Part shown: piece by piece, positions 1-64,000 of the stretch
How the letters are laid out: every line of letters starts with the position of its first letter
How positions within the stretch are numbered: position 1 is the first letter of the stretch
Source: a virus
Virus record (IMG/VR): IMGVR_UViG_3300020213_000023
Span: 31,046 to 95,045 of that record
Strand: one strand, 5' to 3'
Length of the DNA stretch: 64,000 bases
The notes under the pieces: model-generated
Seen by the model: only the letters and a program-made list of their open reading frames with translations
Told to the model about the DNA's origin: nothing
Databases searched by the model: none
Translations under genes and position numbers: made by a program

Positions 1-59
1 ACGACCACAAACTGGGACCCGACCTCAAGAAAGCACCGACGACGAGACCCGTAAAGTAG
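1..59 (+). CDS. 3' end of an upstream gene (partial)
   Basis: Open frame DHKLGPDLKKAPTTRPVK ending at TAG 57-59, just before the promoter-like element of the next gene. Confidence 0.35.
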   Translation, partial: DHKLGPDLKKAPTTRPVK

Positions 60-83
60 CTTTACCGCTCGGTGGTCGGCCGT

Positions 84-89
84 TAGTAT
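84..89 (+). promoter_or_regulatory. Putative -10 element (TAGTAT) of a leaderless transcript
   Basis: TAnnnT, then exactly 6 nt, then ATG 96; no SD; TTTACC 17 nt upstream. Confidence 0.55.
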
Positions 90-95
90 CAACGC

Positions 96-3000
96 ATGGC
101 GGACCAAGGAGGCGGCGAAACCATAAAGCAGATGCTCTCTGGGTTTAACCAGATGCAGATGCAGCTTGGTATTCTGCCCGTGCAATCGGCACAGACGCCT
201 ATGGGCGTCGGGTTTCAGCCGCCTCCTCCGCCGCCTCAAATCCCGCATCCATCGCAAGCAGCGATGATGGCGATGGCGCAGCAGCAGGCGATGACGCAGC
301 AGACCATGCAGGCTGCGCAGATGGCGCGTTACATTCCGCCCCCTTCTTCGCCAATCGGTGGGGGTGGTGGATACCAGCCGATGAACCCGTACCTCGCGGG
401 CGCGATGAACGGCAACATGGGCGGGATGCCGAATCCGATGATGATGACGGCGCCTGCGTTTGGCAATTATCGTTCGGGAGGCAATTTTAGCCGTCCACAC
501 ATTGGACAAGGCCACATCCCACCGATTTTCAATCCGTTTGCGCCGTCAGTACAGCAATCGCACTTCATGACTCCCGCGATGCAGAACCTGCAAATCATGC
601 AAGGTGTGCAATCGCGCAGCACCGGCATGGCGGCAGGCGCGGTGGACGCAGGGTTCCGCTTCGGCGGCGCGGCTCTCGGCGCGTTGGCAGGCTCCGCGTT
701 CGGTCCCTTGGGGACTCTCGCAGGCGGCTTCCTTGGTCACCAGATTGGCGGGTTCCTGGGTGGCATGGCGACGGGGCCGGGCGCCATGGACACCGCGCGA
801 GGTCGTCAGCTCCAGAACATGTCGGCACCCTGGATGGTGTCGGGAGGCATCCTCAATCCGTTCACCGGGCAAGGCATGGATCGCGAGGCAGCTCGCTCGA
901 CAGCGACAGGCCTGCGCCACATGGCGACACGTGACCACGATTTCCGACGTACAGGGTTCAACACCGAAGACGTCATGCGCATCACACAGCTGTCCAGCGA
1001 CCAGGGGCTGCTGACTGCTTCACGGTCGCCCGAAGATGTCCTGCGTAAAGTGAAAGAGGTCTCGAAAGCGGTCAAGGTCTTGATGCAGATCACGGGCGAC
1101 CCGGATGTGCGAAACGCAATCGCGTCAATCGGTCAAATGAAGGACCTAGGCTTCGTCGGCACTGCCGGTCAGGCGGGCGCTGTTGCCAATCGCGCGATGT
1201 TCGCGCGTATGGCTGGCGTGTCGCAAGGCGCGATGAACGATGTCTACGGCATGCCAGGCGCGATGATGGCACAGCAGTCTGGCATGGCAGGGTCCACGGG
1301 GTACATGGCGGGCATGGCAGGCGGCGCGGCAGCGAACATCGCGCGCTCGTCCGGCGCTCTTGATCCATTGCAGATGGCGCGGGCCGGTGGTGTTCAGGGT
1401 CTTGGGCAAATCAACGCGATGGCGCAATTGAGTGCGCAGAACCAAGACATCTACATGGCGGCGGCCCTCAAGAAGGGCAAGGGGGGCATCGACATCGACA
1501 TCGACGCATACCGCAAGGCCCAGACGATGTCGATCTCGGAGGTGTCCAAGCTCGCGGCTGAAAACATGCGAGAGCTGCAAAAGGAAGGTCATTTCGAGCT
1601 GGCCACACGCAAGCAGGAGTTCAAAGACAAGCTTGCACAGCAAATGACTCCGTTCGAGATGCAGATGAACGTGGTGAATCAAGCCCGCGGTCTCCAGAAG
1701 TCGGTTCCAGGCATGAACCTTGGCGCCGCGTTGCGCGTCACTGCACAGTCCAATGCGGTCGGCGCAGGGATGAGCGATGATCAAGCAGAGGCGGCGGGGC
1801 GGTCTATGGAGTTGCAGCTCACGAGCCGTGAGTATTGGGACGGCCAACTCCAGCAAAGAAAAGTTCAACGTCGCGAAGTTGCGCGTTCTGAAAAAGCCAA
1901 ATGGGACCAGTTCCGCACGCCTGGCTTGGCGACGCGGATGGGCCGCGGCATCGAAGGAGCTTTCAACGTCGTGAGCGACACTCTTTCTTCGCCGTTCCGA
2001 AGCCTGTCCAATCGGATGGACCGCGCAGCAGAGGATGAGGCTGCGATGCATCGCGGCGAAAGAATCGTGCGACACGGCGCTTCGACGTTGATTGATGACG
2101 CTTCCGATCGAGCAATGGCTCGAGGCGCGCTGAAAGATATGCGTGGACGCGGGTCTTCGCGCGAGATGTCGTTTAACGACGGTCTAGGCGAGCGACTTCT
2201 CAATAACGTTGGAAGCTTCTTTGGCCTGTCTAGTACGAGCAGCATGGCTCTAGGCGCGCTGAAAGATATGCGTGGACGCGGGTCTTCGCGCGAGATGTCG
2301 TTTAACGACGGACTTCTCAATAACGTTGGAAGCTTCTTTGGCCTGTCTAGTACGAGCAGCATGGCTCTAGGCGCGCTGAAAGATATACATGAACGCGGGT
2401 CTTCGCGCGAGATGTCGTTTAACGACGGTCTAGGCGAGCGACTTCTCAATAACGTTGGAAGCTTCTTTGGCCTGTCTAGTACGAGCAGCTCGGTTCGTAT
2501 TAACGAACTCGCACACGCGTCACGGCAACACATGTTCGGAAATTCGATCGGGGAATCCTTCGGGGACCCGCAAGAATCTCTACGTCGCGTCATGGACGTC
2601 GTAGGTCAAGCGAAGGCCATGGACCGAGGTCAAACACTAACAGGCACCAAACGCAGTGACGTGATGGATAAGCTCCGCAAGTCCAGCGGAGTAAACATGG
2701 AGAAGGTAGTTTTCAACGCAGCTAGTCGTATCCACTCACTCAGTGGAACTGCAGGTACGTTTGATTCGGCTTCTGCCATGGGGCTTTCGGAACAAAAGGC
2801 CTCGTGGATCGAATCCCTCAAGAAGGGAGGAAAAACGACCGAAGAGGCTGAAAAGTTCTACGAAGCACACAAGGACGATCTTCACGCGCTGGGCGCGAAA
2901 GAACTCATGACGTGGGGCGGAAAAGACGTCAAGGAACGTCTCGGCAGGTCCAAGGATATTCAAACTGCCATGGGCGGTATTAGGTCCAGCACAAGCACGT

Positions 3001-3854
3001 CAGCTGCGGACAAGGTAATCAACGAGAAGCTCGCCGGTGCCGGACTTGGTGCCCTTGGTAAAGACTTCTTCAGCGAAGGCCACCTCAAGGCGACGAAGAA
3101 GCTCTACGGCAAACACAGCGATGACGCGATTAAACTTGCGACAATGCTTTCTGCGCGAGGGGAAGGCACCGAAGCAAACAAGGTACGCGCGATGATAGGC
3201 ATCAATGAAATGATGGGTTCGATGGGGGAAGAGGAATACAGCAAGCTGAAGGGCGAGGCTGACAAAATTGTAAATACAGCCGATCCGAACGCGCTCAAGG
3301 TACTTCGCTACGGTATGGGTGCAGGGACTGACGGGTCTCTCAAAGGCATCTCGGAACGGCTTGGTAGTTTGAAAGACTTCTCCGGCGCGCGCATGGCCAA
3401 GACCGCCCAGGTTGCCATGCTGGAACATATCCGAGAAGCGACGGGCCGCGCAGATGTTGGAGACAGTGTTACCGACGCAATATCACATCTGGACGCTGAC
3501 GACGAAGACCAGATGCGCTGGTTCACGACGGCGCAACGGGCTCTGTTGAAGAAAGCACAAGCAGGAGATGAGGACGCCGCGGATGAATTCACACTGTCCC
3601 GCACTCCCAAAAGTACGACTGAGACGTACGGAGGTGCAAAGGGCGGCGCGCTGAAAGCGTACGACGAAGAGACAGCCAAAATGGCTGAACTGGCAGATCA
3701 AGTCGCTGTCGAGGGAGGGAGTGCCGCAAACCAACTCCTTGCTGACAGTTCCGTAATGCTGGCCAAGGCGTCCGAGGATTTGCAAAAGACCAGCGACAAT
3801 CTCAAAACTGCGATGAATGCTCCGGCCTGGATGAGCATGTTCGGAGGGAGCTAA
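96..3854 (+). CDS. Tail tape measure-like protein
   Basis: 1252 aa, Ala/Gly/Met/Gln-rich and helical, glycine-zipper segment GAALGALAGSAFGPLGTLAGGFLG, lies directly upstream of baseplate genes. Confidence 0.65.
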   Translation: MADQGGGETIKQMLSGFNQMQMQLGILPVQSAQTPMGVGFQPPPPPPQIPHPSQAAMMAMAQQQAMTQQTMQAAQMARYIPPPSSPIGGGGGYQPMNPYLAGAMNGNMGGMPNPMMMTAPAFGNYRSGGNFSRPHIGQGHIPPIFNPFAPSVQQSHFMTPAMQNLQIMQGVQSRSTGMAAGAVDAGFRFGGAALGALAGSAFGPLGTLAGGFLGHQIGGFLGGMATGPGAMDTARGRQLQNMSAPWMVSGGILNPFTGQGMDREAARSTATGLRHMATRDHDFRRTGFNTEDVMRITQLSSDQGLLTASRSPEDVLRKVKEVSKAVKVLMQITGDPDVRNAIASIGQMKDLGFVGTAGQAGAVANRAMFARMAGVSQGAMNDVYGMPGAMMAQQSGMAGSTGYMAGMAGGAAANIARSSGALDPLQMARAGGVQGLGQINAMAQLSAQNQDIYMAAALKKGKGGIDIDIDAYRKAQTMSISEVSKLAAENMRELQKEGHFELATRKQEFKDKLAQQMTPFEMQMNVVNQARGLQKSVPGMNLGAALRVTAQSNAVGAGMSDDQAEAAGRSMELQLTSREYWDGQLQQRKVQRREVARSEKAKWDQFRTPGLATRMGRGIEGAFNVVSDTLSSPFRSLSNRMDRAAEDEAAMHRGERIVRHGASTLIDDASDRAMARGALKDMRGRGSSREMSFNDGLGERLLNNVGSFFGLSSTSSMALGALKDMRGRGSSREMSFNDGLLNNVGSFFGLSSTSSMALGALKDIHERGSSREMSFNDGLGERLLNNVGSFFGLSSTSSSVRINELAHASRQHMFGNSIGESFGDPQESLRRVMDVVGQAKAMDRGQTLTGTKRSDVMDKLRKSSGVNMEKVVFNAASRIHSLSGTAGTFDSASAMGLSEQKASWIESLKKGGKTTEEAEKFYEAHKDDLHALGAKELMTWGGKDVKERLGRSKDIQTAMGGIRSSTSTSAADKVINEKLAGAGLGALGKDFFSEGHLKATKKLYGKHSDDAIKLATMLSARGEGTEANKVRAMIGINEMMGSMGEEEYSKLKGEADKIVNTADPNALKVLRYGMGAGTDGSLKGISERLGSLKDFSGARMAKTAQVAMLEHIREATGRADVGDSVTDAISHLDADDEDQMRWFTTAQRALLKKAQAGDEDAADEFTLSRTPKSTTETYGGAKGGALKAYDEETAKMAELADQVAVEGGSAANQLLADSSVMLAKASEDLQKTSDNLKTAMNAPAWMSMFGGS
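2115..2489 (+). repeat. In-frame tandem triplication (129/117/129 bp)
   Basis: Three near-identical units starting ATGGCT at 2115, 2244 and 2361, encoding GALKD(M/I)xxRGSSREMSFNDG..LLNNVGSFFGLSSTSS. Confidence 0.95.
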
Positions 3855-3856
3855 CC

Positions 3857-4060
3857 ATGGCTGTTCGCTCGGACATCAAAGAGCTGATTTTTGTTCCAAC
3901 CGCTATCAACGTCGTGTTGTTGGTGAGCGAGAACATCTCTGACAACCTACGTTTGTCCAAAGCGTCTGATCTCGTGCTTCCCAGTCTCTATCGCCGCGCG
4001 TTCCTCGTTGTTGGCGAAACTGACGAGGTCGGCATCCTGCGCCACGAGAGAGGCCGGTAA
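3857..4060 (+). CDS. Hypothetical protein (67 aa)
   Basis: SD-like GGAGGGAG upstream; packed 2 nt from both neighbours. Confidence 0.55.
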   Translation: MAVRSDIKELIFVPTAINVVLLVSENISDNLRLSKASDLVLPSLYRRAFLVVGETDEVGILRHERGR

Positions 4061-4062
4061 TC

Positions 4063-5022
4063 ATGGCGGACCCTCTCTTTGGCACGCTCTACGACGACAA
4101 CGAGACCAAAGGCATCAACCGCCGTCAACACGGCGTGTTTGGCCTGCACCCTCTGGCGACGCCTAAATACGCCTTCAACAAGGGGGCACGCGACAACGAG
4201 TTCAAGGAGTCGCTCGCTCGGATGTACGTATCGTTGGCTGACGCCAGCGAGCAGCTCAAGCAGCAGTACCTCACGAGCTTGCCTGGCGACGCTGCAACGC
4301 AAGCACTAGCGAAGGTGCTTGTCGGGCTCGGTCAGCAACGGGGCGGCACCGGCTTCATCGATTTCTTCCTGCAACAGGTCAACGAGTCCTGGCAAGAATC
4401 CGTACAAGTGGACAAGGTCCTGGGCGACAACTATGTCGCGTTCTACTTCGGACAGGAGCCACCCGTCTTTCAGTACGCAGGCACGCTACTCAACTCGCAA
4501 CAGGACGACCAGAGGTCGGGGTTCGCTCTTGCGTACCAACAAATCATCCGAGGGACCCAGCTTGCCCGTCGCAACGCGCTTCTGCGCATCCGGTACGACA
4601 ACGTCATCGTGTCCGGCTCGATGAACTCACACACACAGGCCATCAACGCAGAGAATGAGATGGTCGTTCCTTTCACCTTCTCTCTGTTGGTGAAGGAGTA
4701 TGTGGTTCTTCAGAACCCGCGGTTTACGAAGAAAAGTCGCCGCGACTTCGTACAACTCGCGACTCAATTTGCATCGGGTGAGCTTGGGCCGGTTGGGCGC
4801 GTGTCTGATGTTCGCGTTCGTTCCATTATGGTGCAACCGAACGTGTCGGCAGCAGAGTCGTCTGCAGGGCCCGACGAACCTGACCCGACGATTGACTCTG
4901 ACTTGTCTGCACCCATTCAGATGGATTTGAAGATGAACGGCGTGGTCACGGAAGAAATCAACGCGAGTGCTGACCTTGGCACCATGACACTGGAACCGTT
5001 TCGTCCTGTAGCTAATCGGTAG
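4063..5022 (+). CDS. Tail tube-like / baseplate tube-initiator protein
   Basis: 319 aa after the tape measure gene; beta-rich pattern FFLQQVNESWQE..YFGQEPPVFQYAGTLLN..VPFTFSLLV. Confidence 0.5.
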   Translation: MADPLFGTLYDDNETKGINRRQHGVFGLHPLATPKYAFNKGARDNEFKESLARMYVSLADASEQLKQQYLTSLPGDAATQALAKVLVGLGQQRGGTGFIDFFLQQVNESWQESVQVDKVLGDNYVAFYFGQEPPVFQYAGTLLNSQQDDQRSGFALAYQQIIRGTQLARRNALLRIRYDNVIVSGSMNSHTQAINAENEMVVPFTFSLLVKEYVVLQNPRFTKKSRRDFVQLATQFASGELGPVGRVSDVRVRSIMVQPNVSAAESSAGPDEPDPTIDSDLSAPIQMDLKMNGVVTEEINASADLGTMTLEPFRPVANR

Positions 5023-5030
5023 GAGGCCGC

Positions 5031-5504
5031 GTGGGATTTTCATTCATTGAGGCGGACCTTGTTTGTTGGACAGGCACCCTCAGCACGTTCGAACAGCGCC
5101 TGATGCGTCCTCTGCCGATGTACGCACTCGAGCAGCTGCGTGTTCGATTCCTTCACGTCGTCACAACATCAAAGGAACAAGCCAAAGTCGCACGTTCCGT
5201 GCTTCAGATGGCGTTCGATACCGAGATTGGCGCCACGCTCGCCAAGCTCATCACGGTAGCGCCCGATGCTCTTACGTCACGTGTGTGTGAGCGCCGTCGA
5301 TTCCTCGAGATTGATGCAGATATGCAGGCGTTCAAGTTCCTCTGGGCTCCCGCCCTAGACGCAGTACGTGAGCAGGAGTTCCTGCCTCTCAAGTACGTCG
5401 AGCTTCTCGAGCTGCACTACGAAGCGGCGTATCCGCGTTACCGTGTTAGCGCAATCGCGGCGCTCCTCTGTATGGCCGCTTCGTACCTTGTCGAGGACGC
5501 ATGA
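5031..5504 (+). CDS. Hypothetical protein
   Basis: AGGAGG SD before GTG; ATGA overlap with the next gene. Confidence 0.6.
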   Translation: MGFSFIEADLVCWTGTLSTFEQRLMRPLPMYALEQLRVRFLHVVTTSKEQAKVARSVLQMAFDTEIGATLAKLITVAPDALTSRVCERRRFLEIDADMQAFKFLWAPALDAVREQEFLPLKYVELLELHYEAAYPRYRVSAIAALLCMAASYLVEDA

Positions 5505-8500
5505 GCAAACCGCAGAGTGGCGCCTTGTTTTCAACGAACGACGCCCATTCGGGCGCCTTCATCGTTTACATCAATGGACTCGAGGTCCCATGCAAGAGCG
5601 TGTCGCACCGTTACGGGGTCTGGCAAACACCTGAGATGGTGCTCGAAATGGTCGCAGACCCTGTGCTCACGCGTATCGGAGCAGAAGACCGTGTCCAGGT
5701 CCAAGTCTTCTATCTCGACGACACCAAGGTCGATCCGTCAGTTTCTCCTCAGTTCCGTGTGTTCGGCGAAGGTGAAATCACTGGATGGGGATACCAGAAC
5801 ACGCCGAGTGGTCGTTCGATCATGCTCACCTGTGTCAATCAGGTGGCCATCTTCACGCAGTTGTTCGTCCAGTTCATGACGAACCTCGACGACATGGTAG
5901 CGCACGCGTCTGATCCGAGCGCTGGCGCAAACGCGATTGCGGTTGCATCCAGCAACATCGTGTATCCGTACGCGTTGTTCAGCGAGGGTATCGTTCCAGG
6001 CGAAGCAACAGGGCAGATCAAACGGCCGTTTGATCTACTCTACAACGTCATTAGAAACATGATTGGTTCCCATGTTTCATCAACCACTCGTGCAACTCCA
6101 GTTGCCAATTTCTTTGCGCGTTGGTCACGTCTGACGAATTTCCACAACCGATTTGCAGCGATGCCCTTCTTTGACGAAGTCATCGATAACAACATCTTCC
6201 CTGTGCTCAAGGCGCTGCAGAACACCGCAGCTGTCGACGTGTTGTGCAAGAGCTTGCTTCCCCAAGTCCAGAACTCCGGATCGTTCTGGGACATGCTGCA
6301 GCTGGTCTATCAGACGGTATTCATGGAGATCACCATGATCCCTACGATGCCGTTGGTCACCGTCGACCTTCGCTCTGGACACATCCTCCAGACAAATTTC
6401 GATAAACACAAATTGACGATGGTGGACGGGACGTACGTCGCTGCGGCAGCGCCGGATCCCCTCAAACCTCACCGCATCCCTAACTACTTTGCCAAACCGC
6501 AAATGCTGTTCGGCATTCCGCCGACGTGCAACGTCATCTTTCCGTCGCAGCTCAAGATGTTTGCTTACGACGAGAACTTCGCCACACAACCCACACGGCT
6601 CTACTTCAACGACGAAACCGTCAGTAAGATCCTCAAGATCCAACAAGGCGGATACGGCGAGACGGTCATGAACTCTCTCGCCACCGCGTATCCGCCAGAA
6701 GCGGACGCAGCGAATCAAGCACGGCTTCGGTTTCCTGCGTTCAACGGGAAAAGCTTCCTTCTCTTCCCTGAGGAATTCTTCAAAGGCCCGGTCATGGACC
6801 GGCGCAACATCCCACCATGGCTGTTCTTCCTCAAACAGAATGAAGTCCTCAACGACCCGTCGTCTAGTGACGGAACAACGACAACACCGCCTCCGCCGGC
6901 TCAAACAGGCGCAGCGACGGTCACGTCCGCACCAATCACGTCCGCAACGGCAATGCTTACGGATACGCGGGTAGGGACTATCGGGAAGGATGGTAAGCGT
7001 GTTTTTTCCACGAACGTGGAAAGCCTGCGAACCGACGTGACCCGACTGACAAGGGGCAACACAATCCCGGTCGACTTTGCGTTGGCCTGGATCCAGCACG
7101 AATCTGACGGAACGCTCAAAACTACGACTAGCAGAAACCAACGCGGTTATTTCCAAGTGACAGGGCCGCACGAAAGGGGTGACGGAACCATCGTCAAGTT
7201 TGCGGACAGCGAAGCGGCTGCCATTGGGCTTACGGAGGCCCACACGGGAAGTGGACAAGATTCGCCGTTACTCGGTGAAGAGCATCCGCTGCTTTCAACT
7301 AACCACGAGGAATCGCTCCAGGCGGGCGTTGCTTTGATCCTCTACTATCGCAAACAAGCCGATACCCTCGCCAACACAAATTCGCTCGATTGGTCCGAAG
7401 GCGACATGTGGCGACTCACCAAGCTATTTCACGGGGGCGCGGGATATGCGGCGTCTTTCATTGAAAAAGCGGTCGCAGCAAACGCGGTTGACAGCTGGGC
7501 CAACGCGTTCACCGCAGTAACTCATACGCTCGAGGCCCCCTTCAAAAAGGTGGTCGATACTGCAACCGGTGTTGGTAGCGTGGTGCCGACCGCAAGCGGC
7601 ACGACCCTGGATGCGAACAGTGAAGCTATCCGTCAAGCGGCTGCGACACCGCCCCCTGCCACGCCCGCCGATGTAACTGCTCCTTCGGATGGAACGACGT
7701 CGGCAACAGTGGCCGCCGGAACAGCTAGCGAGGCGGACCTATTCGAGCAGGCACGTGAAGGCCAGCAGACCGTCTACCAGCTCTACGCCAAATACGAGTT
7801 TTTCCGGGAACGTTACTCTCGGCGAACAGGGTCCGTCGTCCTTGCCTTCAATCCTTACGTTGTGCCTGGCTTCCCTGCAGCCATCTTCGACCGCCGGGAC
7901 ACGCGCGTCGACGTGTTCTGTTACGTCACCACGGTGCAACAAAGGATGTCACACCGAGGTGGAAAGGAGACAACACTCTCTTTTGTATACGGACGTACCA
8001 TTCAAGAGATGTTCGACTTGATGCGTCTCGAATTTTCCCAAGGGGGCGCAGCCGCTGGCACAGGACCACGCGAGCCAATCCGAGACATCCGAAAGGTAGT
8101 GCAGAGCTTCTCGTCGTCCGAGACACTCTATCAACGTCTTTTCTACGGAAATCAGATTTTGTTCGGTAAGGACGCGTCGTTTGATTACCGCAAGGTCATT
8201 GGATACCAGCCGGACGTTCCTTCTGATATGCCGGATCGAATCGTCATCGAAGGGCCAGACGAGGCTTCGCAAGATTCGGCTGAGCGTGCCAAAGAAGTTA
8301 TTGCGGCTCTCGAAGCCAGCAAGCAAGCGGCGGAATTGCGCGTCGCCGTATACACGCAAGCACAGCGAGATGCGCAAGCAGCACTAAGCGTTTACGAGGC
8401 TCAAGCTGGAACGGCGCTCGAGACCGCACGGGACGCTGCACAAAAACAGTTCGAGATTTCCACGGTGAACCTCAACGTGGTCAAGGCCGAACTCGCATCA

Positions 8501-9043
8501 CTCAACCAGTCGATTAACTATCAAATGTCCGTGTTGGTTGCCTCGAACGAGGTGAACGCGAAGACCCACGTCATTCATAACCTCGCAGGGGACCGGGAAA
8601 TCATTCCGTTGCCGTCTGCGGAGGGCGCGTTTCAAGATTACGACGTCGCCATGCGCTACAACTGGCGCCCGATCTGCACCCTCGATGAATACATCATGTT
8701 CCATGACTCCGTGGGAGAAGGTCCGGTCCCTGCGAGTAACCATCCCCGATCGGTTGGCGCGATGTACTATGATCGTATCCGTCGGATGACGCCCGTACCC
8801 GCGGACTTCAAGTTCCCTGCAGGGGCCGACGGTCTCAACGCTGCCGTGGTTGCCGCTACACCAGAACAAATCGCAGCAGGGGAGGCGCCGGCACACGCGA
8901 CGGCCATCCCAGGCCTCAAGAGTGGCACCGGCCCTCATGGAACCAACGCACCGGGTGACTTCCCTCAAGTAAGAGACGACTGGGATAAAATCCTCTTGGC
9001 GTACAGAAATAATGTTTACCACGTGAAAGTACCGCGAACATGA
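5501..9043 (+). CDS. Baseplate hub protein with inserted lytic transglycosylase (SLT/lysozyme-like) domain
   Basis: Hub-like ends (VYINGLEVP; FNPYVVPGFP); internal WIQHES, RGYFQV, AGVALILYY and LFHGG motifs between Pro/Thr/Ala linkers. Confidence 0.7.
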   Translation: MSKPQSGALFSTNDAHSGAFIVYINGLEVPCKSVSHRYGVWQTPEMVLEMVADPVLTRIGAEDRVQVQVFYLDDTKVDPSVSPQFRVFGEGEITGWGYQNTPSGRSIMLTCVNQVAIFTQLFVQFMTNLDDMVAHASDPSAGANAIAVASSNIVYPYALFSEGIVPGEATGQIKRPFDLLYNVIRNMIGSHVSSTTRATPVANFFARWSRLTNFHNRFAAMPFFDEVIDNNIFPVLKALQNTAAVDVLCKSLLPQVQNSGSFWDMLQLVYQTVFMEITMIPTMPLVTVDLRSGHILQTNFDKHKLTMVDGTYVAAAAPDPLKPHRIPNYFAKPQMLFGIPPTCNVIFPSQLKMFAYDENFATQPTRLYFNDETVSKILKIQQGGYGETVMNSLATAYPPEADAANQARLRFPAFNGKSFLLFPEEFFKGPVMDRRNIPPWLFFLKQNEVLNDPSSSDGTTTTPPPPAQTGAATVTSAPITSATAMLTDTRVGTIGKDGKRVFSTNVESLRTDVTRLTRGNTIPVDFALAWIQHESDGTLKTTTSRNQRGYFQVTGPHERGDGTIVKFADSEAAAIGLTEAHTGSGQDSPLLGEEHPLLSTNHEESLQAGVALILYYRKQADTLANTNSLDWSEGDMWRLTKLFHGGAGYAASFIEKAVAANAVDSWANAFTAVTHTLEAPFKKVVDTATGVGSVVPTASGTTLDANSEAIRQAAATPPPATPADVTAPSDGTTSATVAAGTASEADLFEQAREGQQTVYQLYAKYEFFRERYSRRTGSVVLAFNPYVVPGFPAAIFDRRDTRVDVFCYVTTVQQRMSHRGGKETTLSFVYGRTIQEMFDLMRLEFSQGGAAAGTGPREPIRDIRKVVQSFSSSETLYQRLFYGNQILFGKDASFDYRKVIGYQPDVPSDMPDRIVIEGPDEASQDSAERAKEVIAALEASKQAAELRVAVYTQAQRDAQAALSVYEAQAGTALETARDAAQKQFEISTVNLNVVKAELASLNQSINYQMSVLVASNEVNAKTHVIHNLAGDREIIPLPSAEGAFQDYDVAMRYNWRPICTLDEYIMFHDSVGEGPVPASNHPRSVGAMYYDRIRRMTPVPADFKFPAGADGLNAAVVAATPEQIAAGEAPAHATAIPGLKSGTGPHGTNAPGDFPQVRDDWDKILLAYRNNVYHVKVPRT

Positions 9044-9795
9044 GCGTCCTCAAAAACGTCGCCAAGCTCGCGTTTGCTGCCGCAGGCACACGACAAGAGC
9101 AAGACCTTGCACTATGGCGGAAGTGGAAACAGGCCCCGACGGATGCCAACGCGTCCGCGCTGCTCAAATCCATCGACCCGCTAATTCAACGAGAAACGAA
9201 CAAGTGGTCAGGTTCGTTGGCGCGCCCGCTCCTGGAAACGGAAGGTAAGCGTCTCGCTATGGAGGCGTTCCATAGCTACGACCCGAATCGGGGGGCTGCA
9301 CTCGGCACGCACGTCGTCAACCAGCTCCAACGGATGTCTCGGCTGTCCTACGCCAACCAAAATGCGGCACGGCTACCTGAAAACAAGATGCTCCAGTTCC
9401 ATGCGTTCACGATGGGGCACGCAACGTTGCAAGACGAGCTTGGACGTGCTCCCACGTCTGACGAATTGTCAGACCATCTCGGTTGGTCCAACAAACACTT
9501 GACCAAGTTCCGCACAGAGATTGGACACCAAGAACTGCTCGAGTCCGGCGGTATCGAAGGGTCTTCGGCCGGAACGTTCACAGCAGAGGAGTCCGACCAC
9601 ACCGTCGACTTCATACACCACGACCTGTCCCCCAGACAGAAAGCGATCTTCGAACACCTCACGGGGTATGGGGGCGCCGAAATTCTTTCACATCGACAGA
9701 TCCAGAAAAAACTGAGTATCACCCAAGGGCAGTATAGTTACGACAAAGCTAAACTGATCACACACGTTGGAAACGTAACCACGAGGAAGTCGTAA
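9040..9795 (+). CDS. Sigma-70 family (FliA/SigB-like) sigma factor
   Basis: Region 2 AFHSYDPNRGAALGTHV, region 3 LQDELGRAPTSDELSDHLG, region 4 LSPRQKAIF..SHRQIQKKL. Confidence 0.75.
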   Translation: MSVLKNVAKLAFAAAGTRQEQDLALWRKWKQAPTDANASALLKSIDPLIQRETNKWSGSLARPLLETEGKRLAMEAFHSYDPNRGAALGTHVVNQLQRMSRLSYANQNAARLPENKMLQFHAFTMGHATLQDELGRAPTSDELSDHLGWSNKHLTKFRTEIGHQELLESGGIEGSSAGTFTAEESDHTVDFIHHDLSPRQKAIFEHLTGYGGAEILSHRQIQKKLSITQGQYSYDKAKLITHVGNVTTRKS

Positions 9796-10046
9796 TGCCT
9801 CCTTCTACACTTGCATACCGATTGCAGAAGGCAGCGAGCCACTTGACCAAGAAGAGCCTGAGTGCTTTGAACGTCAAGGCTCCTCCGCTGGAGTACGACA
9901 AGTACCAGAAGAGTTTCTACATAACACTCCCGATCCCCACGTCACAGGAGGTCGCGGCCAGCGGGAACGCCTTGGTAGTCGTCGAACCGCTTACTTTCGA
10001 CGTCGTCACGGGCCTCTGGTCGGACGGTAAAGGGATCGAGAGGTAA
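9795..10046 (+). CDS. Hypothetical protein resembling the C-terminus of the downstream M23 peptidase
   Basis: TAATG overlap; ends PLTFDVVTGLWSDGK. Confidence 0.65.
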   Translation: MPPSTLAYRLQKAASHLTKKSLSALNVKAPPLEYDKYQKSFYITLPIPTSQEVAASGNALVVVEPLTFDVVTGLWSDGKGIER

Positions 10047-10049
10047 ATC

Positions 10050-10898
10050 GTGAACTTTGTACTGAATAGCAATCTGTGGGTGTGGCCGATGCCCAAGATT
10101 ACCGTGGAAGGTAAGTCTTACCGGCCCAAGGTATCTTCGGGATGGAAGAATAACCGTACACGTGCGGAGGGCGGGCACGCAGGGTCTGACATCGTTTACG
10201 GCGTCGGCAAAAAGGAGCTTCCTCAGTATCAGCCGCCCCGGGATCGCTCCACGGGTCTCGGACATTTTGTCCCGCCCAACATCCCTGCGTTGAGCACGTG
10301 CGACGGTGTCGTCACGTACGCTAAATCGACGTCTAAAGGCTTTGGCGTTCTCATTGAGCACGAAAAACGAACAGTTCGAACGTTTTACCAACACCTCGAA
10401 AAGGTGTTCGTTAAAAAGGACCAAGTCGTCAAAGCAGGGGACACGATCGGAACTGTCGGGTTTGATCCGTCGAATGACAACTCTGTTCGACACATCCATT
10501 TCGAACTCAGCTTTCGCGTCGGGTCTGAGTGGGTAAAGGTCGACCCTGGCACCCATGAGAAGGGGTACATGTCCCAGTGGAGGATATGGACAGGCCTTGG
10601 CGCAGAGAGTTACCAGGCTTTCGCAGTTGCAGGTTCCTCTGGCTACCGAATCGCGCAGGCAGCGTCTGCCGGCGCTGTCCAAGTCATCGATCGCGACACC
10701 GCGATGAAAAACCAGAACGGCGCAACACACAAACGGGCGCAAGCCGATTACTACGAACGAGTCGCGCGCGTCATCAACGCTCAAGGGAGCCAGCTGTACG
10801 CTGCCATCGCGCAATTCGCGGGAGTTGCGCCTGTCGTGACGGACCCCATGACGTTCGATTTCACCACCGGCTTGTGGTCGGATGGAAAGGCGGTCTGA
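10050..10898 (+). CDS. M23 family metallopeptidase (peptidoglycan endopeptidase)
   Basis: HAGSD (HxxxD), YQHL, VKAGDTIG and HIHFE (HxH) motifs. Confidence 0.9.
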   Translation: MNFVLNSNLWVWPMPKITVEGKSYRPKVSSGWKNNRTRAEGGHAGSDIVYGVGKKELPQYQPPRDRSTGLGHFVPPNIPALSTCDGVVTYAKSTSKGFGVLIEHEKRTVRTFYQHLEKVFVKKDQVVKAGDTIGTVGFDPSNDNSVRHIHFELSFRVGSEWVKVDPGTHEKGYMSQWRIWTGLGAESYQAFAVAGSSGYRIAQAASAGAVQVIDRDTAMKNQNGATHKRAQADYYERVARVINAQGSQLYAAIAQFAGVAPVVTDPMTFDFTTGLWSDGKAV

Positions 10899-10899
10899 C

Positions 10900-11343
10900 A
10901 TGTCCCGTTTTGACGTTCACATCCAGCTCACACCCGAAGCAACGGCCGGCGGAGGATTCTATGGCTTTGGAGACGTGCGCTCCATTGGTGTCCGTGGCGT
11001 GCAGAAGCTGGTCAACATGTTCGCCAAGTACTTGCTCACACCGATAGGAAGCGATCCACTCGATCTCACCTACGGTACTGACTTGCCGAACTTGATCGGG
11101 TCTAATGTGGACGTTCTCGGCGCCAAAGAAGTTCTCGAACTTTCCGTGGCAAAGACAGTACAAGCTTTGCAGAGCTACCAGTCGAGCGTCGAGATCCCGG
11201 ATGACGAACGGCTCTCGACGGCGTCAGTGACGGACTATATCGTCTTCACCGAGGTGTCCGGCTTCTCGGCACAGATCTACATTGAAAACATCCTGAACCG
11301 GGGGGTCACTGTCCTCCTGCCTAGCTTGGAAGTAGGTTTGTAG
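10900..11343 (+). CDS. Baseplate wedge protein, gp25/gpW-like
   Basis: LLTPIGSDPLDLTYGTDL motif; precedes the J-like gene; ATG 10900 preferred over 10882. Confidence 0.75.
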   Translation: MSRFDVHIQLTPEATAGGGFYGFGDVRSIGVRGVQKLVNMFAKYLLTPIGSDPLDLTYGTDLPNLIGSNVDVLGAKEVLELSVAKTVQALQSYQSSVEIPDDERLSTASVTDYIVFTEVSGFSAQIYIENILNRGVTVLLPSLEVGL

Positions 11344-11345
11344 TC

Positions 11346-13316
11346 ATGGCCAACATCGAAATCGACGCACAAGACGTTGCCACGGCATCTAATTTTCTCG
11401 AGCAGTTCCTAAGCAACCAGATCCCCACCGGTGATTTCACCAAGGGCACGTCTCTTCGAGATCTCACGGTGGGCGCGATTGCAGCGGTATTCGCCTTCCT
11501 GCGACAGGAAAACACCGACGCACTCAAGCTGCAATCACTCAAGTCAGTGCAGGAAGCCATCGGAACCACGGACGCCGAAGCACTTAAAGACGCCGTTGCC
11601 GCGATTCTATCGAACGTCTTTATCAACTTGAAGAGTGGGTCGAAGTCTCGTGGATACACCATCGGGCATTCGTCCGAACTGACAGACGTATTCGTACCTA
11701 CCACTGCGAAGTTCACGAGCGCGAATGGCCGAATCTTCGTCGTGGACTCGGCAGAGACCTACTTCATCTCCAAAACGGAACTGACCGCAATCGTCGATTC
11801 AGATGAATCGGTGCTCGAGTACGAATTCCGCATTCCGTTGGTTGCGACCAAGATTGGCGTCGAGTACGACATCGAGGCGGGCTTGTTTTCGTCTTTCGAT
11901 CGTTTCAATCCGTTCGTCACGCGAATCGATAACCCTGAGAAATTCGCAGGCGGAAAGAGCACGGAGACTGTCGAAGAGGTTCTCGAGCGCGCCCCCACCG
12001 CGTTGTCAGTCCGTAACCTCATCAACGACCGGTCCATCACCGCGGTACTCGACGAGACCTTTCCGGAGATCCAGAGCATCTTGGTTGTCGGTATGGGTGA
12101 CCCTGAGATGCAGCGGGACACGCTTATCAGCATGCCGGAACATTTGCTGCTCCACGTCGGCGGCATGGTCGACATCTACCTGCTCCTCGACTTGGTCGAG
12201 ACCACGTTCACCGGGGAGGTTGGCGACCTGTTCGCACGTCCTGATGGGCTCGCCACGGTGTTCAGAGATTCGGCCGAGAGCTTTGCGGCTGTCGAAGCGG
12301 GCGACATCATCCGCGTGACTGCCGGGCTCGACGTCGTCCCTGCGGAGTTCATGGTCATCGAGAACGCAGGCGACGAGTTGATCGTTAGTGAGAGGTCTCC
12401 GTTCCCGCTCGCGTCGGACGAGGGTTCGCCTCCAACGAACGTGTCCTACACCATTGGGCGTGTGGGCCCGACGTACACTGATGTGCTTTCGGACGTTGGT
12501 AGCCTCCCATTCACGACAGGCGTGACCTCGCGGCAAATCGGAACGTCGGGTCGAATCACACTCCCCGGCGGACCGGTGATCGATATCCTTGACGTCGCCC
12601 TGCTGGACCCTGGCGTTGCAGAAAGCGCCTTCAAGGCAGAGACCGATGGGTTCGTTCACTTCTACAACCACGTGAACACGACACCCGACGACACACAGAC
12701 CCCCGACGATGGTCTTGAGTTCAGGACGATCGTCCGCAACCCGCAATATGCGCAGAGCATATTTCAGTGGATGGAGGTTGTCGTGGGAACCGACCTCGAC
12801 CAGGCGCGGTTCGACGGCAACCAGCTCCGTGTGCGGTACCGAACGCTGTCTGCATTTGCCACTATCGATGACTACGTGCGCAGCCGCCGACAACGCACCG
12901 CCGCAGCTCACCAGCTCCCCCGAGGCCATCATCCAGTGTCGGTGGCTGTTGACATCAATTACAAACTCAAGGTAACCGCCACCACGGCGCTCGACGACGC
13001 GGCCATCGTTAGTGCCGTGGTTGACTTCATTAATGCGTTTGACACGAACGTGCAACCGATCGACACCACAGCGCTCACGCAATTCATCAGAAACTCGTAT
13101 CCGTCTATCGCCGCGATTACACCGTTGGTGGTTCAGTACACCCTGCGGGCACCGACGGGAGACCTCATCCAGTTTGAAACTGCAGATGAGGTACTACTCT
13201 CCGATGACAAGAAGGTCTCTGGTCCCGACATCGTTCTTTCAACCTATGGTGTATCTGACAGAACAGTCCGATACGTCGCCAATAACATCGGCGTCCGTGC
13301 CTTCCAGGTGACCTGA
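11346..13316 (+). CDS. Baseplate J-like (gp6-like) wedge protein
   Basis: ATKIGVEYDI and NPEKFAGGKSTETVEEVLER motifs typical of Baseplate_J. Confidence 0.85.
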   Translation: MANIEIDAQDVATASNFLEQFLSNQIPTGDFTKGTSLRDLTVGAIAAVFAFLRQENTDALKLQSLKSVQEAIGTTDAEALKDAVAAILSNVFINLKSGSKSRGYTIGHSSELTDVFVPTTAKFTSANGRIFVVDSAETYFISKTELTAIVDSDESVLEYEFRIPLVATKIGVEYDIEAGLFSSFDRFNPFVTRIDNPEKFAGGKSTETVEEVLERAPTALSVRNLINDRSITAVLDETFPEIQSILVVGMGDPEMQRDTLISMPEHLLLHVGGMVDIYLLLDLVETTFTGEVGDLFARPDGLATVFRDSAESFAAVEAGDIIRVTAGLDVVPAEFMVIENAGDELIVSERSPFPLASDEGSPPTNVSYTIGRVGPTYTDVLSDVGSLPFTTGVTSRQIGTSGRITLPGGPVIDILDVALLDPGVAESAFKAETDGFVHFYNHVNTTPDDTQTPDDGLEFRTIVRNPQYAQSIFQWMEVVVGTDLDQARFDGNQLRVRYRTLSAFATIDDYVRSRRQRTAAAHQLPRGHHPVSVAVDINYKLKVTATTALDDAAIVSAVVDFINAFDTNVQPIDTTALTQFIRNSYPSIAAITPLVVQYTLRAPTGDLIQFETADEVLLSDDKKVSGPDIVLSTYGVSDRTVRYVANNIGVRAFQVT

Positions 13317-15805
13317 TGGCGCTGATCGGATACAACCACTCCTTCCTGCGTGGATTGTCAGACTTTTGGCAGCGTTTTTTTTCGGACGCGCCTCAGCTCG
13401 ACGCCCTTTACCAGGGAACAGCTGTGCTAATGGGGCAAGCGTACCTGGACCTCTTGTCGAATGTGATCAGCGTGTCGCTCAAGGACACGCCTATCTACGC
13501 CAAAGAATTCTACAAGCTGATCACACTACGAGAGGATCAACTTGCCTTCGACAAGGGCGCAGTCACCGCGGATGACCGATGGGTGGCAGCGCTCCCCGAC
13601 GATGTTATTGCTTTCGTGTCACTCGATAACCGGGTGATTGAACCTACCGCGTCGCTACAGGAGCGGAACGACTACGACATCGACCGAGATGCCAAGACCA
13701 TTCGATTCGTGACAGACCCGACGGACACCGACGGGAGCGGCGCACCTGTTCCGGGGTTCGCTCGACGATCGTTGGACATTTCTGTGGGCGGCGTTTTCGA
13801 CGACACGACGCGACCGTTGGCAACGACGTGGATGGACAATGGCATCGTCAAGGGAGACACGCTCCGCATTCTTGATGTAGGACCAGACCTGGTGTCACAA
13901 CGCAAGCGCACTGACCATTCGATTGTCTTGGTCCGCGCCAAGGCACTCTACGTCGACTCGACGACGCCGCTCATCGAAACAGAAACTGCAGACAACTACG
14001 TCATCCTGCGCCGCCCCGCTGACGACACGGTTCTTGGTGAGACGATGACCTTCGTGGCAGACGCAGCCACGCTCGCACATACTCGGCTCGATGCCGGGTC
14101 AGTTCGCGTGTACGGCAAGGCGCTCAGCGGTGCGGATGCTGTCGAGGATGTCGATTACACCGTCGATTACGAACTCGGTGTTCTCTATCGCTACGCGACG
14201 TGGAATCCTGCGACATCAAACCTTGTCGACTACACGTGGCAGACGAAGGTTTGGCCTGTAGCAACCTACTCGGCGACCGGTCTCGTCAGCGACGAGACCA
14301 CCACGGTGCGCGTGGTGCAGATGGCGTTGTGGGCGCCGGATGCCTACGTCGACCGTCGCACGTTGGCCAACAACTTCGGCGCTCTCATTAGCCGTGAGGA
14401 AGACAGCTCGGAGAACTACCGCGCGTTCTTGCGGGGCATCTTCCAGCTCTACCTGCTCGGTCCGGTGCTCGAGCGCATCGAGAGTGCAATCAACGTCGTC
14501 ATCGGATTTCCGGTCATCCGTGACGACGGCGAGGTTCTCGTTGACGTGGACACCAGCGATCCCTTGGTTACACGCGTGACCACGCGCCGCGCATCCAACA
14601 GCATCCTCAACGTGTACGAGTACCCTCCCACGGTCCCGCTGCGGGCCGATCTCATCCCCACCAACTACGAGACGTTGACCTTCGAAGCATTCGAGCCCCT
14701 CACCACCGCTATCACGGTGACTGACTACATCCAGTCACCGACGTGGTGGCACAACGTGGTTATTCCGCGGGATCTATTGCCTTCCGTGAGCGTTTCTCGA
14801 CGCACGGTAAGCGACGCTTACGTCGAGAACATCGTGAACCCGGTAGACGGTGCTTGTATTGGAGACCCCGGGCTCGTCTTTGGCGCGGATGAAAACGGAT
14901 TTTCGCCTGCTCCGGGCCACGTCGTGTTTCGTCATCGGTTGGCGTACGTCTTGATGGATCGGTACCTGAAGTACCACACGTTCATCGTGAGCTTCGACGC
15001 GTCGATCTTCAGCCTGACGGACATCGGATACACCCGAACCTTCAATGACCTCAACGAGCTGGTACTGACGGCCAAGCCGTCGCACACCTACGCGTTTACG
15101 CAGCCGTTGACCAACTTCATCGACACCGTGATCGCCGCGGACGGCGATTACTGGTACCAGCCTGCGTCCTTCATGGACGACCCGGATTCGCCGGAGTTCT
15201 ACGACACGGAGGGCGAGATTCCGGAGCCCCTCGAGCCCTATACCCAGTTGGGGTTGTTTTTCAACTTCAGCGTCTCTGCGCCTACCGACGGAACCGAGCA
15301 GGTGCTGTTTACCGATCCTCCGTTGGTTTTCGGTAGTGGTGTGTGGTCCGTGGGAGACTTCTTTCACTACGAGGACGCCCTTGCTGGTTTGATGAGTTTC
15401 CCGGTCCTCGGGGTTGACGTTGCTTTTGGCGGTTCCCCTCCGGTCAACATTACGTGGCGCGCTGTCCATGTATTTGTGAACGGTGCCCGGAGCGGAAAAC
15501 GCCTCGTCGAAAACGTTGATTACCTCGTGTCGTATGACGGACTAGAAATCAGGCGCCTAACGGTATGGGATTCCCTCGTAAACGTCCCGGTGTCATGGAC
15601 CTATCTCGCCATCGGTAACATCAGTACGTCGGTTGCCGATCCGACCATTGGTGACACGGAGCTTACTGTCAGCATGCAGGATGCTTCTGTGGTTACCGCC
15701 GACTACGATCCGACTCGGGTCGACTGGAACGGGGTCGCTCAATCCGTCACCGACCACCAAGACCTGGCACTGGTTGACCGACCGCTAACCATCGTCATTC
15801 CTTGA
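13316..15805 (+). CDS. Baseplate wedge protein (gp7/gpI-like)
   Basis: Follows J; ENYRAFLRGI..GP..IESAI and KPSHT motifs. Confidence 0.7.
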   Translation: MALIGYNHSFLRGLSDFWQRFFSDAPQLDALYQGTAVLMGQAYLDLLSNVISVSLKDTPIYAKEFYKLITLREDQLAFDKGAVTADDRWVAALPDDVIAFVSLDNRVIEPTASLQERNDYDIDRDAKTIRFVTDPTDTDGSGAPVPGFARRSLDISVGGVFDDTTRPLATTWMDNGIVKGDTLRILDVGPDLVSQRKRTDHSIVLVRAKALYVDSTTPLIETETADNYVILRRPADDTVLGETMTFVADAATLAHTRLDAGSVRVYGKALSGADAVEDVDYTVDYELGVLYRYATWNPATSNLVDYTWQTKVWPVATYSATGLVSDETTTVRVVQMALWAPDAYVDRRTLANNFGALISREEDSSENYRAFLRGIFQLYLLGPVLERIESAINVVIGFPVIRDDGEVLVDVDTSDPLVTRVTTRRASNSILNVYEYPPTVPLRADLIPTNYETLTFEAFEPLTTAITVTDYIQSPTWWHNVVIPRDLLPSVSVSRRTVSDAYVENIVNPVDGACIGDPGLVFGADENGFSPAPGHVVFRHRLAYVLMDRYLKYHTFIVSFDASIFSLTDIGYTRTFNDLNELVLTAKPSHTYAFTQPLTNFIDTVIAADGDYWYQPASFMDDPDSPEFYDTEGEIPEPLEPYTQLGLFFNFSVSAPTDGTEQVLFTDPPLVFGSGVWSVGDFFHYEDALAGLMSFPVLGVDVAFGGSPPVNITWRAVHVFVNGARSGKRLVENVDYLVSYDGLEIRRLTVWDSLVNVPVSWTYLAIGNISTSVADPTIGDTELTVSMQDASVVTADYDPTRVDWNGVAQSVTDHQDLALVDRPLTIVIP

Positions 15806-15837
15806 GCGTTTCGAAAGTTTACGTTAGGGTAACCAAC

Positions 15838-16368
15838 ATGGATCGTGGTTTTAATGACGGCATCCCCATGCGGGGCGACCTTACGATCGTCGTGCGCGAC
15901 GCCAAATCAGGCAAAGAGCGCAAACGAATCGAAATCCGCAACAAGATCACTTTCCTTGCTGCAGACGTTTTGGTCGAGCTGCTTGCACAACGCGCGACCG
16001 ATCCTGCCGCGAGCGCCAACACCATCTTCTCGATGCGGATGGGCACGTCGAACACGGCTGCGTCTAGGGCAGACACCAACCTCGGGGCTTACATCATCGG
16101 CAAGGAGCTGGCCGATGTCGACAAGGTCACCGGCGTCCCCGGCGAGCTGCAATTCTCGTCGACCTTGGAAGCAGTGGACGCCAACGGCAATACGCTGCAG
16201 GAAGCGGGGCTGTTCACGGCGGGTGACGCAGTTACGCCAACGCCCAGTGACACTCCTGGCGTAGCTGCGGGTGACCCGCGCATGTTCGCACGTCAAACAC
16301 ACCCCGCGATCATCAAGACGGTCGCAATCACGGTCGAGTACAGCTGGCGAATCGCCTTTACCGCGTAA
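15838..16368 (+). CDS. Baseplate / tail-fibre attachment (collar) protein
   Basis: ANGNTLQEAGLF..MFAR..IIKT..VEYSWRI pattern; start at ATG 15838 (alternative TTG 15802). Confidence 0.65.
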   Translation: MDRGFNDGIPMRGDLTIVVRDAKSGKERKRIEIRNKITFLAADVLVELLAQRATDPAASANTIFSMRMGTSNTAASRADTNLGAYIIGKELADVDKVTGVPGELQFSSTLEAVDANGNTLQEAGLFTAGDAVTPTPSDTPGVAAGDPRMFARQTHPAIIKTVAITVEYSWRIAFTA

Positions 16369-16383
16369 TCAAGGAAATCCACG

Positions 16384-19383
16384 ATGTCTACAGGCACCTA
16401 CCGTCAATTTCCAGTTTACGCCGAAGACGAGACCGGCTTCAGCGATTCTGATGCCGCCGAGCCCATTGTCGACGGGGAGGCTGTAAGCGCGACGATTTTC
16501 AATCGTCCGATTGACAACCTGCGTCTGCGCACCGAAAAGGTGCGCGGTGCCATCGAGGACTTGGCGTACCTCGCTGACGCAGACCGCGCGCTGATCGTCG
16601 CAGGTCCGGGCAAGGTCACCTGGCCTGGCTCGGTGACGGCAGGCGCGTCCGGTATCTTTGTCCTCAGTGATGTCCTCTATGTCATCCCCGCGCTGACACG
16701 GGGAGGCGTGCAGGTTTCGCCCGTGCCTCCGACCGCCTCGTCGTTCGGCACCCTATCACTCGACAGAGCCACAGGCAGCTCTGCCGCAATTCTGGTGACC
16801 AGTCTCCTCCGTGACTTCCAGGGGGGGCACAAGCTCAACATCACGGTCGTATCGGGCACGGTGTACAGTTGCGTGCTGGCGGATGAAGAGACGATGTCCA
16901 TCGTTATCACCGCGACCGCCTCGACGGACTTGACGACAATCATCAATTCGCTCAACGCATTGGTGAATGCGAACACGGACAATATTTGTACAGCAGCGTT
17001 GCAAGGCGGTGCCTTGGGCGCTGACCTTATCGAACGCCCGCAATCCATTCGTCGTCAAACGGGAAACCATGACGCGGAGGCGCACGCGATCACGCCGGCT
17101 CAACTCGCGGCGTTCTTCGCAATCGGCGGGAACCCCCTCCTGGAGGGTGACTCGCTCTGCGTCCAGTACAGCACATTGATCGATACTTCGCCTGCCACTG
17201 ACGGCGGGCGACGCCAATCGATCCCGGAGAATTCCAACACGTCGGTTCTCACCGCGTCGTTGTTCAACTCCCGTGTGAGTCCGGATCGGTTGGTCAACGC
17301 GATCCCGGTTTGCAAGGTGGTTGACGGACGCCTTTGTTTCATTTCAGGGCAGCAAATTTTCGCGGGGGCTATCGCCGTTGACCTCGGCGGTGGCGTCGGT
17401 TCCGTCGCGCTCACGGACATCATGAGCAGCGTCGTCATGAACGACGGCAGCCTCGAATTCAGCCAAGGTGCGCACGCTGGCTTGACGTTCTCGGTGAACG
17501 GCGGCACGTACTGGATGAACGGCATCAAGACCACTAAAGCCGTGGACACCACGCTGCTCGCGGACGCGACAACGAACTACGTCTACATCGACACCGACGG
17601 CGACCTGAAGGACACAACATCGGCGTCGACCGCGACTACGCTGCCTCGTTTGGTCTTGTACAAGGCAGTCACGGCAGGCGGCGCAATCACAACTATCACC
17701 GATTTGCGTCGGTTCCACACGCGTTTCAATAGCCGAAAGTTTATCACCGTAGGTACTTACGGGGACTTCCAAATGCTCGAGAACGCCGTCGCATGGGTCG
17801 TCATGATGCGTTCTGTGGGTGAGGACTCGCCGTTGGAGATCGTCATCCAAGGCGACGTCACGATGACGTCACAGATCGTGCTCACCGACAGCGTGACTAT
17901 TCGTGCCAACGAACCAGGACAAGGACACATCAACACACCGTCGGGTGTTGCCGCGTTCTCTGTTCAATCGGGAACCGTTGACGACGTCATCTTCGAGAAC
18001 ATCCGTTTCAACGTTCCTACTGCCGTCGGATCCGGGTTGATTGACATCGGCGGTACCGCCGCGTGCAATACGTGGGAGTTGAATCGTTGCCGCATCAACG
18101 GCGGACGCGGCGTCCACGCGATCGAGGTTATCTCAACCGCTGCGCACAACGGTTGGAGGATCCGTGATTGTGAATTCTTCGGCATGGCGCACACAGCGAT
18201 CACGCTGTCTATTGCACTAGAACAGATGTCCAACGCTGTCATCAGCGGCAACAAGATCACGGGCGGGTTGGGTGACGCGTTTGACGCGGGTATTTTCGTT
18301 GGCTACGACTCACACAACAACTGCATCGAAAAAAACCACATTGAAACAGGCGGAATCGCGATTGCCGTGTCGGACGATAACCTCGCGTCTTCGTTGACCG
18401 CGGTATGCACAGGAAATCAGGTCTCAAACAACTACGTCACGGGTGCTTTCAACACAAACGCAGTTCAGATTTGCGGTGAAACCCTTCTCGAAGGAAACCA
18501 CGTTTCCGCGTGTGACCCAGGCTCGAGCACCAACGGTGTTGTTAGTGTTTGGGGAAACGGCGGCCCCGTCGTTATCCAAAACAACCACATCCTTAACTGG
18601 GCGCAAGGCGCTGCGATCGAGTTTAACGACGATTTCTACAGCTCGCTCGTCGCGAACAACGTACTTCGTACGACTCTCGAGACCGCTGACTTTGGCTTGT
18701 ACGACGTAACCAGTAACCTGGGGCCGATGACAGTCGTTGGAAACATCATCGACCTGTCCGGCGCGGCTGTCCCCGCCGGATCCCCTAGCGGGGTTGCTGT
18801 TGGACTCAACGCGCGCCAGGGTGTCTCCGTGTCGGGTAACATGTTTCGCGGCGTGGGCACCGTCGGCCTTCCGTCAGCCGGAATCATCGCGCTGGGCGCC
18901 AACGCTAGTATCGTCGGAAACATCTTCAACCACTGCTATGGCGTGCCTTACGCGGTTGGTACGACCCCGGTTATCGCAGGTAATCAAGGAAACAGCGGCG
19001 GCAGCACTAACGCGGATGTGTCTCGGCTGGATAACGCTGGCGCTGTTTGCCATTACGGCTTCCAGCGTTCCGAAGCGTTGGCCACGTTGACCACTGCTTC
19101 GATTACGCTCAATCAGAACTGTTCTACTCTGTTCGTTGCATGTCCCGGAGGAACAACACACGTCATCGGTGGATTCACGGGAGGGCGAAAGGGGCGTCGT
19201 ATCGAGGTTTGGAATACCGGCACCACGACGGTTGATATCGGACACGAGGACGGTCTCATCGGGACTGCGACGGACCGCATTCACTGCTCGGGCACGGCAG
19301 ACATCACCGTGCCGGCAAAGAGTTGTGTGGTTGTAACCTACGACGACGACATCAGCCGTTGGCGCGCAGCCCGGTTGACCTAA
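16384..19383 (+). CDS. Tailspike / tail fibre with right-handed beta-helix (putative depolymerase)
   Basis: N-terminal GEAVSATIFNRPIDNL attachment motif; repeated I(S/E)(G/N)N(K/H)I beta-helix rungs; last gene of the tail block. Confidence 0.8.
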   Translation: MSTGTYRQFPVYAEDETGFSDSDAAEPIVDGEAVSATIFNRPIDNLRLRTEKVRGAIEDLAYLADADRALIVAGPGKVTWPGSVTAGASGIFVLSDVLYVIPALTRGGVQVSPVPPTASSFGTLSLDRATGSSAAILVTSLLRDFQGGHKLNITVVSGTVYSCVLADEETMSIVITATASTDLTTIINSLNALVNANTDNICTAALQGGALGADLIERPQSIRRQTGNHDAEAHAITPAQLAAFFAIGGNPLLEGDSLCVQYSTLIDTSPATDGGRRQSIPENSNTSVLTASLFNSRVSPDRLVNAIPVCKVVDGRLCFISGQQIFAGAIAVDLGGGVGSVALTDIMSSVVMNDGSLEFSQGAHAGLTFSVNGGTYWMNGIKTTKAVDTTLLADATTNYVYIDTDGDLKDTTSASTATTLPRLVLYKAVTAGGAITTITDLRRFHTRFNSRKFITVGTYGDFQMLENAVAWVVMMRSVGEDSPLEIVIQGDVTMTSQIVLTDSVTIRANEPGQGHINTPSGVAAFSVQSGTVDDVIFENIRFNVPTAVGSGLIDIGGTAACNTWELNRCRINGGRGVHAIEVISTAAHNGWRIRDCEFFGMAHTAITLSIALEQMSNAVISGNKITGGLGDAFDAGIFVGYDSHNNCIEKNHIETGGIAIAVSDDNLASSLTAVCTGNQVSNNYVTGAFNTNAVQICGETLLEGNHVSACDPGSSTNGVVSVWGNGGPVVIQNNHILNWAQGAAIEFNDDFYSSLVANNVLRTTLETADFGLYDVTSNLGPMTVVGNIIDLSGAAVPAGSPSGVAVGLNARQGVSVSGNMFRGVGTVGLPSAGIIALGANASIVGNIFNHCYGVPYAVGTTPVIAGNQGNSGGSTNADVSRLDNAGAVCHYGFQRSEALATLTTASITLNQNCSTLFVACPGGTTHVIGGFTGGRKGRRIEVWNTGTTTVDIGHEDGLIGTATDRIHCSGTADITVPAKSCVVVTYDDDISRWRAARLT

Positions 19384-19658
19384 ACCTCCCGGATGATCGA
19401 TTCGCCGCCACCGCCGATGTAGTGGCAGCCGAACTCGACCCATCTAACGCGCTCCCCCAAACGACGGAACTCAACGACCATGCCCCCTTTCGGGGGCATT
19501 TTCTTGTCCGGCGAGTGCCAGTCGTACAGCTCGCGCACCACGACTTCGTCGTAGACGTGATGCTCGATCGAGTGGGAGCCCTCGCCCTTCTTGAGGTAGT
19601 AGAAGGCTAGCCTCTTGAGGACCTCGGTGATGCCGAGCTTGTGCTCGACCCGGCTCAT
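19380..19658 (-). CDS. Hypothetical protein
   Basis: Start MSRVEHK at 19658 overlaps (ATGA) the stop of the upstream gene. Confidence 0.55.
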   Translation of the reverse strand: MSRVEHKLGITEVLKRLAFYYLKKGEGSHSIEHHVYDEVVVRELYDWHSPDKKMPPKGGMVVEFRRLGERVRWVEFGCHYIGGGGESIIREV

Positions 19659-19882
19659 TCGGATTTCCCGAACGCCTTCTGTTCCATTTCGAGCGCGGAG
19701 TACTGGTTGTAGATCAGCCGTCCGATTTCGTTTTGCTTCAGCACGACCTTGCAGGTCTTTACACCGGAAATGCACTCCGGACAGATTGCGCCCACGACGA
19801 CTTCGCCTTGACGGATCACCAGACCATCGGTGATGCTGACGCCAGGCCCGAACTCACTCTCACAATTGTTGCATTTGCGCAT
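19655..19882 (-). CDS. Small zinc-finger protein
   Basis: CNNC...CPEC; start MRKCNNC. Confidence 0.6.
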   Translation of the reverse strand: MRKCNNCESEFGPGVSITDGLVIRQGEVVVGAICPECISGVKTCKVVLKQNEIGRLIYNQYSALEMEQKAFGKSE

Positions 19883-19888
19883 TTTGTG

Positions 19889-19897
19889 AATGTACCA
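19889..19897 (-). promoter_or_regulatory. Putative extended -10 (TGG-TACATT), leaderless
   Basis: TG-n-TAnnnT, then 6 nt, then ATG 19882; lies right after a terminator hairpin. Confidence 0.5.
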
Positions 19898-19932
19898 AAA
19901 GAAGAAGGGTCCCTTCAATCAAGAAGGGACCC
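19897..19932 (-). terminator. Intrinsic terminator after nrdJ
   Basis: 10-bp stem GGGTCCCTTC/GAAGGGACCC (19907-19932) followed by TTCTTCTTTT on the - strand. Confidence 0.7.
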
Positions 19933-19952
19933 CAAATCAATCGAGTTGTTCG

Positions 19953-22274
19953 CTAGAACTTGACTTCGCAAGCACCGCCGGCACAGGCCGCCTCGCCGGT
20001 GAGGTTCGTCCCGTCTTCCAACTCCAGGATCGCCGTGTAGTCGACAGGCTTGTAGTACGCGATGAGCTGGTTGTATCGCGCTTCATCCGCCTCGGTGACC
20101 ACGGCTTCATTGGGAGCGAACGCGTAGTCCTTGTCACTCGTCGCGGCGATCAGGCTGACGCCTGTAAAGAACTCCCGGTTGTCCCAGATGTAATCTGCAA
20201 CCGCGTCCCATTCGTCCGGATGCACGTGAACCGTGTTGGACACGTTGTGCGTTAGTCCAGGAGAGACGCTCGTGTCCGCGGTGCCTGGAAGCACCCAGTT
20301 TTGTTGGGTGCTGCGTACCATGTCGAGGAACGTGAGCGCCGTCAGGTCCTCCTTGAGGACCGCACCGGGAGGAGCCTCGACAGGGAACTCGATGACGAAT
20401 TTCCCGTCGGGCTTCTTTACGCACATGTGCGGGTTGACCGCCTTGAACGCGAGGAAGACCGTTTCCATCTCGTCGGCAGTCACGCGTCGAATGTAGCGAC
20501 GGGCGTGGTGCGCGTGATGCCCAGATCCAACGCAGCCCAGCTCGAGGGACGTGGTCCCTGACGGCTTGACGCAGGTGGTTCGCGCTGCGGGACGAATGCC
20601 GATGCGGGCAGCGTATTCGGCGTTCCACTGTTTTACCTTGAGCGCCATCTCGCGCTGCAACTCCGGGTCACACGAGATCTCGCTAGCGTCGAGCATTCCG
20701 GTCATGCCGATGCCGAGAAGCGCCTCACGCTCTGCGATGACCTCGCTCTGCCAGCCCAGGTACGCCATGTCCGTGTACGCCGCCTGCAGGGTTCCGATGA
20801 TCGCGGCGGCCTTGGCGGCGACCTCGAAGTCGGCGGGCGACTTGAACATCGCCGCGTTGATCTCGCACAGGTTGCAGAACGCCCAGCCGGTGATGACGTC
20901 GCCCATCTTTACATCGGGAATCGACTTGCCTCGATCGGCACGCTGCGCGAGCAGTTCGATGAGCTTGCCGTCGACGACAATCTTGGGGTTGAGGCCGATC
21001 TCGGCACAGGGGTTTGTGCCGTGGTCGAAGTCGCTGCAGAAGTAGAAGCCCGGCTCGCCCCACTCCTTGGTCATCTGGATGATCCGCTTGAACTGTTTCT
21101 TCTTCACTTCGTCACGCTTGAGCATGACGCTGTTGTTCGCGTTCGAGCGCCACGGGTGGGTCTTCCACCAGGAGCCAGTCTTGGCGTTGACCATCTCGCT
21201 GTCGTCGAGCGAGAACAGGCAGATCATCGCGGAGCGTCGGATACCGCCGCTGAGCACAGCGTCAGCTGCGTGACACATGACATCGTGACACTCGATGGGG
21301 CGGAGCTTTCGGCCCTGCGCTCCGTCGAGGATCTTGCGAACCTGCTCGAGGGACTCCTTGAGCCTGCGATGCCCGGGGGCGCGTCCTCCGCTGGTCTTGA
21401 GCGGCGTGCCCTTCTTGCGGATCAGCGCGTAGTTGAACTCGATGTTGTAGCCCTCGACGTAGCTCATCATGAGCGCGTAGAGCGCATCGGCCCAACCCTC
21501 GATCGAATCCGCGATGGTGTGGTGCACGACGTTGTCGACGTCGATGAACTTCAGCGGGGGCAGCTTGTCGACGTGCTCGAACTGCACGGAATAGCCAACG
21601 CCGGAGCCGCACAGGAGGAGGAACATCGCCTCCGCGAAAACACGAGGACGATCGATGAACGAAAAAGTGCAGTTGTAGATGCGGTTGTTGACTGCTTCAA
21701 CGGCCGCGCCGCCGAACTGCATCGAACGCATCGACGGCAGCACCCGCTTCTCGAGCACCTGATCGAACGCCCAGCAGATGTCTGCGTCGAGGCCTACGAC
21801 ATGGGCGAACTTACGTCGATGCATCTCCCGGACTCGTACCACCGTCTCGTGGTACAGCTCGCGCCGCATCTCTGCTTGGATGTGGCGGGCGTACTTCGAG
21901 TGGTGGATGTACTCTGACACGGCAAGCGGGTCAGGCGTGCGGCGTTGCTGTCTGCGCTCCGCGTGCTTCTCCCGGTAAACGATGTACGCCCTCGCCACGG
22001 CGAAGTGGCGGAACTTCATCAGCGCGATTTCGACGGCGTCTTGGATCTGCTCGACGTCGGCCACTTCGGCGCTGAGGGTGTTGATCGCGAGTGCAACGAC
22101 CTTGCGTACCTTCGCTTCGTCGACCGTGCCTTCCGCCTCTTCCCATGCTTTCCGGATAGCGCACTCAATCTTGTGTGAGTCGAACACCTGCAGCGTAGCC
22201 CCGTCACGCTTCCGGACCTGAAGAGGTTCCGCTGTTTCCTTGAATGCCGGGTGATTGAGCACGCTGATGTCCAT
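19953..22274 (-). CDS. nrdJ: Class II (B12-dependent) ribonucleotide reductase with N-terminal ATP cone
   Basis: VRKRDG ATP cone, PSMR, NPCAE, FCNL, TCVKPSGT, C-terminal ACAGGACE. Confidence 0.92.
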   Translation of the reverse strand: MDISVLNHPAFKETAEPLQVRKRDGATLQVFDSHKIECAIRKAWEEAEGTVDEAKVRKVVALAINTLSAEVADVEQIQDAVEIALMKFRHFAVARAYIVYREKHAERRQQRRTPDPLAVSEYIHHSKYARHIQAEMRRELYHETVVRVREMHRRKFAHVVGLDADICWAFDQVLEKRVLPSMRSMQFGGAAVEAVNNRIYNCTFSFIDRPRVFAEAMFLLLCGSGVGYSVQFEHVDKLPPLKFIDVDNVVHHTIADSIEGWADALYALMMSYVEGYNIEFNYALIRKKGTPLKTSGGRAPGHRRLKESLEQVRKILDGAQGRKLRPIECHDVMCHAADAVLSGGIRRSAMICLFSLDDSEMVNAKTGSWWKTHPWRSNANNSVMLKRDEVKKKQFKRIIQMTKEWGEPGFYFCSDFDHGTNPCAEIGLNPKIVVDGKLIELLAQRADRGKSIPDVKMGDVITGWAFCNLCEINAAMFKSPADFEVAAKAAAIIGTLQAAYTDMAYLGWQSEVIAEREALLGIGMTGMLDASEISCDPELQREMALKVKQWNAEYAARIGIRPAARTTCVKPSGTTSLELGCVGSGHHAHHARRYIRRVTADEMETVFLAFKAVNPHMCVKKPDGKFVIEFPVEAPPGAVLKEDLTALTFLDMVRSTQQNWVLPGTADTSVSPGLTHNVSNTVHVHPDEWDAVADYIWDNREFFTGVSLIAATSDKDYAFAPNEAVVTEADEARYNQLIAYYKPVDYTAILELEDGTNLTGEAACAGGACEVKF

Positions 22275-22285
22275 GGGGTCTTTTC

Positions 22286-22834
22286 CTAGATGGAGTTTTT
22301 AACGACGCGTCGGATACGGCGCGCGGGTTTCTTCGGCTTTGGAAAACGCAAGGAATGCAAAACCTCGAGTTGCGCTCGGTTAGGAGGCGCTAGCTCGAGG
22401 TGATAGCAACGGGCGATCTGCGACAGGAAAAACGCGTCCGCCTGGTTGTCGTCGGACGTGACAAAACCAGCCCGCTTGGCTGCCTCAACCATGTCTTCTT
22501 TTTCGGCACTGGCGTTTCCCGTGGCGAATTTCTTGAGAGAGACCGGCGGCACGACGACGTATGGGACTTCGTTTTCGAACATGAGCAGGCGAAGCACCCC
22601 GCCTACTTCGCCTAGTTCGAAAACTCGGCCGACACTATTATAGGAGTAGCCCTCGACTGCTCCAAACAAGACACTGAGCCCGAGTAAAGGCGCCACGCGG
22701 CTCTTTACGTACGCAAGGCGTTCAACGTCTCGGCATTTCCCAGGGATCACCGTCTCATGGTGTTCTACCTGTCCGTTCGGGCGGACCCGGCACAAGCCGG
22801 TTGCGTTCAAGCTCTGGTCGATCCCCAAGTACAT
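22286..22834 (-). CDS. ruvC: RuvC-like Holliday junction resolvase
   Basis: YLGIDQSLNATG, VEGYS, LKKFATGNASAEK, DNQADA. Confidence 0.88.
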   Translation of the reverse strand: MYLGIDQSLNATGLCRVRPNGQVEHHETVIPGKCRDVERLAYVKSRVAPLLGLSVLFGAVEGYSYNSVGRVFELGEVGGVLRLLMFENEVPYVVVPPVSLKKFATGNASAEKEDMVEAAKRAGFVTSDDNQADAFFLSQIARCYHLELAPPNRAQLEVLHSLRFPKPKKPARRIRRVVKNSI

Positions 22835-22850
22835 GAGCGAAACCTCGGTG

Positions 22851-22856
22851 TACCAT
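22851..22856 (+). promoter_or_regulatory. Putative -10 element (TACCAT), leaderless
   Basis: TAnnnT, then 6 nt, then ATG 22863, at a strand switch. Confidence 0.55.
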
Positions 22857-22862
22857 GCGGCA

Positions 22863-23234
22863 ATGGCGGTTTCATTCAGTTTGCGACAAATCACGTCGGT
22901 TGTTACGGGACCTCTTTACCGCGTGAACAATACGGTTGACGCGGCCACCGACGCCTCCCTGATGATCTTCGTGTTCAAAACGACGACACAAGAATTCAGT
23001 CACTACGCAACGGTGGCAGACATTGAAACCTACCCCGATACGTACGCACAGGCCGTCTCAGACGGCGCAGCGTTCTATCGGCTTGCTTCAGTTGTTCGAG
23101 ATTGGGGAACCGTCGAGGAAATGGAAGCAGATGTCGCGATGACCCTGAGTCGCACGCAGTTTCTCGCGAACGAGCTGAACGCCGTGCAAGTGGGCGTTTC
23201 GTCCGATACAACCACCGTCATCGTACCGGAGTGA
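22863..23234 (+). CDS. Hypothetical acidic protein, probably virion-associated
   Basis: Start MAVSFSL; composition like the tail proteins; operon with the next gene. Confidence 0.6.
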   Translation: MAVSFSLRQITSVVTGPLYRVNNTVDAATDASLMIFVFKTTTQEFSHYATVADIETYPDTYAQAVSDGAAFYRLASVVRDWGTVEEMEADVAMTLSRTQFLANELNAVQVGVSSDTTTVIVPE

Positions 23235-23237
23235 TTC

Positions 23238-24233
23238 ATGGCTACCCTTGAACAAACACGTCACGTTGAACTGGTTTCGGGAACGCGTCAGAGATTCGTC
23301 GTAACCAGTACGATGACGGGAGCCATCATTCCAGGACAGCTTCCCCACTTGGGCGTGTTCGTGATGCGTATCATCACGCGAGATGACCCCCAGGACGATA
23401 CTTTCCAGCGTGTCGCTCGAATTGCAGACCTGAGTGAATTGCCGCTAGGCCGCGATGAGGGTCTCGACAGCGATGATGGTGTCGATATTGACTACCTCGC
23501 CAGTATCGTAGTTTTGAACTACGACACGCTCTCTGAAGCGAAGCTGGCCTATGTCGCTATCAAAGACCGCGTCAATGCGTTGGTCACCGACTGGGTTGAC
23601 TACATGCTGAACTTCGATGCGCCGATCATCTCACCCGAGATCTTCACGTTGCCGGATGTTGATGATTCGCAATTCGAGGTTCTGGCGGCTACATACAAGA
23701 TCGCTAAGCAGGACCGCTATCAAAAGAACTTGCTGAAGCTCGAGGCCGACGCTGTGCTGACGCGTGCGACCGCCGACTACAACTACAAACGTGCTCGTGA
23801 AGTCGAGCTGGATTCGATGGTGGCCAAGGGCATCATCGTCGATGCGGACATGAGCGCAGCGTCGAGCTTTCACGCCGCGTTGTTGTCGGAGGGAACGACC
23901 TTCCTGGCGGCAGCCGCGTGTGCAGCCGCGGGTGACAAGGCAGATTTCCAAGACGCGCTTAACACAGGGACAAACGAGACGAGCATCCTCGCTGCGTACG
24001 ATGTTGACGTTGCGACCCTTACGGGACTCATCAACGGTTACGACGCGGCGCGCGTCGTAGAAGTGGCCGCCGCCAGCGCCGCGTTGGCGACCGCGCAGGC
24101 GGACCAGATCGCCAAGGCGCAGGCCTACACGACGGCGCAGACAACGGAGACCACGGCCCTTGCCGCCGTCATCGCCGTGTGTCCCGACTTCGAGAAGAAC
24201 TCGATCCCGTTTGTCGACGACACTGAGGTGTAG
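23238..24233 (+). CDS. Hypothetical Ala-rich coiled-coil protein, probably virion-associated
   Basis: 331 aa; GGAG SD; long Ala-rich heptad C-terminal half. Confidence 0.65.
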   Translation: MATLEQTRHVELVSGTRQRFVVTSTMTGAIIPGQLPHLGVFVMRIITRDDPQDDTFQRVARIADLSELPLGRDEGLDSDDGVDIDYLASIVVLNYDTLSEAKLAYVAIKDRVNALVTDWVDYMLNFDAPIISPEIFTLPDVDDSQFEVLAATYKIAKQDRYQKNLLKLEADAVLTRATADYNYKRAREVELDSMVAKGIIVDADMSAASSFHAALLSEGTTFLAAAACAAAGDKADFQDALNTGTNETSILAAYDVDVATLTGLINGYDAARVVEVAAASAALATAQADQIAKAQAYTTAQTTETTALAAVIAVCPDFEKNSIPFVDDTEV

Positions 24234-24277
24234 AAGCTAAAAAAAGAGGGCGCCGGGATGTTGTTCCCGGCGCCCTC
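24234..24277 (-). terminator. Intrinsic terminator between convergent genes
   Basis: 13-bp stem GAGGGCGCCGGGA/TCCCGGCGCCCTC followed by T7-AGCTT on the - strand. Confidence 0.85.
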
Positions 24278-24280
24278 AGA

Positions 24281-24808
24281 CTAAGTGCGCATACGAATGC
24301 TCGCGGTGAGCAAGTCAACGTAAGCCCGCACACGTCGGTGCGCGGGTGCTCGCAGAGTTCGGATCTTGCCGCCTAGCCGACGGCTTGCGTGCGCGAAAGC
24401 GTTGCACCTTGCGGTGTAGCATTTGCGACACCACTGCCTTGGTCTACGCGGAACAGGTTCCCGTGCCGCGCGTTCCACAACACCACAAGGGCAAATCACT
24501 ATGCGTGTCTGGGGTCGAAGCGACGGCTCTGTATTCAATGTCCTGCATCGCTTACTGCAGTAGTCGCGGACGGCATCGCGCTGGGCACACCCGAACCCGA
24601 CCACCAAACGCTCTTCCTTTCCGCAGTAATGACAGATCAACAATCTCAGTCGTGGTGGGTTGGAAAGAAACTCCAGGTGGGTGATGTTGCAGTATGCGTT
24701 GCAGAAGTTACTACTTCGTTTGTAATGCATGAACCGCATCAACGGTTTACCGCACCACAGACAATTACGTCCGTTAGGTGTTTTTCTTGCCGGTCCTCGT
24801 TTTTGCAT
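24281..24808 (-). CDS. Multi-cysteine zinc-finger protein
   Basis: CLWC, FCNAYC, CHYC, YCSKRC, CPC, WCRKC; very basic; start uncertain. Confidence 0.5.
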   Translation of the reverse strand: MQKRGPARKTPNGRNCLWCGKPLMRFMHYKRSSNFCNAYCNITHLEFLSNPPRLRLLICHYCGKEERLVVGFGCAQRDAVRDYCSKRCRTLNTEPSLRPQTRIVICPCGVVERAAREPVPRRPRQWCRKCYTARCNAFAHASRRLGGKIRTLRAPAHRRVRAYVDLLTASIRMRT

Positions 24809-24974
24809 TTTGATGCCTGAACTCTTCCATGTAAGCAATCTCCAGCCAGCCTAGATACGCAATTGCTTGTGCTTCGGCGGGGGACAGGCTTCCTCCGTAT
24901 ACCTCTTTCTGCCATTTCGCGATTTCGGCGCGGATCTGGTTTTCAGTTCGAGGCTTGGTTGACTTCTTCTTCAT
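24774..24974 (-). CDS. Hypothetical protein (66 aa)
   Basis: ATGA coupling with the upstream ORF. Confidence 0.45.
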   Translation of the reverse strand: MKKKSTKPRTENQIRAEIAKWQKEVYGGSLSPAEAQAIAYLGWLEIAYMEEFRHQNAKTRTGKKNT

Positions 24975-25108
24975 TCGACCTTCACCCCCTCGAGCCGAGA
25001 CAGTACATCGGTGAGGCGGACCTCTTTGTCGATGCGCAGCATGTCGTTGATGAATTGGAGGTGCTTCTTTTTCCCTGCGAAGCGCTTCCGCATCTCTGCG
25101 ACGTTCAC
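24971..25108 (-). CDS. Hypothetical protein (45 aa)
   Basis: GTGA coupling with the DUF932-like gene stop. Confidence 0.45.
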   Translation of the reverse strand: MNVAEMRKRFAGKKKHLQFINDMLRIDKEVRLTDVLSRLEGVKVE

Positions 25109-26283
25109 GCAGTTGCCTTCTCTTTCTCCTTCCGCTTCTTGCTTTCGGTCATGTACTCGCCTGCCGCGATCTCCAGCTCCATGCGCCGCTCCGGCGTTTC
25201 GGCGGACTTCGCGAACCACGAGATCGCGTTGGCCAGGCGTGCCCGCGTGGTCCCGACCGGCAGCTCTTCGACACCGCCGTTCATGAAGATGTCCTGCACC
25301 TTTTCGACCTCACCCTTGAGCAGGCCGAGCTTGGGCAGCTCCTGCCACGCCTGCTTCGGGTCGATGCGCTCCTCGAGCGCCTTGCCAATCAGGCCGACGG
25401 TCTGGTTGATCTTGCCAGGGCCGAGGGCGCCTTTGACGATGTCCTTGACCATCGACACCATCGTCTTGGTGTCGAGGTTGTACGTGTCCTGGCTGAACTC
25501 GATGTTGTCGTCGAGCCGCTTTCCGAGGTGGACCTGACGGAGCGCCTCATCGAGCGTCGCGTAGTTGGTGCAGACGATACGCATCATGCCGATGCGGAGC
25601 GACAGCGCGCCCTTGCCGAAGTCGGAGTTGGCGAGCTGTGCGTAGAACGCGATGACCTCCTCGGTGCCCGCCTTCTTCGAAGGCTGAAACACCATCGGCA
25701 GGATGGCCTTCACGGCCCAGCGGAGATCGCCGCCCATGCCCTCGATCGGCACGGCACCGATCTCCTTGCAGGTCTTGGCGAACGCCTCGATCACCGGAAT
25801 CGAGTCCATGCGGCGGAACGAATCCGACAGAACACCGCGGACCTGATCGTCGACCGAGCGCACGAGGAACCGCTGGTTCTCCTCCTTGGCGTAAATGGTG
25901 GTCAAGTTTTCGATCAGCAGCTCGCGGCCGTAGGGTCGCGTTGGATTTCCGTTGTCGTCCTTCTCGAGAAGGCGGTTGAGGTAGGTCTGGGGAACGCCGG
26001 CCCGGTCACAGACCTGGTTGAGCGCGTGCTTGTGGAGCCCTTCGCGGAAGTGGCCCTTCGCCTTGCGGTCCTTGGTTCCCATGAGGATGGTGTCGTCGTC
26101 GATGGCGAACATCATTGCCTGCGACTGGACGATTCGATCTCGGGGGACCTCGCTGCTGACCTTCTCGATGACCGTCATCGCCGAGCGCTGGGATTTTTGG
26201 ATGGTCTCCTCGAGCTGGGCTTGGAATCGCTTGACGGTCTGGCCGACCGCTACGTCGTAGTCTCGTGCGTCGTGGTGAATCAT
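25105..26283 (-). CDS. DUF932-like protein
   Basis: VRGVLSDSFRRMD, NSDFGKGAL, RIVCTN and RQVHLG motifs. Confidence 0.7.
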   Translation of the reverse strand: MIHHDARDYDVAVGQTVKRFQAQLEETIQKSQRSAMTVIEKVSSEVPRDRIVQSQAMMFAIDDDTILMGTKDRKAKGHFREGLHKHALNQVCDRAGVPQTYLNRLLEKDDNGNPTRPYGRELLIENLTTIYAKEENQRFLVRSVDDQVRGVLSDSFRRMDSIPVIEAFAKTCKEIGAVPIEGMGGDLRWAVKAILPMVFQPSKKAGTEEVIAFYAQLANSDFGKGALSLRIGMMRIVCTNYATLDEALRQVHLGKRLDDNIEFSQDTYNLDTKTMVSMVKDIVKGALGPGKINQTVGLIGKALEERIDPKQAWQELPKLGLLKGEVEKVQDIFMNGGVEELPVGTTRARLANAISWFAKSAETPERRMELEIAAGEYMTESKKRKEKEKATA

Positions 26284-26316
26284 TTGATCTTTCTTTCTGT
26301 TTTCAACTAGCGAATG

Positions 26317-26333
26317 CGCGTTTATTAAACGCG
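26317..26333. promoter_or_regulatory. Perfect intergenic inverted repeat
   Basis: CGCGTTTA-T-TAAACGCG upstream of the DUF932-like gene. Confidence 0.45.
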
Positions 26334-26355
26334 GGGTTTTGCTTGAGCGCAGCCT

Positions 26356-26664
26356 TCAGCCAAGATACTGGTCGACGTCTGCCTGCGTGACCGTGTTCGA
26401 CTCGACTATCCGCGTACCTACGTACCCATCGTTGGCGGCTGTGTGAAACGCACCAAGCTTTTCTACGAACCCAGGCTCTTGCACAAGTCCTTGGTTAACG
26501 ACATGCCCTATGTCTTTAGGCAGTGTTACGTTGAAGTGGTGAATAGCGTGTCTCGCCTCCTCGAGGTCCATCGCAGCAAACAGCGCGACGAACCGTTTGA
26601 GTTGTGAAGGACGCGAGCTTTTGGCTTTCTTGATTTCCTCGATCAAGGTTTCGAAGGGGGTCAT
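26356..26664 (-). CDS. Hypothetical protein
   Basis: 102 aa; GAGG SD and ATGA coupling. Confidence 0.55.
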   Translation of the reverse strand: MTPFETLIEEIKKAKSSRPSQLKRFVALFAAMDLEEARHAIHHFNVTLPKDIGHVVNQGLVQEPGFVEKLGAFHTAANDGYVGTRIVESNTVTQADVDQYLG

Positions 26665-28070
26665 GGCGCCTCATGTGCATACCGCCACATGGCGTTCTGG
26701 TTGGCGTCACAGACGATGATCTCTCCGTAACCGCGGATGTAGTCCACCGCGTGCTGCTTCGTGACGAGCCAGATCACCGGCACATCCGACGGAAACCGGT
26801 TGTCCGGATGAACCCCCGGGGCGTACCCGTCGGTGTAAACGATGACCAGATCCGGTGCCGTTTCATCGTTGCCCAAGTACTTCCCCATGTAGCGGAAGTA
26901 CTCGTTGAAGTCCGTACCGCCGCGTCCGTGTACTTCCTTCGGCAGCTCCTCCCCGCTCCGGAACACTTCGTCGAAGTGCGTCGTGCAGTCGCCTTGCATG
27001 TAGCGAACCTCGAGATCCTCGTCCGTCTTGAGCATGTTGCTCAACTCGCCGCGAGCGATGGCGAGGCTCTCGCTGTCCATCGACCCCGAGGTGTCGACGT
27101 AGAAAAAGACGCGGTACATCGGGTCCCGGATGATGCCGAGCGCAGGGAGGATCGTACCGTCCTCCTCCGACATAGCCGTCAGCATTCGATTCGGCCGTGA
27201 GATTCCTCGGTCTGGCTTCGACCGCTTGGTGGACTTGATGCGCGTGGTGAGGATCTCCCACCACGGGATGACCGGGTCTTCGAGGTACTCTTCGAGCCAT
27301 TCAGCGATGTTCGCCGGTACCGTGCCTCGACCCTTCTGCTGGTCCTTGACCGCCGTCTTGAGCAGCGACTTGAGCTGTGTCCGCAGCTGGTGCGCGAGGC
27401 CTTGGGCTTCCTCGGGGAGCATCTCTCGCTTCTCGCCGTCAGGGCTCTCATCAATCCACTTGGCGTGGGTGCCGCCGAGCTGGTGAAGCCAATCCTTTAG
27501 AATCTGATCAACTTCCTCCGGCGTCAGGAGCTTGACGCGTTTCATCAACTCCCTTTGATAGAAGTCATACGACTTGCCTGGAGGTAGATCGTACTTCTCC
27601 GGTAGCACGAGCCCCATCCGCTCCAAGCGTTCTGGTGTCATCGCAGCGCGGACCTCCGGAGGCAGATCCTCGATCTGCATCGCGCGGAACTCAGCTTCCG
27701 CCTTGTCGAAGAACTCCGTCTTGCGCAACAGGTCATTGTCCGCGCAGTCCATCGCGATGTTGTAGACAAGCTCTGCCTTGGTTCGCTCGTCCGCGTTGGT
27801 GCCGATGGCGGCCAAGACCTCGAGGAACCTTGGGATGTGATCAAGCACCACGTGCATGATCTCGTGTTCGACGGTGAGAACGCCGAGGGCCATGCTTGCC
27901 CGTTTGACGAACACGGGGTCGTAGAACAGCTTGATGCGCCCGCCGCGGATGCCGACGCCCATGGTTCCGCAGCCCTTTTCCTCCACGCGCTGCAGGCTGT
28001 TGGCGACCCGTCCGAAAAAGTTCTTCTGGGTCAAAAGATAAAGGAAGAATTCCGAAAGGGTGACGTTCAT
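26661..28070 (-). CDS. Metallopeptidase + vWA domain protein (DUF2201-like)
   Basis: HEIMH (HExxH), NIAMD, DTSGSM MIDAS, GRGGTDF, YTDG; start MNVTL preferred. Confidence 0.88.
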   Translation of the reverse strand: MNVTLSEFFLYLLTQKNFFGRVANSLQRVEEKGCGTMGVGIRGGRIKLFYDPVFVKRASMALGVLTVEHEIMHVVLDHIPRFLEVLAAIGTNADERTKAELVYNIAMDCADNDLLRKTEFFDKAEAEFRAMQIEDLPPEVRAAMTPERLERMGLVLPEKYDLPPGKSYDFYQRELMKRVKLLTPEEVDQILKDWLHQLGGTHAKWIDESPDGEKREMLPEEAQGLAHQLRTQLKSLLKTAVKDQQKGRGTVPANIAEWLEEYLEDPVIPWWEILTTRIKSTKRSKPDRGISRPNRMLTAMSEEDGTILPALGIIRDPMYRVFFYVDTSGSMDSESLAIARGELSNMLKTDEDLEVRYMQGDCTTHFDEVFRSGEELPKEVHGRGGTDFNEYFRYMGKYLGNDETAPDLVIVYTDGYAPGVHPDNRFPSDVPVIWLVTKQHAVDYIRGYGEIIVCDANQNAMWRYAHEAP

Positions 28071-28115
28071 GTCTGATTTTCCTTGTGAATTCACGCACCG
28101 CGAAAGGCGTTGCGT

Positions 28116-28125
28116 GGCCTATACT
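28116..28125 (+). promoter_or_regulatory. Putative promoter GGCC-TATACT, leaderless
   Basis: TAnnnT at 28120-28125, then 6 nt, then ATG 28132, at a strand switch. Confidence 0.6.
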
Positions 28126-28131
28126 TAGGGC

Positions 28132-29115
28132 ATGGTCGACCAGTACCGGGACCCTACCTTGGCTGTTCTCGTTCAACTCGTGGCGGGCAGGCCGAAGCTT
28201 GCCGCCGCCGTGGGGGATGTCGACATCCAACCTGACGAATTGGATGCATTGCCGTCTTCGGCCTTCGCATGGCCTGAAAAACGTGCGTTCCCGTTGCACA
28301 CGCGCGAGCATGCGATGCTGTCGCGGGTTTACCGTGAAAATTCGCCGAGCGTTCCAGGCCATGTCGACGCCGCCCTCAAGGAGGCGTGCGACCTCTACGG
28401 AATCGACGAAGACCTGTTCGCCCGCGTCAAACAGGCGGCCCCGGTAGACGACCCCGAGAACTACCTCATCCCCGACCGCAAGCTGATCCCCGTGCGTAAT
28501 GCGGCTGAGGTCAAGCTTGCCGAAGAGAAGGTTGTCTCGGGGTACACCAAACTCGCGGTGGAAACTCGCGCGCTGGTGTGCACGCGCCTCGTCGAGAAGG
28601 CAGCCTACTTCGGTGTGACGCTCAAGCCGCTTACCCACAAGCTCGCAGGCTTCACAGTAACGTCGACAAAGATCCTGAAGGATTGGCTTGGCGCCAGGAC
28701 CGAAGCTGCCCCGGAGCAGTACAAGGAAGCTTTCCAAAAGCTGGCGGAAGCCGTCGGAACACTGCCCGCCGAGATCCGCGACCGCAACACTCAGATCAAG
28801 CTGGCGGAAGTCATCGACGCGCTGGACAAGAAGGCGGGCCTGGTCCGGCACTACGACCGCAAACTCCCTGACCCGATGCTCTCGGTCTTCAACACCGATA
28901 AGGTCGCAGGCGAGGGCGTGAACCTCGGTAACAAGTTCGTATCGATGACCCGCCTGGCGTCGTATCCCGCGTCGTTCTTTGGCGATGTCATCGGCGACGA
29001 CCTCGTACGAGAAGCTTCCGACGGGCATGGTGGAATGGACCCCTACAAGCTGGCGGCCATTCTCGAGACGCTTCCGCTGGACATGAAGAACGTGCTCGCG
29101 CAGCAAATGCGCTAG
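28132..29115 (+). CDS. Hypothetical head-associated protein (DUF6582-like N-terminus)
   Basis: LDALPSSAFAWPEKRAFPLHTREHA motif and a second degenerate copy; KQAA and KVAG at linkers. Confidence 0.6.
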   Translation: MVDQYRDPTLAVLVQLVAGRPKLAAAVGDVDIQPDELDALPSSAFAWPEKRAFPLHTREHAMLSRVYRENSPSVPGHVDAALKEACDLYGIDEDLFARVKQAAPVDDPENYLIPDRKLIPVRNAAEVKLAEEKVVSGYTKLAVETRALVCTRLVEKAAYFGVTLKPLTHKLAGFTVTSTKILKDWLGARTEAAPEQYKEAFQKLAEAVGTLPAEIRDRNTQIKLAEVIDALDKKAGLVRHYDRKLPDPMLSVFNTDKVAGEGVNLGNKFVSMTRLASYPASFFGDVIGDDLVREASDGHGGMDPYKLAAILETLPLDMKNVLAQQMR

Positions 29116-29124
29116 AGTCACTGA

Positions 29125-29838
29125 ATGACCTCCGTCGAACAGGAGCTTCACCGCTTGCGTGGACGCACCAAGCTGGCGTCGTCGTCGACGGGAGAAGCCC
29201 GTCGTTTGCTCGCGCAAAACGGTACCTCGGCGGTGGCGCTCATGTTGGCCACCCGACACCTGTACGGGGACTTCCACGACTGGGAGCCGGAGACCTTGTG
29301 GGTCACCCTCGAGCGTGAAGGGGTCGCGGTCCCTCCGTGTAACCGTGACAAGCTCCAAGCAGGGATCTCCTTGTTGTTTGTTCCGTCGTTCTATTGGGAT
29401 GGCATCGTGTTCGAGAAGACCGCGGTTTCCTTTGATTGCTTCGAAGCAAATCCTGACGCCCTCGAAGAAGCGTCGTCCGCGCAGCTTGCCTGGGCAGTCA
29501 AGGAAGCCGAGTGGATCATCACCCAACACGACGGAGTCCCCCACGGCTTCGAGCACGAGCCGCGCGCGTACGCATCCGTGGTGATGTTCCGAGAGGGGCT
29601 CGTTTATGCGCCTGCACAGCTTCTGTTCGCTCAGGAAGCGCTCGACCGCATCAACGTCAACAACACGTTGAGGACCCGCGTCGAGGAGAGGTGGAAGGCG
29701 CTCGACAAGGCCAAGCTCGAGGCCTCGAAGTTCGAAGAGACCGAAGAGGACGTGCAGCTGGCGCGCCTCGCGGCGATCGAGCTGCACGTCCGGAGCAAAG
29801 AGGCCGACGCAGCTCGAGACCTAGCGCTGCTTCGCTAG
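29125..29838 (+). CDS. Hypothetical protein
   Basis: 237 aa, co-oriented with 28132; TKLAS near the N-terminus. Confidence 0.65.
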   Translation: MTSVEQELHRLRGRTKLASSSTGEARRLLAQNGTSAVALMLATRHLYGDFHDWEPETLWVTLEREGVAVPPCNRDKLQAGISLLFVPSFYWDGIVFEKTAVSFDCFEANPDALEEASSAQLAWAVKEAEWIITQHDGVPHGFEHEPRAYASVVMFREGLVYAPAQLLFAQEALDRINVNNTLRTRVEERWKALDKAKLEASKFEETEEDVQLARLAAIELHVRSKEADAARDLALLR

Positions 29839-31085
29839 GCCTTAGCTTCGGCCTCGCCCTTCTTCTGGGACACCTGCATGTTGGACACCGCGGTGATGTA
29901 CGCGGGAAGCTGCGCGAGCACGCGGTTGAGGTCCTGCATGTACCTCGTCCCGTCTTGCACCGTCTTCGACTGCGCGAAGATTTCCCGGATGAAGACGATA
30001 TTGTTTTCCTCCGGCAGGTCGCTCATGAAGTTCGATAGTTGTGAAGCGTAGCTCTCGACCTTGCGCTTCGTGTTGACGAACATCTGCATCGCGACGTTGG
30101 AAGCCAGCGCGGTGATCTTGTCCTGCCGTGCGTCCGTCAGGAGCTTCTTGAACCGGTCCTGAACTGTCGATCCGGTGTGATAGCTGCCGAGCACTTCTTC
30201 TGGCGTGATGACGATGGTCGCGTCGACGATGAACTCCGCGAACACCTCGGCGGAGGTAGCTCCGATCGCGCCCGCAAAGGCCGCCCGTGCCTCAGACGAC
30301 GTCAACGGAACCCCCGCATCATCGAATGCAGCGCACAGCTTGGACACGGTGTCCCAGCTCGCAGGGCACGCGAATGCTTTTCCGGCTCGCGCAGCGTCGA
30401 GATCGTACAAGAGCAGCGGCTGTGCCTCGAGGTGCTCGATCACCTTGACGTGGAACTTGTCCTTAGCGAAACGCATGAAGTCTCCGTAAGACGCCGCCAC
30501 ACCTACAATGACCAGACGTCGCCGCATGGCGGGGTCCTTTTCGAACTCGTTCACCGACATGCCACCCCCGGTGGGGTTCATCGTGACGATGATTTGCACC
30601 TCGTCGGGGAGCGTCATGTCTCCGATGACGCGATCATCAAGCAGGGTGAAGGTAGCCCTGGACACATGCTTATCGACCGTACGATTCAGCTCCTCGATGG
30701 CAAGGATCGGGCAGCGCCCCTTGGGAATCTTCCCGTCCGGGTGACGAAGGCGCTCCGCCTCGATGTACTCGAAGAGGGGTTGAAATCGCCGAGGAATTCG
30801 ACGATCGTAGTAGTGTTTGGTATCCTCAGCCTTCGTCGGAACATGAAAGTCCTCGATCGACATCGTCGGCATGTGCAGCGCCACGTAGGGGACGTTGCGG
30901 TCGGCGGCAGCTTGCTTCGGGATGGCGGTCTTGCCGATGCCGGATGCGCCCATGGCGGCCAGGACGAGACGGCTTCCTGCCATCGACTCGATCAATTTGC
31001 GGAAAGTGCTGGTCGACACCATATGGATGTCAAGCTTCTCGGTGAAGGACTCACCCGCGGTCTCGGTCTTTACGGTGGACATCAA
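29835..31085 (-). CDS. MoxR-like AAA+ ATPase
   Basis: Walker A GASGIGKT, Walker B LAIEELNR, TMNP sensor, DPAMRRR, CPASW. Confidence 0.88.
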   Translation of the reverse strand: MMSTVKTETAGESFTEKLDIHMVSTSTFRKLIESMAGSRLVLAAMGASGIGKTAIPKQAAADRNVPYVALHMPTMSIEDFHVPTKAEDTKHYYDRRIPRRFQPLFEYIEAERLRHPDGKIPKGRCPILAIEELNRTVDKHVSRATFTLLDDRVIGDMTLPDEVQIIVTMNPTGGGMSVNEFEKDPAMRRRLVIVGVAASYGDFMRFAKDKFHVKVIEHLEAQPLLLYDLDAARAGKAFACPASWDTVSKLCAAFDDAGVPLTSSEARAAFAGAIGATSAEVFAEFIVDATIVITPEEVLGSYHTGSTVQDRFKKLLTDARQDKITALASNVAMQMFVNTKRKVESYASQLSNFMSDLPEENNIVFIREIFAQSKTVQDGTRYMQDLNRVLAQLPAYITAVSNMQVSQKKGEAEAKA

Positions 31086-31093
31086 ACGCTCCT

Positions 31094-32752
31094 GTGGTGG
31101 TTCTAGTGGCTCAGCACGAGGCTGAAGAATTGGTAGCCCTGCGTTCCGACTTGGCGCAGGCGCTTTTTCACGTAGAGGGAAAGCAGCTTTCCCTGTCGAA
31201 CTACCCGATGTATCTCGCGATCTATGACGGCCAGTTTCCCAAGATCCTGTTGAAGACGGGGCGGCAGGTCGCCAAATCTACAACGATCGCGTGCTTCATG
31301 ATCGCCGAAACGATCGGCGCTCCCCACTTCAAAACATACTACATTTCTCCTTCGCAAGAGCAAACGCGCAAGTTTTCACATACGCGTATTTCGAAGATTC
31401 TGGCATACAGCCCCGAGCTGCGTCGATACTTCGTCGGCCCCGAATCGATCGACAACGTTCTTTTGCGGATGCTGCGTAACGGGTCGGAAATGGCGTTTAC
31501 GTACGCTCTCGATGACCCCGACCGTGCACGCGGTTACTCCGCCGACCGCTGCGCTTTCGACGAGGTCCAGGACATTCTCTTCGAGCCGGTCATCCCGGTC
31601 ATCGAGGAGTGCATGAGTAACTCGAGCCACGCGTACTCGATGTACTGTGGCACGCCCAAGACAATGGAGAACACCATTGAATTCTTGTGGTCGCTGTCGT
31701 CACAAACCGAGTGGTGCATCAAATGCGATGCGTGCGGGACGTCAACGTTCATCGACAGCATCAAGGCGCTGGGCAAGTTCGGACCTATTTGCATCAAGCC
31801 GGGCTGCGGACGCCCTCTCAACCCGAGGCGCGGACGCTGGGTCGACATGAAGCCTTACGGACGCGGGGATGGAAACGCACGCATCAAGGGTTTTCACATT
31901 TCGCAACCTATGATGCCGGAAAACGTCCCTGCTGCGTGGAATCCTTCCGACCCTGAGTACGCCAAAGCGCTTGAACGCTGGGAACGCATCCTGTTCAAGA
32001 TGGAGAACTGGGGCGAGGTCAAATTTATGAATGAATCTCTCGGCGTTTCGACATCAACCGGTACTCGGCTCCTTACCAAGGAAATTCTCGAGTCGCTGTG
32101 TGACCCCAACTTGGTTATCACACGCTTGCCCGAGAAAAACTCGCTCCAGGGCGTCACGCGAACCGTCGCGGGAGTCGACTGGTCTGGCGGTGGTTCCGAG
32201 GTGAAAGGAACCGAAGGGCTCGTCAAGTCCCGCACGGTGCTCCACATCTGGGGTGACACCGGTGACGGACGCCTCAAGACCCTCTTCTACAAGATCTTCC
32301 CGAACGGCCATGCCACCGGATGGATCGACGAGATCGTCGAATTGTGCAACGCCTGGCAGGTCCAGATGGTCGCCGGTGACGCAGGGGAAGGAGCCCTCGC
32401 CAACTCGATGCTTCGTGAAAAGCTCGGTGCGCACCGCGTCATCCAAGTCCGGTACATGGCTCTCTCCAAGCCGGTTGAATGGAACCCCAACGCGCAGACG
32501 TATCACACAGACCGCACGACGCTGATCGACAACTTCGCTACGTTCTTGACCCATCGTCGTGCGATCTACGCGATGCTTCCTCAGATGCAGCCGGCCATCA
32601 CCGACATCCTCAACGTCTACGAGGAGGTCACCATGCAAGGTCGTAAGGTGTGGCGACACGCAGCAACGCAGCCTGACGACAACCTGCATGCGCAACTTTT
32701 TGGATGGTTCGCCTGGAAGCTGCTGAGTAGCGACCTGAAGTTCTACACCTAG
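31094..32752 (+). CDS. Terminase large subunit (GpA-like)
   Basis: GRQVAKST Walker A, FDEVQD Walker B, GTPKT, CxxC zinc ribbon, GVDW nuclease motif, PDD.LHA; start may be GTG 31106. Confidence 0.88.
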   Translation: MVVLVAQHEAEELVALRSDLAQALFHVEGKQLSLSNYPMYLAIYDGQFPKILLKTGRQVAKSTTIACFMIAETIGAPHFKTYYISPSQEQTRKFSHTRISKILAYSPELRRYFVGPESIDNVLLRMLRNGSEMAFTYALDDPDRARGYSADRCAFDEVQDILFEPVIPVIEECMSNSSHAYSMYCGTPKTMENTIEFLWSLSSQTEWCIKCDACGTSTFIDSIKALGKFGPICIKPGCGRPLNPRRGRWVDMKPYGRGDGNARIKGFHISQPMMPENVPAAWNPSDPEYAKALERWERILFKMENWGEVKFMNESLGVSTSTGTRLLTKEILESLCDPNLVITRLPEKNSLQGVTRTVAGVDWSGGGSEVKGTEGLVKSRTVLHIWGDTGDGRLKTLFYKIFPNGHATGWIDEIVELCNAWQVQMVAGDAGEGALANSMLREKLGAHRVIQVRYMALSKPVEWNPNAQTYHTDRTTLIDNFATFLTHRRAIYAMLPQMQPAITDILNVYEEVTMQGRKVWRHAATQPDDNLHAQLFGWFAWKLLSSDLKFYT

Positions 32753-33006
32753 CTGCGCGCAGGGCGGCCGTTGCCACCGCCGCTCATGCCAGCCGCGGTC
32801 GACATCGCTTCGTTGTACGCCTCCTTGGCCTTGGCGTTGTCGACGGTCGACTTGGCCAGCTCGGTCTGCGCGGTGAGCGCGTTGACCAGCTGCGTCTTGG
32901 TCGATGCCAGCTCGCTCTTGAGCGACTCGATGGTCTGCCCGTGGTGCGCGATGTCCTTGGTCAGGTTGGAGATCGTCGCGTCCGTCGCGGCCTTGGTGAT
33001 CGCCAC
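32749..33006 (-). CDS. Small coiled-coil protein
   Basis: GTG 33006 directly after the exonuclease stop; heptad pattern. Confidence 0.55.
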   Translation of the reverse strand: MAITKAATDATISNLTKDIAHHGQTIESLKSELASTKTQLVNALTAQTELAKSTVDNAKAKEAYNEAMSTAAGMSGGGNGRPARS

Positions 33007-33007
33007 C

Positions 33008-33604
33008 TCAGCTCGCCGGCTCAGCCTTTGGAAGCATCGGAACAATGGCCCCGTCGTAGATCTCCATCAGCTTGACGTAAACCCCTCTGCAGGTCCGAAC
33101 GTCCGAGAGCGCCTCGTGCGCATTGCCCGGATCAACACCGAAGTACTGCGCCAAGGTCCCCAACTTGAGATTGGGTACGAGCCCGTTGCGAAGCAGCGGC
33201 ATCGACAAGGCCACGGTGCAGTACTTGTGGTAGTCGCTCGCCCAGCGCATGAGCCGCTGCTGCATCGCGTACTCATAGAACCCCCAGTCGAACGGCGCGT
33301 TGTGCGCGGTGAAGATCGCGTTGCGCGACATCTGCGCCATCTTCTGCATGGGGAGGTCAAGTTCTACGGCCCCCTCAGCAGCCCACTTCTCCGCGGAGTA
33401 ACCATTGACCTCCGCTGCCTTGGGGTGCACCGGCTTCTTGGGGATCACCTTTGCGACGTACTCCTCAAGGACCTTGGAACCGGAAGGGTCGGTGCGGATG
33501 CACGCGACCTCGACCATGTCGGCGACGAATGGACTCAGTCCGCCGGTTTCGCAGTCGAAGAAGAACAGGTCGTATTCTCTGAAAGTTGCCGGACGTGAAT
33601 GCAT
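33008..33604 (-). CDS. DEDDh 3'-5' exonuclease (DnaQ-like)
   Basis: DCETGG, AHNAPFD, HEALSD. Confidence 0.92.
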   Translation of the reverse strand: MHSRPATFREYDLFFFDCETGGLSPFVADMVEVACIRTDPSGSKVLEEYVAKVIPKKPVHPKAAEVNGYSAEKWAAEGAVELDLPMQKMAQMSRNAIFTAHNAPFDWGFYEYAMQQRLMRWASDYHKYCTVALSMPLLRNGLVPNLKLGTLAQYFGVDPGNAHEALSDVRTCRGVYVKLMEIYDGAIVPMLPKAEPAS

Positions 33605-33652
33605 CGGTTGCTCTCTTGTTGTTTTACCAAATAAACGGGAGTTTTTGTTGAT

Positions 33653-34282
33653 TCAGACCTGGACGGACAGCGGGTGCGGTGGCTCGTAGTTCGGGTACTT
33701 CTCCTTGAGCCCAGGTACGCGTAGCTCGCAGGTCCACAGCTTCTCCTCGAGAACCGGGTAGTGGTCCTGCCAGTCGGCGACTGAGGCCTGACACCCGGGG
33801 CACGTGACAACGTCACTGTCGTCAGTTTCGCCCTCAACAGGGACGCTCGGCGACAGTTCGACGGCGTGCTCGTCGCCTTCGATCTTCGCGCGCATCACCA
33901 CCGGCTGCATCGCGTAGCCGCCCACGATGAAGTTTTCGAAGTAACCCTGGTAGCCCTTGATGATGATTTCAGGAGGTTCGTTGGTTCCGATGACCGACGA
34001 CAGGTAGAGGTCGAGATGGTGCTCGACAAACGCGATAGGCAGGAAGACTACGCTGCTCGGCGGCATGAACGTCACCATCGCAGGTGCGTACAACCGAACG
34101 GCGTCCAGCTTGGAACCAGCGGAGTTCGCAGCACGGTCGAAGTAGCCCATCATGGGTCCTCGAGGCGTTTGAAACATCAACAGGGGTTTTTTGCGGACGT
34201 CACCCCACGGCAGCTGCGACAGCTTCTCGTTCTTTGATTTCATCTTCATCCTCGCGTAGTTCGTTGATCGCTTCTTCATCAA
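33653..34282 (-). CDS. Hypothetical protein (start uncertain, perhaps 34177)
   Basis: Fills the gap between polA and the exonuclease; C-terminal CPGC. Confidence 0.55.
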   Translation of the reverse strand: MMKKRSTNYARMKMKSKNEKLSQLPWGDVRKKPLLMFQTPRGPMMGYFDRAANSAGSKLDAVRLYAPAMVTFMPPSSVVFLPIAFVEHHLDLYLSSVIGTNEPPEIIIKGYQGYFENFIVGGYAMQPVVMRAKIEGDEHAVELSPSVPVEGETDDSDVVTCPGCQASVADWQDHYPVLEEKLWTCELRVPGLKEKYPNYEPPHPLSVQV

Positions 34283-37199
34283 GCGTGTACAGCAGCGTCT
34301 CGTCTGGGGTCAGTTGCTTGAGCCCTGTTTTTTCAATGTAAGCTGCAATCGACATCTGCTCGCCGTAACTCGGGCCGACGCTGATATCACACGCGAACGA
34401 AACAGGGAGCCAGGGGTACTTCTCTGCGACTCGCTTGACGCAATAGTAATCCAAAAAGGCTTCCAGTTCATGCAGATGCTTCTTTTTACACGTCGCCACG
34501 ATTGAGTCGTGGACCGTGATAAGCAGGCGCCCGCCCATCTTGTGGATGTGTTCATCCAGTTCCACGAGCTGACCCAGCACGATGTCCGAAGACGTCGACT
34601 GGATCTTCATGTTCTTGCCGCGGCGCTCCGCTTGGCCGCGGAAGAAGCCGTTGACGCCCTGGAGCGGGAACCGACGGCGACGGTAGAACAACGTCTCGAC
34701 AAATCCCGTCATGTGGATCTGGGCGACCGTCGCGTCCATGTATCCCTTGAGCGACGGGAACCGGATGAACAGCTTGTCGATGACGTTCTGCGCTTCTTCT
34801 TCCGAGATGCCGGCGGTCTCGGCGATCTTCTTCGCCATGGCGCCGTAGAGGATGCCGAACACGACGCGCTTCACCGTCGTACGCAGCGCTTTCATCTTCT
34901 TGTCGGACTCCTTCTTGAGTTCGACCTCGTCGTACGGAATCCCGAAGATTTCCTGTGTGAACCAGCTGTGGACATCGAGACCTGCGTTGAGCGCCTCGAT
35001 CAACTGCGGGTCAGGCGCGTACGCCGTGAAGACACGGATCTCGGCACCTTTGTAGTCAAGGTTGACGATGACCTCTTCTTCACTGTCGTCGGGGATGAAG
35101 ATCTTTTTGATGTTGAACCCCGCCAACCACGGCGGGAGGTTCTGCATGTTCAGGTTGTTAGACGAGAGGCGGCCGGTCGACGTTCCGTGGAGATGGAAGT
35201 TCGTATGCAGCATGCCGTCGTACTCGGCAAGCAGCTTGATATCGTGTACGAACCCCGAGAGCGCCTTGTGTGCCGAACGGTACTCGAGCAACGTCTTGGT
35301 GAAGAGGCACCCGGTCTTTTCGGCAATCGCGCGCAGTGTTTTTTTGTCCGTCTTCCACTGCTCTGACTTCTTGTTTTGTTCGACCCACGGTCCCAATCGT
35401 GTTTCGGGATACCCAAGCTCTCCTGGTCGTCTTGGGTTAGGTGCGTCAGGGTTCCAAATTCCAGATACGTAAAGAACGTGCGCCACGTGTTGTGTGGAGT
35501 TGGGGTTGAACTCTTCATCGCGACGTTTGTTCGACGACACGTCCCAGAAGGACCGTAGAAACGAACCCTTCTCAGCGACGACCTTCGATAGCTCGGTCTC
35601 GAGAAACTCGAGGTAGGGCTTGTCAACCCTCATGCCCTTGAACTCCATCAACCCGAGCGAACGTGACCCAGGTACACAATGCGAGTTCATTAGGTTTTTG
35701 GCGGACATGAAGTTTTCAGACTTCATACGCATGAACTGGTTGCGTAGCAGCCGTCGAGTTAAGTCGGTATCGATAGCGGCGTATTGGAGCAAGATGTCGA
35801 TGTCGACGCGCTCGTAGCCTGAATCGAATGTTTGTTTCTTTCGATCTTTCTTCGCCCCGAACAGGTACTTCTCGAGATCGGCCTTACCCATCTCCGCGAC
35901 CATGCCCTCGTCGAACCCTTCCGTACCTTTCTTGATTTTTCCCTTCTTGCAGCCTGCAACCACCGAGTGGACGCTTTCCTCCTCGATTGTCAACGTTGTC
36001 GCGAGTTCATGGACCTTATCGGCGTAGTTCGCGAATTGAGGAAAGTAGCTACGTCCCAAGATCTTTAGGGAGTACGCGCCTGTCATGTCCTCACGCAGGA
36101 GATGCTCGCCGAGCATGGTATCCCACATGACGTTGTGAACTCTGAAACCATGCCGCAGCTCAAGGAACTTGAGATCGAACTTCGCGTTGTGAAAAACCTT
36201 AGGCTTGGGACAGGCGAGCACGCGTTGGACATGCGCGATAACCTGTTCGAGTTCTTCCGGAGTCCAAGGCGAGTCCTTGTGGTACAGGGGGATCGCTGTC
36301 GATCTGCCTATATCCCACGCGAACGAGATGCAGAGAACCTTGGCGTCTTCGCGGTGTGGGTTGACTGTATTGGTCTCAGTATCCACCGCGAGCGCGCACT
36401 GAGAGGCTTTGGCGCCCTCCGGTGCATCCTTCGTGACGTAGTCGATGATGAGGTCGCAGATGTCCTTGACCTCCTCGACCGTCCTGGGGATTTGGTACTC
36501 TTTCGTCAGTTCTTCGATCGTAATGTTGGACGCAGCGTCATCGATGCCAGCAGCGATGCGTACTGCCCGAACGAAGTCGTTGTAGAACAGGTTAAATAGG
36601 CCGGTCTTGGCCATCAAGTGTTTCGTCGAGAACGACGGAATGACCTTTACGTGGTGACCCGCGATCTCCATATCAAGAAGGCGCCCACGCGCCTCCATGA
36701 ACTTTTCGCCTTTGTAGCCGAGCGCCTTGAGAGCATTCGACCCCATCACCATGATGACTTTCGGGCGCTTGTTCTTGATAGCGCTCCGCAAGTACACCGA
36801 GCAACGGTCGATGACGGCCTTGGGCAACGTCGCAGATTGGTCCCGTCCTTCCTCGACCTGACACTGGACTGCGTAAGTATCCCACTTGCGCATGTTCTTC
36901 ATGCGCAGCTGACCTCCCGACTTCTCGTCGAGAATTCTCAGGTCTTTCCAGGTCTGGCGGATGATTCGACCTCCGCGTCCGTAGAACACTTCCTTGTTGT
37001 TCACGGACCAGGAGGACGGGGACTCGGACACGAACATGATGTCGACTTCGCCGGGAGCGCCCGCGCCCGCGACACGTCCCTTGCGCTCCAGCGCACAACC
37101 TGCGCAGGCCATTCCCTTCTGTCCCGCGATCTGGCAGTCCGGCGAGAAGGCCTCGTCGTTTACGTCGAACAACGGCAGCTGTACTTTTTTGCCTGCCAT
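34200..37199 (-). CDS. polA: Family A DNA polymerase with N-terminal UDG-like domain and 3'-5' exonuclease
   Basis: DTET, HNAKFD, YAAID; TGRLSS, NMQN, DYKGAEIR, KRVVFGILYG, VHDS; N-terminal UDG family 4-like fold. Confidence 0.93.
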   Translation of the reverse strand: MAGKKVQLPLFDVNDEAFSPDCQIAGQKGMACAGCALERKGRVAGAGAPGEVDIMFVSESPSSWSVNNKEVFYGRGGRIIRQTWKDLRILDEKSGGQLRMKNMRKWDTYAVQCQVEEGRDQSATLPKAVIDRCSVYLRSAIKNKRPKVIMVMGSNALKALGYKGEKFMEARGRLLDMEIAGHHVKVIPSFSTKHLMAKTGLFNLFYNDFVRAVRIAAGIDDAASNITIEELTKEYQIPRTVEEVKDICDLIIDYVTKDAPEGAKASQCALAVDTETNTVNPHREDAKVLCISFAWDIGRSTAIPLYHKDSPWTPEELEQVIAHVQRVLACPKPKVFHNAKFDLKFLELRHGFRVHNVMWDTMLGEHLLREDMTGAYSLKILGRSYFPQFANYADKVHELATTLTIEEESVHSVVAGCKKGKIKKGTEGFDEGMVAEMGKADLEKYLFGAKKDRKKQTFDSGYERVDIDILLQYAAIDTDLTRRLLRNQFMRMKSENFMSAKNLMNSHCVPGSRSLGLMEFKGMRVDKPYLEFLETELSKVVAEKGSFLRSFWDVSSNKRRDEEFNPNSTQHVAHVLYVSGIWNPDAPNPRRPGELGYPETRLGPWVEQNKKSEQWKTDKKTLRAIAEKTGCLFTKTLLEYRSAHKALSGFVHDIKLLAEYDGMLHTNFHLHGTSTGRLSSNNLNMQNLPPWLAGFNIKKIFIPDDSEEEVIVNLDYKGAEIRVFTAYAPDPQLIEALNAGLDVHSWFTQEIFGIPYDEVELKKESDKKMKALRTTVKRVVFGILYGAMAKKIAETAGISEEEAQNVIDKLFIRFPSLKGYMDATVAQIHMTGFVETLFYRRRRFPLQGVNGFFRGQAERRGKNMKIQSTSSDIVLGQLVELDEHIHKMGGRLLITVHDSIVATCKKKHLHELEAFLDYYCVKRVAEKYPWLPVSFACDISVGPSYGEQMSIAAYIEKTGLKQLTPDETLLYTLDEEAINELREDEDEIKEREAVAAAVG

Positions 37200-37207
37200 G
37201 ATTCGCT

Positions 37208-40200
37208 CTAAACGATCATACCATCGACTGATTCGGGCTTGTCGCCCGTTTGCGCAGACCCACCCGGAAGAAGAGCGATCGGGGCCGCGACGGCAGTTTC
37301 TCTGTTTTTGCGTACTTCATCGAGGACGTGCTTGACGTTGAACACACTGATCAACGCGAGAGACTGGCAAGGCCCCATCGTATCAACGAGACGTTCGAGT
37401 ACCTTGTTTTGCTTCACAAGTTCATTTTCGACATGAAACGGAGACCGCTCACTGACCTGTTTGAGAAAGGTGGGCGTCTCGTTCTTGTACTTGGTGTTGG
37501 CCAATACGCCCTGAGTGGCCTCGATCCAGTTGACCACGAGCCACTCCATTTGTTTGTCGAGGTAGACACCCTTCTTTGTTTTGTTGATGTCGTCCAGTTT
37601 GTTAATGTCCCCCAGCATCGAACGGATGGTCGTTACGTTGGAAATGCGCTCATCTGAATTAATGATCTGAATGCCCGAGCTGAGGATCGACTCGAATATT
37701 TGCTCGTTCTCCGACGTAGTCTTGAGGCGCGCAAGTTGGTCCTTACGGCTATCCGCAAAGTCGTAGCCAAACTGCTGACACTGTGGAATGGCAGGATTGC
37801 GCTTTCCGTGCCGCCGCTCGCAGTCTTCTTCGATCAGACGGATCATCACCATCGCGGGGTAGAGCGCCTCCCGAAACCGCGCCGATACGTGACTCGGCAT
37901 CATGCCGTTGCCCGAGTACTCGTTTTCTATCGTCGACTGAATACGTCGAATGGCCGGCATGTGTCGCATCAAACCAACGGCCAGTTCGTGTCGCGTGTTC
38001 TTGATGCCTGATTCACCGAATTGTTTAAGGAGCGAGACGACCGGATCAATCCGAGTATCGTCTTTCACGAGTTCGAAGCTGACGAAACGAGAGAGTGATG
38101 CTGCGTCGCGCAGAGGACGAATCGCGCACGTCACCAAAGGAAACCGGAGGTGGTAAGTCCGACTTTCACCGCTCGTCGTACCGATCGACCAGCTCACCGC
38201 GTTCTCCGAAATGAGGTCGCGACACAGCTCCAATACCTTGCGCACTGCCAAGGACTTGGCGTCGTTGGTGCCATAGTCCTCGAACTCTTCGAGACATAGC
38301 GTCAACGAACTGTTGTTTCGCTGCTGCCTGATAGAGGCTGCGGTATATCCCTGCATCGCGAGTGCATGCGCCACGATGTTAATACTAGAAAAGCCTGTTC
38401 CCCCGATGAGCCCTGACGTGATGCGGCTTTTGCCTGAGGCGTGCTCGCCGTTGAACATGATCGCAGTCTGCCGGGTGAACACGGCCATCACAGGTAGACA
38501 CATGATGTAGAGCGCAAGGAACGTGCAATCGAGAGCCTGATACTTGAATGACCACGAGCCTTCGAGCATGGCGCGAATACGTAGATACAGCTCGGTCAGG
38601 TCGATGTCAGCTTCCTCGATTTGATCCGCTTTCTTTACGGAGTGAAGCCACGCTTCGCCGTTGTTGTCGAAAATGATTCCCCGGTCGCTAGGTCCATCAA
38701 GTAGGCGAACCTCGAACTTCGATTCCTCTCCGTGCACAAGATGAAAAACGTCGCGCCCGTTGACCATGTACGAGTGCATCTCACCGTCGCCTGACGTGAT
38801 GTAGTGGAGGCCCTGCCCCTTGGTCGGAGCGTTATCCATCGACGGCAGCCCTTGTGCCAGCTTGAGCAACGCAAAGTTGAGGTACTCGCGGTACTTCTTC
38901 ACCCGCACGGTGATTGCGAAGAGCGAGTCTTCGCCCTCGAGCGACATGAAGGCGGGGTCACCGATCTTGTCGCGGATGAACTCGTAGAGAGCGCCGAAGT
39001 AACGAGCGAACACGGTCTCGATGGACTTCTCGTCGTTGAGCACGATCGTGTCCATTTGCCTCAGCGCTTTGATCCAAATCACCAAAAGACGTTTCCGACC
39101 TTCGGCGTGCTGAATGCCGATGAAGTGGATGTGCTCTTTTAGGATGTCGCAGGTGCGTTCGATGAACGCTTCTTCGTCCTCGTCCTTGGCCCGGATTTCA
39201 CGGAACAAGATCGACTTGTCGAGGCCGAAGTGCTTCTCGATGATGTCGCAGAAGGTGTTGCACTCCTGCGCGCCGCGAAGGAGCTTGCCCCACTCGGTGG
39301 CAACGCGGTTTCGCTGCCTGACGTCATCCGCATCGACACGAGTGATCTCACGTGACGCTTGATCGAAGCACCACTCGTGGAGGTGCCAGTAGCAATCGGG
39401 GGTGTTGACGTAACGCGCCCAACGCGGGTAGCCAACACAAGCAATGGCTTCGTCGGGGTCCTTGATCCGTTTATCCGGGTTGGTCGGATCACGCCACTGA
39501 ACGTATTCGTCGGGCCAGTTGAACGCCGTGATCGTGATCTTGTCCGTCGTCGTTTTATCAGCACACTTCTGCACGATGTTGTCGCCGCCACGGTCACGGT
39601 CTTGGAGGATACGCGCCTTGGTGATGCCGTAATTAACGAGCGGATCGAGCGACTGCACGGAGGCGCCGCCTAGCGAGAACGCGATGAACTCGTCGGACTG
39701 ACGGCGGACCTGCTGCGCGATGCACGCCAACGTGTCGAACTCGCCTTCCGTCAGGCACACCGTGTCTGCGTAACTCTTGCCCTCGATCGATTGAACACCG
39801 AGCATCGTGCGGTAGTAGTGCAGCCCGTAGAAACCACGGAAACCCTTCATCTCCGCCTCGTAGGCATCGTCGACGAAGAACATCTCCTTCTTGTCACGGG
39901 AGGGGCAGCGCAACTTGAACCGGCATACCGAGTCTGGCTCGTCGTGTAGAGGGAATACCAAAAAGCCGGGGAACTTCGCGTCCTGGGTGAATGCTGCGAA
40001 GTAGCTCTGAAAGAACTTGGATTCCTCGGAATCCATGCCGAACTTTCCCGCAACCGCGGCGATGGGAGGAAGCACGCCAAGGAGTTGATTCGATGTGATT
40101 ACATGCCAGATGCCGTGCGGATCGGCCTTCACGCCGGTTCCGGTATCCTCGTCCTCTGCTTCATGTGCAGGACGTGCCTCGTTCGGCGCGTAGCCGCCCA

Positions 40201-40753
40201 ACCCTCGTGCAATCAGGTATTCGACAGCAGGGATGGTGTATCGAAGGTGTTGCGCAATCTCGATCGAGCCGTCCAGGTTCTTTCGATAACCAGCAATCCC
40301 CTCAAACAACTCGTCACAGAAGAATTTGCACAGCGTGTTCTTGGTTCGCTGGTATTGCTCGTGGTCGCGGACTTTCTCAAAGAGCGCTTCCGGGATGGAG
40401 CCCTTGAGCCCAAACCGCTTGCGCATAAACAAGAGCGCGTCCCCAAAGCTGCACGACTGGCTCTTGGCCTTGGAGGTGAGTGCCGCGACGAACTTGATCG
40501 GGTCGTAGAAGGACTTGTGGCACCCGAAGCACTTCACCATGCCCTTGCCCGGCGTGATGACGAACGAAGGCCCTGGGTCGTCGTGGAACGGGCACCGTCC
40601 CTTGATGTGCGGTCCTGACCGCGTGAAGCCCGCCTCGGGACACAGGTCCGAGACCAACAACAACCAGTCTCCGAATGTCAGGTCTGTCCAAATCGCCTTG
40701 AGGCGGGAAAATTGGACCTTCTTGTCGGTGGCTTCTTTAGATTTGCGCGCCAC
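37208..40753 (-). CDS. DNA primase (CHC2 zinc finger + TOPRIM) fused to a P-loop helicase-like domain
   Basis: CPFHDD..CFGC, TEGEFD, DRDRGG, KDPDE; GEHASGKS and LCLEEFE. Confidence 0.85.
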   Translation of the reverse strand: MARKSKEATDKKVQFSRLKAIWTDLTFGDWLLLVSDLCPEAGFTRSGPHIKGRCPFHDDPGPSFVITPGKGMVKCFGCHKSFYDPIKFVAALTSKAKSQSCSFGDALLFMRKRFGLKGSIPEALFEKVRDHEQYQRTKNTLCKFFCDELFEGIAGYRKNLDGSIEIAQHLRYTIPAVEYLIARGLGGYAPNEARPAHEAEDEDTGTGVKADPHGIWHVITSNQLLGVLPPIAAVAGKFGMDSEESKFFQSYFAAFTQDAKFPGFLVFPLHDEPDSVCRFKLRCPSRDKKEMFFVDDAYEAEMKGFRGFYGLHYYRTMLGVQSIEGKSYADTVCLTEGEFDTLACIAQQVRRQSDEFIAFSLGGASVQSLDPLVNYGITKARILQDRDRGGDNIVQKCADKTTTDKITITAFNWPDEYVQWRDPTNPDKRIKDPDEAIACVGYPRWARYVNTPDCYWHLHEWCFDQASREITRVDADDVRQRNRVATEWGKLLRGAQECNTFCDIIEKHFGLDKSILFREIRAKDEDEEAFIERTCDILKEHIHFIGIQHAEGRKRLLVIWIKALRQMDTIVLNDEKSIETVFARYFGALYEFIRDKIGDPAFMSLEGEDSLFAITVRVKKYREYLNFALLKLAQGLPSMDNAPTKGQGLHYITSGDGEMHSYMVNGRDVFHLVHGEESKFEVRLLDGPSDRGIIFDNNGEAWLHSVKKADQIEEADIDLTELYLRIRAMLEGSWSFKYQALDCTFLALYIMCLPVMAVFTRQTAIMFNGEHASGKSRITSGLIGGTGFSSINIVAHALAMQGYTAASIRQQRNNSSLTLCLEEFEDYGTNDAKSLAVRKVLELCRDLISENAVSWSIGTTSGESRTYHLRFPLVTCAIRPLRDAASLSRFVSFELVKDDTRIDPVVSLLKQFGESGIKNTRHELAVGLMRHMPAIRRIQSTIENEYSGNGMMPSHVSARFREALYPAMVMIRLIEEDCERRHGKRNPAIPQCQQFGYDFADSRKDQLARLKTTSENEQIFESILSSGIQIINSDERISNVTTIRSMLGDINKLDDINKTKKGVYLDKQMEWLVVNWIEATQGVLANTKYKNETPTFLKQVSERSPFHVENELVKQNKVLERLVDTMGPCQSLALISVFNVKHVLDEVRKNRETAVAAPIALLPGGSAQTGDKPESVDGMIV

Positions 40754-41564
40754 TCGTCGACTCCTCCACCATCGCTTGGTAGTCGGGGCAAGACGGGCGA
40801 TAGCTACACCATTCGCAAGGCCACCTGAGCTTAGGCTTTGCGGGGAACGGAGCTACGAGACGTTCCGCAGCATTGTTGAGCGTTTCGAACAACCACGGAG
40901 TAAACAGCTTCTCGATTCGATTGGACTCCATGTAGTCCAGCCACTGAATCTTCGGGTAGCGCTCTCCCTGGAGGAAGTTGATACCGGAGCGCACCCCCGC
41001 AAGTCCGTCAACGTTGACCAATGCCATCACGGCGTACGACCAAAGTTGCTTCTTGAACTTGTCGCCTTGCTTGATGTCCTTCGACACGCCGGACTTGTGG
41101 TCCATGACGATCAAATCGTTGTTTGGTGTAACCGCGCAGAGGTCGACTTTCCCGCGGAAATAGACGTCAGGGCTAAAAAAACCAGTCTTCTTGAAATCCG
41201 CGGTGAATCCCCACTCAGCCTCGAGGAGCACTGTCTGAATCCGTTCTCTTTTACAGAACGCGTCCCACTTTCCAAGGAAGTCCTCAATCGCGTCGTCGAG
41301 AACGCGCAAGTCTTCCTTCTCCGTCCCGGTGAGCGGGGTCTTCTCTGCTGCAATTTTACGCGCCTCCGTGTCTGATCGTCCGCCGACTCGATATTCAAGG
41401 ATGGTGTGCGCGTGCGTGCCCACGGTGTTGGCGGAGTTCACGGACTCCTCGACGGTCTTGAGGATGTACTTGTGCTTGAACTGTGCCGCGCAGGTTTCAG
41501 CGACTCCGGCCTTTGAGATGGACCAAGGTGAAAACTGCTTAGCGAGCGGCGTAATTTCGTACAA
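40737..41564 (-). CDS. PD-(D/E)XK nuclease (RecB/AddB-like)
   Basis: WSIS..C, GTHAH, RGKVD, DHKSG, QLWSY, CEWC..C. Confidence 0.85.
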   Translation of the reverse strand: MYEITPLAKQFSPWSISKAGVAETCAAQFKHKYILKTVEESVNSANTVGTHAHTILEYRVGGRSDTEARKIAAEKTPLTGTEKEDLRVLDDAIEDFLGKWDAFCKRERIQTVLLEAEWGFTADFKKTGFFSPDVYFRGKVDLCAVTPNNDLIVMDHKSGVSKDIKQGDKFKKQLWSYAVMALVNVDGLAGVRSGINFLQGERYPKIQWLDYMESNRIEKLFTPWLFETLNNAAERLVAPFPAKPKLRWPCEWCSYRPSCPDYQAMVEESTSGAQI

Positions 41565-41587
41565 GGCAACCCCCTGGAAACGCGTTC

Positions 41588-41664
41588 AAGCTAAAAAAAG
41601 GGATGTCCCCTCTATGCCGAAAAGGACCAAAGTCCCCGTTGTTACCTAGATGAACAACGGGGAC
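41588..41664 (-). terminator. Terminator region after the SSB-like gene
   Basis: 12-bp stem GTCCCCGTTGTT/AACAACGGGGAC (41632-41664) and a downstream T7-AGCTT tract (41588-41600). Confidence 0.65.
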
Positions 41665-41677
41665 GAGGTCCGCAACG

Positions 41678-42748
41678 TTACATGGGTTTGGCGGACGAAC
41701 GCACTGCCGAAGCGGGCGGAGGCGCCGACAGATCCGGCTCACCAGAGTCGTCACCGCCGAGACCTGCCGCCAGCTTGTTGCGGTCGAACTCCGCCTCTGC
41801 GAGCGCGGCAGCCTGATGGGACGAACCCGCCTTTAGGTAGTAGTCCCCGAGGAAGCGCTTACGGTTGGCAGAGAACAGCCGCGAGAACGCTTCGGCGATC
41901 TTGACGATGCTGGCGGGGTTGTCCTTGCCCGTCGGCTCAATCTTGTAGACGTAGTACACGCCCAGTTCGCCCGTCTTCTTTTCCGTGGAAAGCAGGTAGC
42001 TCTGCTTCCACGCATAGGGGTGAACCTTCGCCAGCGACATCAGTGCCGAACCCGCGCCTCGAGACGTCTTGCCGAACTGGCACAGATAGACCTGGGACAG
42101 GTCGTACGAGAGCAGCGCTACGACGATCTGGTTCTGACAGTCTGTCTTCTTCTGATCGCCACGGCCGCCGTTCTGCTGACCGAAGGGCAGGTGTGGACAC
42201 TTCTGGCAGACGCCGTAGGGCTGTCCCAATTTTGCGTCGGGCGCTTGGCACTCCGGTGCCTTCTCGCCCTGCTTGAACATGATGTGTTCGTAGTTGAAGT
42301 GGAGTGCGATGAACTGGAACGGCTTCTCGAGAAGCGTTCCCGCCGTGGTGTACATGTCACCCTGTTTCGCAGACTCCGGCTTGGCCGCAGACTGCGTGGT
42401 CGGCTGCGCAATCGAGATGCGAGGCACAGACCACGTCGTGATGACCTCTTCCATGCCTTCGCGAACCGGGTTGGCCTGATCAACCAGCGCCTTGATCTTC
42501 GTGCGCTCCTCGTCGGTGAACGTGGGGTCGTTAAGAAGCTCCCGCACGTCGCCAAGTTTCTGGGCTGTAATCAGCTCGAGTTCTTCGACGTCTGCGATGG
42601 TCGGGATGCGGATGCCCAGCGCGTTGGTGGGCGGTGCTGTTACGCGCGCGGTTTGAGTGGGGGCCGACTCAGATTCCCGTGTCGTCGTTTCGGTCGCAGT
42701 CGTATCAATAACTGCGGTCTTGCTCTTGTCGTTTTTCTTATCTGCCAT
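41678..42748 (-). CDS. Putative single-stranded DNA-binding / recombination protein
   Basis: VPRISIAQP, CQAPD..G..CQKCP..C pattern seen in phage SSB-like proteins; next to primase and nuclease; GGAG SD before MADKK. Confidence 0.55.
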   Translation of the reverse strand: MADKKNDKSKTAVIDTTATETTTRESESAPTQTARVTAPPTNALGIRIPTIADVEELELITAQKLGDVRELLNDPTFTDEERTKIKALVDQANPVREGMEEVITTWSVPRISIAQPTTQSAAKPESAKQGDMYTTAGTLLEKPFQFIALHFNYEHIMFKQGEKAPECQAPDAKLGQPYGVCQKCPHLPFGQQNGGRGDQKKTDCQNQIVVALLSYDLSQVYLCQFGKTSRGAGSALMSLAKVHPYAWKQSYLLSTEKKTGELGVYYVYKIEPTGKDNPASIVKIAEAFSRLFSANRKRFLGDYYLKAGSSHQAAALAEAEFDRNKLAAGLGGDDSGEPDLSAPPPASAVRSSAKPM

Positions 42749-42964
42749 TGGAAATCTCCCTAGCCTGTGGAACAACGGTTGCCGTTGGGGTTGTCCGCTA
42801 TCGAATCCTCCCCCTGAGGAATCAGACAGTTCGTTCGATTAGCGGAAGTAGACTCTACTGTTATGTATTTCATCCGGGCAAGCTCTTTTGCTTACGAACT
42901 CATGGAAAGGCCGCGTAAAGAAAAGTTGCTGTCCCCATACAGACTGTTACGGTGGTGGGACCGT

Positions 42965-43759
42965 ATGTCACAGGGACTTAGCCGAAGCGCGTCCGCATAC
43001 TTCAACGAAATCTCCAAGGTGTCGCCCATCAGCGATCCTCAGGAGGAACGCCGCCTGATCCTGCGGTGGCAGAAGCACAAGGACGTAAAGGCTAGGGACA
43101 CTCTTGTCCAAAGCCATCTACGCTTTGTCATCACGGTTGCTCGGAAACGTTGCCGCGACGCGGACCGACTACAGGACCTCATCGCGGCAGGAAACATCGG
43201 GCTGATCAAAGCCGTCGACCGTTACGACCTGTCCCGTCGCCCTGCCCCGCGTTTCCTCACGTACGCCGGATGGTGGATTCAGAAAGAGATTGCGGACGAG
43301 GACTACGCGACCACCACCGTCGTACATGTCCCGACGCACCGGCAGAAGGCGCAGCGCAAGGCTGCCAAGCTCTTCCAGAAGGCTGTACAAGCCCACGGCC
43401 CCGAAGCACGTCAACTCAAGAAGATGGACCCAGGGAACCCAGAAGGTCTATCAGTCTCCATCGACGCCGTCCAAGAGACGGTCGAGAGCGAGGGCCCTGA
43501 GGAACCCAACGGCGTCGATGTCGAGCAGGCCAACAAGGTGCTTCGCGTTGCGATCAGTCGACTCCCCGTGCGCGAGCAAACAGTCTTGAACCTGTATTAC
43601 GGCGTAAAGGACGAACCGCGTAACTTCGCACAGATCGCGAACATCCTCGAGATGTGCCCCGAGCGCGTACGCCAAATCAAAATTAACGGCGTGAAGCTGC
43701 TCAAGACAGACCTCACAAACCACCCCCTACTCACTTGGGAACATCATACGTTCCGCTGA
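42965..43759 (+). CDS. Sigma-70 family sigma factor (RpoD/RpoS/RpoH-like)
   Basis: YFNEI, LVQSHLRFVITVA, DLIAAGNIGLIKAVDRYD, RFLTYAGWWI, ERVRQI; start MSQGL preferred. Confidence 0.92.
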   Translation: MSQGLSRSASAYFNEISKVSPISDPQEERRLILRWQKHKDVKARDTLVQSHLRFVITVARKRCRDADRLQDLIAAGNIGLIKAVDRYDLSRRPAPRFLTYAGWWIQKEIADEDYATTTVVHVPTHRQKAQRKAAKLFQKAVQAHGPEARQLKKMDPGNPEGLSVSIDAVQETVESEGPEEPNGVDVEQANKVLRVAISRLPVREQTVLNLYYGVKDEPRNFAQIANILEMCPERVRQIKINGVKLLKTDLTNHPLLTWEHHTFR

Positions 43760-44232
43760 CCGGCGTCGACTGCGTCCTTCATGTGTTTTTGGATGAGCCT
43801 TAGAATGTGTGTTTCGGTAGTTCCTGGCGTTTGAAGCTGCGCTACGAAGTAATCCGCTGTGATGACGGATTTCTCGACGAGTTGCTTCTTTTCTAGCGCA
43901 ACGAACGTCATGTCGTTTGACATCAGGTCGATACGCATCAGTGCGATGGGTTGGTCCCCTTTCTTTGCTAAGACCTGAACCATGGTGAAGTCGAGCGGCG
44001 AGAACGCCCATGTACCCATGTGTTTCATGGCCCCGTAGATTCCCAGGGGATCAATCGGAGCCTGTGCCAACAACGACACCACGACCTCGTCCGTCAGGAG
44101 TTCAAGCCGGCGTAGCGCCTTCAGGTTTTCGACCAATCTAGGAGGTACCGGCGCCAGGACCTTGAGGGCCACGTGAGCAACCTCAAGGTCCTCGGCGCTG
44201 TCTACAAACTCGCCGAGCGAGAGCGATTTCAC
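43744..44232 (-). CDS. Hypothetical protein
   Basis: GTGA coupling with the parB stop. Confidence 0.55.
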   Translation of the reverse strand: MKSLSLGEFVDSAEDLEVAHVALKVLAPVPPRLVENLKALRRLELLTDEVVVSLLAQAPIDPLGIYGAMKHMGTWAFSPLDFTMVQVLAKKGDQPIALMRIDLMSNDMTFVALEKKQLVEKSVITADYFVAQLQTPGTTETHILRLIQKHMKDAVDAGQRNV

Positions 44233-45188
44233 AGCGTGTCGCGCAGGCCTGCCGTGAACTCGAGCGCAGCGATGTAGTTCTTGGTCTTCGCCTTGGTCTC
44301 GTCACTGACGTTCGCCTTCTTGAGGCGCTCGTTCAGGATGCCGAGCTGCTCGAGGATGGCGGTCTTGGGGCGAAGGTCGATCTCCTTGCCTTCGTAGATC
44401 TCCTTGGCGACCGCGACCTTCTCGTTGTCGTACTCCGGCTCATTCCCCTTCTTCTTCTTCGGCTTGTCACGTTTGATGCCCAACTTCGTCTTGGCCTTGT
44501 CAGCCACAGCCTTGACGTCTTCGACGGACATCTTCTTACCGCCCGCCTGCCTTTCTTGGATTGCGTGCAGGACCTCGGTCTGCTGTGCCTTGGGCAGCGT
44601 GACGATCTCGCGCACCTGCGTCGGCGACACTTCGCCCTTCTCAAGCGCGTCCTTCACCTCGGACGCGGTGTTCTTGAGCAGTGAGAGACGTTGCGAGATG
44701 TACGGCTCAGACTTGCCCAGCTTGTGCGACAGCTCCGCCTGCGTGACCTCGTAGGTCTCGATGTAGTTCTGCATCGCCTGCGCTTCCTCGAGCGGATCGA
44801 GATTCTCACGCTGGAGATTCTCCACCAGGTTCAACACAGCCTGCTGTTGGTTGCTTCCTTTGACCTTCTTAACGTCGACTTGCGCCCAGCTGGCAGGTGA
44901 CGTTTTGCGCGGAAGCTTCTTGCCGCTCTTGTCCACGGGCGCCCAGTCGGGGTCGCGGAGTTTCTCGATCGCCTTGTAGCGACGACCGCCCGCAACCAAG
45001 AAGTACTTCCTCTTGCCTTCCTTATCTCCGCCGCTTTCACGGACGACGAGTCGCGAGATCATCCCATTCTCGTCCATGCTGGCAGCCAGCTCGTCGATGT
45101 TGGTGAAGGTCTTGCGGCTGTTGAATCCTTCGGGGATGTGGATGTCGCTAAACGCGACGCGTGAACTATCCTTGTTTTGATCGGACAT
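44229..45188 (-). CDS. parB: ParB/Spo0J-like protein
   Basis: IDELAASM..G, LVAGGRRYKA, ENLQRENLDPLEEA, HTH TQAELSHKLGKSEPYISQRLSLL. Confidence 0.88.
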   Translation of the reverse strand: MSDQNKDSSRVAFSDIHIPEGFNSRKTFTNIDELAASMDENGMISRLVVRESGGDKEGKRKYFLVAGGRRYKAIEKLRDPDWAPVDKSGKKLPRKTSPASWAQVDVKKVKGSNQQQAVLNLVENLQRENLDPLEEAQAMQNYIETYEVTQAELSHKLGKSEPYISQRLSLLKNTASEVKDALEKGEVSPTQVREIVTLPKAQQTEVLHAIQERQAGGKKMSVEDVKAVADKAKTKLGIKRDKPKKKKGNEPEYDNEKVAVAKEIYEGKEIDLRPKTAILEQLGILNERLKKANVSDETKAKTKNYIAALEFTAGLRDTL

Positions 45189-45219
45189 GTAATTCCCTTG
45201 TTCGTGAAGTAGAAACGCA

Positions 45220-45250
45220 AAAGGGGCCCGGCGATGAACCAGGCCCCTTT
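45220..45250. terminator. Hairpin, possibly a bidirectional terminator
   Basis: AAAGGGGCC/GGCCCCTTT intergenic inverted repeat. Confidence 0.55.
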
Positions 45251-45258
45251 ACGTATCG

Positions 45259-45597
45259 TTACGAGTGGTCGGTGACCAAGTCTACAAGCGCCTCGACCTG
45301 TGCCTTCAATCTCTCCTGTTCGGGCTGCGTTGCGGCAGTCATGCGACCGCGCAGTTCGCGAATCCGCTGCAGGATTGCTCCCACGTTATTGGGATCCTCC
45401 ACGGATTCCCGTCCCTCGGTGGGCGCGAGGAGAGTTGTAAGCGCTGCGTGCAACGGCGCTAGTGATGGACGCTTCGTTACGAGGACGGCGACCAATTGCG
45501 ACATGATCGACACTGCTGCGACGGCCCTACCCTTGGTCCAGAATTTCTTGCGCCTGGACGCACTATCAAACAGCAACGTGATCAGATTGTTTGCCAT
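45259..45597 (-). CDS. Hypothetical protein
   Basis: Start MANNL, 1 nt after the upstream stop. Confidence 0.5.
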   Translation of the reverse strand: MANNLITLLFDSASRRKKFWTKGRAVAAVSIMSQLVAVLVTKRPSLAPLHAALTTLLAPTEGRESVEDPNNVGAILQRIRELRGRMTAATQPEQERLKAQVEALVDLVTDHS

Positions 45598-45598
45598 G

Positions 45599-45847
45599 TC
45601 AAGGTTCCTTGATGTGCTGCAACACCCTCCGCCGATCGATCTTCCGAAGCTCGATCTCGTTGAGGGGTTTCCCTTCAAGCAGTTCACCTATGGCAAAGTA
45701 GAACTCCACCGCGACATCCTGTACGGAAAGTTCGGGGTCGTTTTGGATCGCTAGCCAAAGAGCACGCACGCCGCCGTGGCGGCGAATCACATCCCCGGTT
45801 ATCTTGGTTGCGAGCCCTGTGCGCGGTTTACTCCGCGCTTTGGGCAT
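45599..45847 (-). CDS. Hypothetical protein
   Basis: Start MPKARS with GGAG SD. Confidence 0.5.
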   Translation of the reverse strand: MPKARSKPRTGLATKITGDVIRRHGGVRALWLAIQNDPELSVQDVAVEFYFAIGELLEGKPLNEIELRKIDRRRVLQHIKEP

Positions 45848-46007
45848 CGGCTCCCTCAAAAGGTTTCGTGCCGCACTTGGGGCACTGCGGGACGTTCGTG
45901 TGCGCGCGATGCCCGAGGGCGGACCCGCACTGCGGGCACGTCGTTTTGGGTTCACCGGACGCTTCCTTTGTTTGGCTTTCGTCAACTTCGACGCCGAGCT
46001 TTTCCAT
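45828..46007 (-). CDS. Small zinc-ribbon protein
   Basis: MEKLGVE..CPQCG..CPKCGTKPFE. Confidence 0.6.
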   Translation of the reverse strand: MEKLGVEVDESQTKEASGEPKTTCPQCGSALGHRAHTNVPQCPKCGTKPFEGADAQSAE

Positions 46008-46025
46008 GGGGACCTTTCCAAAGGA

Positions 46026-46071
46026 AAGGCCACCTACAGTCTGCCGCGGGCGGAAGACCATAGGTGGCCTT
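46026..46071 (-). terminator. Intergenic hairpin / terminator
   Basis: AAGGCCACCTA/TAGGTGGCCTT stem followed by TCCTTT on the - strand. Confidence 0.55.
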
Positions 46072-46077
46072 CTTAGT

Positions 46078-46422
46078 TCAGCGGAGCGAGACCTTGGCCT
46101 TCTTTTCGATCTTCTTGCCCTTGATGACGGTGAAGTCACCCTTGGGAGCGTCGTCGCTCTTGTTCAGGAACTTCTCAGCCTCGCCGAAGCTCTTGAACTC
46201 GTGGATTTCGCCGACCACGATGTAGACCTTCGGGGGGTTCTTGGCCTCAGCCGCCGCCGCGTCCGTTCCGTCGGTGTTGTTGAGCGGCGCCGTGTCAGTC
46301 TTCGGTGCGATGTCCGTCTTGGGGATCGCGCCACTCGGCGCAGCCGTCGTCGCTGCGGCGGGAACCGGAGCGGGCTTCTTGTCGGCGGTCTTGGGGCTGG
46401 TCTGGGTCTGCTGCGTGGTCAT
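46078..46422 (-). CDS. Hypothetical protein with a low-complexity N-terminus
   Basis: AGGAG SD; strongly GC3-biased codons. Confidence 0.7.
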   Translation of the reverse strand: MTTQQTQTSPKTADKKPAPVPAAATTAAPSGAIPKTDIAPKTDTAPLNNTDGTDAAAAEAKNPPKVYIVVGEIHEFKSFGEAEKFLNKSDDAPKGDFTVIKGKKIEKKAKVSLR

Positions 46423-46461
46423 GTGTGTTGGTCTCCTGTTTCTTTTCTACGGGGTTCGTGT

Positions 46462-47421
46462 CTACTTTTTTCCGCGGCAGTGGAACCACATCGAGCACCA
46501 TTTCTCGCTGCACCACCAGTTGCCGGGGTCTGTCCTTGGGAAGTGACCTGACGCGATGGACCTCGCGACGTCCTCCATCACTTTCACTGTGTGCTTCACC
46601 GTATGTGAAGAAATCACACCGTTGAGAACTTCATACCGAGGTCTCGCGACTTTTGCACGACCTTTCACGACCTGATCGACCTGGACGTCGGGTGTATTCT
46701 CGACCCCGGCGTACAATGCGAATTGCAAGTCGTTGTCGAGGTCCCCTTCGGACCATTTGTCCGTAACGACCTTGAGGTCGTGGACCCGCTTGGGCTTACG
46801 GAGTACTGCCGGAAGAACCGGTTGCTTGACGCCCGCGGCCTTCTGTTTGGCGAAGTTGTCAACCAGCTCCTCGCGGATCGACTGGTACTCTTTTTCGTTG
46901 AGAGCTTGCACCTGGATGCTGTCGATGCGTCCAAGCACCGGCAGCCGAATCTTCCCATCCTCCGTCTCGATCACCGTGTGGAACGGCTTTTCCACGTATA
47001 CCGGCATCATCTTGGGTGCAGCTTCGTTGTAGAAGACCTTGGTGCAGGTGATGCCAACGTCCTTGAAGGATTCCGGGGGCTGGTCTTCCCAGTCTTCGAT
47101 GAGCGGCTTCTGCTTCTCGAAGGCGGTCGAAAACACGTCGGTCGCGTCGTCAAGGGACGGCAACTGCCCCTTGAGGAACCGATCCGTCATCATCATTTCG
47201 ACAGCGGCGTGCACTTGGATTCCTTGAAACATCCGAGCAGATGGTTTGCTCGGCTTGTTTTCAATATAACGAAGGTACCACTGTCGTCCGCATTTGAGGA
47301 AGGTGGTTGCTTGAGAAACCGACAAATATCCTCGCGGAAGAACATCGACCAGTTCGATATCTTCGGGGATGGGGATTTGAGGATCCAGACAGTCTTCGAC
47401 TTCTTCCATTCCGTTCGACAT
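46462..47421 (-). CDS. Second PD-(D/E)XK nuclease
   Basis: LSVSQ..C, GIQVH, GRID, DLK, QFALY, WCSEKWC..C. Confidence 0.8.
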   Translation of the reverse strand: MSNGMEEVEDCLDPQIPIPEDIELVDVLPRGYLSVSQATTFLKCGRQWYLRYIENKPSKPSARMFQGIQVHAAVEMMMTDRFLKGQLPSLDDATDVFSTAFEKQKPLIEDWEDQPPESFKDVGITCTKVFYNEAAPKMMPVYVEKPFHTVIETEDGKIRLPVLGRIDSIQVQALNEKEYQSIREELVDNFAKQKAAGVKQPVLPAVLRKPKRVHDLKVVTDKWSEGDLDNDLQFALYAGVENTPDVQVDQVVKGRAKVARPRYEVLNGVISSHTVKHTVKVMEDVARSIASGHFPRTDPGNWWCSEKWCSMWFHCRGKK

Positions 47422-47423
47422 AT

Positions 47424-47780
47424 CTAATAATCCTTCGGAAAGTCGAGCGATTCATTGGGGCCGAGCGCCCGCACCTTCCCTGTAGCATCGTTCTTCACGA
47501 GCCGATTGGAGGCGGCGAGCACGCTCGACATATCAGGTTCATCCACGGTCACGGCGGGGGTTGTTTCCGCCGTAACCGTCGGTTTGGGTGCGGTGGTTGT
47601 TGTTGTTGTTGGGTGCGCCGCGACGAGCGCATCGTCTTCTGTTTCGACGGAAAGCTTGACTTCGAGGGCTCCTTTGTATTCGAGAGATGTTCCGTTTTTG
47701 AGCTTGAGGCCCTGCGCCTTGAGGTCTTTCTCGACGAGGCGAAGGATGTCCTTTTTTTCAAAAGTAACCGAAATCTTCAT
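47424..47780 (-). CDS. Hypothetical protein
   Basis: TAATG coupling with the helicase gene. Confidence 0.6.
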   Translation of the reverse strand: MKISVTFEKKDILRLVEKDLKAQGLKLKNGTSLEYKGALEVKLSVETEDDALVAAHPTTTTTTAPKPTVTAETTPAVTVDEPDMSSVLAASNRLVKNDATGKVRALGPNESLDFPKDY

Positions 47781-49720
47781 TACCGCTCCCGGATCTGGAT
47801 GAGCTGAGCCTTCGCGACAGGACGTGCCACGGAGCGTGGATACACGCAGGCAGGGTCAAACAAGGAAACACCCTCCGCGATACACCTCAAACTATGCACA
47901 CACACGACACAACTCAAGCGCTGGGTGAGGAGGCGATCGACGTCAACCTTGTTATCGAGCAAACGCATGATAGCAGGCTCTACGGTGTTACGTCCCAGCA
48001 AACGGTAAACAGTTACGTTTTTCGTTTGCCCAATCCGGTAATTTCGGTCGAGGCTTTGGAGGTACGCCCCCAGGGAATAGGTCAACGAGAAGTACACCAT
48101 GTACTGCGCCGCGTTGAGCGTGATACCCACGCCGGTCGAGACCTGCGCCAGATAAACACGTACGGAGGGATCTTCGTTGAATCGGTCCGCGAGGTCCTGG
48201 ATACGTGAACCGGTCTTGCCGTCCACGCGCACATAGGACGTGCCCTGGCTGACAAGCTGAGCTTCGACGAGATTCAGCTCCCACTGGTAGTAACACCAGA
48301 CGATGACCTTGTTGGGCGGGTCGATAAGCAGGGTGTCGAGCAGCTCGACCAACGCGTCCAGCTTCGGATTCTCATCGAACAACGTAACCGTGTCTGGGAG
48401 AGGTTCCGGCGCGACCTTGCAACGGTCAGTATACGGGCTCACGCCGTTGGCAACGCAGTCCAACAGATGTCGACAGCCGCCCATCTCGACGTCGTTGCAG
48501 AGGGTCTTGGGGTTATTGTTCTTGATCAAGAACCCTGAGCTGATCTGCAACAGCTTGGTCAGCATCACCGCGCGGTGTGGGAGTTCAGCTGCGGGCGGCA
48601 GTTGGTCATGTGCCGTACCTCCAAGTTGTGCAATGAGCAGTTCGATATCCAGCGCCATCTCAGACACGAGCTGGTTATAGATGACCGCTTGATGGCGAGA
48701 CAGTTCGTATTCGATGTCTACGAACGTTTGCTCAGGGAGGTCCAGGCACTCTGACTTCTTACGACGGAGCGAGACGAATAGCGTACGGGCGTTCAATATA
48801 TCTAGGTTCTTATAACCCAAAACTACGTGGGAATTCGGACCGGCCATCTCCACGAACCTACGCTTGTACGCGACCATGCTTTCCGGCATGAAGTGGTCAC
48901 CCAAGAACCGGAACTGTCCGTATAGATCGAGGGGTGACCCTAGTGTTGGCGTTCCGGTCATGATGACCTTCCGGGTCGCCTTCTGTCCCAGCTCGTGCGC
49001 TGCCTTGGTACGAGCGGATTCCCATTTGGCGATCAGGTGGCTTTCATCACCGATGACCGTTCGGTAGGGCACGTTATCGACGATGGCGTCCACGAAATTA
49101 CGTGCCGTGTCATATGTCAAAAGAAGGATGTCTACCTCCCCGGCAGCCGCACGGTCTACCGCGGCGGTCTTCTCCTTCTTGGTCCCGAGAAGGGCGGTCC
49201 AACGCAGCTGCTTACCTGAGTGTTTGTCGATCTCCTTGCCCCAGTTCTTCACGGTCACCAACGGACCTAGAATGACTGCAGGTTGACGCTCTCCAAGGAA
49301 ATGCTGGAGGCGTAGAAGATCGATGGCGATCTTCGACTTGCCTAGTCCCGGGTCCAGGAAAAGCGCTGACCTCAGGAAATAGAACGCATGACAGAGCGAC
49401 TCGACCTGGTGCGCGAACGGGTTCGTGATGAACGTAAAGCCGCCTGGAAGGATCCTGTCCTTGTACTTCCGTTCGATCTCATCGAGGCTCGTGATGTAGT
49501 CCTGTGCTGTAGGTGAAAATTCGACCGCCATACGCTGTGCCAAGACCTTCAGGTCGTCGACCACTTTCAACGCGGCCGGATAGTACGCGGGGTACATCCA
49601 AACGTGGCGATCCGCGTCCCACGTAGCGCCGAATGGGCGGTCGAGGTCCTTGAGGTGTCCGGCCGCGAGAAAAACAGGAACTCCGTTGCTGGAAGTCCCC
49701 ATGCGAATAATGACTTTCAC
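47780..49720 (-). CDS. SNF2-family helicase/ATPase
   Basis: PFAHQ, DPGLGKS, DESH, TGTP, GVGITL, QSLDRNYRIGQ. Confidence 0.92.
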   Translation of the reverse strand: MKVIIRMGTSSNGVPVFLAAGHLKDLDRPFGATWDADRHVWMYPAYYPAALKVVDDLKVLAQRMAVEFSPTAQDYITSLDEIERKYKDRILPGGFTFITNPFAHQVESLCHAFYFLRSALFLDPGLGKSKIAIDLLRLQHFLGERQPAVILGPLVTVKNWGKEIDKHSGKQLRWTALLGTKKEKTAAVDRAAAGEVDILLLTYDTARNFVDAIVDNVPYRTVIGDESHLIAKWESARTKAAHELGQKATRKVIMTGTPTLGSPLDLYGQFRFLGDHFMPESMVAYKRRFVEMAGPNSHVVLGYKNLDILNARTLFVSLRRKKSECLDLPEQTFVDIEYELSRHQAVIYNQLVSEMALDIELLIAQLGGTAHDQLPPAAELPHRAVMLTKLLQISSGFLIKNNNPKTLCNDVEMGGCRHLLDCVANGVSPYTDRCKVAPEPLPDTVTLFDENPKLDALVELLDTLLIDPPNKVIVWCYYQWELNLVEAQLVSQGTSYVRVDGKTGSRIQDLADRFNEDPSVRVYLAQVSTGVGITLNAAQYMVYFSLTYSLGAYLQSLDRNYRIGQTKNVTVYRLLGRNTVEPAIMRLLDNKVDVDRLLTQRLSCVVCVHSLRCIAEGVSLFDPACVYPRSVARPVAKAQLIQIRER

Positions 49721-49809
49721 AGGAACCCCTTTGGTACCACGTCTATGTGATAAACCTGAAACATTCCGACGTAAACCAAGGGAAAGCGCTACCTTTCCGC
49801 GCCGTCGGT

Positions 49810-49819
49810 GGCCTAGAAT
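49810..49819 (+). promoter_or_regulatory. Putative promoter GGCC-TAGAAT for the portal/RNAP operon
   Basis: Same CC-TAnnnT motif as at 28120, 56860 and 60203, at the main strand switch. Confidence 0.55.
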
Positions 49820-49837
49820 TCAACCGAGGTCCTGTCG

Positions 49838-51610
49838 ATGTCCCAAAACGATCCCACCCTCGGCGACTTGTACGCACCGTCGAGTTCCCACGGCTCGCCG
49901 TTGTTCGACTTCCTCACGGCGTTCGCGCCTCGGAAGCTCAAGGACCTCTTCAAGCTGTGCGAGTACCTGTACTTCAACAGCTCGCAAATCTACGCGGCGC
50001 TGCAGAAGTTCTGTACGTATCCTGTCACTGACATCACCTACGACACGACCAACGAAGCACTGAAAACAAAATACAAGAACCTCCACGACAAGACGATCAA
50101 AACCAAGAGACGCCTGATTCAGGCGGCCACGGACAAGTTCGTCTACGGAAACGCGTTCTTCTCGATCTACATGCCGTTCGTGCGTTTCCTGCAGTGCAAC
50201 CACTGCAAGCAACTGACGAACATCGCGGCGGTGGACTACAAATTCAAGATCAAGAAACTTGAATTTACGTACAGGTGCGCCGCTTGCGACAAACAGGCCA
50301 CCGGGGACGTACAGGACCGCAAGGTCACCCGTCCTGACAAGGTGGCCATCATTCGGTGGGACCCGAAGCTGATGGACATCGACTACAACCCCATCACACA
50401 ACACAGCGAGTACTACTACACGATCCCGAAGGAATTGAAGGACCGCGTCGTCAAGGGAAACCACCACGTCATCAACACGATGCCGATGGAATTCCTCAAA
50501 GCGATCAAGGAGGACAAGATCTTCAAGTTCTCTGAAGGTCAGATCTTCCATATGAAGATGGATGCGCCTGCAGGCATCGAAGCCCAGTGGGGCTTCCCGC
50601 CGCTGGCATCGACGATCAAATTGTTCTTCTACGCAGCCGTGCTGCGTAAGGCGAACGAAGCCATCGCGCTCGACTACATCGTCCCTCTCCGTATCGTCTC
50701 GCCCAAGGTCGCGTCCAGCAACGCAGACCCGTTGCTCACGATCTCGCTCGATAAGTGGGCGAATGAGATGAAGCACAGCGTCAAGCGTTGGCGGCGCGAC
50801 CCTCTCCACATCATGTGGTCGCCGATTCCTGCAGAGGTCACACACCTAGGAGGGCAGGCGCGTGCACTGATGACCTTGGGTGAAGTGCAAGCGGCTGAGG
50901 ACAACATCATCGCGGCGCTGGGTTTGCCGAAGGAGTTCATCTACGGCGGCTTCTCCGCGATGGGCTCAGGCATCCAGTTGCGTGTTCTTGAGAACCAGCT
51001 GATGCACCAAACCAATGACCTCAACGATTTGCTGCAGTGGATCACTGACAAGTTCGCGAAGCTGCTCGGCTGGCCCTCGGTCAACGTGGAATTGGCGCCG
51101 TTCAAGTTCATCGACGACGTGCAGCAGAAGACCCTGCTGTTGCAGCTCCACATGTCCAATCCCCAAGACCCCATGCTGTCGAAGGGGACGTTGGGCGAAG
51201 CGTTCGATGTCGATCCTGCTGAAGAGCGGAAACGCAAACATCAAGAAGCGTTGGACGACATGAGGGCACAGCAAGAACTGCAACAAGAAATGCAGAAACT
51301 GCAAAATACGCTCGCGCAGCAAATACAGGCCCAACAAGCAATGGGTCAACAGGGGTTGCAGTACGACCAACAACAAATCATCGCGCAAGCGGACACCATG
51401 GTAGAGCAGATGATGGGCATGGACCCTGGAACACGGCGCTCACAAATGCATGCACTCGAGGTCGAGGACTTCGTCATGTTCTCCGTGGTCTCGCGCCGCA
51501 TGGAAAACATGCAGACGGCGCAAAACCACGAAGCAATCACGGCGGCGCGGCAGGGGGGAGACCCAAGCGGAGGTGGTAGCGGCGGCGGTCCTCCTGGGAT
51601 GATGGGTTGA
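49838..51610 (+). CDS. Portal protein
   Basis: IFHMK..WGFPPL and IIAALGLPKEFIYGG portal-like motifs; CxxC..CxxC insertion; Q/M/G-rich tail. Confidence 0.75.
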   Translation: MSQNDPTLGDLYAPSSSHGSPLFDFLTAFAPRKLKDLFKLCEYLYFNSSQIYAALQKFCTYPVTDITYDTTNEALKTKYKNLHDKTIKTKRRLIQAATDKFVYGNAFFSIYMPFVRFLQCNHCKQLTNIAAVDYKFKIKKLEFTYRCAACDKQATGDVQDRKVTRPDKVAIIRWDPKLMDIDYNPITQHSEYYYTIPKELKDRVVKGNHHVINTMPMEFLKAIKEDKIFKFSEGQIFHMKMDAPAGIEAQWGFPPLASTIKLFFYAAVLRKANEAIALDYIVPLRIVSPKVASSNADPLLTISLDKWANEMKHSVKRWRRDPLHIMWSPIPAEVTHLGGQARALMTLGEVQAAEDNIIAALGLPKEFIYGGFSAMGSGIQLRVLENQLMHQTNDLNDLLQWITDKFAKLLGWPSVNVELAPFKFIDDVQQKTLLLQLHMSNPQDPMLSKGTLGEAFDVDPAEERKRKHQEALDDMRAQQELQQEMQKLQNTLAQQIQAQQAMGQQGLQYDQQQIIAQADTMVEQMMGMDPGTRRSQMHALEVEDFVMFSVVSRRMENMQTAQNHEAITAARQGGDPSGGGSGGGPPGMMG

Positions 51611-51620
51611 AAGGATTTCC

Positions 51621-52016
51621 ATGGGAAAAAACGACGCACCTCCGTCCTTCGCGGACCTCATCGAGAGCGCGCAGAAGGCGCCAGAGCGCAACGTCATGCG
51701 CGGGGCCGAACTGTCGAGCCCGTTCGGAACGCCTCTGCCTCCCGAACACCGGGTTGTCGATGACGACCCTAGGTCAATCGCCGGAGTTCCCGAATTCGAT
51801 TACCGAGCACACGTCAAGTACCTGACACTCCCTACGGACGCAGGGGACTACGAACAGATCCTCAACGATGCGTTGTCAGGTAAGTGCATCATCCGATCGG
51901 AGCAAACGACCTTTACTAAGGAAGGCGATTGCATCGTCGTGGTCATTTATTTGACCAAGCTGGAACAGCCGCGTCGTCCGAATCGACGTCGTGAAGAGGA
52001 CGACTACAGGCGCTAG
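51621..52016 (+). CDS. Hypothetical protein
   Basis: AAGGA SD; lies between portal and RNAP. Confidence 0.65.
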   Translation: MGKNDAPPSFADLIESAQKAPERNVMRGAELSSPFGTPLPPEHRVVDDDPRSIAGVPEFDYRAHVKYLTLPTDAGDYEQILNDALSGKCIIRSEQTTFTKEGDCIVVVIYLTKLEQPRRPNRRREEDDYRR

Positions 52017-52051
52017 TTGGGTCTTTTACCAAGAGCCACGGGAGAATTTGA

Positions 52052-55000
52052 ATGGCAAACACGCCCCTCACGCCTGTAATGGTCGACTCGTTTACGCGAC
52101 GGGTGGAGATTCGTCGCAAGGCGATCGAAGGGCTGATGCAATCCTTCCCGCTCAAGGCCCGGTCGTACACAGTCGAGTTGTTGAATCCACGAGTCGAGGC
52201 ACAGGAGTTCTCGTCCCGAGAACAGAAGGCCGCGATTCTCGAGGGCCGGTCGTTGAACGAGCGCGTCCGCGGCGACCTGATCGTACGTGACGCGCAAGGC
52301 AACATTACGAGCGACGCCAAGGGGTTCACCCTTCTCCACTTGCCGTACTTCACGCCGCGTCACACGTTCATCGTCGACGGCACTGAATACAGTGTTTCCA
52401 ATCAGATCCGCACGAAGCCTGGCGTATACACCCGACGGCGCGGCAACGAGGACCTCGAAGCCTCGTTCAACCTGTCGAAAGGCGGCAACTTCCGTGTCCT
52501 CATGGAACCAGAGAAGGGGCACCTCTTCGTCCAGCCAACGCACTCGACGACACGGATCCCGTTGTACCCCGTCCTACGTGCGCTCGGCGTGCCGCACCAG
52601 GACATCGCAGGGAACTGGGGCAATGAAGTAGCTACGCTGAATCGCGACGCATTCAAGAACCCCGAAAAGCACGTCGACAAGTTCTACGCGAACTTCATCC
52701 ATCCCGCCCAACAGACGCACACGTCGCTCGATGAGAAGGTCCGTGCGCTTCACGGATATCTCGATACGACCGCGATGGACCCGCACGTCAACAAGGTCAC
52801 GCTGGGCCATGGTTACGAAAAGGCGTCACCTCAAGCAATCCTGGCCGCCTCGAAGAAGCTTCTCGACGTCCACCGTGCTGCGGACGACACCGACGATCGA
52901 GACTCTCTAGCGTTTAAGACGTTTCACTCTGTCGACGACTTCATCAAGGAAAGGCTCGCGCTCGATGCGCGGTCGCAACGGATGAAGATGGGCATCAAAC
53001 TGGAAGCCCACAAGGGAGACATCCGAAAGGCGCTACCGTCTGCGCCATTCACACGAACCATCAATTCGTTCCTGACGGGATCGTCGCTGTCCGCAGTGCC
53101 GACGCAGATCAACCCAATGGAACTTATCGATCACGCGGTTCGAGTCACCTCGCTCGGCGAAGGCGCCATCTCGTCCGAACGCGCGATTCCGCTGGAGGCG
53201 CGCAATCTGCACGCGACTCACTTTGGGATCATGGATCCGGTAAGAACCCCGGAGAGCTTCAAAGCGGGCATCGACATTCGCGCAGCTCTGTCTACCCGCC
53301 GGGACACGCAAGGCAACCTCTTCTCGACTTTGCGCAACCTCAAGACAGGGCGCACCGAGCACGTCAAGGCCGAGGACATTATGCACTCGGTCGTGGCGTT
53401 CCCTCACGAGGACGTGCGACCAGGCAAGATGGTGGACGCGCTGACTCGAGGTCACGTGCAGCGTGTTCCCGCTTCGCAGGTGACGCACCAAGTCGTGCAC
53501 GTGTCTGACCTCTACGGACCGACGACGAACCTCCTGCCGTTCCTCAACGGCATGCAGGGCAACCGCTCGTTGATGGCATCCAAGCACCAGAGCCAGGCGC
53601 TGTCCCTGATTCATCGGGAGGCGCCGCTCGTGCAGGTTCAGTCGTGGAAGCCGGGCTCCTCCGTCGAACAGGAGATGAACAAGCTCATCGTCCCGACGTC
53701 ACCGGTGGCAGGGATCGTGTCGCACATCGACGACGACTACATCCACATCACGCCGGACAACCACAAAGCGGCGTCGAGCCCCACTGCCGTCGTCGTGAAG
53801 GGGAACCCACGGTTCATCGAGGGGAACGCAGAAGCCACGCGCTTCTACGATGAGATCAAGAAACATCTTGAATCTGTCGGCTACTCCGTAACGTTCGACG
53901 CGGGAGAGCCCTACACACAACCCGTCAACGCCGACCTTTGGGTTGGACATAGCCGTGGGGCAGACCGTCTTCGTTTCGCGCCCAACACAACTCGAACCGT
54001 CGTACTGGGGAGCCCTCACCCGGATGCAATCAATCACCCGGACGATTCAGTTAACGCCCATTTGACGAATACGCCTCCGTCTATCGCTCACTTCACGTTG
54101 ACGCCAGAAATGAAAAACGCGTTGTCAACGATGCCGAGCAAAGGCGCGTCCGCTCCTTGGGAAGACCCCGGCGACGTCTATTCCGACTTCGTCAAGGTCG
54201 GCGACAACGGCAACATCAAGCTCCACTACGACCAAAACTTCCCGCTAGCGGCCAAGACGTACCTGCACAACGACATCAAGGTGAAAGCGGGTGACCGTGT
54301 TCGCGTGGGTCAGGTTCTCGCAACGTCCAACTTCTCGAAGGACGACACTCTAGCGCTCGGCACCAACCTGAGCGTTGCGTACATGCCGTACCGCGGCCTC
54401 AACACGAACGACGGCATCGTCGTGTCGCAGGGAGCCGCAAACCGTCTCGTCTCCGAGCACATGTACAAGCATGTCATGATCTTGACCGGAGGCGTGGAAG
54501 CGAAGCGCGAGAAGCACCGCGCGTACTTCGGTAACAAGTACACCGCAAAACAGTACGATAACCTCGACGAGGACGGTGTCGTCCGTCCCGGGGCGATCGT
54601 ACAGTCGCACGACCCGCTCATTGTGGCCGTTCGTCCGAATCAAGCCACAGGCAACGCAGTGCTATTGGGCCGCTTGTCCAAGTCGTTGGTCAAGCCGTTC
54701 TCCGAAGAAGTCGAGCTGTGGGACCACGATCGACCAGGCACGGTCATCGACGTGGCCAAGACGGGCGACCGCGTCACAGTCACCGTGAAGACAGAGGAGC
54801 ACCTCAACATCGGCGACAAGCTCTCCGGACGCTACGGCAACAAGGGCGTCATCGCGAAGATTGTCCCTGACCACCAGATGATTCAGGACGAGAAGGGAAA
54901 ACCCATCGATCTGCTCTTTACCTCTGCCGGCATCATCTCGCGTATCAACCCGGCACAGGTCATCGAGGCGTCTCTCGGCAAGGTCGCAGCGCACACAGGT

Positions 55001-56842
55001 AAACCCATCGCGGTCGAGAACTTCGCACCGCACGACAACGTGCAGTACGCGAAGGACATGTTGAAGAAGCACGGACTGTCCGACAAGGAGACCGTCTTCG
55101 ATCCGGTCACCAATCGGTCAATCCCCAAGGTGTTCGTCGGCAAGAGCTACATCCTCAAATTGTTCAAGACCACGGACTCGAACTGGTCAAGTCACGGAGC
55201 GGACCGGTACGACTTCAACCAGCAGCCATCGCGCGGCGGTGACGATGGCGCCAAGGCCATCGGCAAGATGGAATTTGACGGTCTCGTCGCACACAACGCG
55301 CGCAACGTGTTGAAGGAAGCTGCGTCTCTCAAGAGCCAGAAGAACGACGAATTCTGGCGCGCGATTCAGCTTGGCCTTCCGACGCCGACACCGCAGACCC
55401 CGTTCGCCTACAACAAGTTCCTCACGATGCTCGAGGGCGCAGGTGTCAAAGTCTCGAAGAAGGGGTCGCGCCTTTCGCTCGGGCCCCTCACGGACAACGA
55501 CATCGCGAAGATGTCGTCGGGAGCGCTCAAAGAGCCGCACAAGATGATTCGCGCTAAGGACCTGCACCCTGAAACAGGCGGCATGTTTGATCCCGCGACC
55601 ACAGGAGGGATGAGCGGAACGAAGTGGTCGCACGTCGAGCTGCACGAACCGCTCGTCAATCCCGTGTTCGAGGAGCCTGTGCGGCGCCTCCTGGGGCTAA
55701 CCCAGAAAGAGTTCACGGACCTGCACAGCAGGCACGGCGGCGCATGGTTTCGACAGGAGCTGGGACGTATCGACGTCGACTTCCGTTTGAAAGAGTTGCG
55801 TGACCGAAGCCGAACGCTCAAAGGCACTGCCCTTGATGACGTTGTCAAACAGATCAAATACCTCAATGCGTTGCAGGCTCAGAAGCTGTCGCCAGACTTG
55901 GCTTACGTGCTCACCAAGATTCCGGTGACGCCCCCGATCATCAGACCCATCCTCCCCCTCAAGGACGGCCGCCTGCAGGTCGGCGACGCCAACCTCCTCT
56001 ACCGCGACGCCTTCCTCGCCAACGACAAACTTCACGAGGTAAAGGGTGTGTTGCCCGCGAATGAACTGCATGCGCCGCGCAAGCATCTCTACGACGCAAT
56101 CAGTGCCGTATTCGGTGTGGGTGATCCAGTGAGCCCTACCACGGAGAAACGCGAGGCCAAGGGCTACCTCGCGATGATCACGGGTACACGCCCGGGAAGC
56201 GGATTCTTCCAGGGCAAGTTGATGAAGCGACAACAAGACATCTCAGGACGCGCGACCATCGCACCTGACCCGACGTTGTCGATGGACGAGATTGGCGTCC
56301 CGGAAGACATGCTATGGGGCATGTTCGGAAAGTTTGTTATCGGGCGTTTGGTTAAGCGCGGCTACACGGCTCTGGACGCACAGAAGATGGTGGAGGAGAA
56401 AGCGCCGCTCGCCCGACAGGAACTGCTTATCGAGGCGAAGGAACGTCCGGTCATGGTGAACCGTGCACCATCGCTCCATCGCTTCAACATCATCGGAGCC
56501 TTCCCCCGCATCACGACAGGCAAGACGTTGATGCTGAATCCCTTCGCTGAAAAGGGAACGAACGCAGACTACGATGGCGATGCAATGCAGATCCACGCGC
56601 CTGTGACCCCCGGAGCGGTCGAAGACGTCAAGCGGATGACGTTGTCGCACCTGCTATTCAATGACCGGCGCCCCGGCCAGTTGAACGTGGCACCAGACAT
56701 GGAAGCCATCATCGGGCTCCACCGCGCCACAGGGGCCAAGTCCGACAAGGTCACAAAGCACTTCGCTTCGAAGGAGACCGCGTTGGCCGCGTACCACCGC
56801 GGGGAAATTTCCCTGGCGGACACGATCGAGATTGCCAAGTAA
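52052..56842 (+). CDS. rpoB: Phage multisubunit RNA polymerase, beta fused to the N-terminal part of beta'
   Basis: beta motifs FIVDG, DPVRTPE, NRSLMASKHQSQA, GDKLSGRYGNKG, SRIN, IGKME; beta' motifs IPVTPPIIRP, GRATIAP, NRAPSLH, NADYDGD (56561-56581). Confidence 0.95.
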   Translation: MANTPLTPVMVDSFTRRVEIRRKAIEGLMQSFPLKARSYTVELLNPRVEAQEFSSREQKAAILEGRSLNERVRGDLIVRDAQGNITSDAKGFTLLHLPYFTPRHTFIVDGTEYSVSNQIRTKPGVYTRRRGNEDLEASFNLSKGGNFRVLMEPEKGHLFVQPTHSTTRIPLYPVLRALGVPHQDIAGNWGNEVATLNRDAFKNPEKHVDKFYANFIHPAQQTHTSLDEKVRALHGYLDTTAMDPHVNKVTLGHGYEKASPQAILAASKKLLDVHRAADDTDDRDSLAFKTFHSVDDFIKERLALDARSQRMKMGIKLEAHKGDIRKALPSAPFTRTINSFLTGSSLSAVPTQINPMELIDHAVRVTSLGEGAISSERAIPLEARNLHATHFGIMDPVRTPESFKAGIDIRAALSTRRDTQGNLFSTLRNLKTGRTEHVKAEDIMHSVVAFPHEDVRPGKMVDALTRGHVQRVPASQVTHQVVHVSDLYGPTTNLLPFLNGMQGNRSLMASKHQSQALSLIHREAPLVQVQSWKPGSSVEQEMNKLIVPTSPVAGIVSHIDDDYIHITPDNHKAASSPTAVVVKGNPRFIEGNAEATRFYDEIKKHLESVGYSVTFDAGEPYTQPVNADLWVGHSRGADRLRFAPNTTRTVVLGSPHPDAINHPDDSVNAHLTNTPPSIAHFTLTPEMKNALSTMPSKGASAPWEDPGDVYSDFVKVGDNGNIKLHYDQNFPLAAKTYLHNDIKVKAGDRVRVGQVLATSNFSKDDTLALGTNLSVAYMPYRGLNTNDGIVVSQGAANRLVSEHMYKHVMILTGGVEAKREKHRAYFGNKYTAKQYDNLDEDGVVRPGAIVQSHDPLIVAVRPNQATGNAVLLGRLSKSLVKPFSEEVELWDHDRPGTVIDVAKTGDRVTVTVKTEEHLNIGDKLSGRYGNKGVIAKIVPDHQMIQDEKGKPIDLLFTSAGIISRINPAQVIEASLGKVAAHTGKPIAVENFAPHDNVQYAKDMLKKHGLSDKETVFDPVTNRSIPKVFVGKSYILKLFKTTDSNWSSHGADRYDFNQQPSRGGDDGAKAIGKMEFDGLVAHNARNVLKEAASLKSQKNDEFWRAIQLGLPTPTPQTPFAYNKFLTMLEGAGVKVSKKGSRLSLGPLTDNDIAKMSSGALKEPHKMIRAKDLHPETGGMFDPATTGGMSGTKWSHVELHEPLVNPVFEEPVRRLLGLTQKEFTDLHSRHGGAWFRQELGRIDVDFRLKELRDRSRTLKGTALDDVVKQIKYLNALQAQKLSPDLAYVLTKIPVTPPIIRPILPLKDGRLQVGDANLLYRDAFLANDKLHEVKGVLPANELHAPRKHLYDAISAVFGVGDPVSPTTEKREAKGYLAMITGTRPGSGFFQGKLMKRQQDISGRATIAPDPTLSMDEIGVPEDMLWGMFGKFVIGRLVKRGYTALDAQKMVEEKAPLARQELLIEAKERPVMVNRAPSLHRFNIIGAFPRITTGKTLMLNPFAEKGTNADYDGDAMQIHAPVTPGAVEDVKRMTLSHLLFNDRRPGQLNVAPDMEAIIGLHRATGAKSDKVTKHFASKETALAAYHRGEISLADTIEIAK

Positions 56843-56856
56843 ACTCGCGCCGGTTC

Positions 56857-56865
56857 ACCTATAAT
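56857..56865 (+). promoter_or_regulatory. Putative promoter ACC-TATAAT, leaderless
   Basis: Perfect TATAAT at 56860-56865, then 6 nt, then GTG 56872; no SD. Confidence 0.65.
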
Positions 56866-56871
56866 TCCGAC

Positions 56872-57207
56872 GTGAGCACCATCGTGAAAGAGGCCTACGA
56901 CGAGGGCGTCGCAGAGGCGCTCACCAGGTTCGGCCTCAAGGAAGCGGCAAACGAGATCCGCCTCAAAATCCCCAAGCGGGAGTTTCACGGTTTCGACGCA
57001 GCGTTCAAGCCGCGCGTGAAGGCGCTCAAGGAAGCCAACAGCGAGCCACTCGAACCGCAGGCATCGCCAGAGCAGCCTGCGGAGATGCTCGCGGACATAT
57101 TGCAGACGTTAAGCCTGCCAGCACCTCCAGGGGAGCAAAAACATACGGCGGTTGACCGCCCTGTTTTCTGGGGCAGCCCCACGGACGCAAGTAAAGGAGC
57201 CGTTTAA
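56872..57207 (+). CDS. Putative head-internal protein with shared N-terminal leader
   Basis: KEAYDEGVAEALTRFGLKEAA. Confidence 0.7.
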   Translation: MSTIVKEAYDEGVAEALTRFGLKEAANEIRLKIPKREFHGFDAAFKPRVKALKEANSEPLEPQASPEQPAEMLADILQTLSLPAPPGEQKHTAVDRPVFWGSPTDASKGAV

Positions 57208-57599
57208 TGCTTACCAAGGCCGCAACAGAAGGTGCTCTTGCCGCGTGCGATCGGTTCGGTGTCGACGCAGAGAAGCTCGCCGCTGTGGCTCCCACGAGCT
57301 TCTTGTCCTCGGTAATCCCGCGGGCAAAGGCATTCGGGCAAAGCCAGTGGGGCGCCGCGAAGTCTCTCGTCAACAACGCACGTGGCGGACTTGGTGGACG
57401 GCTCAGCCCTGACTTCAAGGGAAGCTTGGACCCAAGCCACCTTGAACTGGGGCGCGCGGCACACCGCTCTCAGGCAGTAGGGAACCTCAAGACCCTCGCG
57501 CCTACGCTGGCCGGCGTGGGCGGTCTCGGCCTGCTCAATCACATGAGCAACAAGAAGAAGGAGCAAGCACAGCTCCAACAGCCGCAAGGACGTTTCTAA
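57207..57599 (+). CDS. Putative head-internal / ejection protein with shared leader
   Basis: AAGGAG SD; KAATEGALAACDRFGVDAEKLAA; Gly-rich hydrophobic C-terminal helix. Confidence 0.7.
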   Translation: MLTKAATEGALAACDRFGVDAEKLAAVAPTSFLSSVIPRAKAFGQSQWGAAKSLVNNARGGLGGRLSPDFKGSLDPSHLELGRAAHRSQAVGNLKTLAPTLAGVGGLGLLNHMSNKKKEQAQLQQPQGRF

Positions 57600-57606
57600 A
57601 AAATCC

Positions 57607-59403
57607 GTGGCGACTCTCGGCGAACACATGGTTGACGCGATCCTACCCGCGGAGTATCGCGGCCGTGGAACGCTCACGAAGCAGCGCCTCAACGAGATCC
57701 TCGTCGATATCGCGAAGAAACACCCCGACAAATATCCGGACATCGTCACCAAGCTCAAGCGGCTCGGCGACGAATGCGCGACACTTGAGGGCATTTCCGT
57801 AGGGCTCGACGACATCGCGCCGCACTACGAAACACGCGATGCGATCGTTTCGCCGTTCCACGCGCAGTTCAACAAAGCGCAACCGCATGAACGGGAGAAG
57901 ATTCTCCTCGACGCACAGAACGCGGTCCTCGGCCACACCAAGAACAACTCCGGCACGATGGGTGAGATGGTGCGGTCGGGCGGTCGCGGCAACGCTGCGC
58001 AGCTCATGCGCATCATTGGTGCGCCTATCCTCGCGCGAGACGAACGTGATCGTATCGTCCCGTGGTTCATTCCCCGTTCTTACGCCGAAGGGTTGAAGCC
58101 GTCCGACGCGTGGGTCGCCGGCAACGAAGCGCGTATAAACGCGATCAAGTCGAACATCTCCGTCGTCGAACCGGGTGACCTCGCCAAGATCCTCGTCAAC
58201 AACATGGGCGACAAGCTCATCTCGATGCCTGACTGCAAGACGTCCAACGGCGTCGCCATGAGCGCACGGGATGCACACGCGGTCGATCGCTATCTCGCAA
58301 AGCCCGTGAATGGCGTTACAGCCGGCACGTTGCTGACCCCCCAGACGCTTCAGCACCTGGGCGAGGCGATGCTCATCGTTCGATCGCCTATGACGTGTGA
58401 AGCACCGCACGGCATCTGCCAGCGCTGCCAAGGCTTGTCATCGACCGGACACGTACACTCTATCGGCACGAACGTTGGCATGCGTGCGGCGCAGGCATTG
58501 TCCGAACCTCTTACCCAGTTTTCACTCAATGCCAAACACGGCGGGCGTATCACGACCACCGACGACCACGTGAAGCGACCCGAAGGTATCAAGGGCGTGC
58601 GCCAGGTCCTCGAGGTCCCCGAGTCGTTTCTCCACAAAGCGACACTCGCGGACCACGCGGGAACAGTGGCTCGCATAGAGCCCGCACCCCAAGGCGGAAA
58701 CTACGTCTGGGTCGATCAGACCCGTCACTACGTACCGCCGGACCTGCGCGTCACGGTCACCAACGGCAAGCACGTGGAAGCGGGCGATACGCTTTCGAAT
58801 GGCGTGCCCAAACCTGACGAGATCGTGAAGCACAAAGGGCTCGGAGAGGGGCGGCGGTACCTCGTCGATACGCTTCACGACGTCTACAAGAGGTCTGGTG
58901 CGGACATCGACCGACGCCATATCGAAACCCTGGCGCGTTCGGTGCTCAATCACGTGTCGATCGAAGACCCAGGGGAAGACGACGCCCATGGGTTCATCAA
59001 GGGCGATATCGTCAACTACAATCGTTTCTCTGCCGCGTTGGCGTTGCATCAAAAGCAACTGCCTGTCGACGATGCAATCGGCGAAACACTCGCAGCGAAT
59101 ACGCTGCACTTTACGGCGGGAACTCACCTGACAGGTTCCGTGCGCGACACGCTCGTTAAGCACGGGATAAAGACGGTGGCGGTTGCGCAGAACGGGCCTC
59201 GGGCCGTTCCGATCATGCGCGCAGCGTCCCGCACGCCGTTGTTGAATCCAGACTGGATGGCGCGTCTGGGCCACCGATACCTCAAGCAGTCTCTGCTTGA
59301 AGGCGCGTGGCGGGGCGATGTAAGTGATACACACGGACCCCACCCGGTCCCGGCGTACGCTGCGGGAACCGAATTCGGCGAAGGATCGGAAGGGCACTAC
59401 TGA
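57607..59403 (+). CDS. rpoC: Phage RNA polymerase beta' C-terminal subunit
   Basis: GISVGLDD, MVRSGGRG, SYAEGL, DC..RSPMTC..GICQRC zinc site, trigger loop AAQALSEPLTQ..KHGG, RHIE. Confidence 0.92.
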   Translation: MATLGEHMVDAILPAEYRGRGTLTKQRLNEILVDIAKKHPDKYPDIVTKLKRLGDECATLEGISVGLDDIAPHYETRDAIVSPFHAQFNKAQPHEREKILLDAQNAVLGHTKNNSGTMGEMVRSGGRGNAAQLMRIIGAPILARDERDRIVPWFIPRSYAEGLKPSDAWVAGNEARINAIKSNISVVEPGDLAKILVNNMGDKLISMPDCKTSNGVAMSARDAHAVDRYLAKPVNGVTAGTLLTPQTLQHLGEAMLIVRSPMTCEAPHGICQRCQGLSSTGHVHSIGTNVGMRAAQALSEPLTQFSLNAKHGGRITTTDDHVKRPEGIKGVRQVLEVPESFLHKATLADHAGTVARIEPAPQGGNYVWVDQTRHYVPPDLRVTVTNGKHVEAGDTLSNGVPKPDEIVKHKGLGEGRRYLVDTLHDVYKRSGADIDRRHIETLARSVLNHVSIEDPGEDDAHGFIKGDIVNYNRFSAALALHQKQLPVDDAIGETLAANTLHFTAGTHLTGSVRDTLVKHGIKTVAVAQNGPRAVPIMRAASRTPLLNPDWMARLGHRYLKQSLLEGAWRGDVSDTHGPHPVPAYAAGTEFGEGSEGHY

Positions 59404-59954
59404 TGTTGGAAGACGCCTACCGCGCCGGCATGAAAGAAGCGTGTGACCGCTTCGGTATCAAAGAAGCGATGCCTGTGGGCGTTACTAACTTTGGCCGTCG
59501 CGCATGGAACGCAGCGTCAACCATTCCTCAGGTTTTGTTCGGCAACCCCATCAAAGCGTATCGCGAGGGGATGGGCACCTTCCGCCGCGGTGGTGTCATG
59601 GACCCGGTGGCTGCGTTCTGGCCTTCCGTAGCTAAGGGTCCCGCCGGTGAGCGATTGCCGCAGGCGCTGGGATGGCTCAGTCGAGCAGAAACCGCTACGT
59701 CTGGGTATGGCGTCTACAAAGCGATGAAGGGCGAGGGCGGCGACCCCAACGAAGGTCGTTTGTCCAACACCCTCAGCGCACTTGGGAGCGCTGCCGGCCT
59801 GGGCTTCGGTTTTCCCACCGTAGGAGCCCTCGGCGCGCCTCTTGTTGCACGCGCAGGGGCTTCCCTTGGTAAAGGGGTAGGTCGCGTATTTGGCAGCACA
59901 CCAGAACCACAGCAACTCGACCCGTTGATGTACGGGCAAGGGGTTTACCAGTGA
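59403..59954 (+). CDS. Putative ejection protein with shared leader and glycine zipper
   Basis: DAYRAGMKEACDRFGIKEA; ALGSAAGLGFGFPTVGALGAPLVARAGASLGKGVG. Confidence 0.7.
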   Translation: MLEDAYRAGMKEACDRFGIKEAMPVGVTNFGRRAWNAASTIPQVLFGNPIKAYREGMGTFRRGGVMDPVAAFWPSVAKGPAGERLPQALGWLSRAETATSGYGVYKAMKGEGGDPNEGRLSNTLSALGSAAGLGFGFPTVGALGAPLVARAGASLGKGVGRVFGSTPEPQQLDPLMYGQGVYQ

Positions 59955-60178
59955 CCCTCAAGAAATCGTATGACGAGGGCGTCAGGACGGCGCTCAATCA
60001 TTTTTGTGTTCGAGATGTAAAAATCGCGAACATGATTAGGGGTGCGGCGGGGTATAACCCAACGCTCAACCCTGCACAGTCTTCGGCAACCGCTATGCCG
60101 TCTGTAATGCCGAAGCCTGCGACACCCCCGACTGCACCGGTCGCAAGTGGCGCTAGTAAGGCAAACGTCCTCGGTTGA
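59951..60178 (+). CDS. Small protein with shared leader
   Basis: KSYDEGVRTALNHFCVRDVKIA; Pro/Ala-rich remainder. Confidence 0.65.
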   Translation: MTLKKSYDEGVRTALNHFCVRDVKIANMIRGAAGYNPTLNPAQSSATAMPSVMPKPATPPTAPVASGASKANVLG

Positions 60179-60198
60179 TTTGTGTAACCGAGGGTTTT

Positions 60199-60208
60199 GG
60201 CCTACCAT
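60199..60208 (+). promoter_or_regulatory. Putative promoter GGCC-TACCAT
   Basis: Matches the CC-TAnnnT motif; intergenic, upstream of GAGGAG SD and ATG 60255. Confidence 0.5.
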
Positions 60209-60254
60209 TTTGCAGCTAAACAACCGCTTTCAGACGACTCGAGGAGACGACAAC

Positions 60255-61526
60255 ATGTTCAAGAACGCATACGTTCGAGGCGTCACAAACGCGCTGATCC
60301 AAAGCGGTCATGTTGCGTTTCCCGACGAGGATTCCGCGGCCAAGATCGCGGACTTCATTGGCGATCGTGCGGATTTCGATCCGCACAACATGACACGCGA
60401 AGTCGCGTTGAAGATCGCCAACGCCGTCATCGAAGCATCGGAACACCTCGTCGCGAAGGGCTACAAGGCCGCCGCGGTCACGATGAAGGTTGCTTCCGTC
60501 GAGGACCTCGGCAAGCTCGCCCATGCCCACGTCATCCACTTGATGGAGAAGGCCGCTGAAGGCTCGACCATCGAGGGCGGTGACAAGGGCAACGCGGAGT
60601 CGAACTCCGCTGAGGGCAAGATGGACGCGTCGCAGCGTCCGCCTGGCTACGCCGAGAACTCGCTCGGCAGCTCTGCCGTCGATACCCGCCCGGGTGCCGT
60701 AGGCAAGGAGCAGCCGCAACCCAACGCGCCGTCGGAGTCGCCGTCAGGGTCGAACTCGATCACGGATGCCTCGAAGGCGGCCTCGCTCGGCGCGCTGATC
60801 AAGAAGGTCGCTGAAGGCACGACGATCCTGGGCGGCGACAAGGGCAACACGGAGCCGACCACAGCAGAGGGCAAGATGGACGCAGCGATGCGTCCGCCCG
60901 GCTACGCCGTCCTGCCCGGCCAGGGCGACCTCGGCGAGCTGATGAACCAGGTCAGCAGCAACGCGGTTGTTGGCCGCGAGACCCCGCATCCGAACGCGCC
61001 CTCCGAGTCGCCGTCGGGTTCGAACTCGCTCACAGAGCACTCGTCCAAGGCGGCAGCCGAGGACCCGTTCGTCGCTGTCTTCAAGAATACCGCGACCGAG
61101 ATCGTTCGGTACCTCCCGGCCTCTCTGGATGACTACGCGAAGATCGCCCACGTTCGTGCCTGTATGGGCCTGTCGATGAACGAGAAGGCGCACTATCTCG
61201 TCGGCCTCCAAAAGGAGGCAGCGGACAAGACCGCGGCGAAGGCGCGGGCTGCCGCACCGTCCTACCAAGGCTACGACGGCCGTAACGCGAACCAGCGCAA
61301 GGTCGCGGAGATGCCGGCATTCATCCAAGAGAAGATCGACGCCCGGAAGGAAGAGGGCGGCGAGAAGAAGGACGATGACAAGGCGTCCGGCGGCTTCCCG
61401 TTCGCCAAGAAGGATGACGAGAAGAAGGACGAGAAGAGCGAGGACAAGAAGGACGAGGACAAGAAGGAAGCGTCCCTCGCTGCTCACTTCCGTCGTATCT
61501 CGGCCTCGATCAACTCGGCTGCGTAA
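60255..61526 (+). CDS. Putative head scaffold / core protein with internal duplication
   Basis: GAGGAG SD; leader KNAYVRGVTNAL; two ~80-aa repeats; more than 10 KxA sites; K/D/E-rich tail. Confidence 0.7.
   Translation: MFKNAYVRGVTNALIQSGHVAFPDEDSAAKIADFIGDRADFDPHNMTREVALKIANAVIEASEHLVAKGYKAAAVTMKVASVEDLGKLAHAHVIHLMEKAAEGSTIEGGDKGNAESNSAEGKMDASQRPPGYAENSLGSSAVDTRPGAVGKEQPQPNAPSESPSGSNSITDASKAASLGALIKKVAEGTTILGGDKGNTEPTTAEGKMDAAMRPPGYAVLPGQGDLGELMNQVSSNAVVGRETPHPNAPSESPSGSNSLTEHSSKAAAEDPFVAVFKNTATEIVRYLPASLDDYAKIAHVRACMGLSMNEKAHYLVGLQKEAADKTAAKARAAAPSYQGYDGRNANQRKVAEMPAFIQEKIDARKEEGGEKKDDDKASGGFPFAKKDDEKKDEKSEDKKDEDKKEASLAAHFRRISASINSAA
60549..61055 (+). repeat. Diverged direct repeat (60549-60782 and 60804-61055)
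   Basis: K(A/V)AEG(S/T)TIxGGDKGN..AEGKMDA..RPPGYA..VG.E.P.PNAPSESPSGSNS.T..SKAA occurs twice. Confidence 0.9.
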
Positions 61527-61551
61527 ACGTACTGGCCAGGAGGCCGCTTCA

Positions 61552-61728
61552 ATGCTTAGCCGTCGAGCCCGTCTCGCGGGCGTTCAAATCATTGAAGCGG
61601 CCCTCTCTAAAACCGCGTTTGTCTCCGTGCCAACTCTGGCATCGTTGAAGGCAAAGAAGACCCGGGAACTCGACTCGCTTCCCACGGCGAGCGCTGAGGT
61701 CCCTAAAGTCGTTTCTACGCCCCTCTGA
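61552..61728 (+). CDS. Small protein (58 aa), degenerate leader plus KTA site
   Basis: AGGAGG SD; MLSRRARLAGVQIIEAALSKTAF; the ORF track shows it only as the tail of a longer frame. Confidence 0.55.
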   Translation: MLSRRARLAGVQIIEAALSKTAFVSVPTLASLKAKKTRELDSLPTASAEVPKVVSTPL

Positions 61729-61741
61729 AAAGGCGATCCAA

Positions 61742-64000
61742 ATGCCGAGCATGAGCCCCAAGACACAGCAGTTCCAGACGGCAGCAGGAGCCGGCGTCGA
61801 CCAGGCAACTCAGCTGTTCGAGCAGGGCTTCTCGCAAATGGCCTACAACGTCCTGATGTCAAGACTGCCGGACATCGTACAGGACGTAGTGACGTTCAAA
61901 ATTATCGACACCGACGCAGATCGCGGCGTGGGTGTTGGTGCGTTCGTGGTCATGCGGAACGACAATCCGCTCTACATCCCTGTGGTGATGACCGACAACA
62001 ACATCAAGCCCCTCGAGCTGGTCTACCACAAGACCCTCAACATCTTCCTCCCGCTGTCGAGTCAGTGGCTCGGAGAGTTGGACAAAACTTCGCTCACGTC
62101 GATGGGCAAGGGCGTCAAGACACCCGAGACTCTCTACACCGACGTCGACATTCGTAACGTCGTGGTGCCGCCCATGACCGGACGCTTTTCGTACGCCGCG
62201 TGGGCGCCGGTGATTCTTGCAGACGTCGCTAAGGTTCTCGACAAGGACACAATCGAAAAGGTGGCTGCAGAGCCTTCTCTGGTCCTGATCGACTTCCTCA
62301 CCAAGGCACCCAATCGCGTCAAGTCTGCATTTGCGCGCATGCTCCAGAAGAACACTAAAACGCTCAAGACCGCCGCACGTATTTACGGCGTGAAAGCGTT
62401 GACCGAAGCACTTCGGCACAACGTTGAGAAGACGGCAGCCAAGCAACTCTACGGCGGCGCCTTGTGGATTGCCGACAAAGACACAAAGCCGACTGAGTTC
62501 AAGCGTATCTTCGGCGAGAACGCGGCCGAGGCGTACTCGGGCGTTCGCCTCAAGGGCTACGCCGCCAAGGACAGCCGCACGCACCGCAACATGGCGGTGC
62601 AGGAGCAGACGCACGAGACCTGGACCGAGCCCAACCAGCCCGGCGTCTATGTTCTCTTTGGTGTCGACGGAACGGAGAAGCCCGCGCTTATCGTGCCGAA
62701 CCCGATCGATCTGTTCCACACAAGCGAGTACGACCGTCACGACATGGCGCGAGGTCACTCGCACGCCAACGGGCGTCGCAAGTACACCGGAAGCGACAAG
62801 TACCTCGCGGTGTTCCCCAACGGGGACTACCTTCAAACCGGGGCATTGGCCGGACGGCAATCGAGTATCGACGAGATCTCTGGCAGCACGCTGTACCGCA
62901 ACGTGTTCGGGGAGGCGGCAGGCGAGCCGCGTCAGGGCAAGGGCGTGTTCATCCGCCAGCGCGGAGCTTCTATCCAGGCAACGTGTCCCCTCGAAATCAA
63001 GTCGATGTCGACAGGGTCCGATGGCGTCCGTCGCATGGTGGTGTCGGGTCTGTTTGGCTACCGCGAAAAGACTCTCGTTACACAGCCGGGCAGTGCACTC
63101 GGTCAAATCACCACGCCCCGCGACGCGGGCGTGGCGTATCTTCCCAATGATTTCGTATGGGTTCCTCTCAAGGAATCTCTCGATTCGAGGTCATTCTTCC
63201 GGGACGTGCAAGACTTGGCGCGAGACGCCTATCACGCACTTGCGTCGGTCGGAGCCAAGAAGATTGCCGTCAAGAACGCAGGGCATGGAATGTTCTCGAT
63301 CAACGGAGCGCTGTCGCTCGAGCGCGTCCCCGCACTAAAAAAACTGGCGACCGACTACGTGCTTCCTGTCGAAGTCGTCGAACAGCTCCTCGAGAAGGCT
63401 GCGACTGACCGCCGCGTCGACGTATGGATCACCTCTGGTGAGACGCTGGCAAAAGCCCAGATGAAGTTGGGCTGGCCGCACAAGAAGGAAAAGGACGACG
63501 GCGGCGACAGCGAAAAGAAGGAGACCGCCAAGAAGAAGCCCGAAGGCGGTGGGGGTGAAGCTCCTCCGCAGGACCCGGGGATGGACCCGAGCATGGACCC
63601 GTCGATGGGCGGAGATCCGTCGATGGGCATGGCGCCGCCGGCTCCGCCGCCTCCGTCTCCCACCGACATGGCAGCAGCGGAGATGGACCAGCACATCCAA
63701 CAGGAGATGCAGAAACTCGTCGAGAAGCAGCAAATGCTGCAGGCACTCACCATGCGCGCCAACGAGATCGCAGGAGGCGCTCCGATGATGCCGACGGTGC
63801 AAAACCAGATGATGGGCGCACCTCCTCCATCAGCGAACCTGGCGACCGGACAACCGACGCCAGGCGGTAGCATGGGCGGCATGGACCCGATGGCGGGCGG
63901 CGGCATGGGTGGCGACCCGTCGATGATGGCGGCTCCCGGAGGCGCATTGCCACAAGACATGGGTGGCATGGATCCCGCCATGGGTGGCGATCCGTCAATG
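61742..64000 (+). CDS. Large putative head protein, >753 aa, runs off the window (absent from the ORF track)
   Basis: Uninterrupted frame MPSMSPKTQQFQ..YIPVVM..IKPLEL..VVPPMTGRFSYAA..; EKVAA, EKTAA and EKAAT sites; MDPSM/GG repeats at the end. Confidence 0.85.
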   Translation, partial: MPSMSPKTQQFQTAAGAGVDQATQLFEQGFSQMAYNVLMSRLPDIVQDVVTFKIIDTDADRGVGVGAFVVMRNDNPLYIPVVMTDNNIKPLELVYHKTLNIFLPLSSQWLGELDKTSLTSMGKGVKTPETLYTDVDIRNVVVPPMTGRFSYAAWAPVILADVAKVLDKDTIEKVAAEPSLVLIDFLTKAPNRVKSAFARMLQKNTKTLKTAARIYGVKALTEALRHNVEKTAAKQLYGGALWIADKDTKPTEFKRIFGENAAEAYSGVRLKGYAAKDSRTHRNMAVQEQTHETWTEPNQPGVYVLFGVDGTEKPALIVPNPIDLFHTSEYDRHDMARGHSHANGRRKYTGSDKYLAVFPNGDYLQTGALAGRQSSIDEISGSTLYRNVFGEAAGEPRQGKGVFIRQRGASIQATCPLEIKSMSTGSDGVRRMVVSGLFGYREKTLVTQPGSALGQITTPRDAGVAYLPNDFVWVPLKESLDSRSFFRDVQDLARDAYHALASVGAKKIAVKNAGHGMFSINGALSLERVPALKKLATDYVLPVEVVEQLLEKAATDRRVDVWITSGETLAKAQMKLGWPHKKEKDDGGDSEKKETAKKKPEGGGGEAPPQDPGMDPSMDPSMGGDPSMGMAPPAPPPPSPTDMAAAEMDQHIQQEMQKLVEKQQMLQALTMRANEIAGGAPMMPTVQNQMMGAPPPSANLATGQPTPGGSMGGMDPMAGGGMGGDPSMMAAPGGALPQDMGGMDPAMGGDPSM

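Follow-up and report, generated by a model that had tools for sequence, protein, structure and literature searches.

A mobile domain, possibly a serine hydrolase, in a hairpin loop of a phage multisubunit RNA polymerase

In a window of 64,000 nts from an uncultured phage of ~185 kb (an IMG/VR contig), we analyzed a gene for an RNA polymerase beta-beta'N fusion whose beta portion carries an additional segment in a hairpin loop. We favor, with a probability of roughly 60%, the reading that this segment is a mobile polyvalent-type domain, likely a serine hydrolase, which is carried in the loop of a probably packaged polymerase. As judged from alignments with related polymerases, the insert is a self-contained domain in the N-terminal sandwich-barrel hybrid region of beta. 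According to homology searches, its core is one copy of a widespread, mobile domain of ~117 aa with no characterized function. In the proposed explanation, the domain would serve phages as a building block of polyvalent proteins, which are co-injected and combine several effectors, and the polymerase would most likely carry it into the capsid and then, along with the DNA, into the host. The K-x-A-(A/S) marks beside the domain may represent head-protease sites that set it free, a step that we propose only tentatively; if uncut, the domain would work tethered to the polymerase.

The polymerase gene and its insertion

The fused chain matches the Pfam models Rpb2_6 (E 3.7e-46) and Rpb1_2 (E 7.3e-21), as well as Rpb2_3 and Rpb1_1, contains both catalytic motifs (GDKLSGRYGNKG and NADYDGD) and is 35% identical to gp206 of Salmonella phage Arash across 91% of its length. 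The layout is of the Arash type, in which the catalytic barrels of beta and beta' are intact in the fused chain and the C-terminal part of beta' is encoded separately (Table 1). The gene sits inside a head-gene block; a single small ORF (51621-52016) lies between it and the portal gene, and the order from portal to polymerase is that of Arash. The sole cultured relatives of this polymerase, Arash (Gp206, the beta-beta'N chain, and Gp216) and Vibrio phages D69, D181 and D148, have the orthologous fused chain in the same order after the portal gene, and their loop is a tight turn with neither cargo nor K-x-A. In purified Arash virions both Gp206 and Gp216 occur in abundance (PMC10585845), Gp206 more so than any other protein found, and the virion proteome that includes Gp206 lists 116 proteins. 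From the position in the head block, together with the presence of the Arash orthologue in virions, we infer that the polymerase of the present phage is probably packaged.

The insertion had been proposed in a first-pass annotation made from the sequence alone. We aligned the polymerase with Arash gp206, that of Vibrio phage D69 and 32 IMG/VR relatives (34 in total), and ~130-150 extra residues were indeed found between the strand ending in DDDYIHIT and the one with IKLHYDQNFP. Residues 572-717 are inserted into a hairpin loop, which has only 0-40 residues in most of the 34 relatives. The coordinates given for K572 (53765), G717 (ending at 54202) and the GHSRG motif (residues 632-636, 53945-53959) are all correct, and the strings VVVKG, WVGHSRGA, VVLGSP, HPDD, AHF, HKAAS, SKGAS and VKVGD are all present in the translation. 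The boundaries of the domain had to be corrected: its core spans residues 579-691, and residues 692-711 are a linker modeled with low confidence. On the N-terminal side, the SPVAGIVSHIDDDYIHIT strand aligns with all relatives and with Mycobacterium tuberculosis RpoB near 640-655. On the C-terminal side, DFVKVGDNGNIKLHY aligns with the RpoB hairpin 647-665 of the same species, and the relatives have LVKVPY at the position of IKLHY. In these alignments DFVKVGDNGNIKLHY looks like the polymerase's own hairpin, so that V-KVG-D, earlier proposed as a putative C-side cleavage site, probably lies within a strand and marks no boundary.

The segment also differs from the rest of the gene in composition, as had been noticed before. 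Its GC3 is 0.664 (0.632 for the core), the lowest of the whole gene, compared with a mean of 0.764 for the other 146-codon windows (sd 0.037, minimum 0.692).

Table 1. Features of the polymerase region (positions in the window; residues are those of the polymerase)
Feature	Position	Strand	Basis
Portal gene, upstream of the polymerase gene	49838..51610	+	29% identical to Arash gp204 portal, E 5e-95
RNA polymerase beta-beta'N fusion gene, 1596 aa	52052..56842	+	ORF list and translation
Strand preceding the insert, SPVAGIVSHIDDDYIHIT, residues 550-567, sandwich-barrel hybrid	53699..53752	+	
N-side linker PDNHKAASSPT, residues 568-578, with K572-A-A-S	53753..53785	+	
Inserted domain core, residues 579-691	53786..54124	+	phmmer, PHROG 30942, AlphaFold2
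G632-H-S634-R-G636, candidate nucleophile elbow	53945..53959	+	conservation and AlphaFold2 model
H662-P-D-D665, HPxD motif, candidate acid	54035..54046	+	
H680, candidate catalytic histidine	54089..54091	+	
C-side linker STMPSKGASAPWEDPGDVYS, residues 692-711, with K697-G-A-S	54125..54184	+	pLDDT 54-65
DFVKVGDNGNIKLHY, residues 712-726, hairpin returning the chain to the polymerase fold	54185..54229	+	
Separate beta'C gene (beta' C-terminal part), 598 aa	57607..59403	+	Pfam Rpb1_5, E 3.2e-18

A variable loop, a mobile domain and K-x-A marks

The suggestion that the loop is a variable cassette is borne out by the alignment of the relatives' polymerases, which hold at this site an InPase domain, short 'empty' linkers with K-x-A, or the same domain as here (P0028). 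The polyvalent-protein InPase domain (PF18823), an OB-fold pyrophosphatase unrelated in fold and chemistry to the inserted domain, fills the identical loop in ten relatives, with similar K-x-A-containing linkers on either side; none was found in the window, in the contig or in the Arash genome. The state of the loop has changed at least four times inside one clade of the polymerase tree. By these comparisons, the loop is a tolerant hairpin that behaves as a cassette slot.

A phmmer search with the insert against 1.84 billion representatives (clusters at 50% identity; matches spanning query positions ~4-123) retrieved 339 clusters at E<=1e-3, including 252 at E<=1e-10, and the insert is therefore no chance string. 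The core matches PHROG 30942, a family of unknown function (E 2.4e-15). Pfam searches with the insert and 32 family members returned nothing relevant down to E 10, and no Pfam model of the LPD series (domains named LPD1-LPD40 in PMC5512222) matched the domain; an ESM Atlas search gave unnamed clusters only, at 0.90-0.92. Most of the inspected carriers are not polymerases (polymerase pieces account for 11-12 of the 150 best phmmer matches), and they combine the domain with SNF2 plus Helicase_C, KTSC, 2H-SAK/LigT/Acb1, LigD_N, GNAT, InPase, NUDIX, HicA or DUF4236. Many further matches are stand-alone proteins of 120-160 aa that consist of the domain only. In one SNF2 protein (P0011), homology seemed to continue into the polymerase, but this was traced to drift of the alignment. 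The domain tree has 13 of 120 branches supported, which does not resolve whether the copies in the window and in P0028 share one insertion event. A genome search found the domain neither in Arash nor in the complete InPase-bearing relatives, and it is thus dispensable.

The flanks of the domain share a short mark. Beside the domain in 50 other carriers, K-x-A-(A/S) occurs 4-5 times above expectation on both sides, with K-x-A 5-13 residues before the domain and, in most of them, 1-12 residues after it. At the N-side linker column of the polymerase, K-x-A is found in 14 of 30 distinct relatives. The resemblance to neighboring head proteins pointed out in the first-pass annotation holds as well, in that K-x-A also ends the N-terminal leaders of head-module proteins. 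The motif is conserved, in addition, at the buried positions 59 and 977 of the polymerase core, so the tripeptide alone is no sufficient signal for cutting, and K-x-A is about as frequent in the relatives' polymerases as expected, with no general depletion. Searches of the contig, of the Arash genome and of three to four relatives with complete or near-complete genomes detected no protease of the S78, ClpP or MPTase type; a Peptidase_S77 search of these sequences gave no match either, and it is uninformative since its controls also gave none. Our literature search retrieved no report of K-x-A processing. The broadest form of the proposal would make the polymerase a programmable carrier, in which effectors are swapped between K-x-A-(A/S) marks that act as a head-protease code general to polyvalent proteins and the GHSRG proteins are new injected serine hydrolases; on the present evidence we consider it unlikely to hold in full.

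The same observations bear on a different role, in which the domain is never cut out but stays tethered and aids transcription directly, for example through action on RNA ends, nucleotides or by-products of the pyrophosphate type, the loop InPase does likewise, and K-x-A-(A/S) is simply a favored flexible linker. Several points speak for this. The other domain found in this loop is a pyrophosphatase, for which relief of polymerases from their product has been proposed (PMC5512222). Among the 150 best matches, the domain is joined to polymerase modules in at least six architectures, and in other polymerase pieces it accompanies NUDIX, a HAD-type PNKP phosphatase and a P-loop kinase. Cutting at both flanks would break the beta chain within the hairpin, and the K-x-A tripeptides at buried conserved positions also fit a role without cleavage. 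Against it, most carriers (SNF2, GNAT, 2H, HicA and the stand-alone forms) are unrelated to transcription, and close relatives have an otherwise intact polymerase without the domain. Moreover, the excess of K-x-A, its variable distance from the domain and its occurrence at leader ends are poorly explained by linker composition alone. We judge permanent tethering to be the less probable role, with odds of perhaps one in three or slightly lower.

Candidate active site and fold

Conservation in the family is highest at a candidate Ser, Asp and His, which occur in the order Ser-Asp-His. In 151 members, the elbow around Ser634 is conserved at 96% (G), 96% (H), 98% (S), 92% (R) and 99% (G), and the residue before the serine varies among H, F and Y. 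The H, P and D of the HPxD motif are kept in ~88-93% of the members aligned at those columns, and the column of H680, 15 residues C-terminal of D665, holds His in 119 of 123 aligned members (78% of 152 rows). The Asp-His spacing of cutinase is similar. In the AlphaFold2 model (pLDDT ~92-98 in the core and 54-65 in the C-side linker 692-711), strand 58-62 leads directly into helix 63-71, with the Ser at the turn; the modeled sheet has only 4-5 strands.

The first-pass annotation had described the insert as a miniature alpha/beta hydrolase. The G-x-S-x-G elbow and the conserved Ser-Asp-His order stand, but every profile test failed and the fold scores are tied. A profile search of PDB sequences gave two chance matches and nothing relevant; hhalign against E. 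coli-type YqiA (UPF0227) esterases returned a probability of 0.3%, a weak negative given the shallow template alignment (81-99% identity); and Foldseek found no match at E<=1e-3 in PDB or BFVD. The VIA list is headed by two small alpha/beta hydrolases, XCC1541 (2qjw) and cutinase (4oyl), at scores that are tied with periplasmic binding proteins and CheY-like receivers and that the tool itself rates as common. The inserted domain has no detectable sequence or profile relationship to either hydrolase, is ~60 residues shorter and has fewer strands than they do, and they score no better than unrelated flavodoxin-like folds. From the pattern of conservation we lean, by a small degree, toward a serine hydrolase with Ser634 in a candidate elbow and Asp665 and His680 as putative partners. 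The conserved R635 and R639 suggest an anionic substrate.

Less probably, the domain would not be a hydrolase but a flavodoxin-like module with a role in regulation or in the binding of small ligands such as nucleotides, or else an enzyme of other chemistry, in which case the lipase likeness of G-H-S-R-G would be fortuitous. The model matches periplasmic binding proteins, CheY receivers, NAD kinases and flavodoxins equally well, no profile link to hydrolase families was found with Pfam or hhalign, the conserved arginines would suit phosphate binding, and a sheet of 4-5 strands is below the size of any canonical alpha/beta hydrolase, in which strands 3-8 form a mostly parallel sheet. A fortuitous likeness would, on the other hand, have to account for a nearly invariant Ser634 placed exactly at the strand-to-helix turn in an Sm-x-S-x-Sm context, for a preceding residue (H, F or Y) in the style of lipase motifs, for a conserved Asp followed by His in canonical order, and for 2qjw and cutinase at the top of the VIA list.

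Bacterial beta subunits accommodate large lineage-specific insertions in surface loops. An ordinary insertion of this RpoB type, vertically inherited and of structural role only, would fit a hairpin loop whose length varies among relatives, but this very improbable reading is largely refuted by comparative evidence, namely hundreds of homologues outside polymerases, a patchy distribution on the polymerase tree, a distinct composition, enzyme-like invariant residues and the presence, in other polymerases, of an unrelated enzyme domain in place of the segment.

An intein was also considered and rejected: inteins are inserted at catalytic motifs and contain a Hint splicing domain and usually a homing endonuclease, whereas the insert has no intein Pfam match and lies in a variable loop. 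True inteins of the relatives occur at polymerase positions 401, 924, 1382 and 1509. Of four such segments scanned, the three of one relative (L032), at 924, 1382 and 1509, have LAGLIDADG matches (the last one weak and below the cut-off), and Intein_splicing matches only at 1509, below the Pfam cut-off; the scanned segment at 401 gave no match.

Comparison with known systems

The first-pass annotation knew of no comparable polymerase insertion. This needs qualification, as a published study describes polyvalent proteins from phages and conjugative elements, among them fusions of N4-like virion RNA polymerases with effector domains (PMC5512222); for multisubunit phage polymerases, our literature search found no report of cargo. 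Injection with the DNA is the logic proposed for polyvalent proteins (Iyer, Burroughs, Anand, de Souza, Aravind 2017, PMC5512222). The present case shares with them the repertoire seen in the domain's other carriers (SNF2, KTSC, 2H, GNAT, InPase and NUDIX), the existence of solo forms, and a (here probable) virion polymerase as a vehicle for unrelated enzyme domains. It differs in that the carrier is a bacterial-type multisubunit beta-beta' enzyme, whereas that of N4 is a single-subunit enzyme, and in that the cargo lies in a loop within a folded domain, whereas polyvalent fusions are arranged end to end. The MPTase peptidase domain of polyvalent proteins was not found here. Neither multisubunit polymerases nor a K-x-A boundary mark is mentioned in PMC5512222.

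Jumbo phages like phiKZ and SPN3US also package a multisubunit polymerase in the head and eject it into the host (PMC10052503, PMC7598289), as the polymerase studied here probably would be, and their head protease trims many internal head proteins at a short motif (PMC10052503, PMC7598289). Their polymerase is very divergent with split subunits, and the protease motif ends in Glu rather than being K-x-A. Neither of these two reports describes cargo that is carried in an internal loop of beta (PMC10052503, PMC7598289).

If the reading of a carried, mobile domain is true, the loop would be a natural, evolution-tested site for domain insertion, and an annotation-free domain with 339 clusters would gain a catalytic hypothesis (Ser634, Asp665 and His680). 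K-x-A-(A/S) would predict cuts in polyvalent and head proteins, by which injected effectors could be catalogued from sequence. The concept of polyvalent proteins would then widen from end-to-end fusions of the N4 type to cargo held within the loop of a multisubunit polymerase.

The inserted loop of the polymerase beta subunit

The window, 64 kb long, forms the end of an IMG/VR viral contig of 95 kb whose completeness is judged to be about half. Its P0001 chain, with both catalytic motifs unbroken, matches Rpb2_6 (E 3.7e-46), Rpb2_3, Rpb1_1 and Rpb1_2 in Pfam, and the closest cultured relatives are found in Salmonella phage Arash (gp206, 35% identity, 91% of length) and Vibrio phages D69, D181 and D148. 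The portal gene lies just 5' of the P0001 gene with one small ORF between them, the same order as in Arash (portal 29% identity, E 5e-95). Immediately upstream of this block, the opposite strand encodes a ParB-like protein, a DNA helicase and, between them, an exonuclease. In two more distant relatives, L031 (2974-9192) and L035, beta, beta'N and beta'C form a single chain of ~2070 aa with Rpb1_5 within the C-terminal 600 residues, so the subunit boundary varies within the polymerase group.

Features of the polymerase region, polymerase pieces carrying the GHSRG domain and insertions in relative L032
Feature	Position	Strand	Basis or arrangement
P0001, beta subunit and N-terminal half of beta' in one chain, 1596 aa	52052-56842	+	ORF translation
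Remainder of beta', own gene, 598 aa	57607-59403		Pfam Rpb1_5
ParB-like protein	44229-45188	-	PHROG 3264
Exonuclease	46462-47421	-	PHROG 69
DNA helicase	47780-49720	-	PHROG 62
P0028			domain in same loop as P0001, plus intein-like insertion
P0090			domain C-terminal to beta'N, then P-loop kinase-like domain
P0076			domain N-terminal of beta'N
P0101			domain together with NUDIX, ahead of beta'N
P0108			domain together with InPase and HAD-type phosphatase
P0143			domain inserted in beta near residue 226-253
L032 insertions	5797-6858, 8242-9375, 9757-11250

P0001 was aligned with Arash, D69 and 32 IMG/VR relatives. In this alignment P0001 has ~130-150 additional residues between the strand ..DDDYIHIT and ..IKLHYDQNFP, and both translation and alignment bear out the coordinates and strings of the first-pass annotation. 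The insertion point corresponds to a tight hairpin near residues 655-661 of M. tuberculosis RpoB, within the N-terminal sandwich-barrel hybrid region and ahead of the beta catalytic barrel. The domain core (residues 579-691) is followed by a low-confidence linker (residues 692-711, pLDDT 54-65 in the AlphaFold2 model). The next segment, DFVKVGDNGNIKLHY (residues 712-726, window 54185-54229), aligns to the cellular hairpin itself; thus, 'V-KVG-D', previously proposed as an insert-end site, is probably part of a strand rather than a boundary. The strand preceding the insert (DDDYIHITPDN) aligns to the same hairpin, so the first strand looks duplicated around the insert. As had been suggested, the insert is less GC3-biased than its flanks: its GC3 of 0.664 (core, 0.632) is the lowest within the gene, the remaining 146-codon windows averaging 0.764 (sd 0.037, minimum 0.692).

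The expectation that this loop is a variable cassette among related polymerases was borne out. Ten relatives carry a different insert of ~150 aa in the same loop, the pyrophosphatase domain InPase of polyvalent proteins (PF18823, E 1.8e-32 to 7e-07), and L004, the sister of the window's polymerase (64-66% identity), has merely a 33-residue linker. In a polymerase tree built with the insert columns left out, at least four changes of loop state are needed within one 15-member clade. P0028, with the same domain as P0001, is sister there to a group in which one member has InPase and two have no insert. The GHSRG domain was not found in Arash or in complete InPase-bearing genomes, nor InPase in the window's contig; in G001, the one InPase-bearing genome searched, InPase is restricted to the polymerase loop. 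Both cargoes are therefore accessory and interchangeable.

Much larger extra segments (350-540 aa) interrupt some relatives at four catalytic or otherwise conserved positions, equivalent to P0001 residues 401, 924 (in GDK|LSGRYGNKG), 1382 and 1509 (in NADYDGD). They occur in L032 and also in L018, L020, L021, L023, L024, L026, L027, L030 and L033. LAGLIDADG_3 was matched by the L032 segments at 924 (9.5e-09), 1382 (1.3e-04) and 1509 (0.004, below Pfam's cut-off), and the last also has a sub-threshold Intein_splicing match (26.1 vs 35.8 bits); a Pfam scan of the 401 segment gave no match. On these matches, the segments are probable inteins, at most three per gene, distinct from the loop cargo.

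A widespread domain and its candidate hydrolase site

An exhaustive phmmer search with the insert recovered 339 clusters at E<=1e-3, of which 252 also pass E<=1e-10. The matched span is always ~117 residues, found both in domain-only proteins of 120-160 aa and at differing positions in proteins of up to ~2200 aa. Near-length homologues are all annotated as hypothetical, and the insert hits PHROG 30942 at E 2.4e-15, a family annotated as 'unknown function'. Partner domains in the large carriers include SNF2 helicases, KTSC, 2H phosphoesterases (2H-SAK, LigT, Acb1), LigD 3'-phosphoesterase, GNAT, InPase, NUDIX, HicA and DUF4236. Among the 150 best matches, 11 or 12 are pieces of phage multisubunit polymerases with the domain in other arrangements.

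Across 151 members, the best-conserved positions are G584-N-P, Y599, G618, T622, P624, W630, R639, H662-P-x-D665 and H680, with G632-H-S634-R-G636 conserved at 92-99%. The residue preceding Ser634 is H, F or Y, a variability also seen in lipase motifs. An AlphaFold2 model built from a 32-sequence alignment (mean pLDDT 89, ~92-98 across the domain) places Ser634 exactly at a strand-to-helix turn, as expected for a nucleophile elbow, with the predicted Asp and His following in canonical order. The insert has no Pfam match, and no family is common to the 32 members scanned at E<=10; the esterase or lipase function first suggested stays putative. We slightly favor the domain as a candidate minimal serine hydrolase on a flavodoxin-like sandwich (probability about 0.55). 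Two conserved arginines next to Ser634 hint at an anionic substrate.

K-x-A motifs at domain boundaries

P0001 contains six K-x-A tripeptides (9.2 expected), three of them at or inside the insert (572, 688 and 697); K688 is part of a helix conserved within the domain, and by shuffling the chance of K-x-A on both flanks is ~0.011. Among 50 carriers with sufficient flanking sequence, 33 K-x-A occur in the 23 positions upstream (7.8 expected, P ~2e-11; the domain's own K-T-A left out) and 45 in the 30 positions downstream (10.2 expected, P ~9e-16). Half of these carriers (25/50) have the motif on both sides, at variable distances and in the form K-[T,Q,S,E]-A-[A,S,E]. In P0001, K-x-A brackets the insert at K572 and K697; KVG is probably not a site. 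Where Pfam domains were mapped (nine carriers), K-x-A is mostly interdomain (4/4 copies in P0004), and stand-alone members frequently have a short N-terminal leader whose end, ..LEK-x-A-E, directly precedes the domain. In addition, the ORFs at 56872, 57207, 59403, 59951 and 60255 share an N-terminal leader of ~22 residues with K-x-A at its end, which could be a capsid-targeting propeptide. Its consensus is xxAYxxGxxxAxxxFG(I/L)KEA; these five ORFs near the polymerase genes are otherwise unrelated, and the polymerase chains lack the leader. The motif is in strong excess in the proteins encoded at 28132-29115 (14 vs 2.9 expected) and 60255-61526 (15 vs 6.1), and there are none in the beta'C protein (2.9 expected), a pattern that would fit scaffold-like proteins cut into pieces.

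The flank excess, interdomain placement, leader ends and motif-rich proteins together argue that K-x-A is a genuine boundary mark, and a putative head-protease site is a reasonable reading of it. Alternatively, the domain may function while tethered to the polymerase, without release. Against a protease site, two buried core positions (59 and 977) have a conserved K-x-A as well, and the motif is not depleted in the relatives' polymerases. Moreover, Peptidase_S77, Peptidase_S78, ClpP and MPTase-PolyVal were not detected in the window's own contig, Arash (OQ632216.1) or the relatives, complete or nearly so, that underlie L008, L013, L029 and L032; for S77 the control genomes had no hit either, so that search carries no weight. 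The enzyme that matures heads in this group of phages has therefore escaped recognition or is very divergent. Weighing the boundary statistics against these points, we consider release of the domain by cleavage at K-x-A possible but somewhat doubtful.

Probable packaging and comparison with known systems

In the Arash virion proteome, no protein has a higher spectral count than Gp206, and Gp216, the beta' protein, is likewise abundant (PMC10585845). With 116 proteins listed (PMC10585845), this abundance is suggestive rather than proof; by analogy it would point to packaging of P0001, with no direct bearing on the window's uncultured phage.

The literature searched contains no account of a bacterial-type beta-beta' polymerase as cargo carrier, of internal-loop cargo swapping between unrelated enzymes, of K-x-A-(A/S) punctuation or of the GHSRG domain family. 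The earlier view that such a polymerase insertion is without precedent holds, within this literature, for loop cargo in a beta-beta' polymerase and not for the general frame, which is already known. Polyvalent proteins, proposed by Iyer et al. to be injected with phage or plasmid DNA, have the same domain repertoire as the large GHSRG carriers and include effector fusions of the N4-type virion polymerases (PMC5512222). Multisubunit polymerases are packaged in the virions of jumbo phages (PMC7598289, PMC10052503).

Follow-up and report, generated by a model that had tools for sequence, protein, structure and literature searches.

The window of a large uncultured phage analysed here (64,000 nt; positions 31,046 to 95,045 of the IMG/VR virus record IMGVR_UViG_3300020213_000023) carries two genes for a bacterial-type RNA polymerase with rearranged subunit boundaries. 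An in-frame fusion links the entire beta subunit to the N-terminal third of beta-prime, and the C-terminal two-thirds of beta-prime are encoded by a separate gene behind two small open reading frames (ORFs). This layout is the standard for a very large and little-studied phage lineage which includes cultured members, and is not a one-off rearrangement. We consider it fairly probable that the two genes provide a reduced two-chain core which works without alpha and omega, reads its promoters through sigma factors, is packed into the phage head and descends from a fused one-chain ancestor.

Results and Discussion

Architecture of the fused chain

The features of the first gene are as follows.

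52052..56842, plus strand: fused gene for beta and the N-terminal part of beta-prime, 1596 aa, frame kept in relatives
53768..54172, plus strand: lineage-specific beta insert of 135 aa (aa ~573-707)
54812..54847, plus strand: catalytic motif of the beta barrel, GDKLSGRYGNKG (aa 921-932; Pfam Rpb2_6, E 3.7e-46)
55439..55480, plus strand: beta/beta-prime junction, ...EGAGVKV/SKKGSRL... (~aa 1130-1143; MAFFT alignment with E. coli, Arash and D69)
55616..55621, plus strand: site of the missing beta-prime zinc-binding domain (E. coli C70-C88), between G1189 and T1190
56561..56581, plus strand: NADYDGD, Mg-binding loop of the beta-prime barrel (aa 1504-1510; Pfam Rpb1_2, E 7.3e-21)

Translation of the 1596-aa ORF revealed no internal stop, and a ribosome-binding site (GGGAGAA) is located 7 nt upstream of its ATG. 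Beta extends from aa 1 to ~1135 and the beta-prime portion from aa ~1136 to 1596. Pfam matches to Rpb2 domains 2, 3 and 6 cover aa 123-1040, and those to Rpb1 domains 1 and 2 cover aa 1251-1530. The chain carries both double-psi barrels. The GDK...GNKG lysine motif and the NADFDGD-type loop of two-barrel RNA polymerases of the bacterial branch are both present, as GDKLSGRYGNKG and NADYDGD, and together with the Pfam matches they confirm the bacteria-like motifs described in the first-pass annotation.

Aligned with RpoB and RpoC of E. coli, beta ends in ...AGVKV, equivalent to E. coli ...GINIELEDE, and this end runs straight into beta-prime residue ~17-20; the linker comprises a few residues at most. 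The junction pattern of the Arash-like phages, ...G(V/I)xV / ...L(S/A)xxP(L/M)TD, is found within this single ORF. In cellular enzymes the beta C-terminus and the beta-prime N-terminus adjoin in the clamp. The N-terminal zinc-binding domain of beta-prime with its four Cys is absent: a 32-column deletion leaves no Cys, and the same gap is common to the window, the phages Arash and D69, and the consensus of the one-chain relatives described below. The 135-aa beta insert lies at a hot-spot where close relatives have a GNAT domain or nothing, and it is unnecessary for explaining the architecture.

Comparison of the fused chain with bacterial beta gave phmmer E-values down to 7e-62, and the identity of the window chains to any bacterial chain is only 25-30%. 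The clamp helices and the flap-tip helix, which are the docking sites for sigma factors, are conserved. Within the rifampicin pocket, residues Q513, F514, D516 and S531 of E. coli are replaced by A, V, T and T, respectively, and transcription is predicted to be insensitive to the drug.

The second chain and the break in beta-prime

Downstream of the fused gene the following features were assigned.

56872..57599, plus strand: two small ORFs between the chains (56872-57207, 111 aa; 57207-57599, 130 aa)
57607..59403, plus strand: gene for the C-terminal two-thirds of beta-prime, 598 aa, GTG start
~58111-58212, plus strand: bridge helix (~aa 169-202 of the 598-aa chain)
from ~58477, plus strand: trigger loop (from ~aa 291 of the 598-aa chain)

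The bridge helix, the trigger loop and a second zinc site (C210, C264, C271, C274) had been placed in this gene beforehand, and all three are found there. The trigger loop has kept the catalytic His, has N in place of R933 and lacks the SI3 insertion. The break corresponds to E. coli beta-prime residues ~550-565, directly before the TTVGR equivalent, and the start of the second chain matches the column found in Arash and D69 within ~2 positions. The cyanobacterial gamma chain 8syi_D has 624 residues and could be aligned only up to residue 551 where the fused chain ends; thus the phage break lies ~65 residues upstream of the rpoC1/rpoC2 break, in agreement with the earlier view that the two sites are close to each other without being identical.

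Neither small ORF had a match in Pfam or PHROG, and in tblastn searches P0003 matched one locus (L010) and P0004 none. The gap between the two chains differs in size and content among relatives and contains nine genes in Arash, compared with two small ORFs in the window. The intervening ORFs are variable cargo and not conserved polymerase subunits.

Conservation in cultured and uncultured phages

The same junction, loss of the zinc-binding domain, break, position behind the portal gene and sigma genes were found in Salmonella phage Arash (OQ632216; PMC10585845; chains gp206 and gp216) and in the Vibrio phages D69 (chains 0261 and 0264), D148 and D181. The fused chain of the window is 35% identical to those of Arash and the Vibrio phages, and the second chain 28-30%. 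In contrast to Arash and D69, the window lacks ~45 aa of the beta-prime N-terminal region and has the 135-aa beta insert. In the published annotation, the chains are named just beta and beta-prime, and the rearrangement is left undescribed.

Among IMG/VR contigs, 30 loci have the fused gene in a single frame, and the gene for the beta-prime C-terminal part follows 0.8-2.4 kb downstream in every locus that reaches far enough. The junction is spanned in all 120 top protein clusters, and more than 100 independent clusters keep the fused frame. Misassembly, a frameshift, bacterial contamination and recent uptake of rpoBC from a host are general possibilities in metagenome assemblies, and nothing more speaks for any of them here. 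As far as sequence data allow, assembly error was rejected, since the same junction and break recur in the four cultured phages, the 30 IMG/VR contigs and more than 100 clusters; in addition, peptides covering 100% of Arash gp206 have been detected (PMC10585845). The low identity to bacterial chains, the phage-type flanking genes (portal, terminase, DNA polymerase) and the position of the family as its own clade outside bacterial beta-prime argue against recent host capture, which had been raised along with the original interpretation. Taken as a whole, an artefact or capture is extremely improbable.

In some relatives (L037, L041 and ~17 representative clusters) the whole enzyme is encoded by one ORF of 1,993-2,100 aa, for example in L037 (ORF 10001-16195, 2064 aa), P0136 and P0231. 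These polymerases belong to the same family, with 31-38% identity over the C-terminal region of beta-prime; their beta-prime is continuous and their consensus has the same junction as the window. Some of them read through the break point of the window, and in others the ~35-aa segment ahead of it is deleted. The existence of one-chain relatives identifies the two chains as one enzyme.

In the phylogenetic tree, the phage family is separated from bacterial-type beta-prime as a clade of its own (support 100) and is not embedded among the sampled bacterial sequences. Two-chain forms constitute a single clade which includes the window (support 95-97). The best tree nests this clade among one-chain forms, and the AU test does not reject a topology in which the one-chain forms make up a single sister clade (p = 0.11), so that the derived state of the break is deduced from the outgroup comparison with bacteria and not from the tree alone. 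Sequence comparison indicates that the beta-prime break is derived; it would have arisen in a fused one-chain ancestor, in a surface hairpin just past the catalytic barrel.

Absence of alpha and omega, and the sigma genes

No match to alpha (PF01000, PF01193) or omega (PF01192) was obtained in the 95-kb contig, which extends the earlier statement on the window; as the contig is ~51% complete, absences in this genome rest on relatives. The same profile searches found the families in 14 of 14 control genomes. Among complete genomes, those of Arash, D69 and G002 gave no alpha match (for G002 with PF01193 only), PF01193 was also without a match in G001, and omega (PF01192) was not found in Arash or D69. 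There is one catalytic polymerase set per genome. The missing genes are compatible with the use of host subunits, and Pfam profiles might miss a very divergent analogue.

Sigma-70-family genes accompany the polymerase set in each genome, and the window has two.

9040..9795, plus strand: divergent sigma-70-family gene, homologue of Arash gp10 (34% identity, E 8e-37)
42863..43759, plus strand: second sigma-70-family gene with regions 2 and 4, syntenic with the Arash and D69 sigma genes
49838..51610, plus strand: portal-protein homologue, directly upstream of the polymerase genes

A profile built from the protein encoded at 9040..9795 matches RpoS and SigA in the PDB, and its predicted fold resembles those of sigma factors. 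The sigma genes of Arash and D69 to which 42863..43759 is syntenic are located ~9 kb upstream of the polymerase. "Two-chain" refers to the core only; as two sigma-70-family proteins are encoded in addition, the working enzyme probably consists of at least three chains.

The two polymerase genes would provide the core of the only RNA polymerase of the phage. The fused chain would contribute both halves of the active centre together with the clamp helices and the flap tip, and the second chain would add the bridge helix, trigger loop, second zinc site and C-terminal module. By linking the beta C-terminus to the beta-prime N-terminus, the tether may stand in for the alpha dimer as assembly platform, and the core could then form from two chains without alpha or omega. 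Promoters would be recognised by the phage-encoded sigma-70-family proteins; against this, a promoter motif search found none.

Alternatively, the two-chain core may not be self-sufficient and may assemble on the host alpha dimer, perhaps with omega, the fusion being a device of genomic economy or stoichiometry. The rpoB-rpoC fusions of Helicobacteraceae and Wolbachia remain part of alpha-containing enzymes. That such natural fusions exist (cited in PMC7483510) fits this alternative, as does the similarity of the window enzyme to bacterial RNA polymerase, which is far greater than that of phiKZ-type enzymes. However, the hosts are distant (Salmonella, Vibrio and a GC-rich unknown host) and the chains only ~35% identical, which makes a fit to each alpha demanding; an enzyme delivered by the particle would need alpha immediately; and phage enzymes of the phiKZ and AR9 types function without alpha and omega (PMC7598289). 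We regard dependence on host alpha as unlikely, though it deserves serious attention, and favour assembly from the two chains.

Probable association with the virion

The polymerase genes are placed in the head-gene block, between the portal gene and other head genes. The portal homologue upstream of the polymerase is kept in 30 of 34 loci, and Arash gp204 at the equivalent position is annotated as portal. From this position, packaging into the virion had been guessed in the first-pass annotation; the guess gains support from the particles of Arash, and from Arash only. Mass spectrometry of these particles detected gp206, gp216 and the sigma-like gp10 with 3516, 1210 and 467 spectra, respectively, and gp206 was the most-detected particle protein, above the major capsid protein (PMC10585845). 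Per residue, these values amount to ~2.3, 2.0 and 2.0 spectra and are compatible with roughly equal amounts of the three proteins. The window has homologues of all three. By analogy, its phage probably carries the enzyme inside the particle, packaging being known for Arash only, with 35% identity between the two fused chains. The head would take up the core together with the gp10-like sigma factor; both would be injected with the DNA and transcribe the early genes, and the same single enzyme would serve later transcription with the second sigma factor. A head protease may cleave the fused chain.

It is also conceivable that synthesis of the enzyme follows infection and that it serves middle or late transcription only, its detection in Arash particles being carry-over of an abundant protein. 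The authors of the Arash study themselves caution that particle preparations may be contaminated by intracellular enzymes of high abundance, and their preparation also yielded other enzymes such as ribonucleotide reductases and ligases (PMC10585845), which suggests some carry-over. In contrast, the detection of gp206 above the major capsid protein and the conserved gene position directly after the portal argue for packaging. Furthermore, there were no sigma-70-consensus promoters in 13 kb, and with a single polymerase set the early genes would otherwise need another route to the host enzyme. Carry-over appears improbable to us, and we retain the reading of a head-packed enzyme.

Comparison with known polymerases

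The polymerases of mReC, the multisubunit-RNAP-encoding Caudovirales described from metagenomes by Weinheimer and Aylward in 2020, resemble the window in having cellular-type beta and beta-prime and in branching apart from cellular enzymes; with beta of ~920-1016 aa and beta-prime of ~907-1052 aa, their subunits agree in size with the modules in the window (PMC7481178). They are defined by separate beta and beta-prime proteins of at least 800 aa each with NADxDGD in beta-prime, the tables list two different genes per contig, and the paper mentions fusion for crAssphage only (PMC7481178). In the window, NADYDGD lies in the beta-bearing protein and the other beta-prime chain has 598 aa, which sets it apart by definition.

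Like the window, the phiKZ- and AR9-type enzymes lack alpha and omega and have beta-prime split past the catalytic barrel, and one version of the enzyme is carried in the virion (PMC7598289, PMC7824862). PHROG profiles of the phiKZ-type beta-prime N-terminal part end ~30 aa before the break of the window. However, phiKZ- and AR9-type enzymes are far more divergent, with beta in two to three chains, two paralogous sets and no sigma factor, whereas the window has a whole and fused beta, one set and sigma-70-family genes.

For both parts of the rearrangement there are precedents in cells. The rpoB-rpoC fusion of Helicobacter and Wolbachia provides one for the tether between beta and beta-prime. 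Cyanobacteria and plastids provide one for a beta-prime break past the catalytic barrel, but their split beta-prime contains a large SI3 in the trigger loop, which is compact in the window. We know of no cellular enzyme that combines the tether with the break, and a literature search found no paper describing the fused-and-split layout.

Implications

With one- and two-chain forms in one family and separate-subunit forms in the literature, subunit boundaries move freely in phages. Public records label the two genes "beta" and "beta" or "hypothetical", and the lineage therefore escapes searches which expect two long subunits.

To our knowledge, an alpha-type platform underlies the assembly of every cellular RNA polymerase. 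A sigma-using bacterial-type enzyme with tethered beta and broken beta-prime would probe the purpose of this platform, and its one-chain sisters would be simpler still. Being compact, the enzyme is a candidate for structural studies and could be expressed as a minimal sigma-dependent polymerase. Cultured members are available for direct tests, namely Arash, which grows on Salmonella Typhimurium, and the Vibrio phages.

Beta-prime is broken past the catalytic barrel not only in the lineage of the window but also in cyanobacteria and phiKZ-type phages, a recurrence which bears on the question whether jumbo-phage polymerases are of cyanobacterial origin (PMC7598289). We tentatively put forward a more far-reaching combination, possible although we would not rely on it: that this is the smallest known sigma-70-dependent cellular-type RNA polymerase, with a self-assembling core of two chains (one in its sisters) without alpha and omega, head-packed and injected with its own sigma factor, and that its break and those of cyanobacteria and phiKZ have separate origins in almost the same surface loop. 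If so, the break site would be a recurrent fault line, and the lineage would be a surviving link between bacterial polymerases and those of jumbo phages, which are fragmented and lack sigma.

Architecture of the two polymerase chains

The RNA polymerase of the window is encoded by two genes on the plus strand, the first joining beta to the front part of beta-prime (beta-prime N) and the second supplying the rest (beta-prime C).

52052-56842, + strand: fused beta/beta-prime N gene, 1596 aa, stop-free translation
57607-59403, + strand: beta-prime C gene, 598 aa, matching the remainder of beta-prime

The fused chain described in the first-pass annotation is borne out as a single open reading frame, with a good ribosome-binding site upstream of its ATG. 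By Pfam, residues 1-1040 contain Rpb2 domains 2, 3 and 6, and residues 1251-1530 contain Rpb1 domains 1 and 2. In phmmer comparisons with the PDB, most of residues ~250-1164 match bacterial beta, and residues 1220-1592 correspond to bacterial beta-prime residues ~156-560. The concatenated window chains were aligned with E. coli RpoB plus RpoC and with two cultured relatives, the Salmonella phage Arash and the Vibrio phage D69. At the junction, the end of beta passes straight into beta-prime residue ~17-20, and beta-prime has cleanly lost its N-terminal zinc-binding domain. Clamp helices, flap-tip helix, bridge helix, trigger loop and the four cysteines of the second zinc site are kept; the last three elements had been attributed to the 598-aa gene, and the alignment recovered all of them. 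Its trigger loop retains the histidine and lacks SI3.

The fused gene stops within the variable hairpin after the catalytic barrel (E. coli beta-prime ~550-565). At this end, the cyanobacterial gamma chain can be aligned only to residue 551 of 624, and thus the phage break lies near the rpoC1/rpoC2 break, ~65 residues upstream of it, an offset which rests on the alignment of the gamma chain to the fused chain. A search of the first 108 aa of the second chain for the cyanobacterial boundary gave no cyanobacterial match. The earlier description of a break close to the rpoC1/rpoC2 split, yet distinct from it, is thereby confirmed, and the factual statements of the first-pass annotation hold throughout.

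Variable regions within and between the genes

The stretch between the two genes was considered as a source of hidden alpha or omega analogues. This was rejected since its ORFs (P0003 and P0004) had no Pfam or PHROG match, since in tblastn P0003 matched one relative (L010) and P0004 none, and since the content of the gap varies, with sizes of 0.8 to 4.8 kb. The gap (56872-57599) and its equivalents in the IMG/VR loci L010-L038 hold variable small genes, many of which, including P0003 and P0004, start with a common ~20-aa motif (..AY.EG..A...FG(L/V)..A); in seven loci a single gene of 480-540 aa fills the gap instead.

Another variable site is located in beta (53768-54172, fused chain aa ~573-707), a hot-spot for the swapping of domain cassettes. 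The 135-aa insert of the window matches phrog_30942 and no Pfam family; folded alone, it reached a mean pLDDT of 41.5, too low to use. Homologous inserts (54% identity) occur in the proteins P0034 and P0061. In P0009 (85.5% identical overall), Pfam recognises a GNAT acetyltransferase in this position (aa 585-684), and P0007 and P0010 have no insert there, with flanks ~90% identical. A GNAT domain is also found as a C-terminal extension on some beta-prime C chains (P0125).

Distribution in relatives

The architecture is genuine and conserved, and the lineage to which the window adds a member is large. By tblastn, the fused gene was detected in the cultured phages Arash (gp206, 1525 aa), D69, D148 and D181, the last three infecting Vibrio, each with a portal gene upstream and a ~606-aa beta-prime C gene downstream. 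The junction and the break lie at the same alignment positions as in Arash and D69 (to within ~2 columns). The junction region (aa 1000-1400) had 598 matches among 5.8 billion proteins; all of the best 120 span the junction fully, most being 1450-1480 aa long and encoded on contigs of up to 197 kb. Among 34 IMG/VR loci, beta and beta-prime N are collinear in one frame in 32 and the two-gene layout is present in 30, with beta-prime C located 0.8-2.4 kb downstream in every two-gene locus reaching far enough. With the 598-aa chain as query, a full phmmer scan returned 1140 representative clusters at E <= 1e-30.

In some relatives, in-frame insertions of 0.4-1.5 kb are located at catalytic motifs of the fused chain, namely at TPES/FKAG (aa ~409), GDKL/SGRYGNKG (aa 925), the GFFQ motif (aa ~1380) and NADYDGD/A (aa 1511). 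Carriers are the loci L026, L027, L029, L030, L032, L033, L036, L038 and L039 and the proteins P0092, P0121, P0137 and P0144. Because some of the insertions contain LAGLIDADG and intein-splicing Pfam domains, they were classified as inteins. In D148 and D181, the fused gene is interrupted by a homing-endonuclease gene.

One-chain relatives and the order of events

Two loci, L037 and L041, encode the whole enzyme, beta through beta-prime C, in one 2064-aa ORF. Such one-chain forms account for ~17 of the best 150 representative clusters, in addition to several proteins from a search for longer chains, and measure 1,993-2,100 aa, or more with inteins; a search of IMG/VR with the L037 protein for further one-chain loci returned only L037 and a near-identical contig. 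Their consensus has the same beta/beta-prime junction and likewise lacks the zinc-binding domain, and four of them (P0231, P0275, P0140 and P0284) continue uninterrupted across the break point of the window. Judged by sequence, the two window chains are one enzyme.

The beta-prime C region (110 rows) was used for a maximum-likelihood tree, rooted with 11 bacterial-type beta-prime sequences. The phage family forms a clade separate from these (support 100), and the window sequence is thus not nested among the bacterial sequences sampled. The two-chain sequences, those of the window, Arash and D69 among them, all group in one clade (support 97), around whose base the one-chain forms are placed; a 44-row tree was concordant (support 95 for the two-chain clade). 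Forcing the one-chain forms into a single clade was not rejected (AU p = 0.11, 44 rows), which leaves the nesting of the two-chain clade among them unproven, and for this reason the derived state of the break rests on outgroup comparison. Bacteria and one-chain phages have an unbroken beta-prime, and both phage groups have the junction and lack the zinc-binding domain; therefore, the fusion preceded the break. We infer a single origin of the break, in the common ancestor of all two-chain forms. A ~35-aa segment ending the fused chain of the window was rejected as a marker of polarity because several one-chain forms keep it; a first impression that they lacked it was overturned by a wider alignment.

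Subunit complement and sigma factors

As stated in the first-pass annotation for the window, there is no alpha or omega gene: the alpha N-terminal domain (PF01000, PF01193) and omega (PF01192) were matched nowhere in the contig, nor in Arash (180.8 kb) or D69 (186.7 kb), both of which are complete genomes. In G002, a complete relative genome (190,250 bp, terminal repeats, 100% complete), PF01193, the one family of the three searched there, was absent. The same searches found the families in 14 of 14 control genomes. There is one catalytic polymerase set per genome, and the window encodes two sigma-70-family proteins.

42863-43759: sigma-70-family gene, Pfam regions 2 and 4
9040-9795: gp10-like sigma-70-family gene, product 34% identical to Arash gp10

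The former is syntenic with the Arash and D69 sigma genes located ~9 kb upstream of the polymerase. For the latter, a profile search of the PDB matched RpoS and SigA (52 of 53 matches, best E 1.3e-4, spanning regions 2 to 4), and sigma factors were among the top Foldseek matches of its AlphaFold model (pLDDT 75), with the highest match confidence. Across the lineage, the gp10-like sigma shows 62-89% identity (120 clusters), a far stronger conservation than that of the polymerase chains (about 45-55%).

Rifampicin pocket and promoters

Four rifampicin-pocket residues of E. coli, Q513, F514, D516 and S531, are replaced in the phage enzyme by A, V, T and T, respectively; H526 and R529 are retained. 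Since three of the four substituted positions (513, 516 and 531) are classical resistance positions, the enzyme is predicted to be insensitive to rifampicin. In the 13 kb around the genes (49-62 kb), no sigma-70 consensus promoter was found versus 3.0 sites expected, terminator-like sites did not exceed background (19 versus 14.5), and the direct repeats held no repeated promoter-like motif.

Genomic surroundings and virion packaging

The window is the final 64 kb of a 95,045-bp IMG/VR viral contig (completeness ~51%, CheckV). Among its products are a large terminase subunit, a family-A DNA polymerase, a primase-helicase-like protein, a ParB-like protein, a PD-(D/E)XK nuclease and a SNF2 helicase, which mark it as DNA of a large tailed phage that encodes replication genes of its own; many large proteins are without annotation. 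In the family-A DNA polymerase (34200-37199, - strand), an N-terminal uracil-DNA-glycosylase-superfamily domain (Pfam UDG, aa 45-203) precedes the exonuclease and polymerase domains. A DUF2201 metallopeptidase/VWA-like protein is encoded near an AAA_5 (dynein-related) ATPase (26661-28094 and 29835-31085, both - strand), immediately ahead of the terminase gene. Within the structural block, ORF 60147-61526 contains a tandem duplication (60541-61043; a pair of ~255-270-nt units, 76-83% identity) and ORF 96-3854 internal tandem units spaced 117 nt (2115-2496).

Virion packaging had been proposed from the position of the polymerase genes. They directly follow the portal gene, an arrangement conserved in 30 of 34 loci. 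In mass spectrometry of Arash particles, the fused chain gp206 was the most-detected protein (3516 spectra, 100% coverage), accompanied by the beta-prime C chain gp216 (1210 spectra) and the sigma-like gp10 (467 spectra) (PMC10585845). These counts amount to ~2.3, 2.0 and 2.0 spectra per residue, compatible with roughly equal amounts as far as such a crude measure allows. Carry-over of abundant enzymes in particles is a caution raised by the authors themselves (PMC10585845). Given the Arash spectra and the conserved position, a virion-carried holoenzyme is the best reading; packaging as such is shown for Arash only.

Comparison with known systems

In the mReC study, beta and beta-prime had to be separate proteins, each 800 aa or longer, a filter that the layout of the window fails; two different genes were listed per contig, and fusion was mentioned for crAssphage only (PMC7481178). 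The Arash chains were annotated as beta and beta-prime without comment (PMC10585845). Reviews of jumbo-phage enzymes describe them as alpha-less and sigma-less, cut into 4-5 pieces and present in two sets, and liken their beta-prime break, located after the barrel, to the cyanobacterial one (PMC7598289, PMC7824862). Natural beta/beta-prime fusions are known from Helicobacteraceae and Wolbachia (PMC7483510). We found no paper describing the combination of fusion and break, including the literature on the Vibrio phage records and later mReC work, so that the architecture appears to be undescribed as such. The cultured members of the lineage make tests of alpha independence, injection and the roles of the sigma factors feasible.

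Follow-up and report, generated by a model that had tools for sequence, protein, structure and literature searches.

A phage that injects a multisubunit RNA polymerase of its own has to bring much protein into its head and, to our knowledge, how such cargo is addressed is largely unknown outside T4 and P1. This question is raised by a 64,000-nucleotide stretch of viral DNA (the window), in which several small proteins encoded around the RNA polymerase genes begin with what a first-pass annotation took to be one common leader. Is the leader real, what maintains it, and could it bring its carriers into the virion?

Genomic setting of the locus

A portal homolog is encoded at 49838-51610 (+ strand). 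Its product is 29% identical (E 6e-94) to gp204 of Salmonella phage Arash, annotated as a portal, and searches of Pfam, PHROG, NCBIfam and PDB sequences gave no portal support. The RNA polymerase follows as a single 1596-aa protein that joins beta to the N-terminal part of beta' (52052-56842, +; Pfam Rpb2_6, Rpb2_3, Rpb1_1 and Rpb1_2) and a separate C-terminal part of beta' (57607-59403, +; Rpb1_5). A large conserved virion protein is encoded at 61742-64000 (+). It is truncated by the contig end (936-946 aa in relatives). Its homolog in Arash, gp218, is described as a "structural protein" and gave 1,149 spectra in virions (PMC10585845). No protein is more abundant in Arash particles than the polymerase beta subunit, and gp218 is abundant too (PMC10585845). 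The contig stops inside the 61742 gene, ahead of the protease and major capsid genes that are found downstream in relatives. The protease homolog of the relatives, ~6 kb downstream, has 581-603 aa, matches phrog_18299 (“head maturation protease”) at E 1e-8 and has Arash gp222 as a homolog; Pfam and PDB lend it no support. The placement of the leaders among portal, split RNA polymerase and head genes, as first proposed, therefore holds through homologs, the protease and capsid genes being those seen in relatives. Both the packaged polymerase of a distant cultured relative and the protease homolog of the relatives fit a docking role for the leaders of the small proteins discussed below.

No cultured phage matched this genome in a nucleotide search. 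At the protein level, the only cultured phages found were the distant relatives Arash and Vibrio D181 (~30% identity), both of which lack the motif described here, and these searches detected neither the motif nor a homolog of the 60255 protein in any cultured phage. The polymerase, a fusion of beta with beta'N plus a separate beta'C, belongs to a largely uncultured lineage different from that of phiKZ-like phages, possibly, as a guess, the “mReC” group of PMC7481178.

Four proteins and a marginal fifth share an N-terminal motif

The quoted N-termini of all candidates are present in the sequence as given. ORFs 56872, 57207, 59403 and 59951 have in common, at residues 2-22, the motif h-K-x-A-[Y/H]-x-x-G-x-x-x-A-L-x-x-[F/Y]-[G/K]-h-K-x-A. 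Leave-one-out HMMs of the leaders were run on the full six-frame ORF set of the 95-kb genome (2,091 ORFs) and recovered each of the four as first non-training match, establishing that the shared leader is real. The first carrier (56872-57207, +, 111 aa; motif core 56884-56949) was retrieved at E 1.6e-6 and has 16 syntenic orthologs of 33-43% identity. The start of the second (57207-57599, +, 130 aa; core 57210-57275; E 0.039; 14 orthologs) overlaps the stop of the first (TAATG), and that of the third (59403-59954, +, 183 aa; core 59406-59471; E 2e-5) overlaps the stop of the beta' C-terminal gene (TGATG). The fourth (59951-60178, +, 75 aa; core 59957-60022; E 0.012; seven orthologs by tblastn) has a GTG start overlapping the stop of the third (GTGA). 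These overlapping junctions clearly indicate, at the sequence level, that the carriers are translationally coupled to the polymerase genes.

Six members had been proposed, and not all of them stood. The 423-aa protein encoded at 60255-61526 (+; core 60258-60323) was missed by the window-only HMM in the six-frame scan. With a second HMM, made from relatives and stripped of all 60255-type rows, it was the top non-family frame (E 0.047), and it is best regarded as a marginal fifth carrier. The conserved ORF at 61552-61728 (+, 58 aa) was ruled out as a sixth: it had no HMM score in the genome scans, leave-one-out included, and its 13 orthologs have another common N-terminus.

Profile-profile comparison gave the same picture. 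When the ortholog families were aligned with hhalign, residues 1-22 came into register with P values of 2e-6 to 9e-4 among the four small families, and of 0.003-0.15 between these and the 60255 family. Once the leaders were trimmed, no alignment was obtained (P > 0.1), confirming that similarity ends after the leader. Together with the leave-one-out results, these statistics exclude chance. As the window-only HMM drifted to the 60255 family on iteration, a fixed 22-column core (alignment A1) was used in its place.

The position and ending of the motif are both distinctive. A start codon lies no more than 6 codons upstream in 46/51 non-redundant copies (background 36%), an ATG no more than 3 codons upstream in 37/51 (background 11%), and 46 of the 51 begin at residue 2-7. 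The K-x-A expected just past the helix is present in 34/51 copies compared with 4.4% of random 9-mers, a ~15-fold enrichment, even though its register varies from K19-x-A21 to K17-x-A19 and 17 copies are without it. The claim that the helix is amphipathic did not hold up: the hydrophobic moment exceeds that of shuffled controls only in the 59951 leader and is otherwise no better than chance. This, like the unfixed register of K-x-A, counts against a docking reading. With a mean Eisenberg hydrophobicity of -0.12 to 0.17, the five leaders have no hydrophobic core of the kind expected of a signal peptide or membrane anchor. What the helix does contain is a stripe of small residues (A4, G8 and A12) beside Y/H5, L13 and F/Y16, and most of its variable positions are taken by charged residues.

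The motif is selected as protein

Since several carriers begin at overlapping stop-start junctions, one could argue that what is conserved is the nucleic acid (a translation-initiation region, a promoter or an RNA structure). This was tested and rejected, and we consider it, like chance, very improbable. All four synonymous codons are in use at each of A4, G8 and A12, indicating selection at the protein level. Nucleotide identity across the motif is 0.53, 0.57 and 0.35 at codon positions 1, 2 and 3, respectively, the third being the least conserved, and the motif is retained in orthologs of merely 33-60% identity.

Distribution in related phages

The C-terminal beta' protein was used to find 36 related loci. 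Orthologs of all five families in these IMG/VR contigs keep the motif, and relatives hold at least seven more carrier families elsewhere in the virion operon, giving at least 12 families that have no other detectable similarity to one another. All copies in the 36 loci, as well as the matches in whole records, are on the virion-operon strand. The HMM matches had been expected to be N-terminal and limited to late or head genes: the strand and the N-terminal position are as anticipated (46/51), but some copies are internal and some lie among tail genes. Carrier cassettes in relatives are also found between homologs of the neck genes gp233 and gp234 of Arash, and next to homologs of gp236 and gp237, the presumed sheath and tube proteins. 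No motif match was obtained in the polymerase, in the portal homolog or in the protease and capsid genes of relatives.

When a 32-column leader profile was searched against 1.84 billion proteins, seven matches were obtained at E <= 1e-3, two of them junk repeats and the others from the same clade. This underpowered search returned no tagged enzyme cargo. A few proteins have the motif internally or in duplicate, and two natural proteins in the search hold two copies per chain. Another idea, in which the 60255 protein was the source of the motif and its spread was limited to the near clade, was dropped, as the distant loci L013 and L023 have divergent small carriers at the same positions; the low carrier counts in distant loci result from HMM bias.

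The motif is modular, N-terminal, selected at the protein level and confined to the virion operon. To this extent, the distinct modular tag that was first proposed is upheld, while its simplest form, a cleaved head leader, agrees poorly with several features.

Most 56872 orthologs carry ~37 extra residues ahead of the motif, an extension that is missing in the window copy, and together with the internal and double copies this argues against a simple cleaved head leader. So do the cassettes that sit among neck, sheath and tube homologs instead of head genes, and the folded context of the 60255 helix (see below). The polymerase subunits, the obvious cargo, are without the tag.

The carriers and the possible role of the helix

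None of the known carriers is an enzyme: they are tiny proteins, either of Gly-zipper type or rich in Pro and Ala, and Pfam, PHROGs and NCBIfam assigned none of them to a family. The third carrier matched only unnamed viral clusters in the ESM Atlas, all below 0.9. In its AlphaFold2 model, residues 2-16 form a helix (pLDDT ~50), residues 17-28 make up a disordered linker, and the body is helical. In its family (alignment A4) the linker that follows the motif is rich in indels, and the body contains a conserved Gly-zipper-like helical region in which G128, G132, G136 and G141 are invariant. The 60255 protein is laid out differently, with an N-terminal three-helix unit, two disordered repeats of ~85 aa, a helical C-domain and a Lys/Asp-rich tail. 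Here the motif helix is predicted to lie within the confident three-helix unit (pLDDT ~89) rather than as a free leader. A Foldseek search of this model against BFVD gave nothing below E 0.1. Orthologs of 60255 are present in 32/36 related loci and in at least 199 database clusters, every one unnamed.

Could the carriers simply be diverged paralogs from tandem duplication, recognizable only by a first helix needed for their own fold or stability, with no shared partner or targeting? They do occur in tandem runs (2+2+1 in the window, four consecutive in relative G001), and low-complexity bodies such as theirs would diverge fast. The leader is also no better conserved among orthologs than the remainder of each protein (identity 0.23-0.52 vs 0.32-0.40), and the 60255 helix belongs to a folded unit. 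However, the bodies of different families, which range from 59 to 423 aa, are also unlike in composition and show no profile similarity, and the helix of 59403 is predicted, with low confidence, to be detached behind its disordered linker. The fixed position after the start codon in at least 12 families, too, demands a common constraint. We find common descent alone an improbable explanation.

The reading that we favor, with a probability of roughly 0.45, is that the shared helix is a common docking tag by which small late proteins are built into the virion. The layout of tag, linker and body is consistent with this, the linker after the motif being variable, indel-rich and predicted to be disordered. 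Residues 2-17 would form one helix, capped by G/K-h-K-x-A and followed by the flexible linker, and this helix would bind one common partner in the assembling particle. That partner would most likely sit inside the procapsid, close to the portal and to the conserved protein of 60255 type, and the small late proteins would enter the virion via the helix, together with the packaged RNA polymerase. We infer the docking itself, its partner and the head location of the carriers. Removal of the tag after K-x-A by the prohead protease is the weakest step and seems doubtful. A more specific version, which we consider similarly speculative, is that the tag is a virion-loading address copying the first helix of the 60255-type core protein, which is universally conserved; the small carriers would dock at the same site by mimicry and be packaged beside the injected polymerase, whether or not they are trimmed at K-x-A.

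The same helix could instead be an uncleaved self-association element following a LisH-like logic, in which the carriers bundle with each other and no head-targeting signal exists. Their Gly-zipper bodies would then act later: they could, for instance, insert into a membrane and serve in ejection or as a channel, or be accessory proteins of the neck or the tail. Helices that pack tightly together typically show a stripe of small residues like A4-G8-A12, conserved segments resembling Gly zippers occur in several carriers, with weak matches to Gly-zipper families in Pfam, and both the proteins with two motif copies per chain and the carrier genes adjoining the presumed sheath and tube homologs would fit. 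The motif region of two 56872 orthologs, and of these only, also matched LisH_WDR26 (Pfam PF23627) weakly (E 0.07-0.25), but the scores of 11.2-13 bits are far under the gathering cut-off of 27, and membership of the motif in LisH was rejected on this ground. Moreover, a plain oligomerization helix needs no strong N-terminal bias, whereas 46/51 copies show one. We regard self-association as possible, clearly less probable than the docking tag and somewhat better placed than diverged paralogs.

One sharply defined 20-residue module marks about a dozen unannotated families in an abundant environmental phage clade, as judged from the clusters of the 60255 family, which gives these “hypothetical” genes something in common and a hypothesis to test. 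Should the helix be a loading tag, the T4 principle would have a second example, apparently distinct in sequence, and a possible protein-delivery tool would be at hand. If the mimicry version is true, a ~20-residue helix could be moved onto any protein to load it into the capsids of a large uncultured group of polymerase-packaging phages. If it is an oligomerization helix, small Gly-zipper proteins associated with the virion would be defined as a new family.

Comparison with known systems

The capsid-targeting sequence (CTS) of T4 has ~10 residues and ends at the gp21 site, L/I-x-E. Compared by description, the tag found here resembles it in being a short N-terminal peptide that small proteins of a phage group, diverse in other respects, have in common, but is ~20 residues long and ends in h-K-x-A, an h-x-E triplet past the helix being present in only 8/51 copies. 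Several of the carriers are stable clade-wide orthologs and not products of a hypervariable locus. The CTS loads internal proteins into the prohead scaffolding core (PMC3012670) and, according to PMC9024508, which cites Mullaney and Black, can carry foreign proteins. In P1, an N-terminal stretch of fewer than 30 residues of DarB suffices to send a reporter into the capsid (PMC9024508). The likeness, again by description, is an N-terminal packaging signal; the difference is that DarB is one 250-kDa protein, whereas the motif occurs across a dozen families.

The propeptide cleavage consensus of phiKZ-like phages ends in Glu. According to the abstracts of PMC5694885 and PMC7411985, these giant phages (e.g., SPN3US) package a multisubunit RNA polymerase and many internal proteins, several of them processed by the prohead protease, and the propeptides are not described there as one common motif. 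LisH, too, is short, helical and N-terminal and has a conserved Gly ahead of an A-x-x-F pattern, but its spacing from the aromatic residue to the Gly is different. On these comparisons, the tag is best read as a newly described variant of the capsid-targeting idea known from T4 and P1.

Gene order around the polymerase genes

The small open reading frames belong to a run of plus-strand genes. A portal homolog (49838-51610, +; 29% identity, E 6e-94, to the Salmonella phage Arash protein annotated as portal) precedes a 1596-aa protein in which RNA polymerase beta is fused to the N-terminal half of beta' (52052-56842, +; Pfam). Next come two small ORFs, 56872 and 57207 (+), the C-terminal half of beta' (57607-59403, +), two further small ORFs, 59403 and 59951 (+), a gene for a 423-aa protein (60255-61526, +), a 58-aa ORF at 61552 (+), and lastly, beginning at 61742 (+), the gene of a large homolog of Arash gp218. 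The small ORFs are genuine genes. Among 36 related IMG/VR loci, between 7 and 32 contain a syntenic ortholog, depending on the ORF, and stop-start overlaps with the preceding gene occur at 57207 (TAATG), 59403 (TGATG) and 59951 (GTGA).

The window covers the last 64 kb of a 95,045-bp viral contig. This contig is incomplete, its 3' end falling within the 61742 gene, while related contigs measure 145-197 kb; the closest relative found is a groundwater contig of 197 kb (L077), with 75% identity in the 61742 protein. In relatives, about 6 kb downstream from the 61742 homolog, lies the gene of a 581-603-aa homolog of Arash gp222 that matches a PHROG "head maturation protease"; next in order are the genes of a scaffold-like protein and the major capsid protein. 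These three genes are absent from our contig, and genes that come after the 61742 homolog in relatives lack a counterpart anywhere in its 95,045 bp. The first-pass annotation placed the leader-bearing genes around and between the two polymerase genes, in a portal-to-head interval, and the plus-strand order bears this out, with the portal homolog upstream and, in relatives, the protease and capsid genes downstream.

Several side observations were made in this region. The polymerase fusion carries ~147 aa (window 53777-54217) beyond its 1449-aa ortholog in the related locus L001, the tblastn alignment being interrupted between genome positions 84821 and 85263, and phrog_30942, whose function is unknown, matches at residues 579-694 (E 1.5e-13). 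By eye, a 7-bp inverted repeat (CTCGGTT / AACCGAG) with GGTTTTGG after it was noticed at 60170-60200, in the gap that separates ORF 59951 from the 60255 gene; it is absent from the terminator-scan output and may mark the end of the polymerase transcription unit. A (T/V)-K-E-A element ~30 residues from the N-terminus, possibly a processing site, is kept in the major capsid proteins of the clade, Arash and Vibrio phage D181 (L040:16242-17180:- in record G001; L077:20129-21055; Arash gp226, L039:23232-24155, which had 86.6% coverage in virion MS).

A common N-terminal helix on otherwise dissimilar proteins

The N-termini quoted in the first-pass annotation are present in the sequence, and five of the six proposed carriers were retained, the 60255 protein as a marginal member. 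A leave-one-out HMM search of the genome's complete six-frame ORF set recovered 56872 (E 1.6e-6), 59403 (E 2e-5), 59951 (E 0.012) and 57207 (E 0.039). The small window-only model missed the 60255 protein, which ranked first among all other frames, with an N-terminal alignment, when the model was built from relatives with all 60255-type rows removed (E 0.047). ORF 61552 never scored with the motif HMMs; its orthologs have an N-terminus in common that differs from the motif.

In each of the five families the orthologs keep the motif. Counted column by column, 51 non-redundant copies yield h-K-x-A-[Y/H]-x-x-G-x-x-x-A-L-x-x-[F/Y]-[G/K]-h-K-x-A, and in the 22-column core alignment (34 sequences) G8 is invariant and A12 exceeds 90%. 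Profile-profile comparison aligns the ortholog families in register at residues 1-22 only, confirming that similarity ends after the leader; once the leader was trimmed, the best P of any family pair was 0.14. We consider it improbable that the helix is simply what remains recognisable of tandem paralogs that have diverged. Chance resemblance is excluded by the leave-one-out and profile-profile statistics. All synonymous codons are in use at A4, G8 and A12, and identity is lowest at third codon positions (0.35 vs 0.53 and 0.57), which excludes a nucleotide-level signal; conservation acts at the protein level. The claimed amphipathic character of the helix finds no support, since only 59951 exceeds shuffled controls. 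The helix carries a small-residue stripe (A4, G8, A12) beside aromatic and aliphatic residues. Nothing describing the motif was found in family models, named relatives or the literature.

K-x-A follows the helix in 34 of the 51 copies, against a 4% background. Proteolytic cleavage after K-x-A, as first proposed, is nevertheless rather unlikely in our estimate, because despite this strong enrichment the element is neither universal nor fixed in register.

Carriers elsewhere in the virion gene order

The core profile was run over the whole records of ten relatives and gave 1-9 matches per record (at least five in seven of the ten), all on the virion-operon strand. At least seven further carrier families exist besides the five around the polymerase genes. 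Four of these families stand in tandem between the Arash gp233 and gp234 homologs, and one lies between a gp236 homolog upstream and a gp237 homolog downstream, presumed to be sheath and tube; the remaining families are farther downstream. The carrier by the presumed sheath gene (L040:2086-2814:-; also L075, in record G007 near 29589) is ~240-280 aa long and upstream of the presumed tube gene. In L040 and L075 its motif is internal, directly followed by a long Gly-rich hydrophobic stretch; the neighbouring gene encodes a second Gly-rich protein. The carrier genes are clade-specific insertions at several points of a virion gene order otherwise conserved with Arash.

Across all loci, 46 of the 51 copies have a start codon within 6 codons upstream (background 36%), and 37 have an ATG within 3 (background 11%). 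The expectation that the leader would be N-terminal and limited to late or head genes holds in part: most copies are N-terminal and on the virion-operon strand, but some are internal and some lie beside presumed tail genes. Most 56872 orthologs (L001:9074-9547, L003:8019-8480, L007:9107-9568 and others) bear a conserved ~37-aa extension before the motif, M-P-F-K/R-S-x-A-Q-R-R-Y-L-F ..., which the window's phage has lost and which is also absent in loci L012 and L030/L034. In distant loci the same positions are occupied by small carriers of divergent sequence, so the carrier family must be old in this group; model bias accounts for the low HMM counts in those loci. Two database proteins from clade members, P0122 and P0126, contain two motif copies per chain and may be natural fusions of neighbouring carriers or gene-calling read-throughs.

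The main rival explanation draws on such proteins. The motif could be an uncleaved self-association helix joining small Gly-zipper proteins that function at the neck or tail or during ejection. This reading, which we rate as somewhat unlikely, is favoured by the small-residue stripe, the chains with two copies, the carrier cassettes on the tail side and a sub-threshold LisH match.

Predicted structures

In the AlphaFold2 model of 59403, the leader is a helix (residues 2-16, pLDDT about 50), residues 17-28 form a disordered linker, and the body beyond is helical, its invariant glycines lying at glycine-zipper spacing. Insertions and deletions in the 59403 alignment cluster directly after K-x-A, as a tag-linker-body design predicts. 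For 60255, modelled with AlphaFold2 from an alignment of 60 family sequences, the helix (2-17) is the first of three in a confident N-terminal unit (residues 1-70, pLDDT about 89); beyond it come two repeats predicted as disordered and a helical C-domain modelled with confidence. The tandem repeats, ~85 aa each, begin K-(A/V)-A-E-G-(S/T) and contain near-invariant G-G-D-K-G-N, A-E-G-K-M-D and R-P-x-G-Y-A blocks; the tail is Lys/Asp-rich. Foldseek returned no relatives for this model, and 60255 has no homolog in cultured phages.

A possible docking role in assembly

What the data establish is that a portable N-terminal helix, selected at the protein level, marks many small late proteins without other detectable similarity. 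In the simplest mechanism, it would be a common docking element that brings these proteins to one partner in particle assembly. We give a probability of about 0.45 to a docking helix that recruits the carriers during assembly, the procapsid interior being favoured. If it is not a loading tag, it still represents a family signature, so far unrecognised, of a phage clade that is widespread and uncultured.

Judged by the polymerase (about 30% identity), the nearest cultured relatives are Arash and Vibrio phage D181, and neither has the motif. In Arash, the helicase gp217 (L039:13809-15227) occupies the place of the 59403, 59951 and 60255 genes and is abundant in the virion proteome (1,148 spectra). 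The polymerase beta subunit is the most abundant protein of Arash virions, where the gp218 homolog, beta' and a sigma factor are abundant too (PMC10585845). These abundances make it plausible that the module is a packaged-polymerase head module, with the caveat that 116 proteins were listed for that preparation. The procapsid interior is favoured because the main cluster sits between portal and head genes, because its carriers are co-translated with a polymerase that relatives package, and because there are precedents in the T4 capsid-targeting sequence (CTS), found on diverse internal proteins (PMC3012670), and in the first 30 residues of P1 DarB, which direct capsid packaging (PMC9024508).
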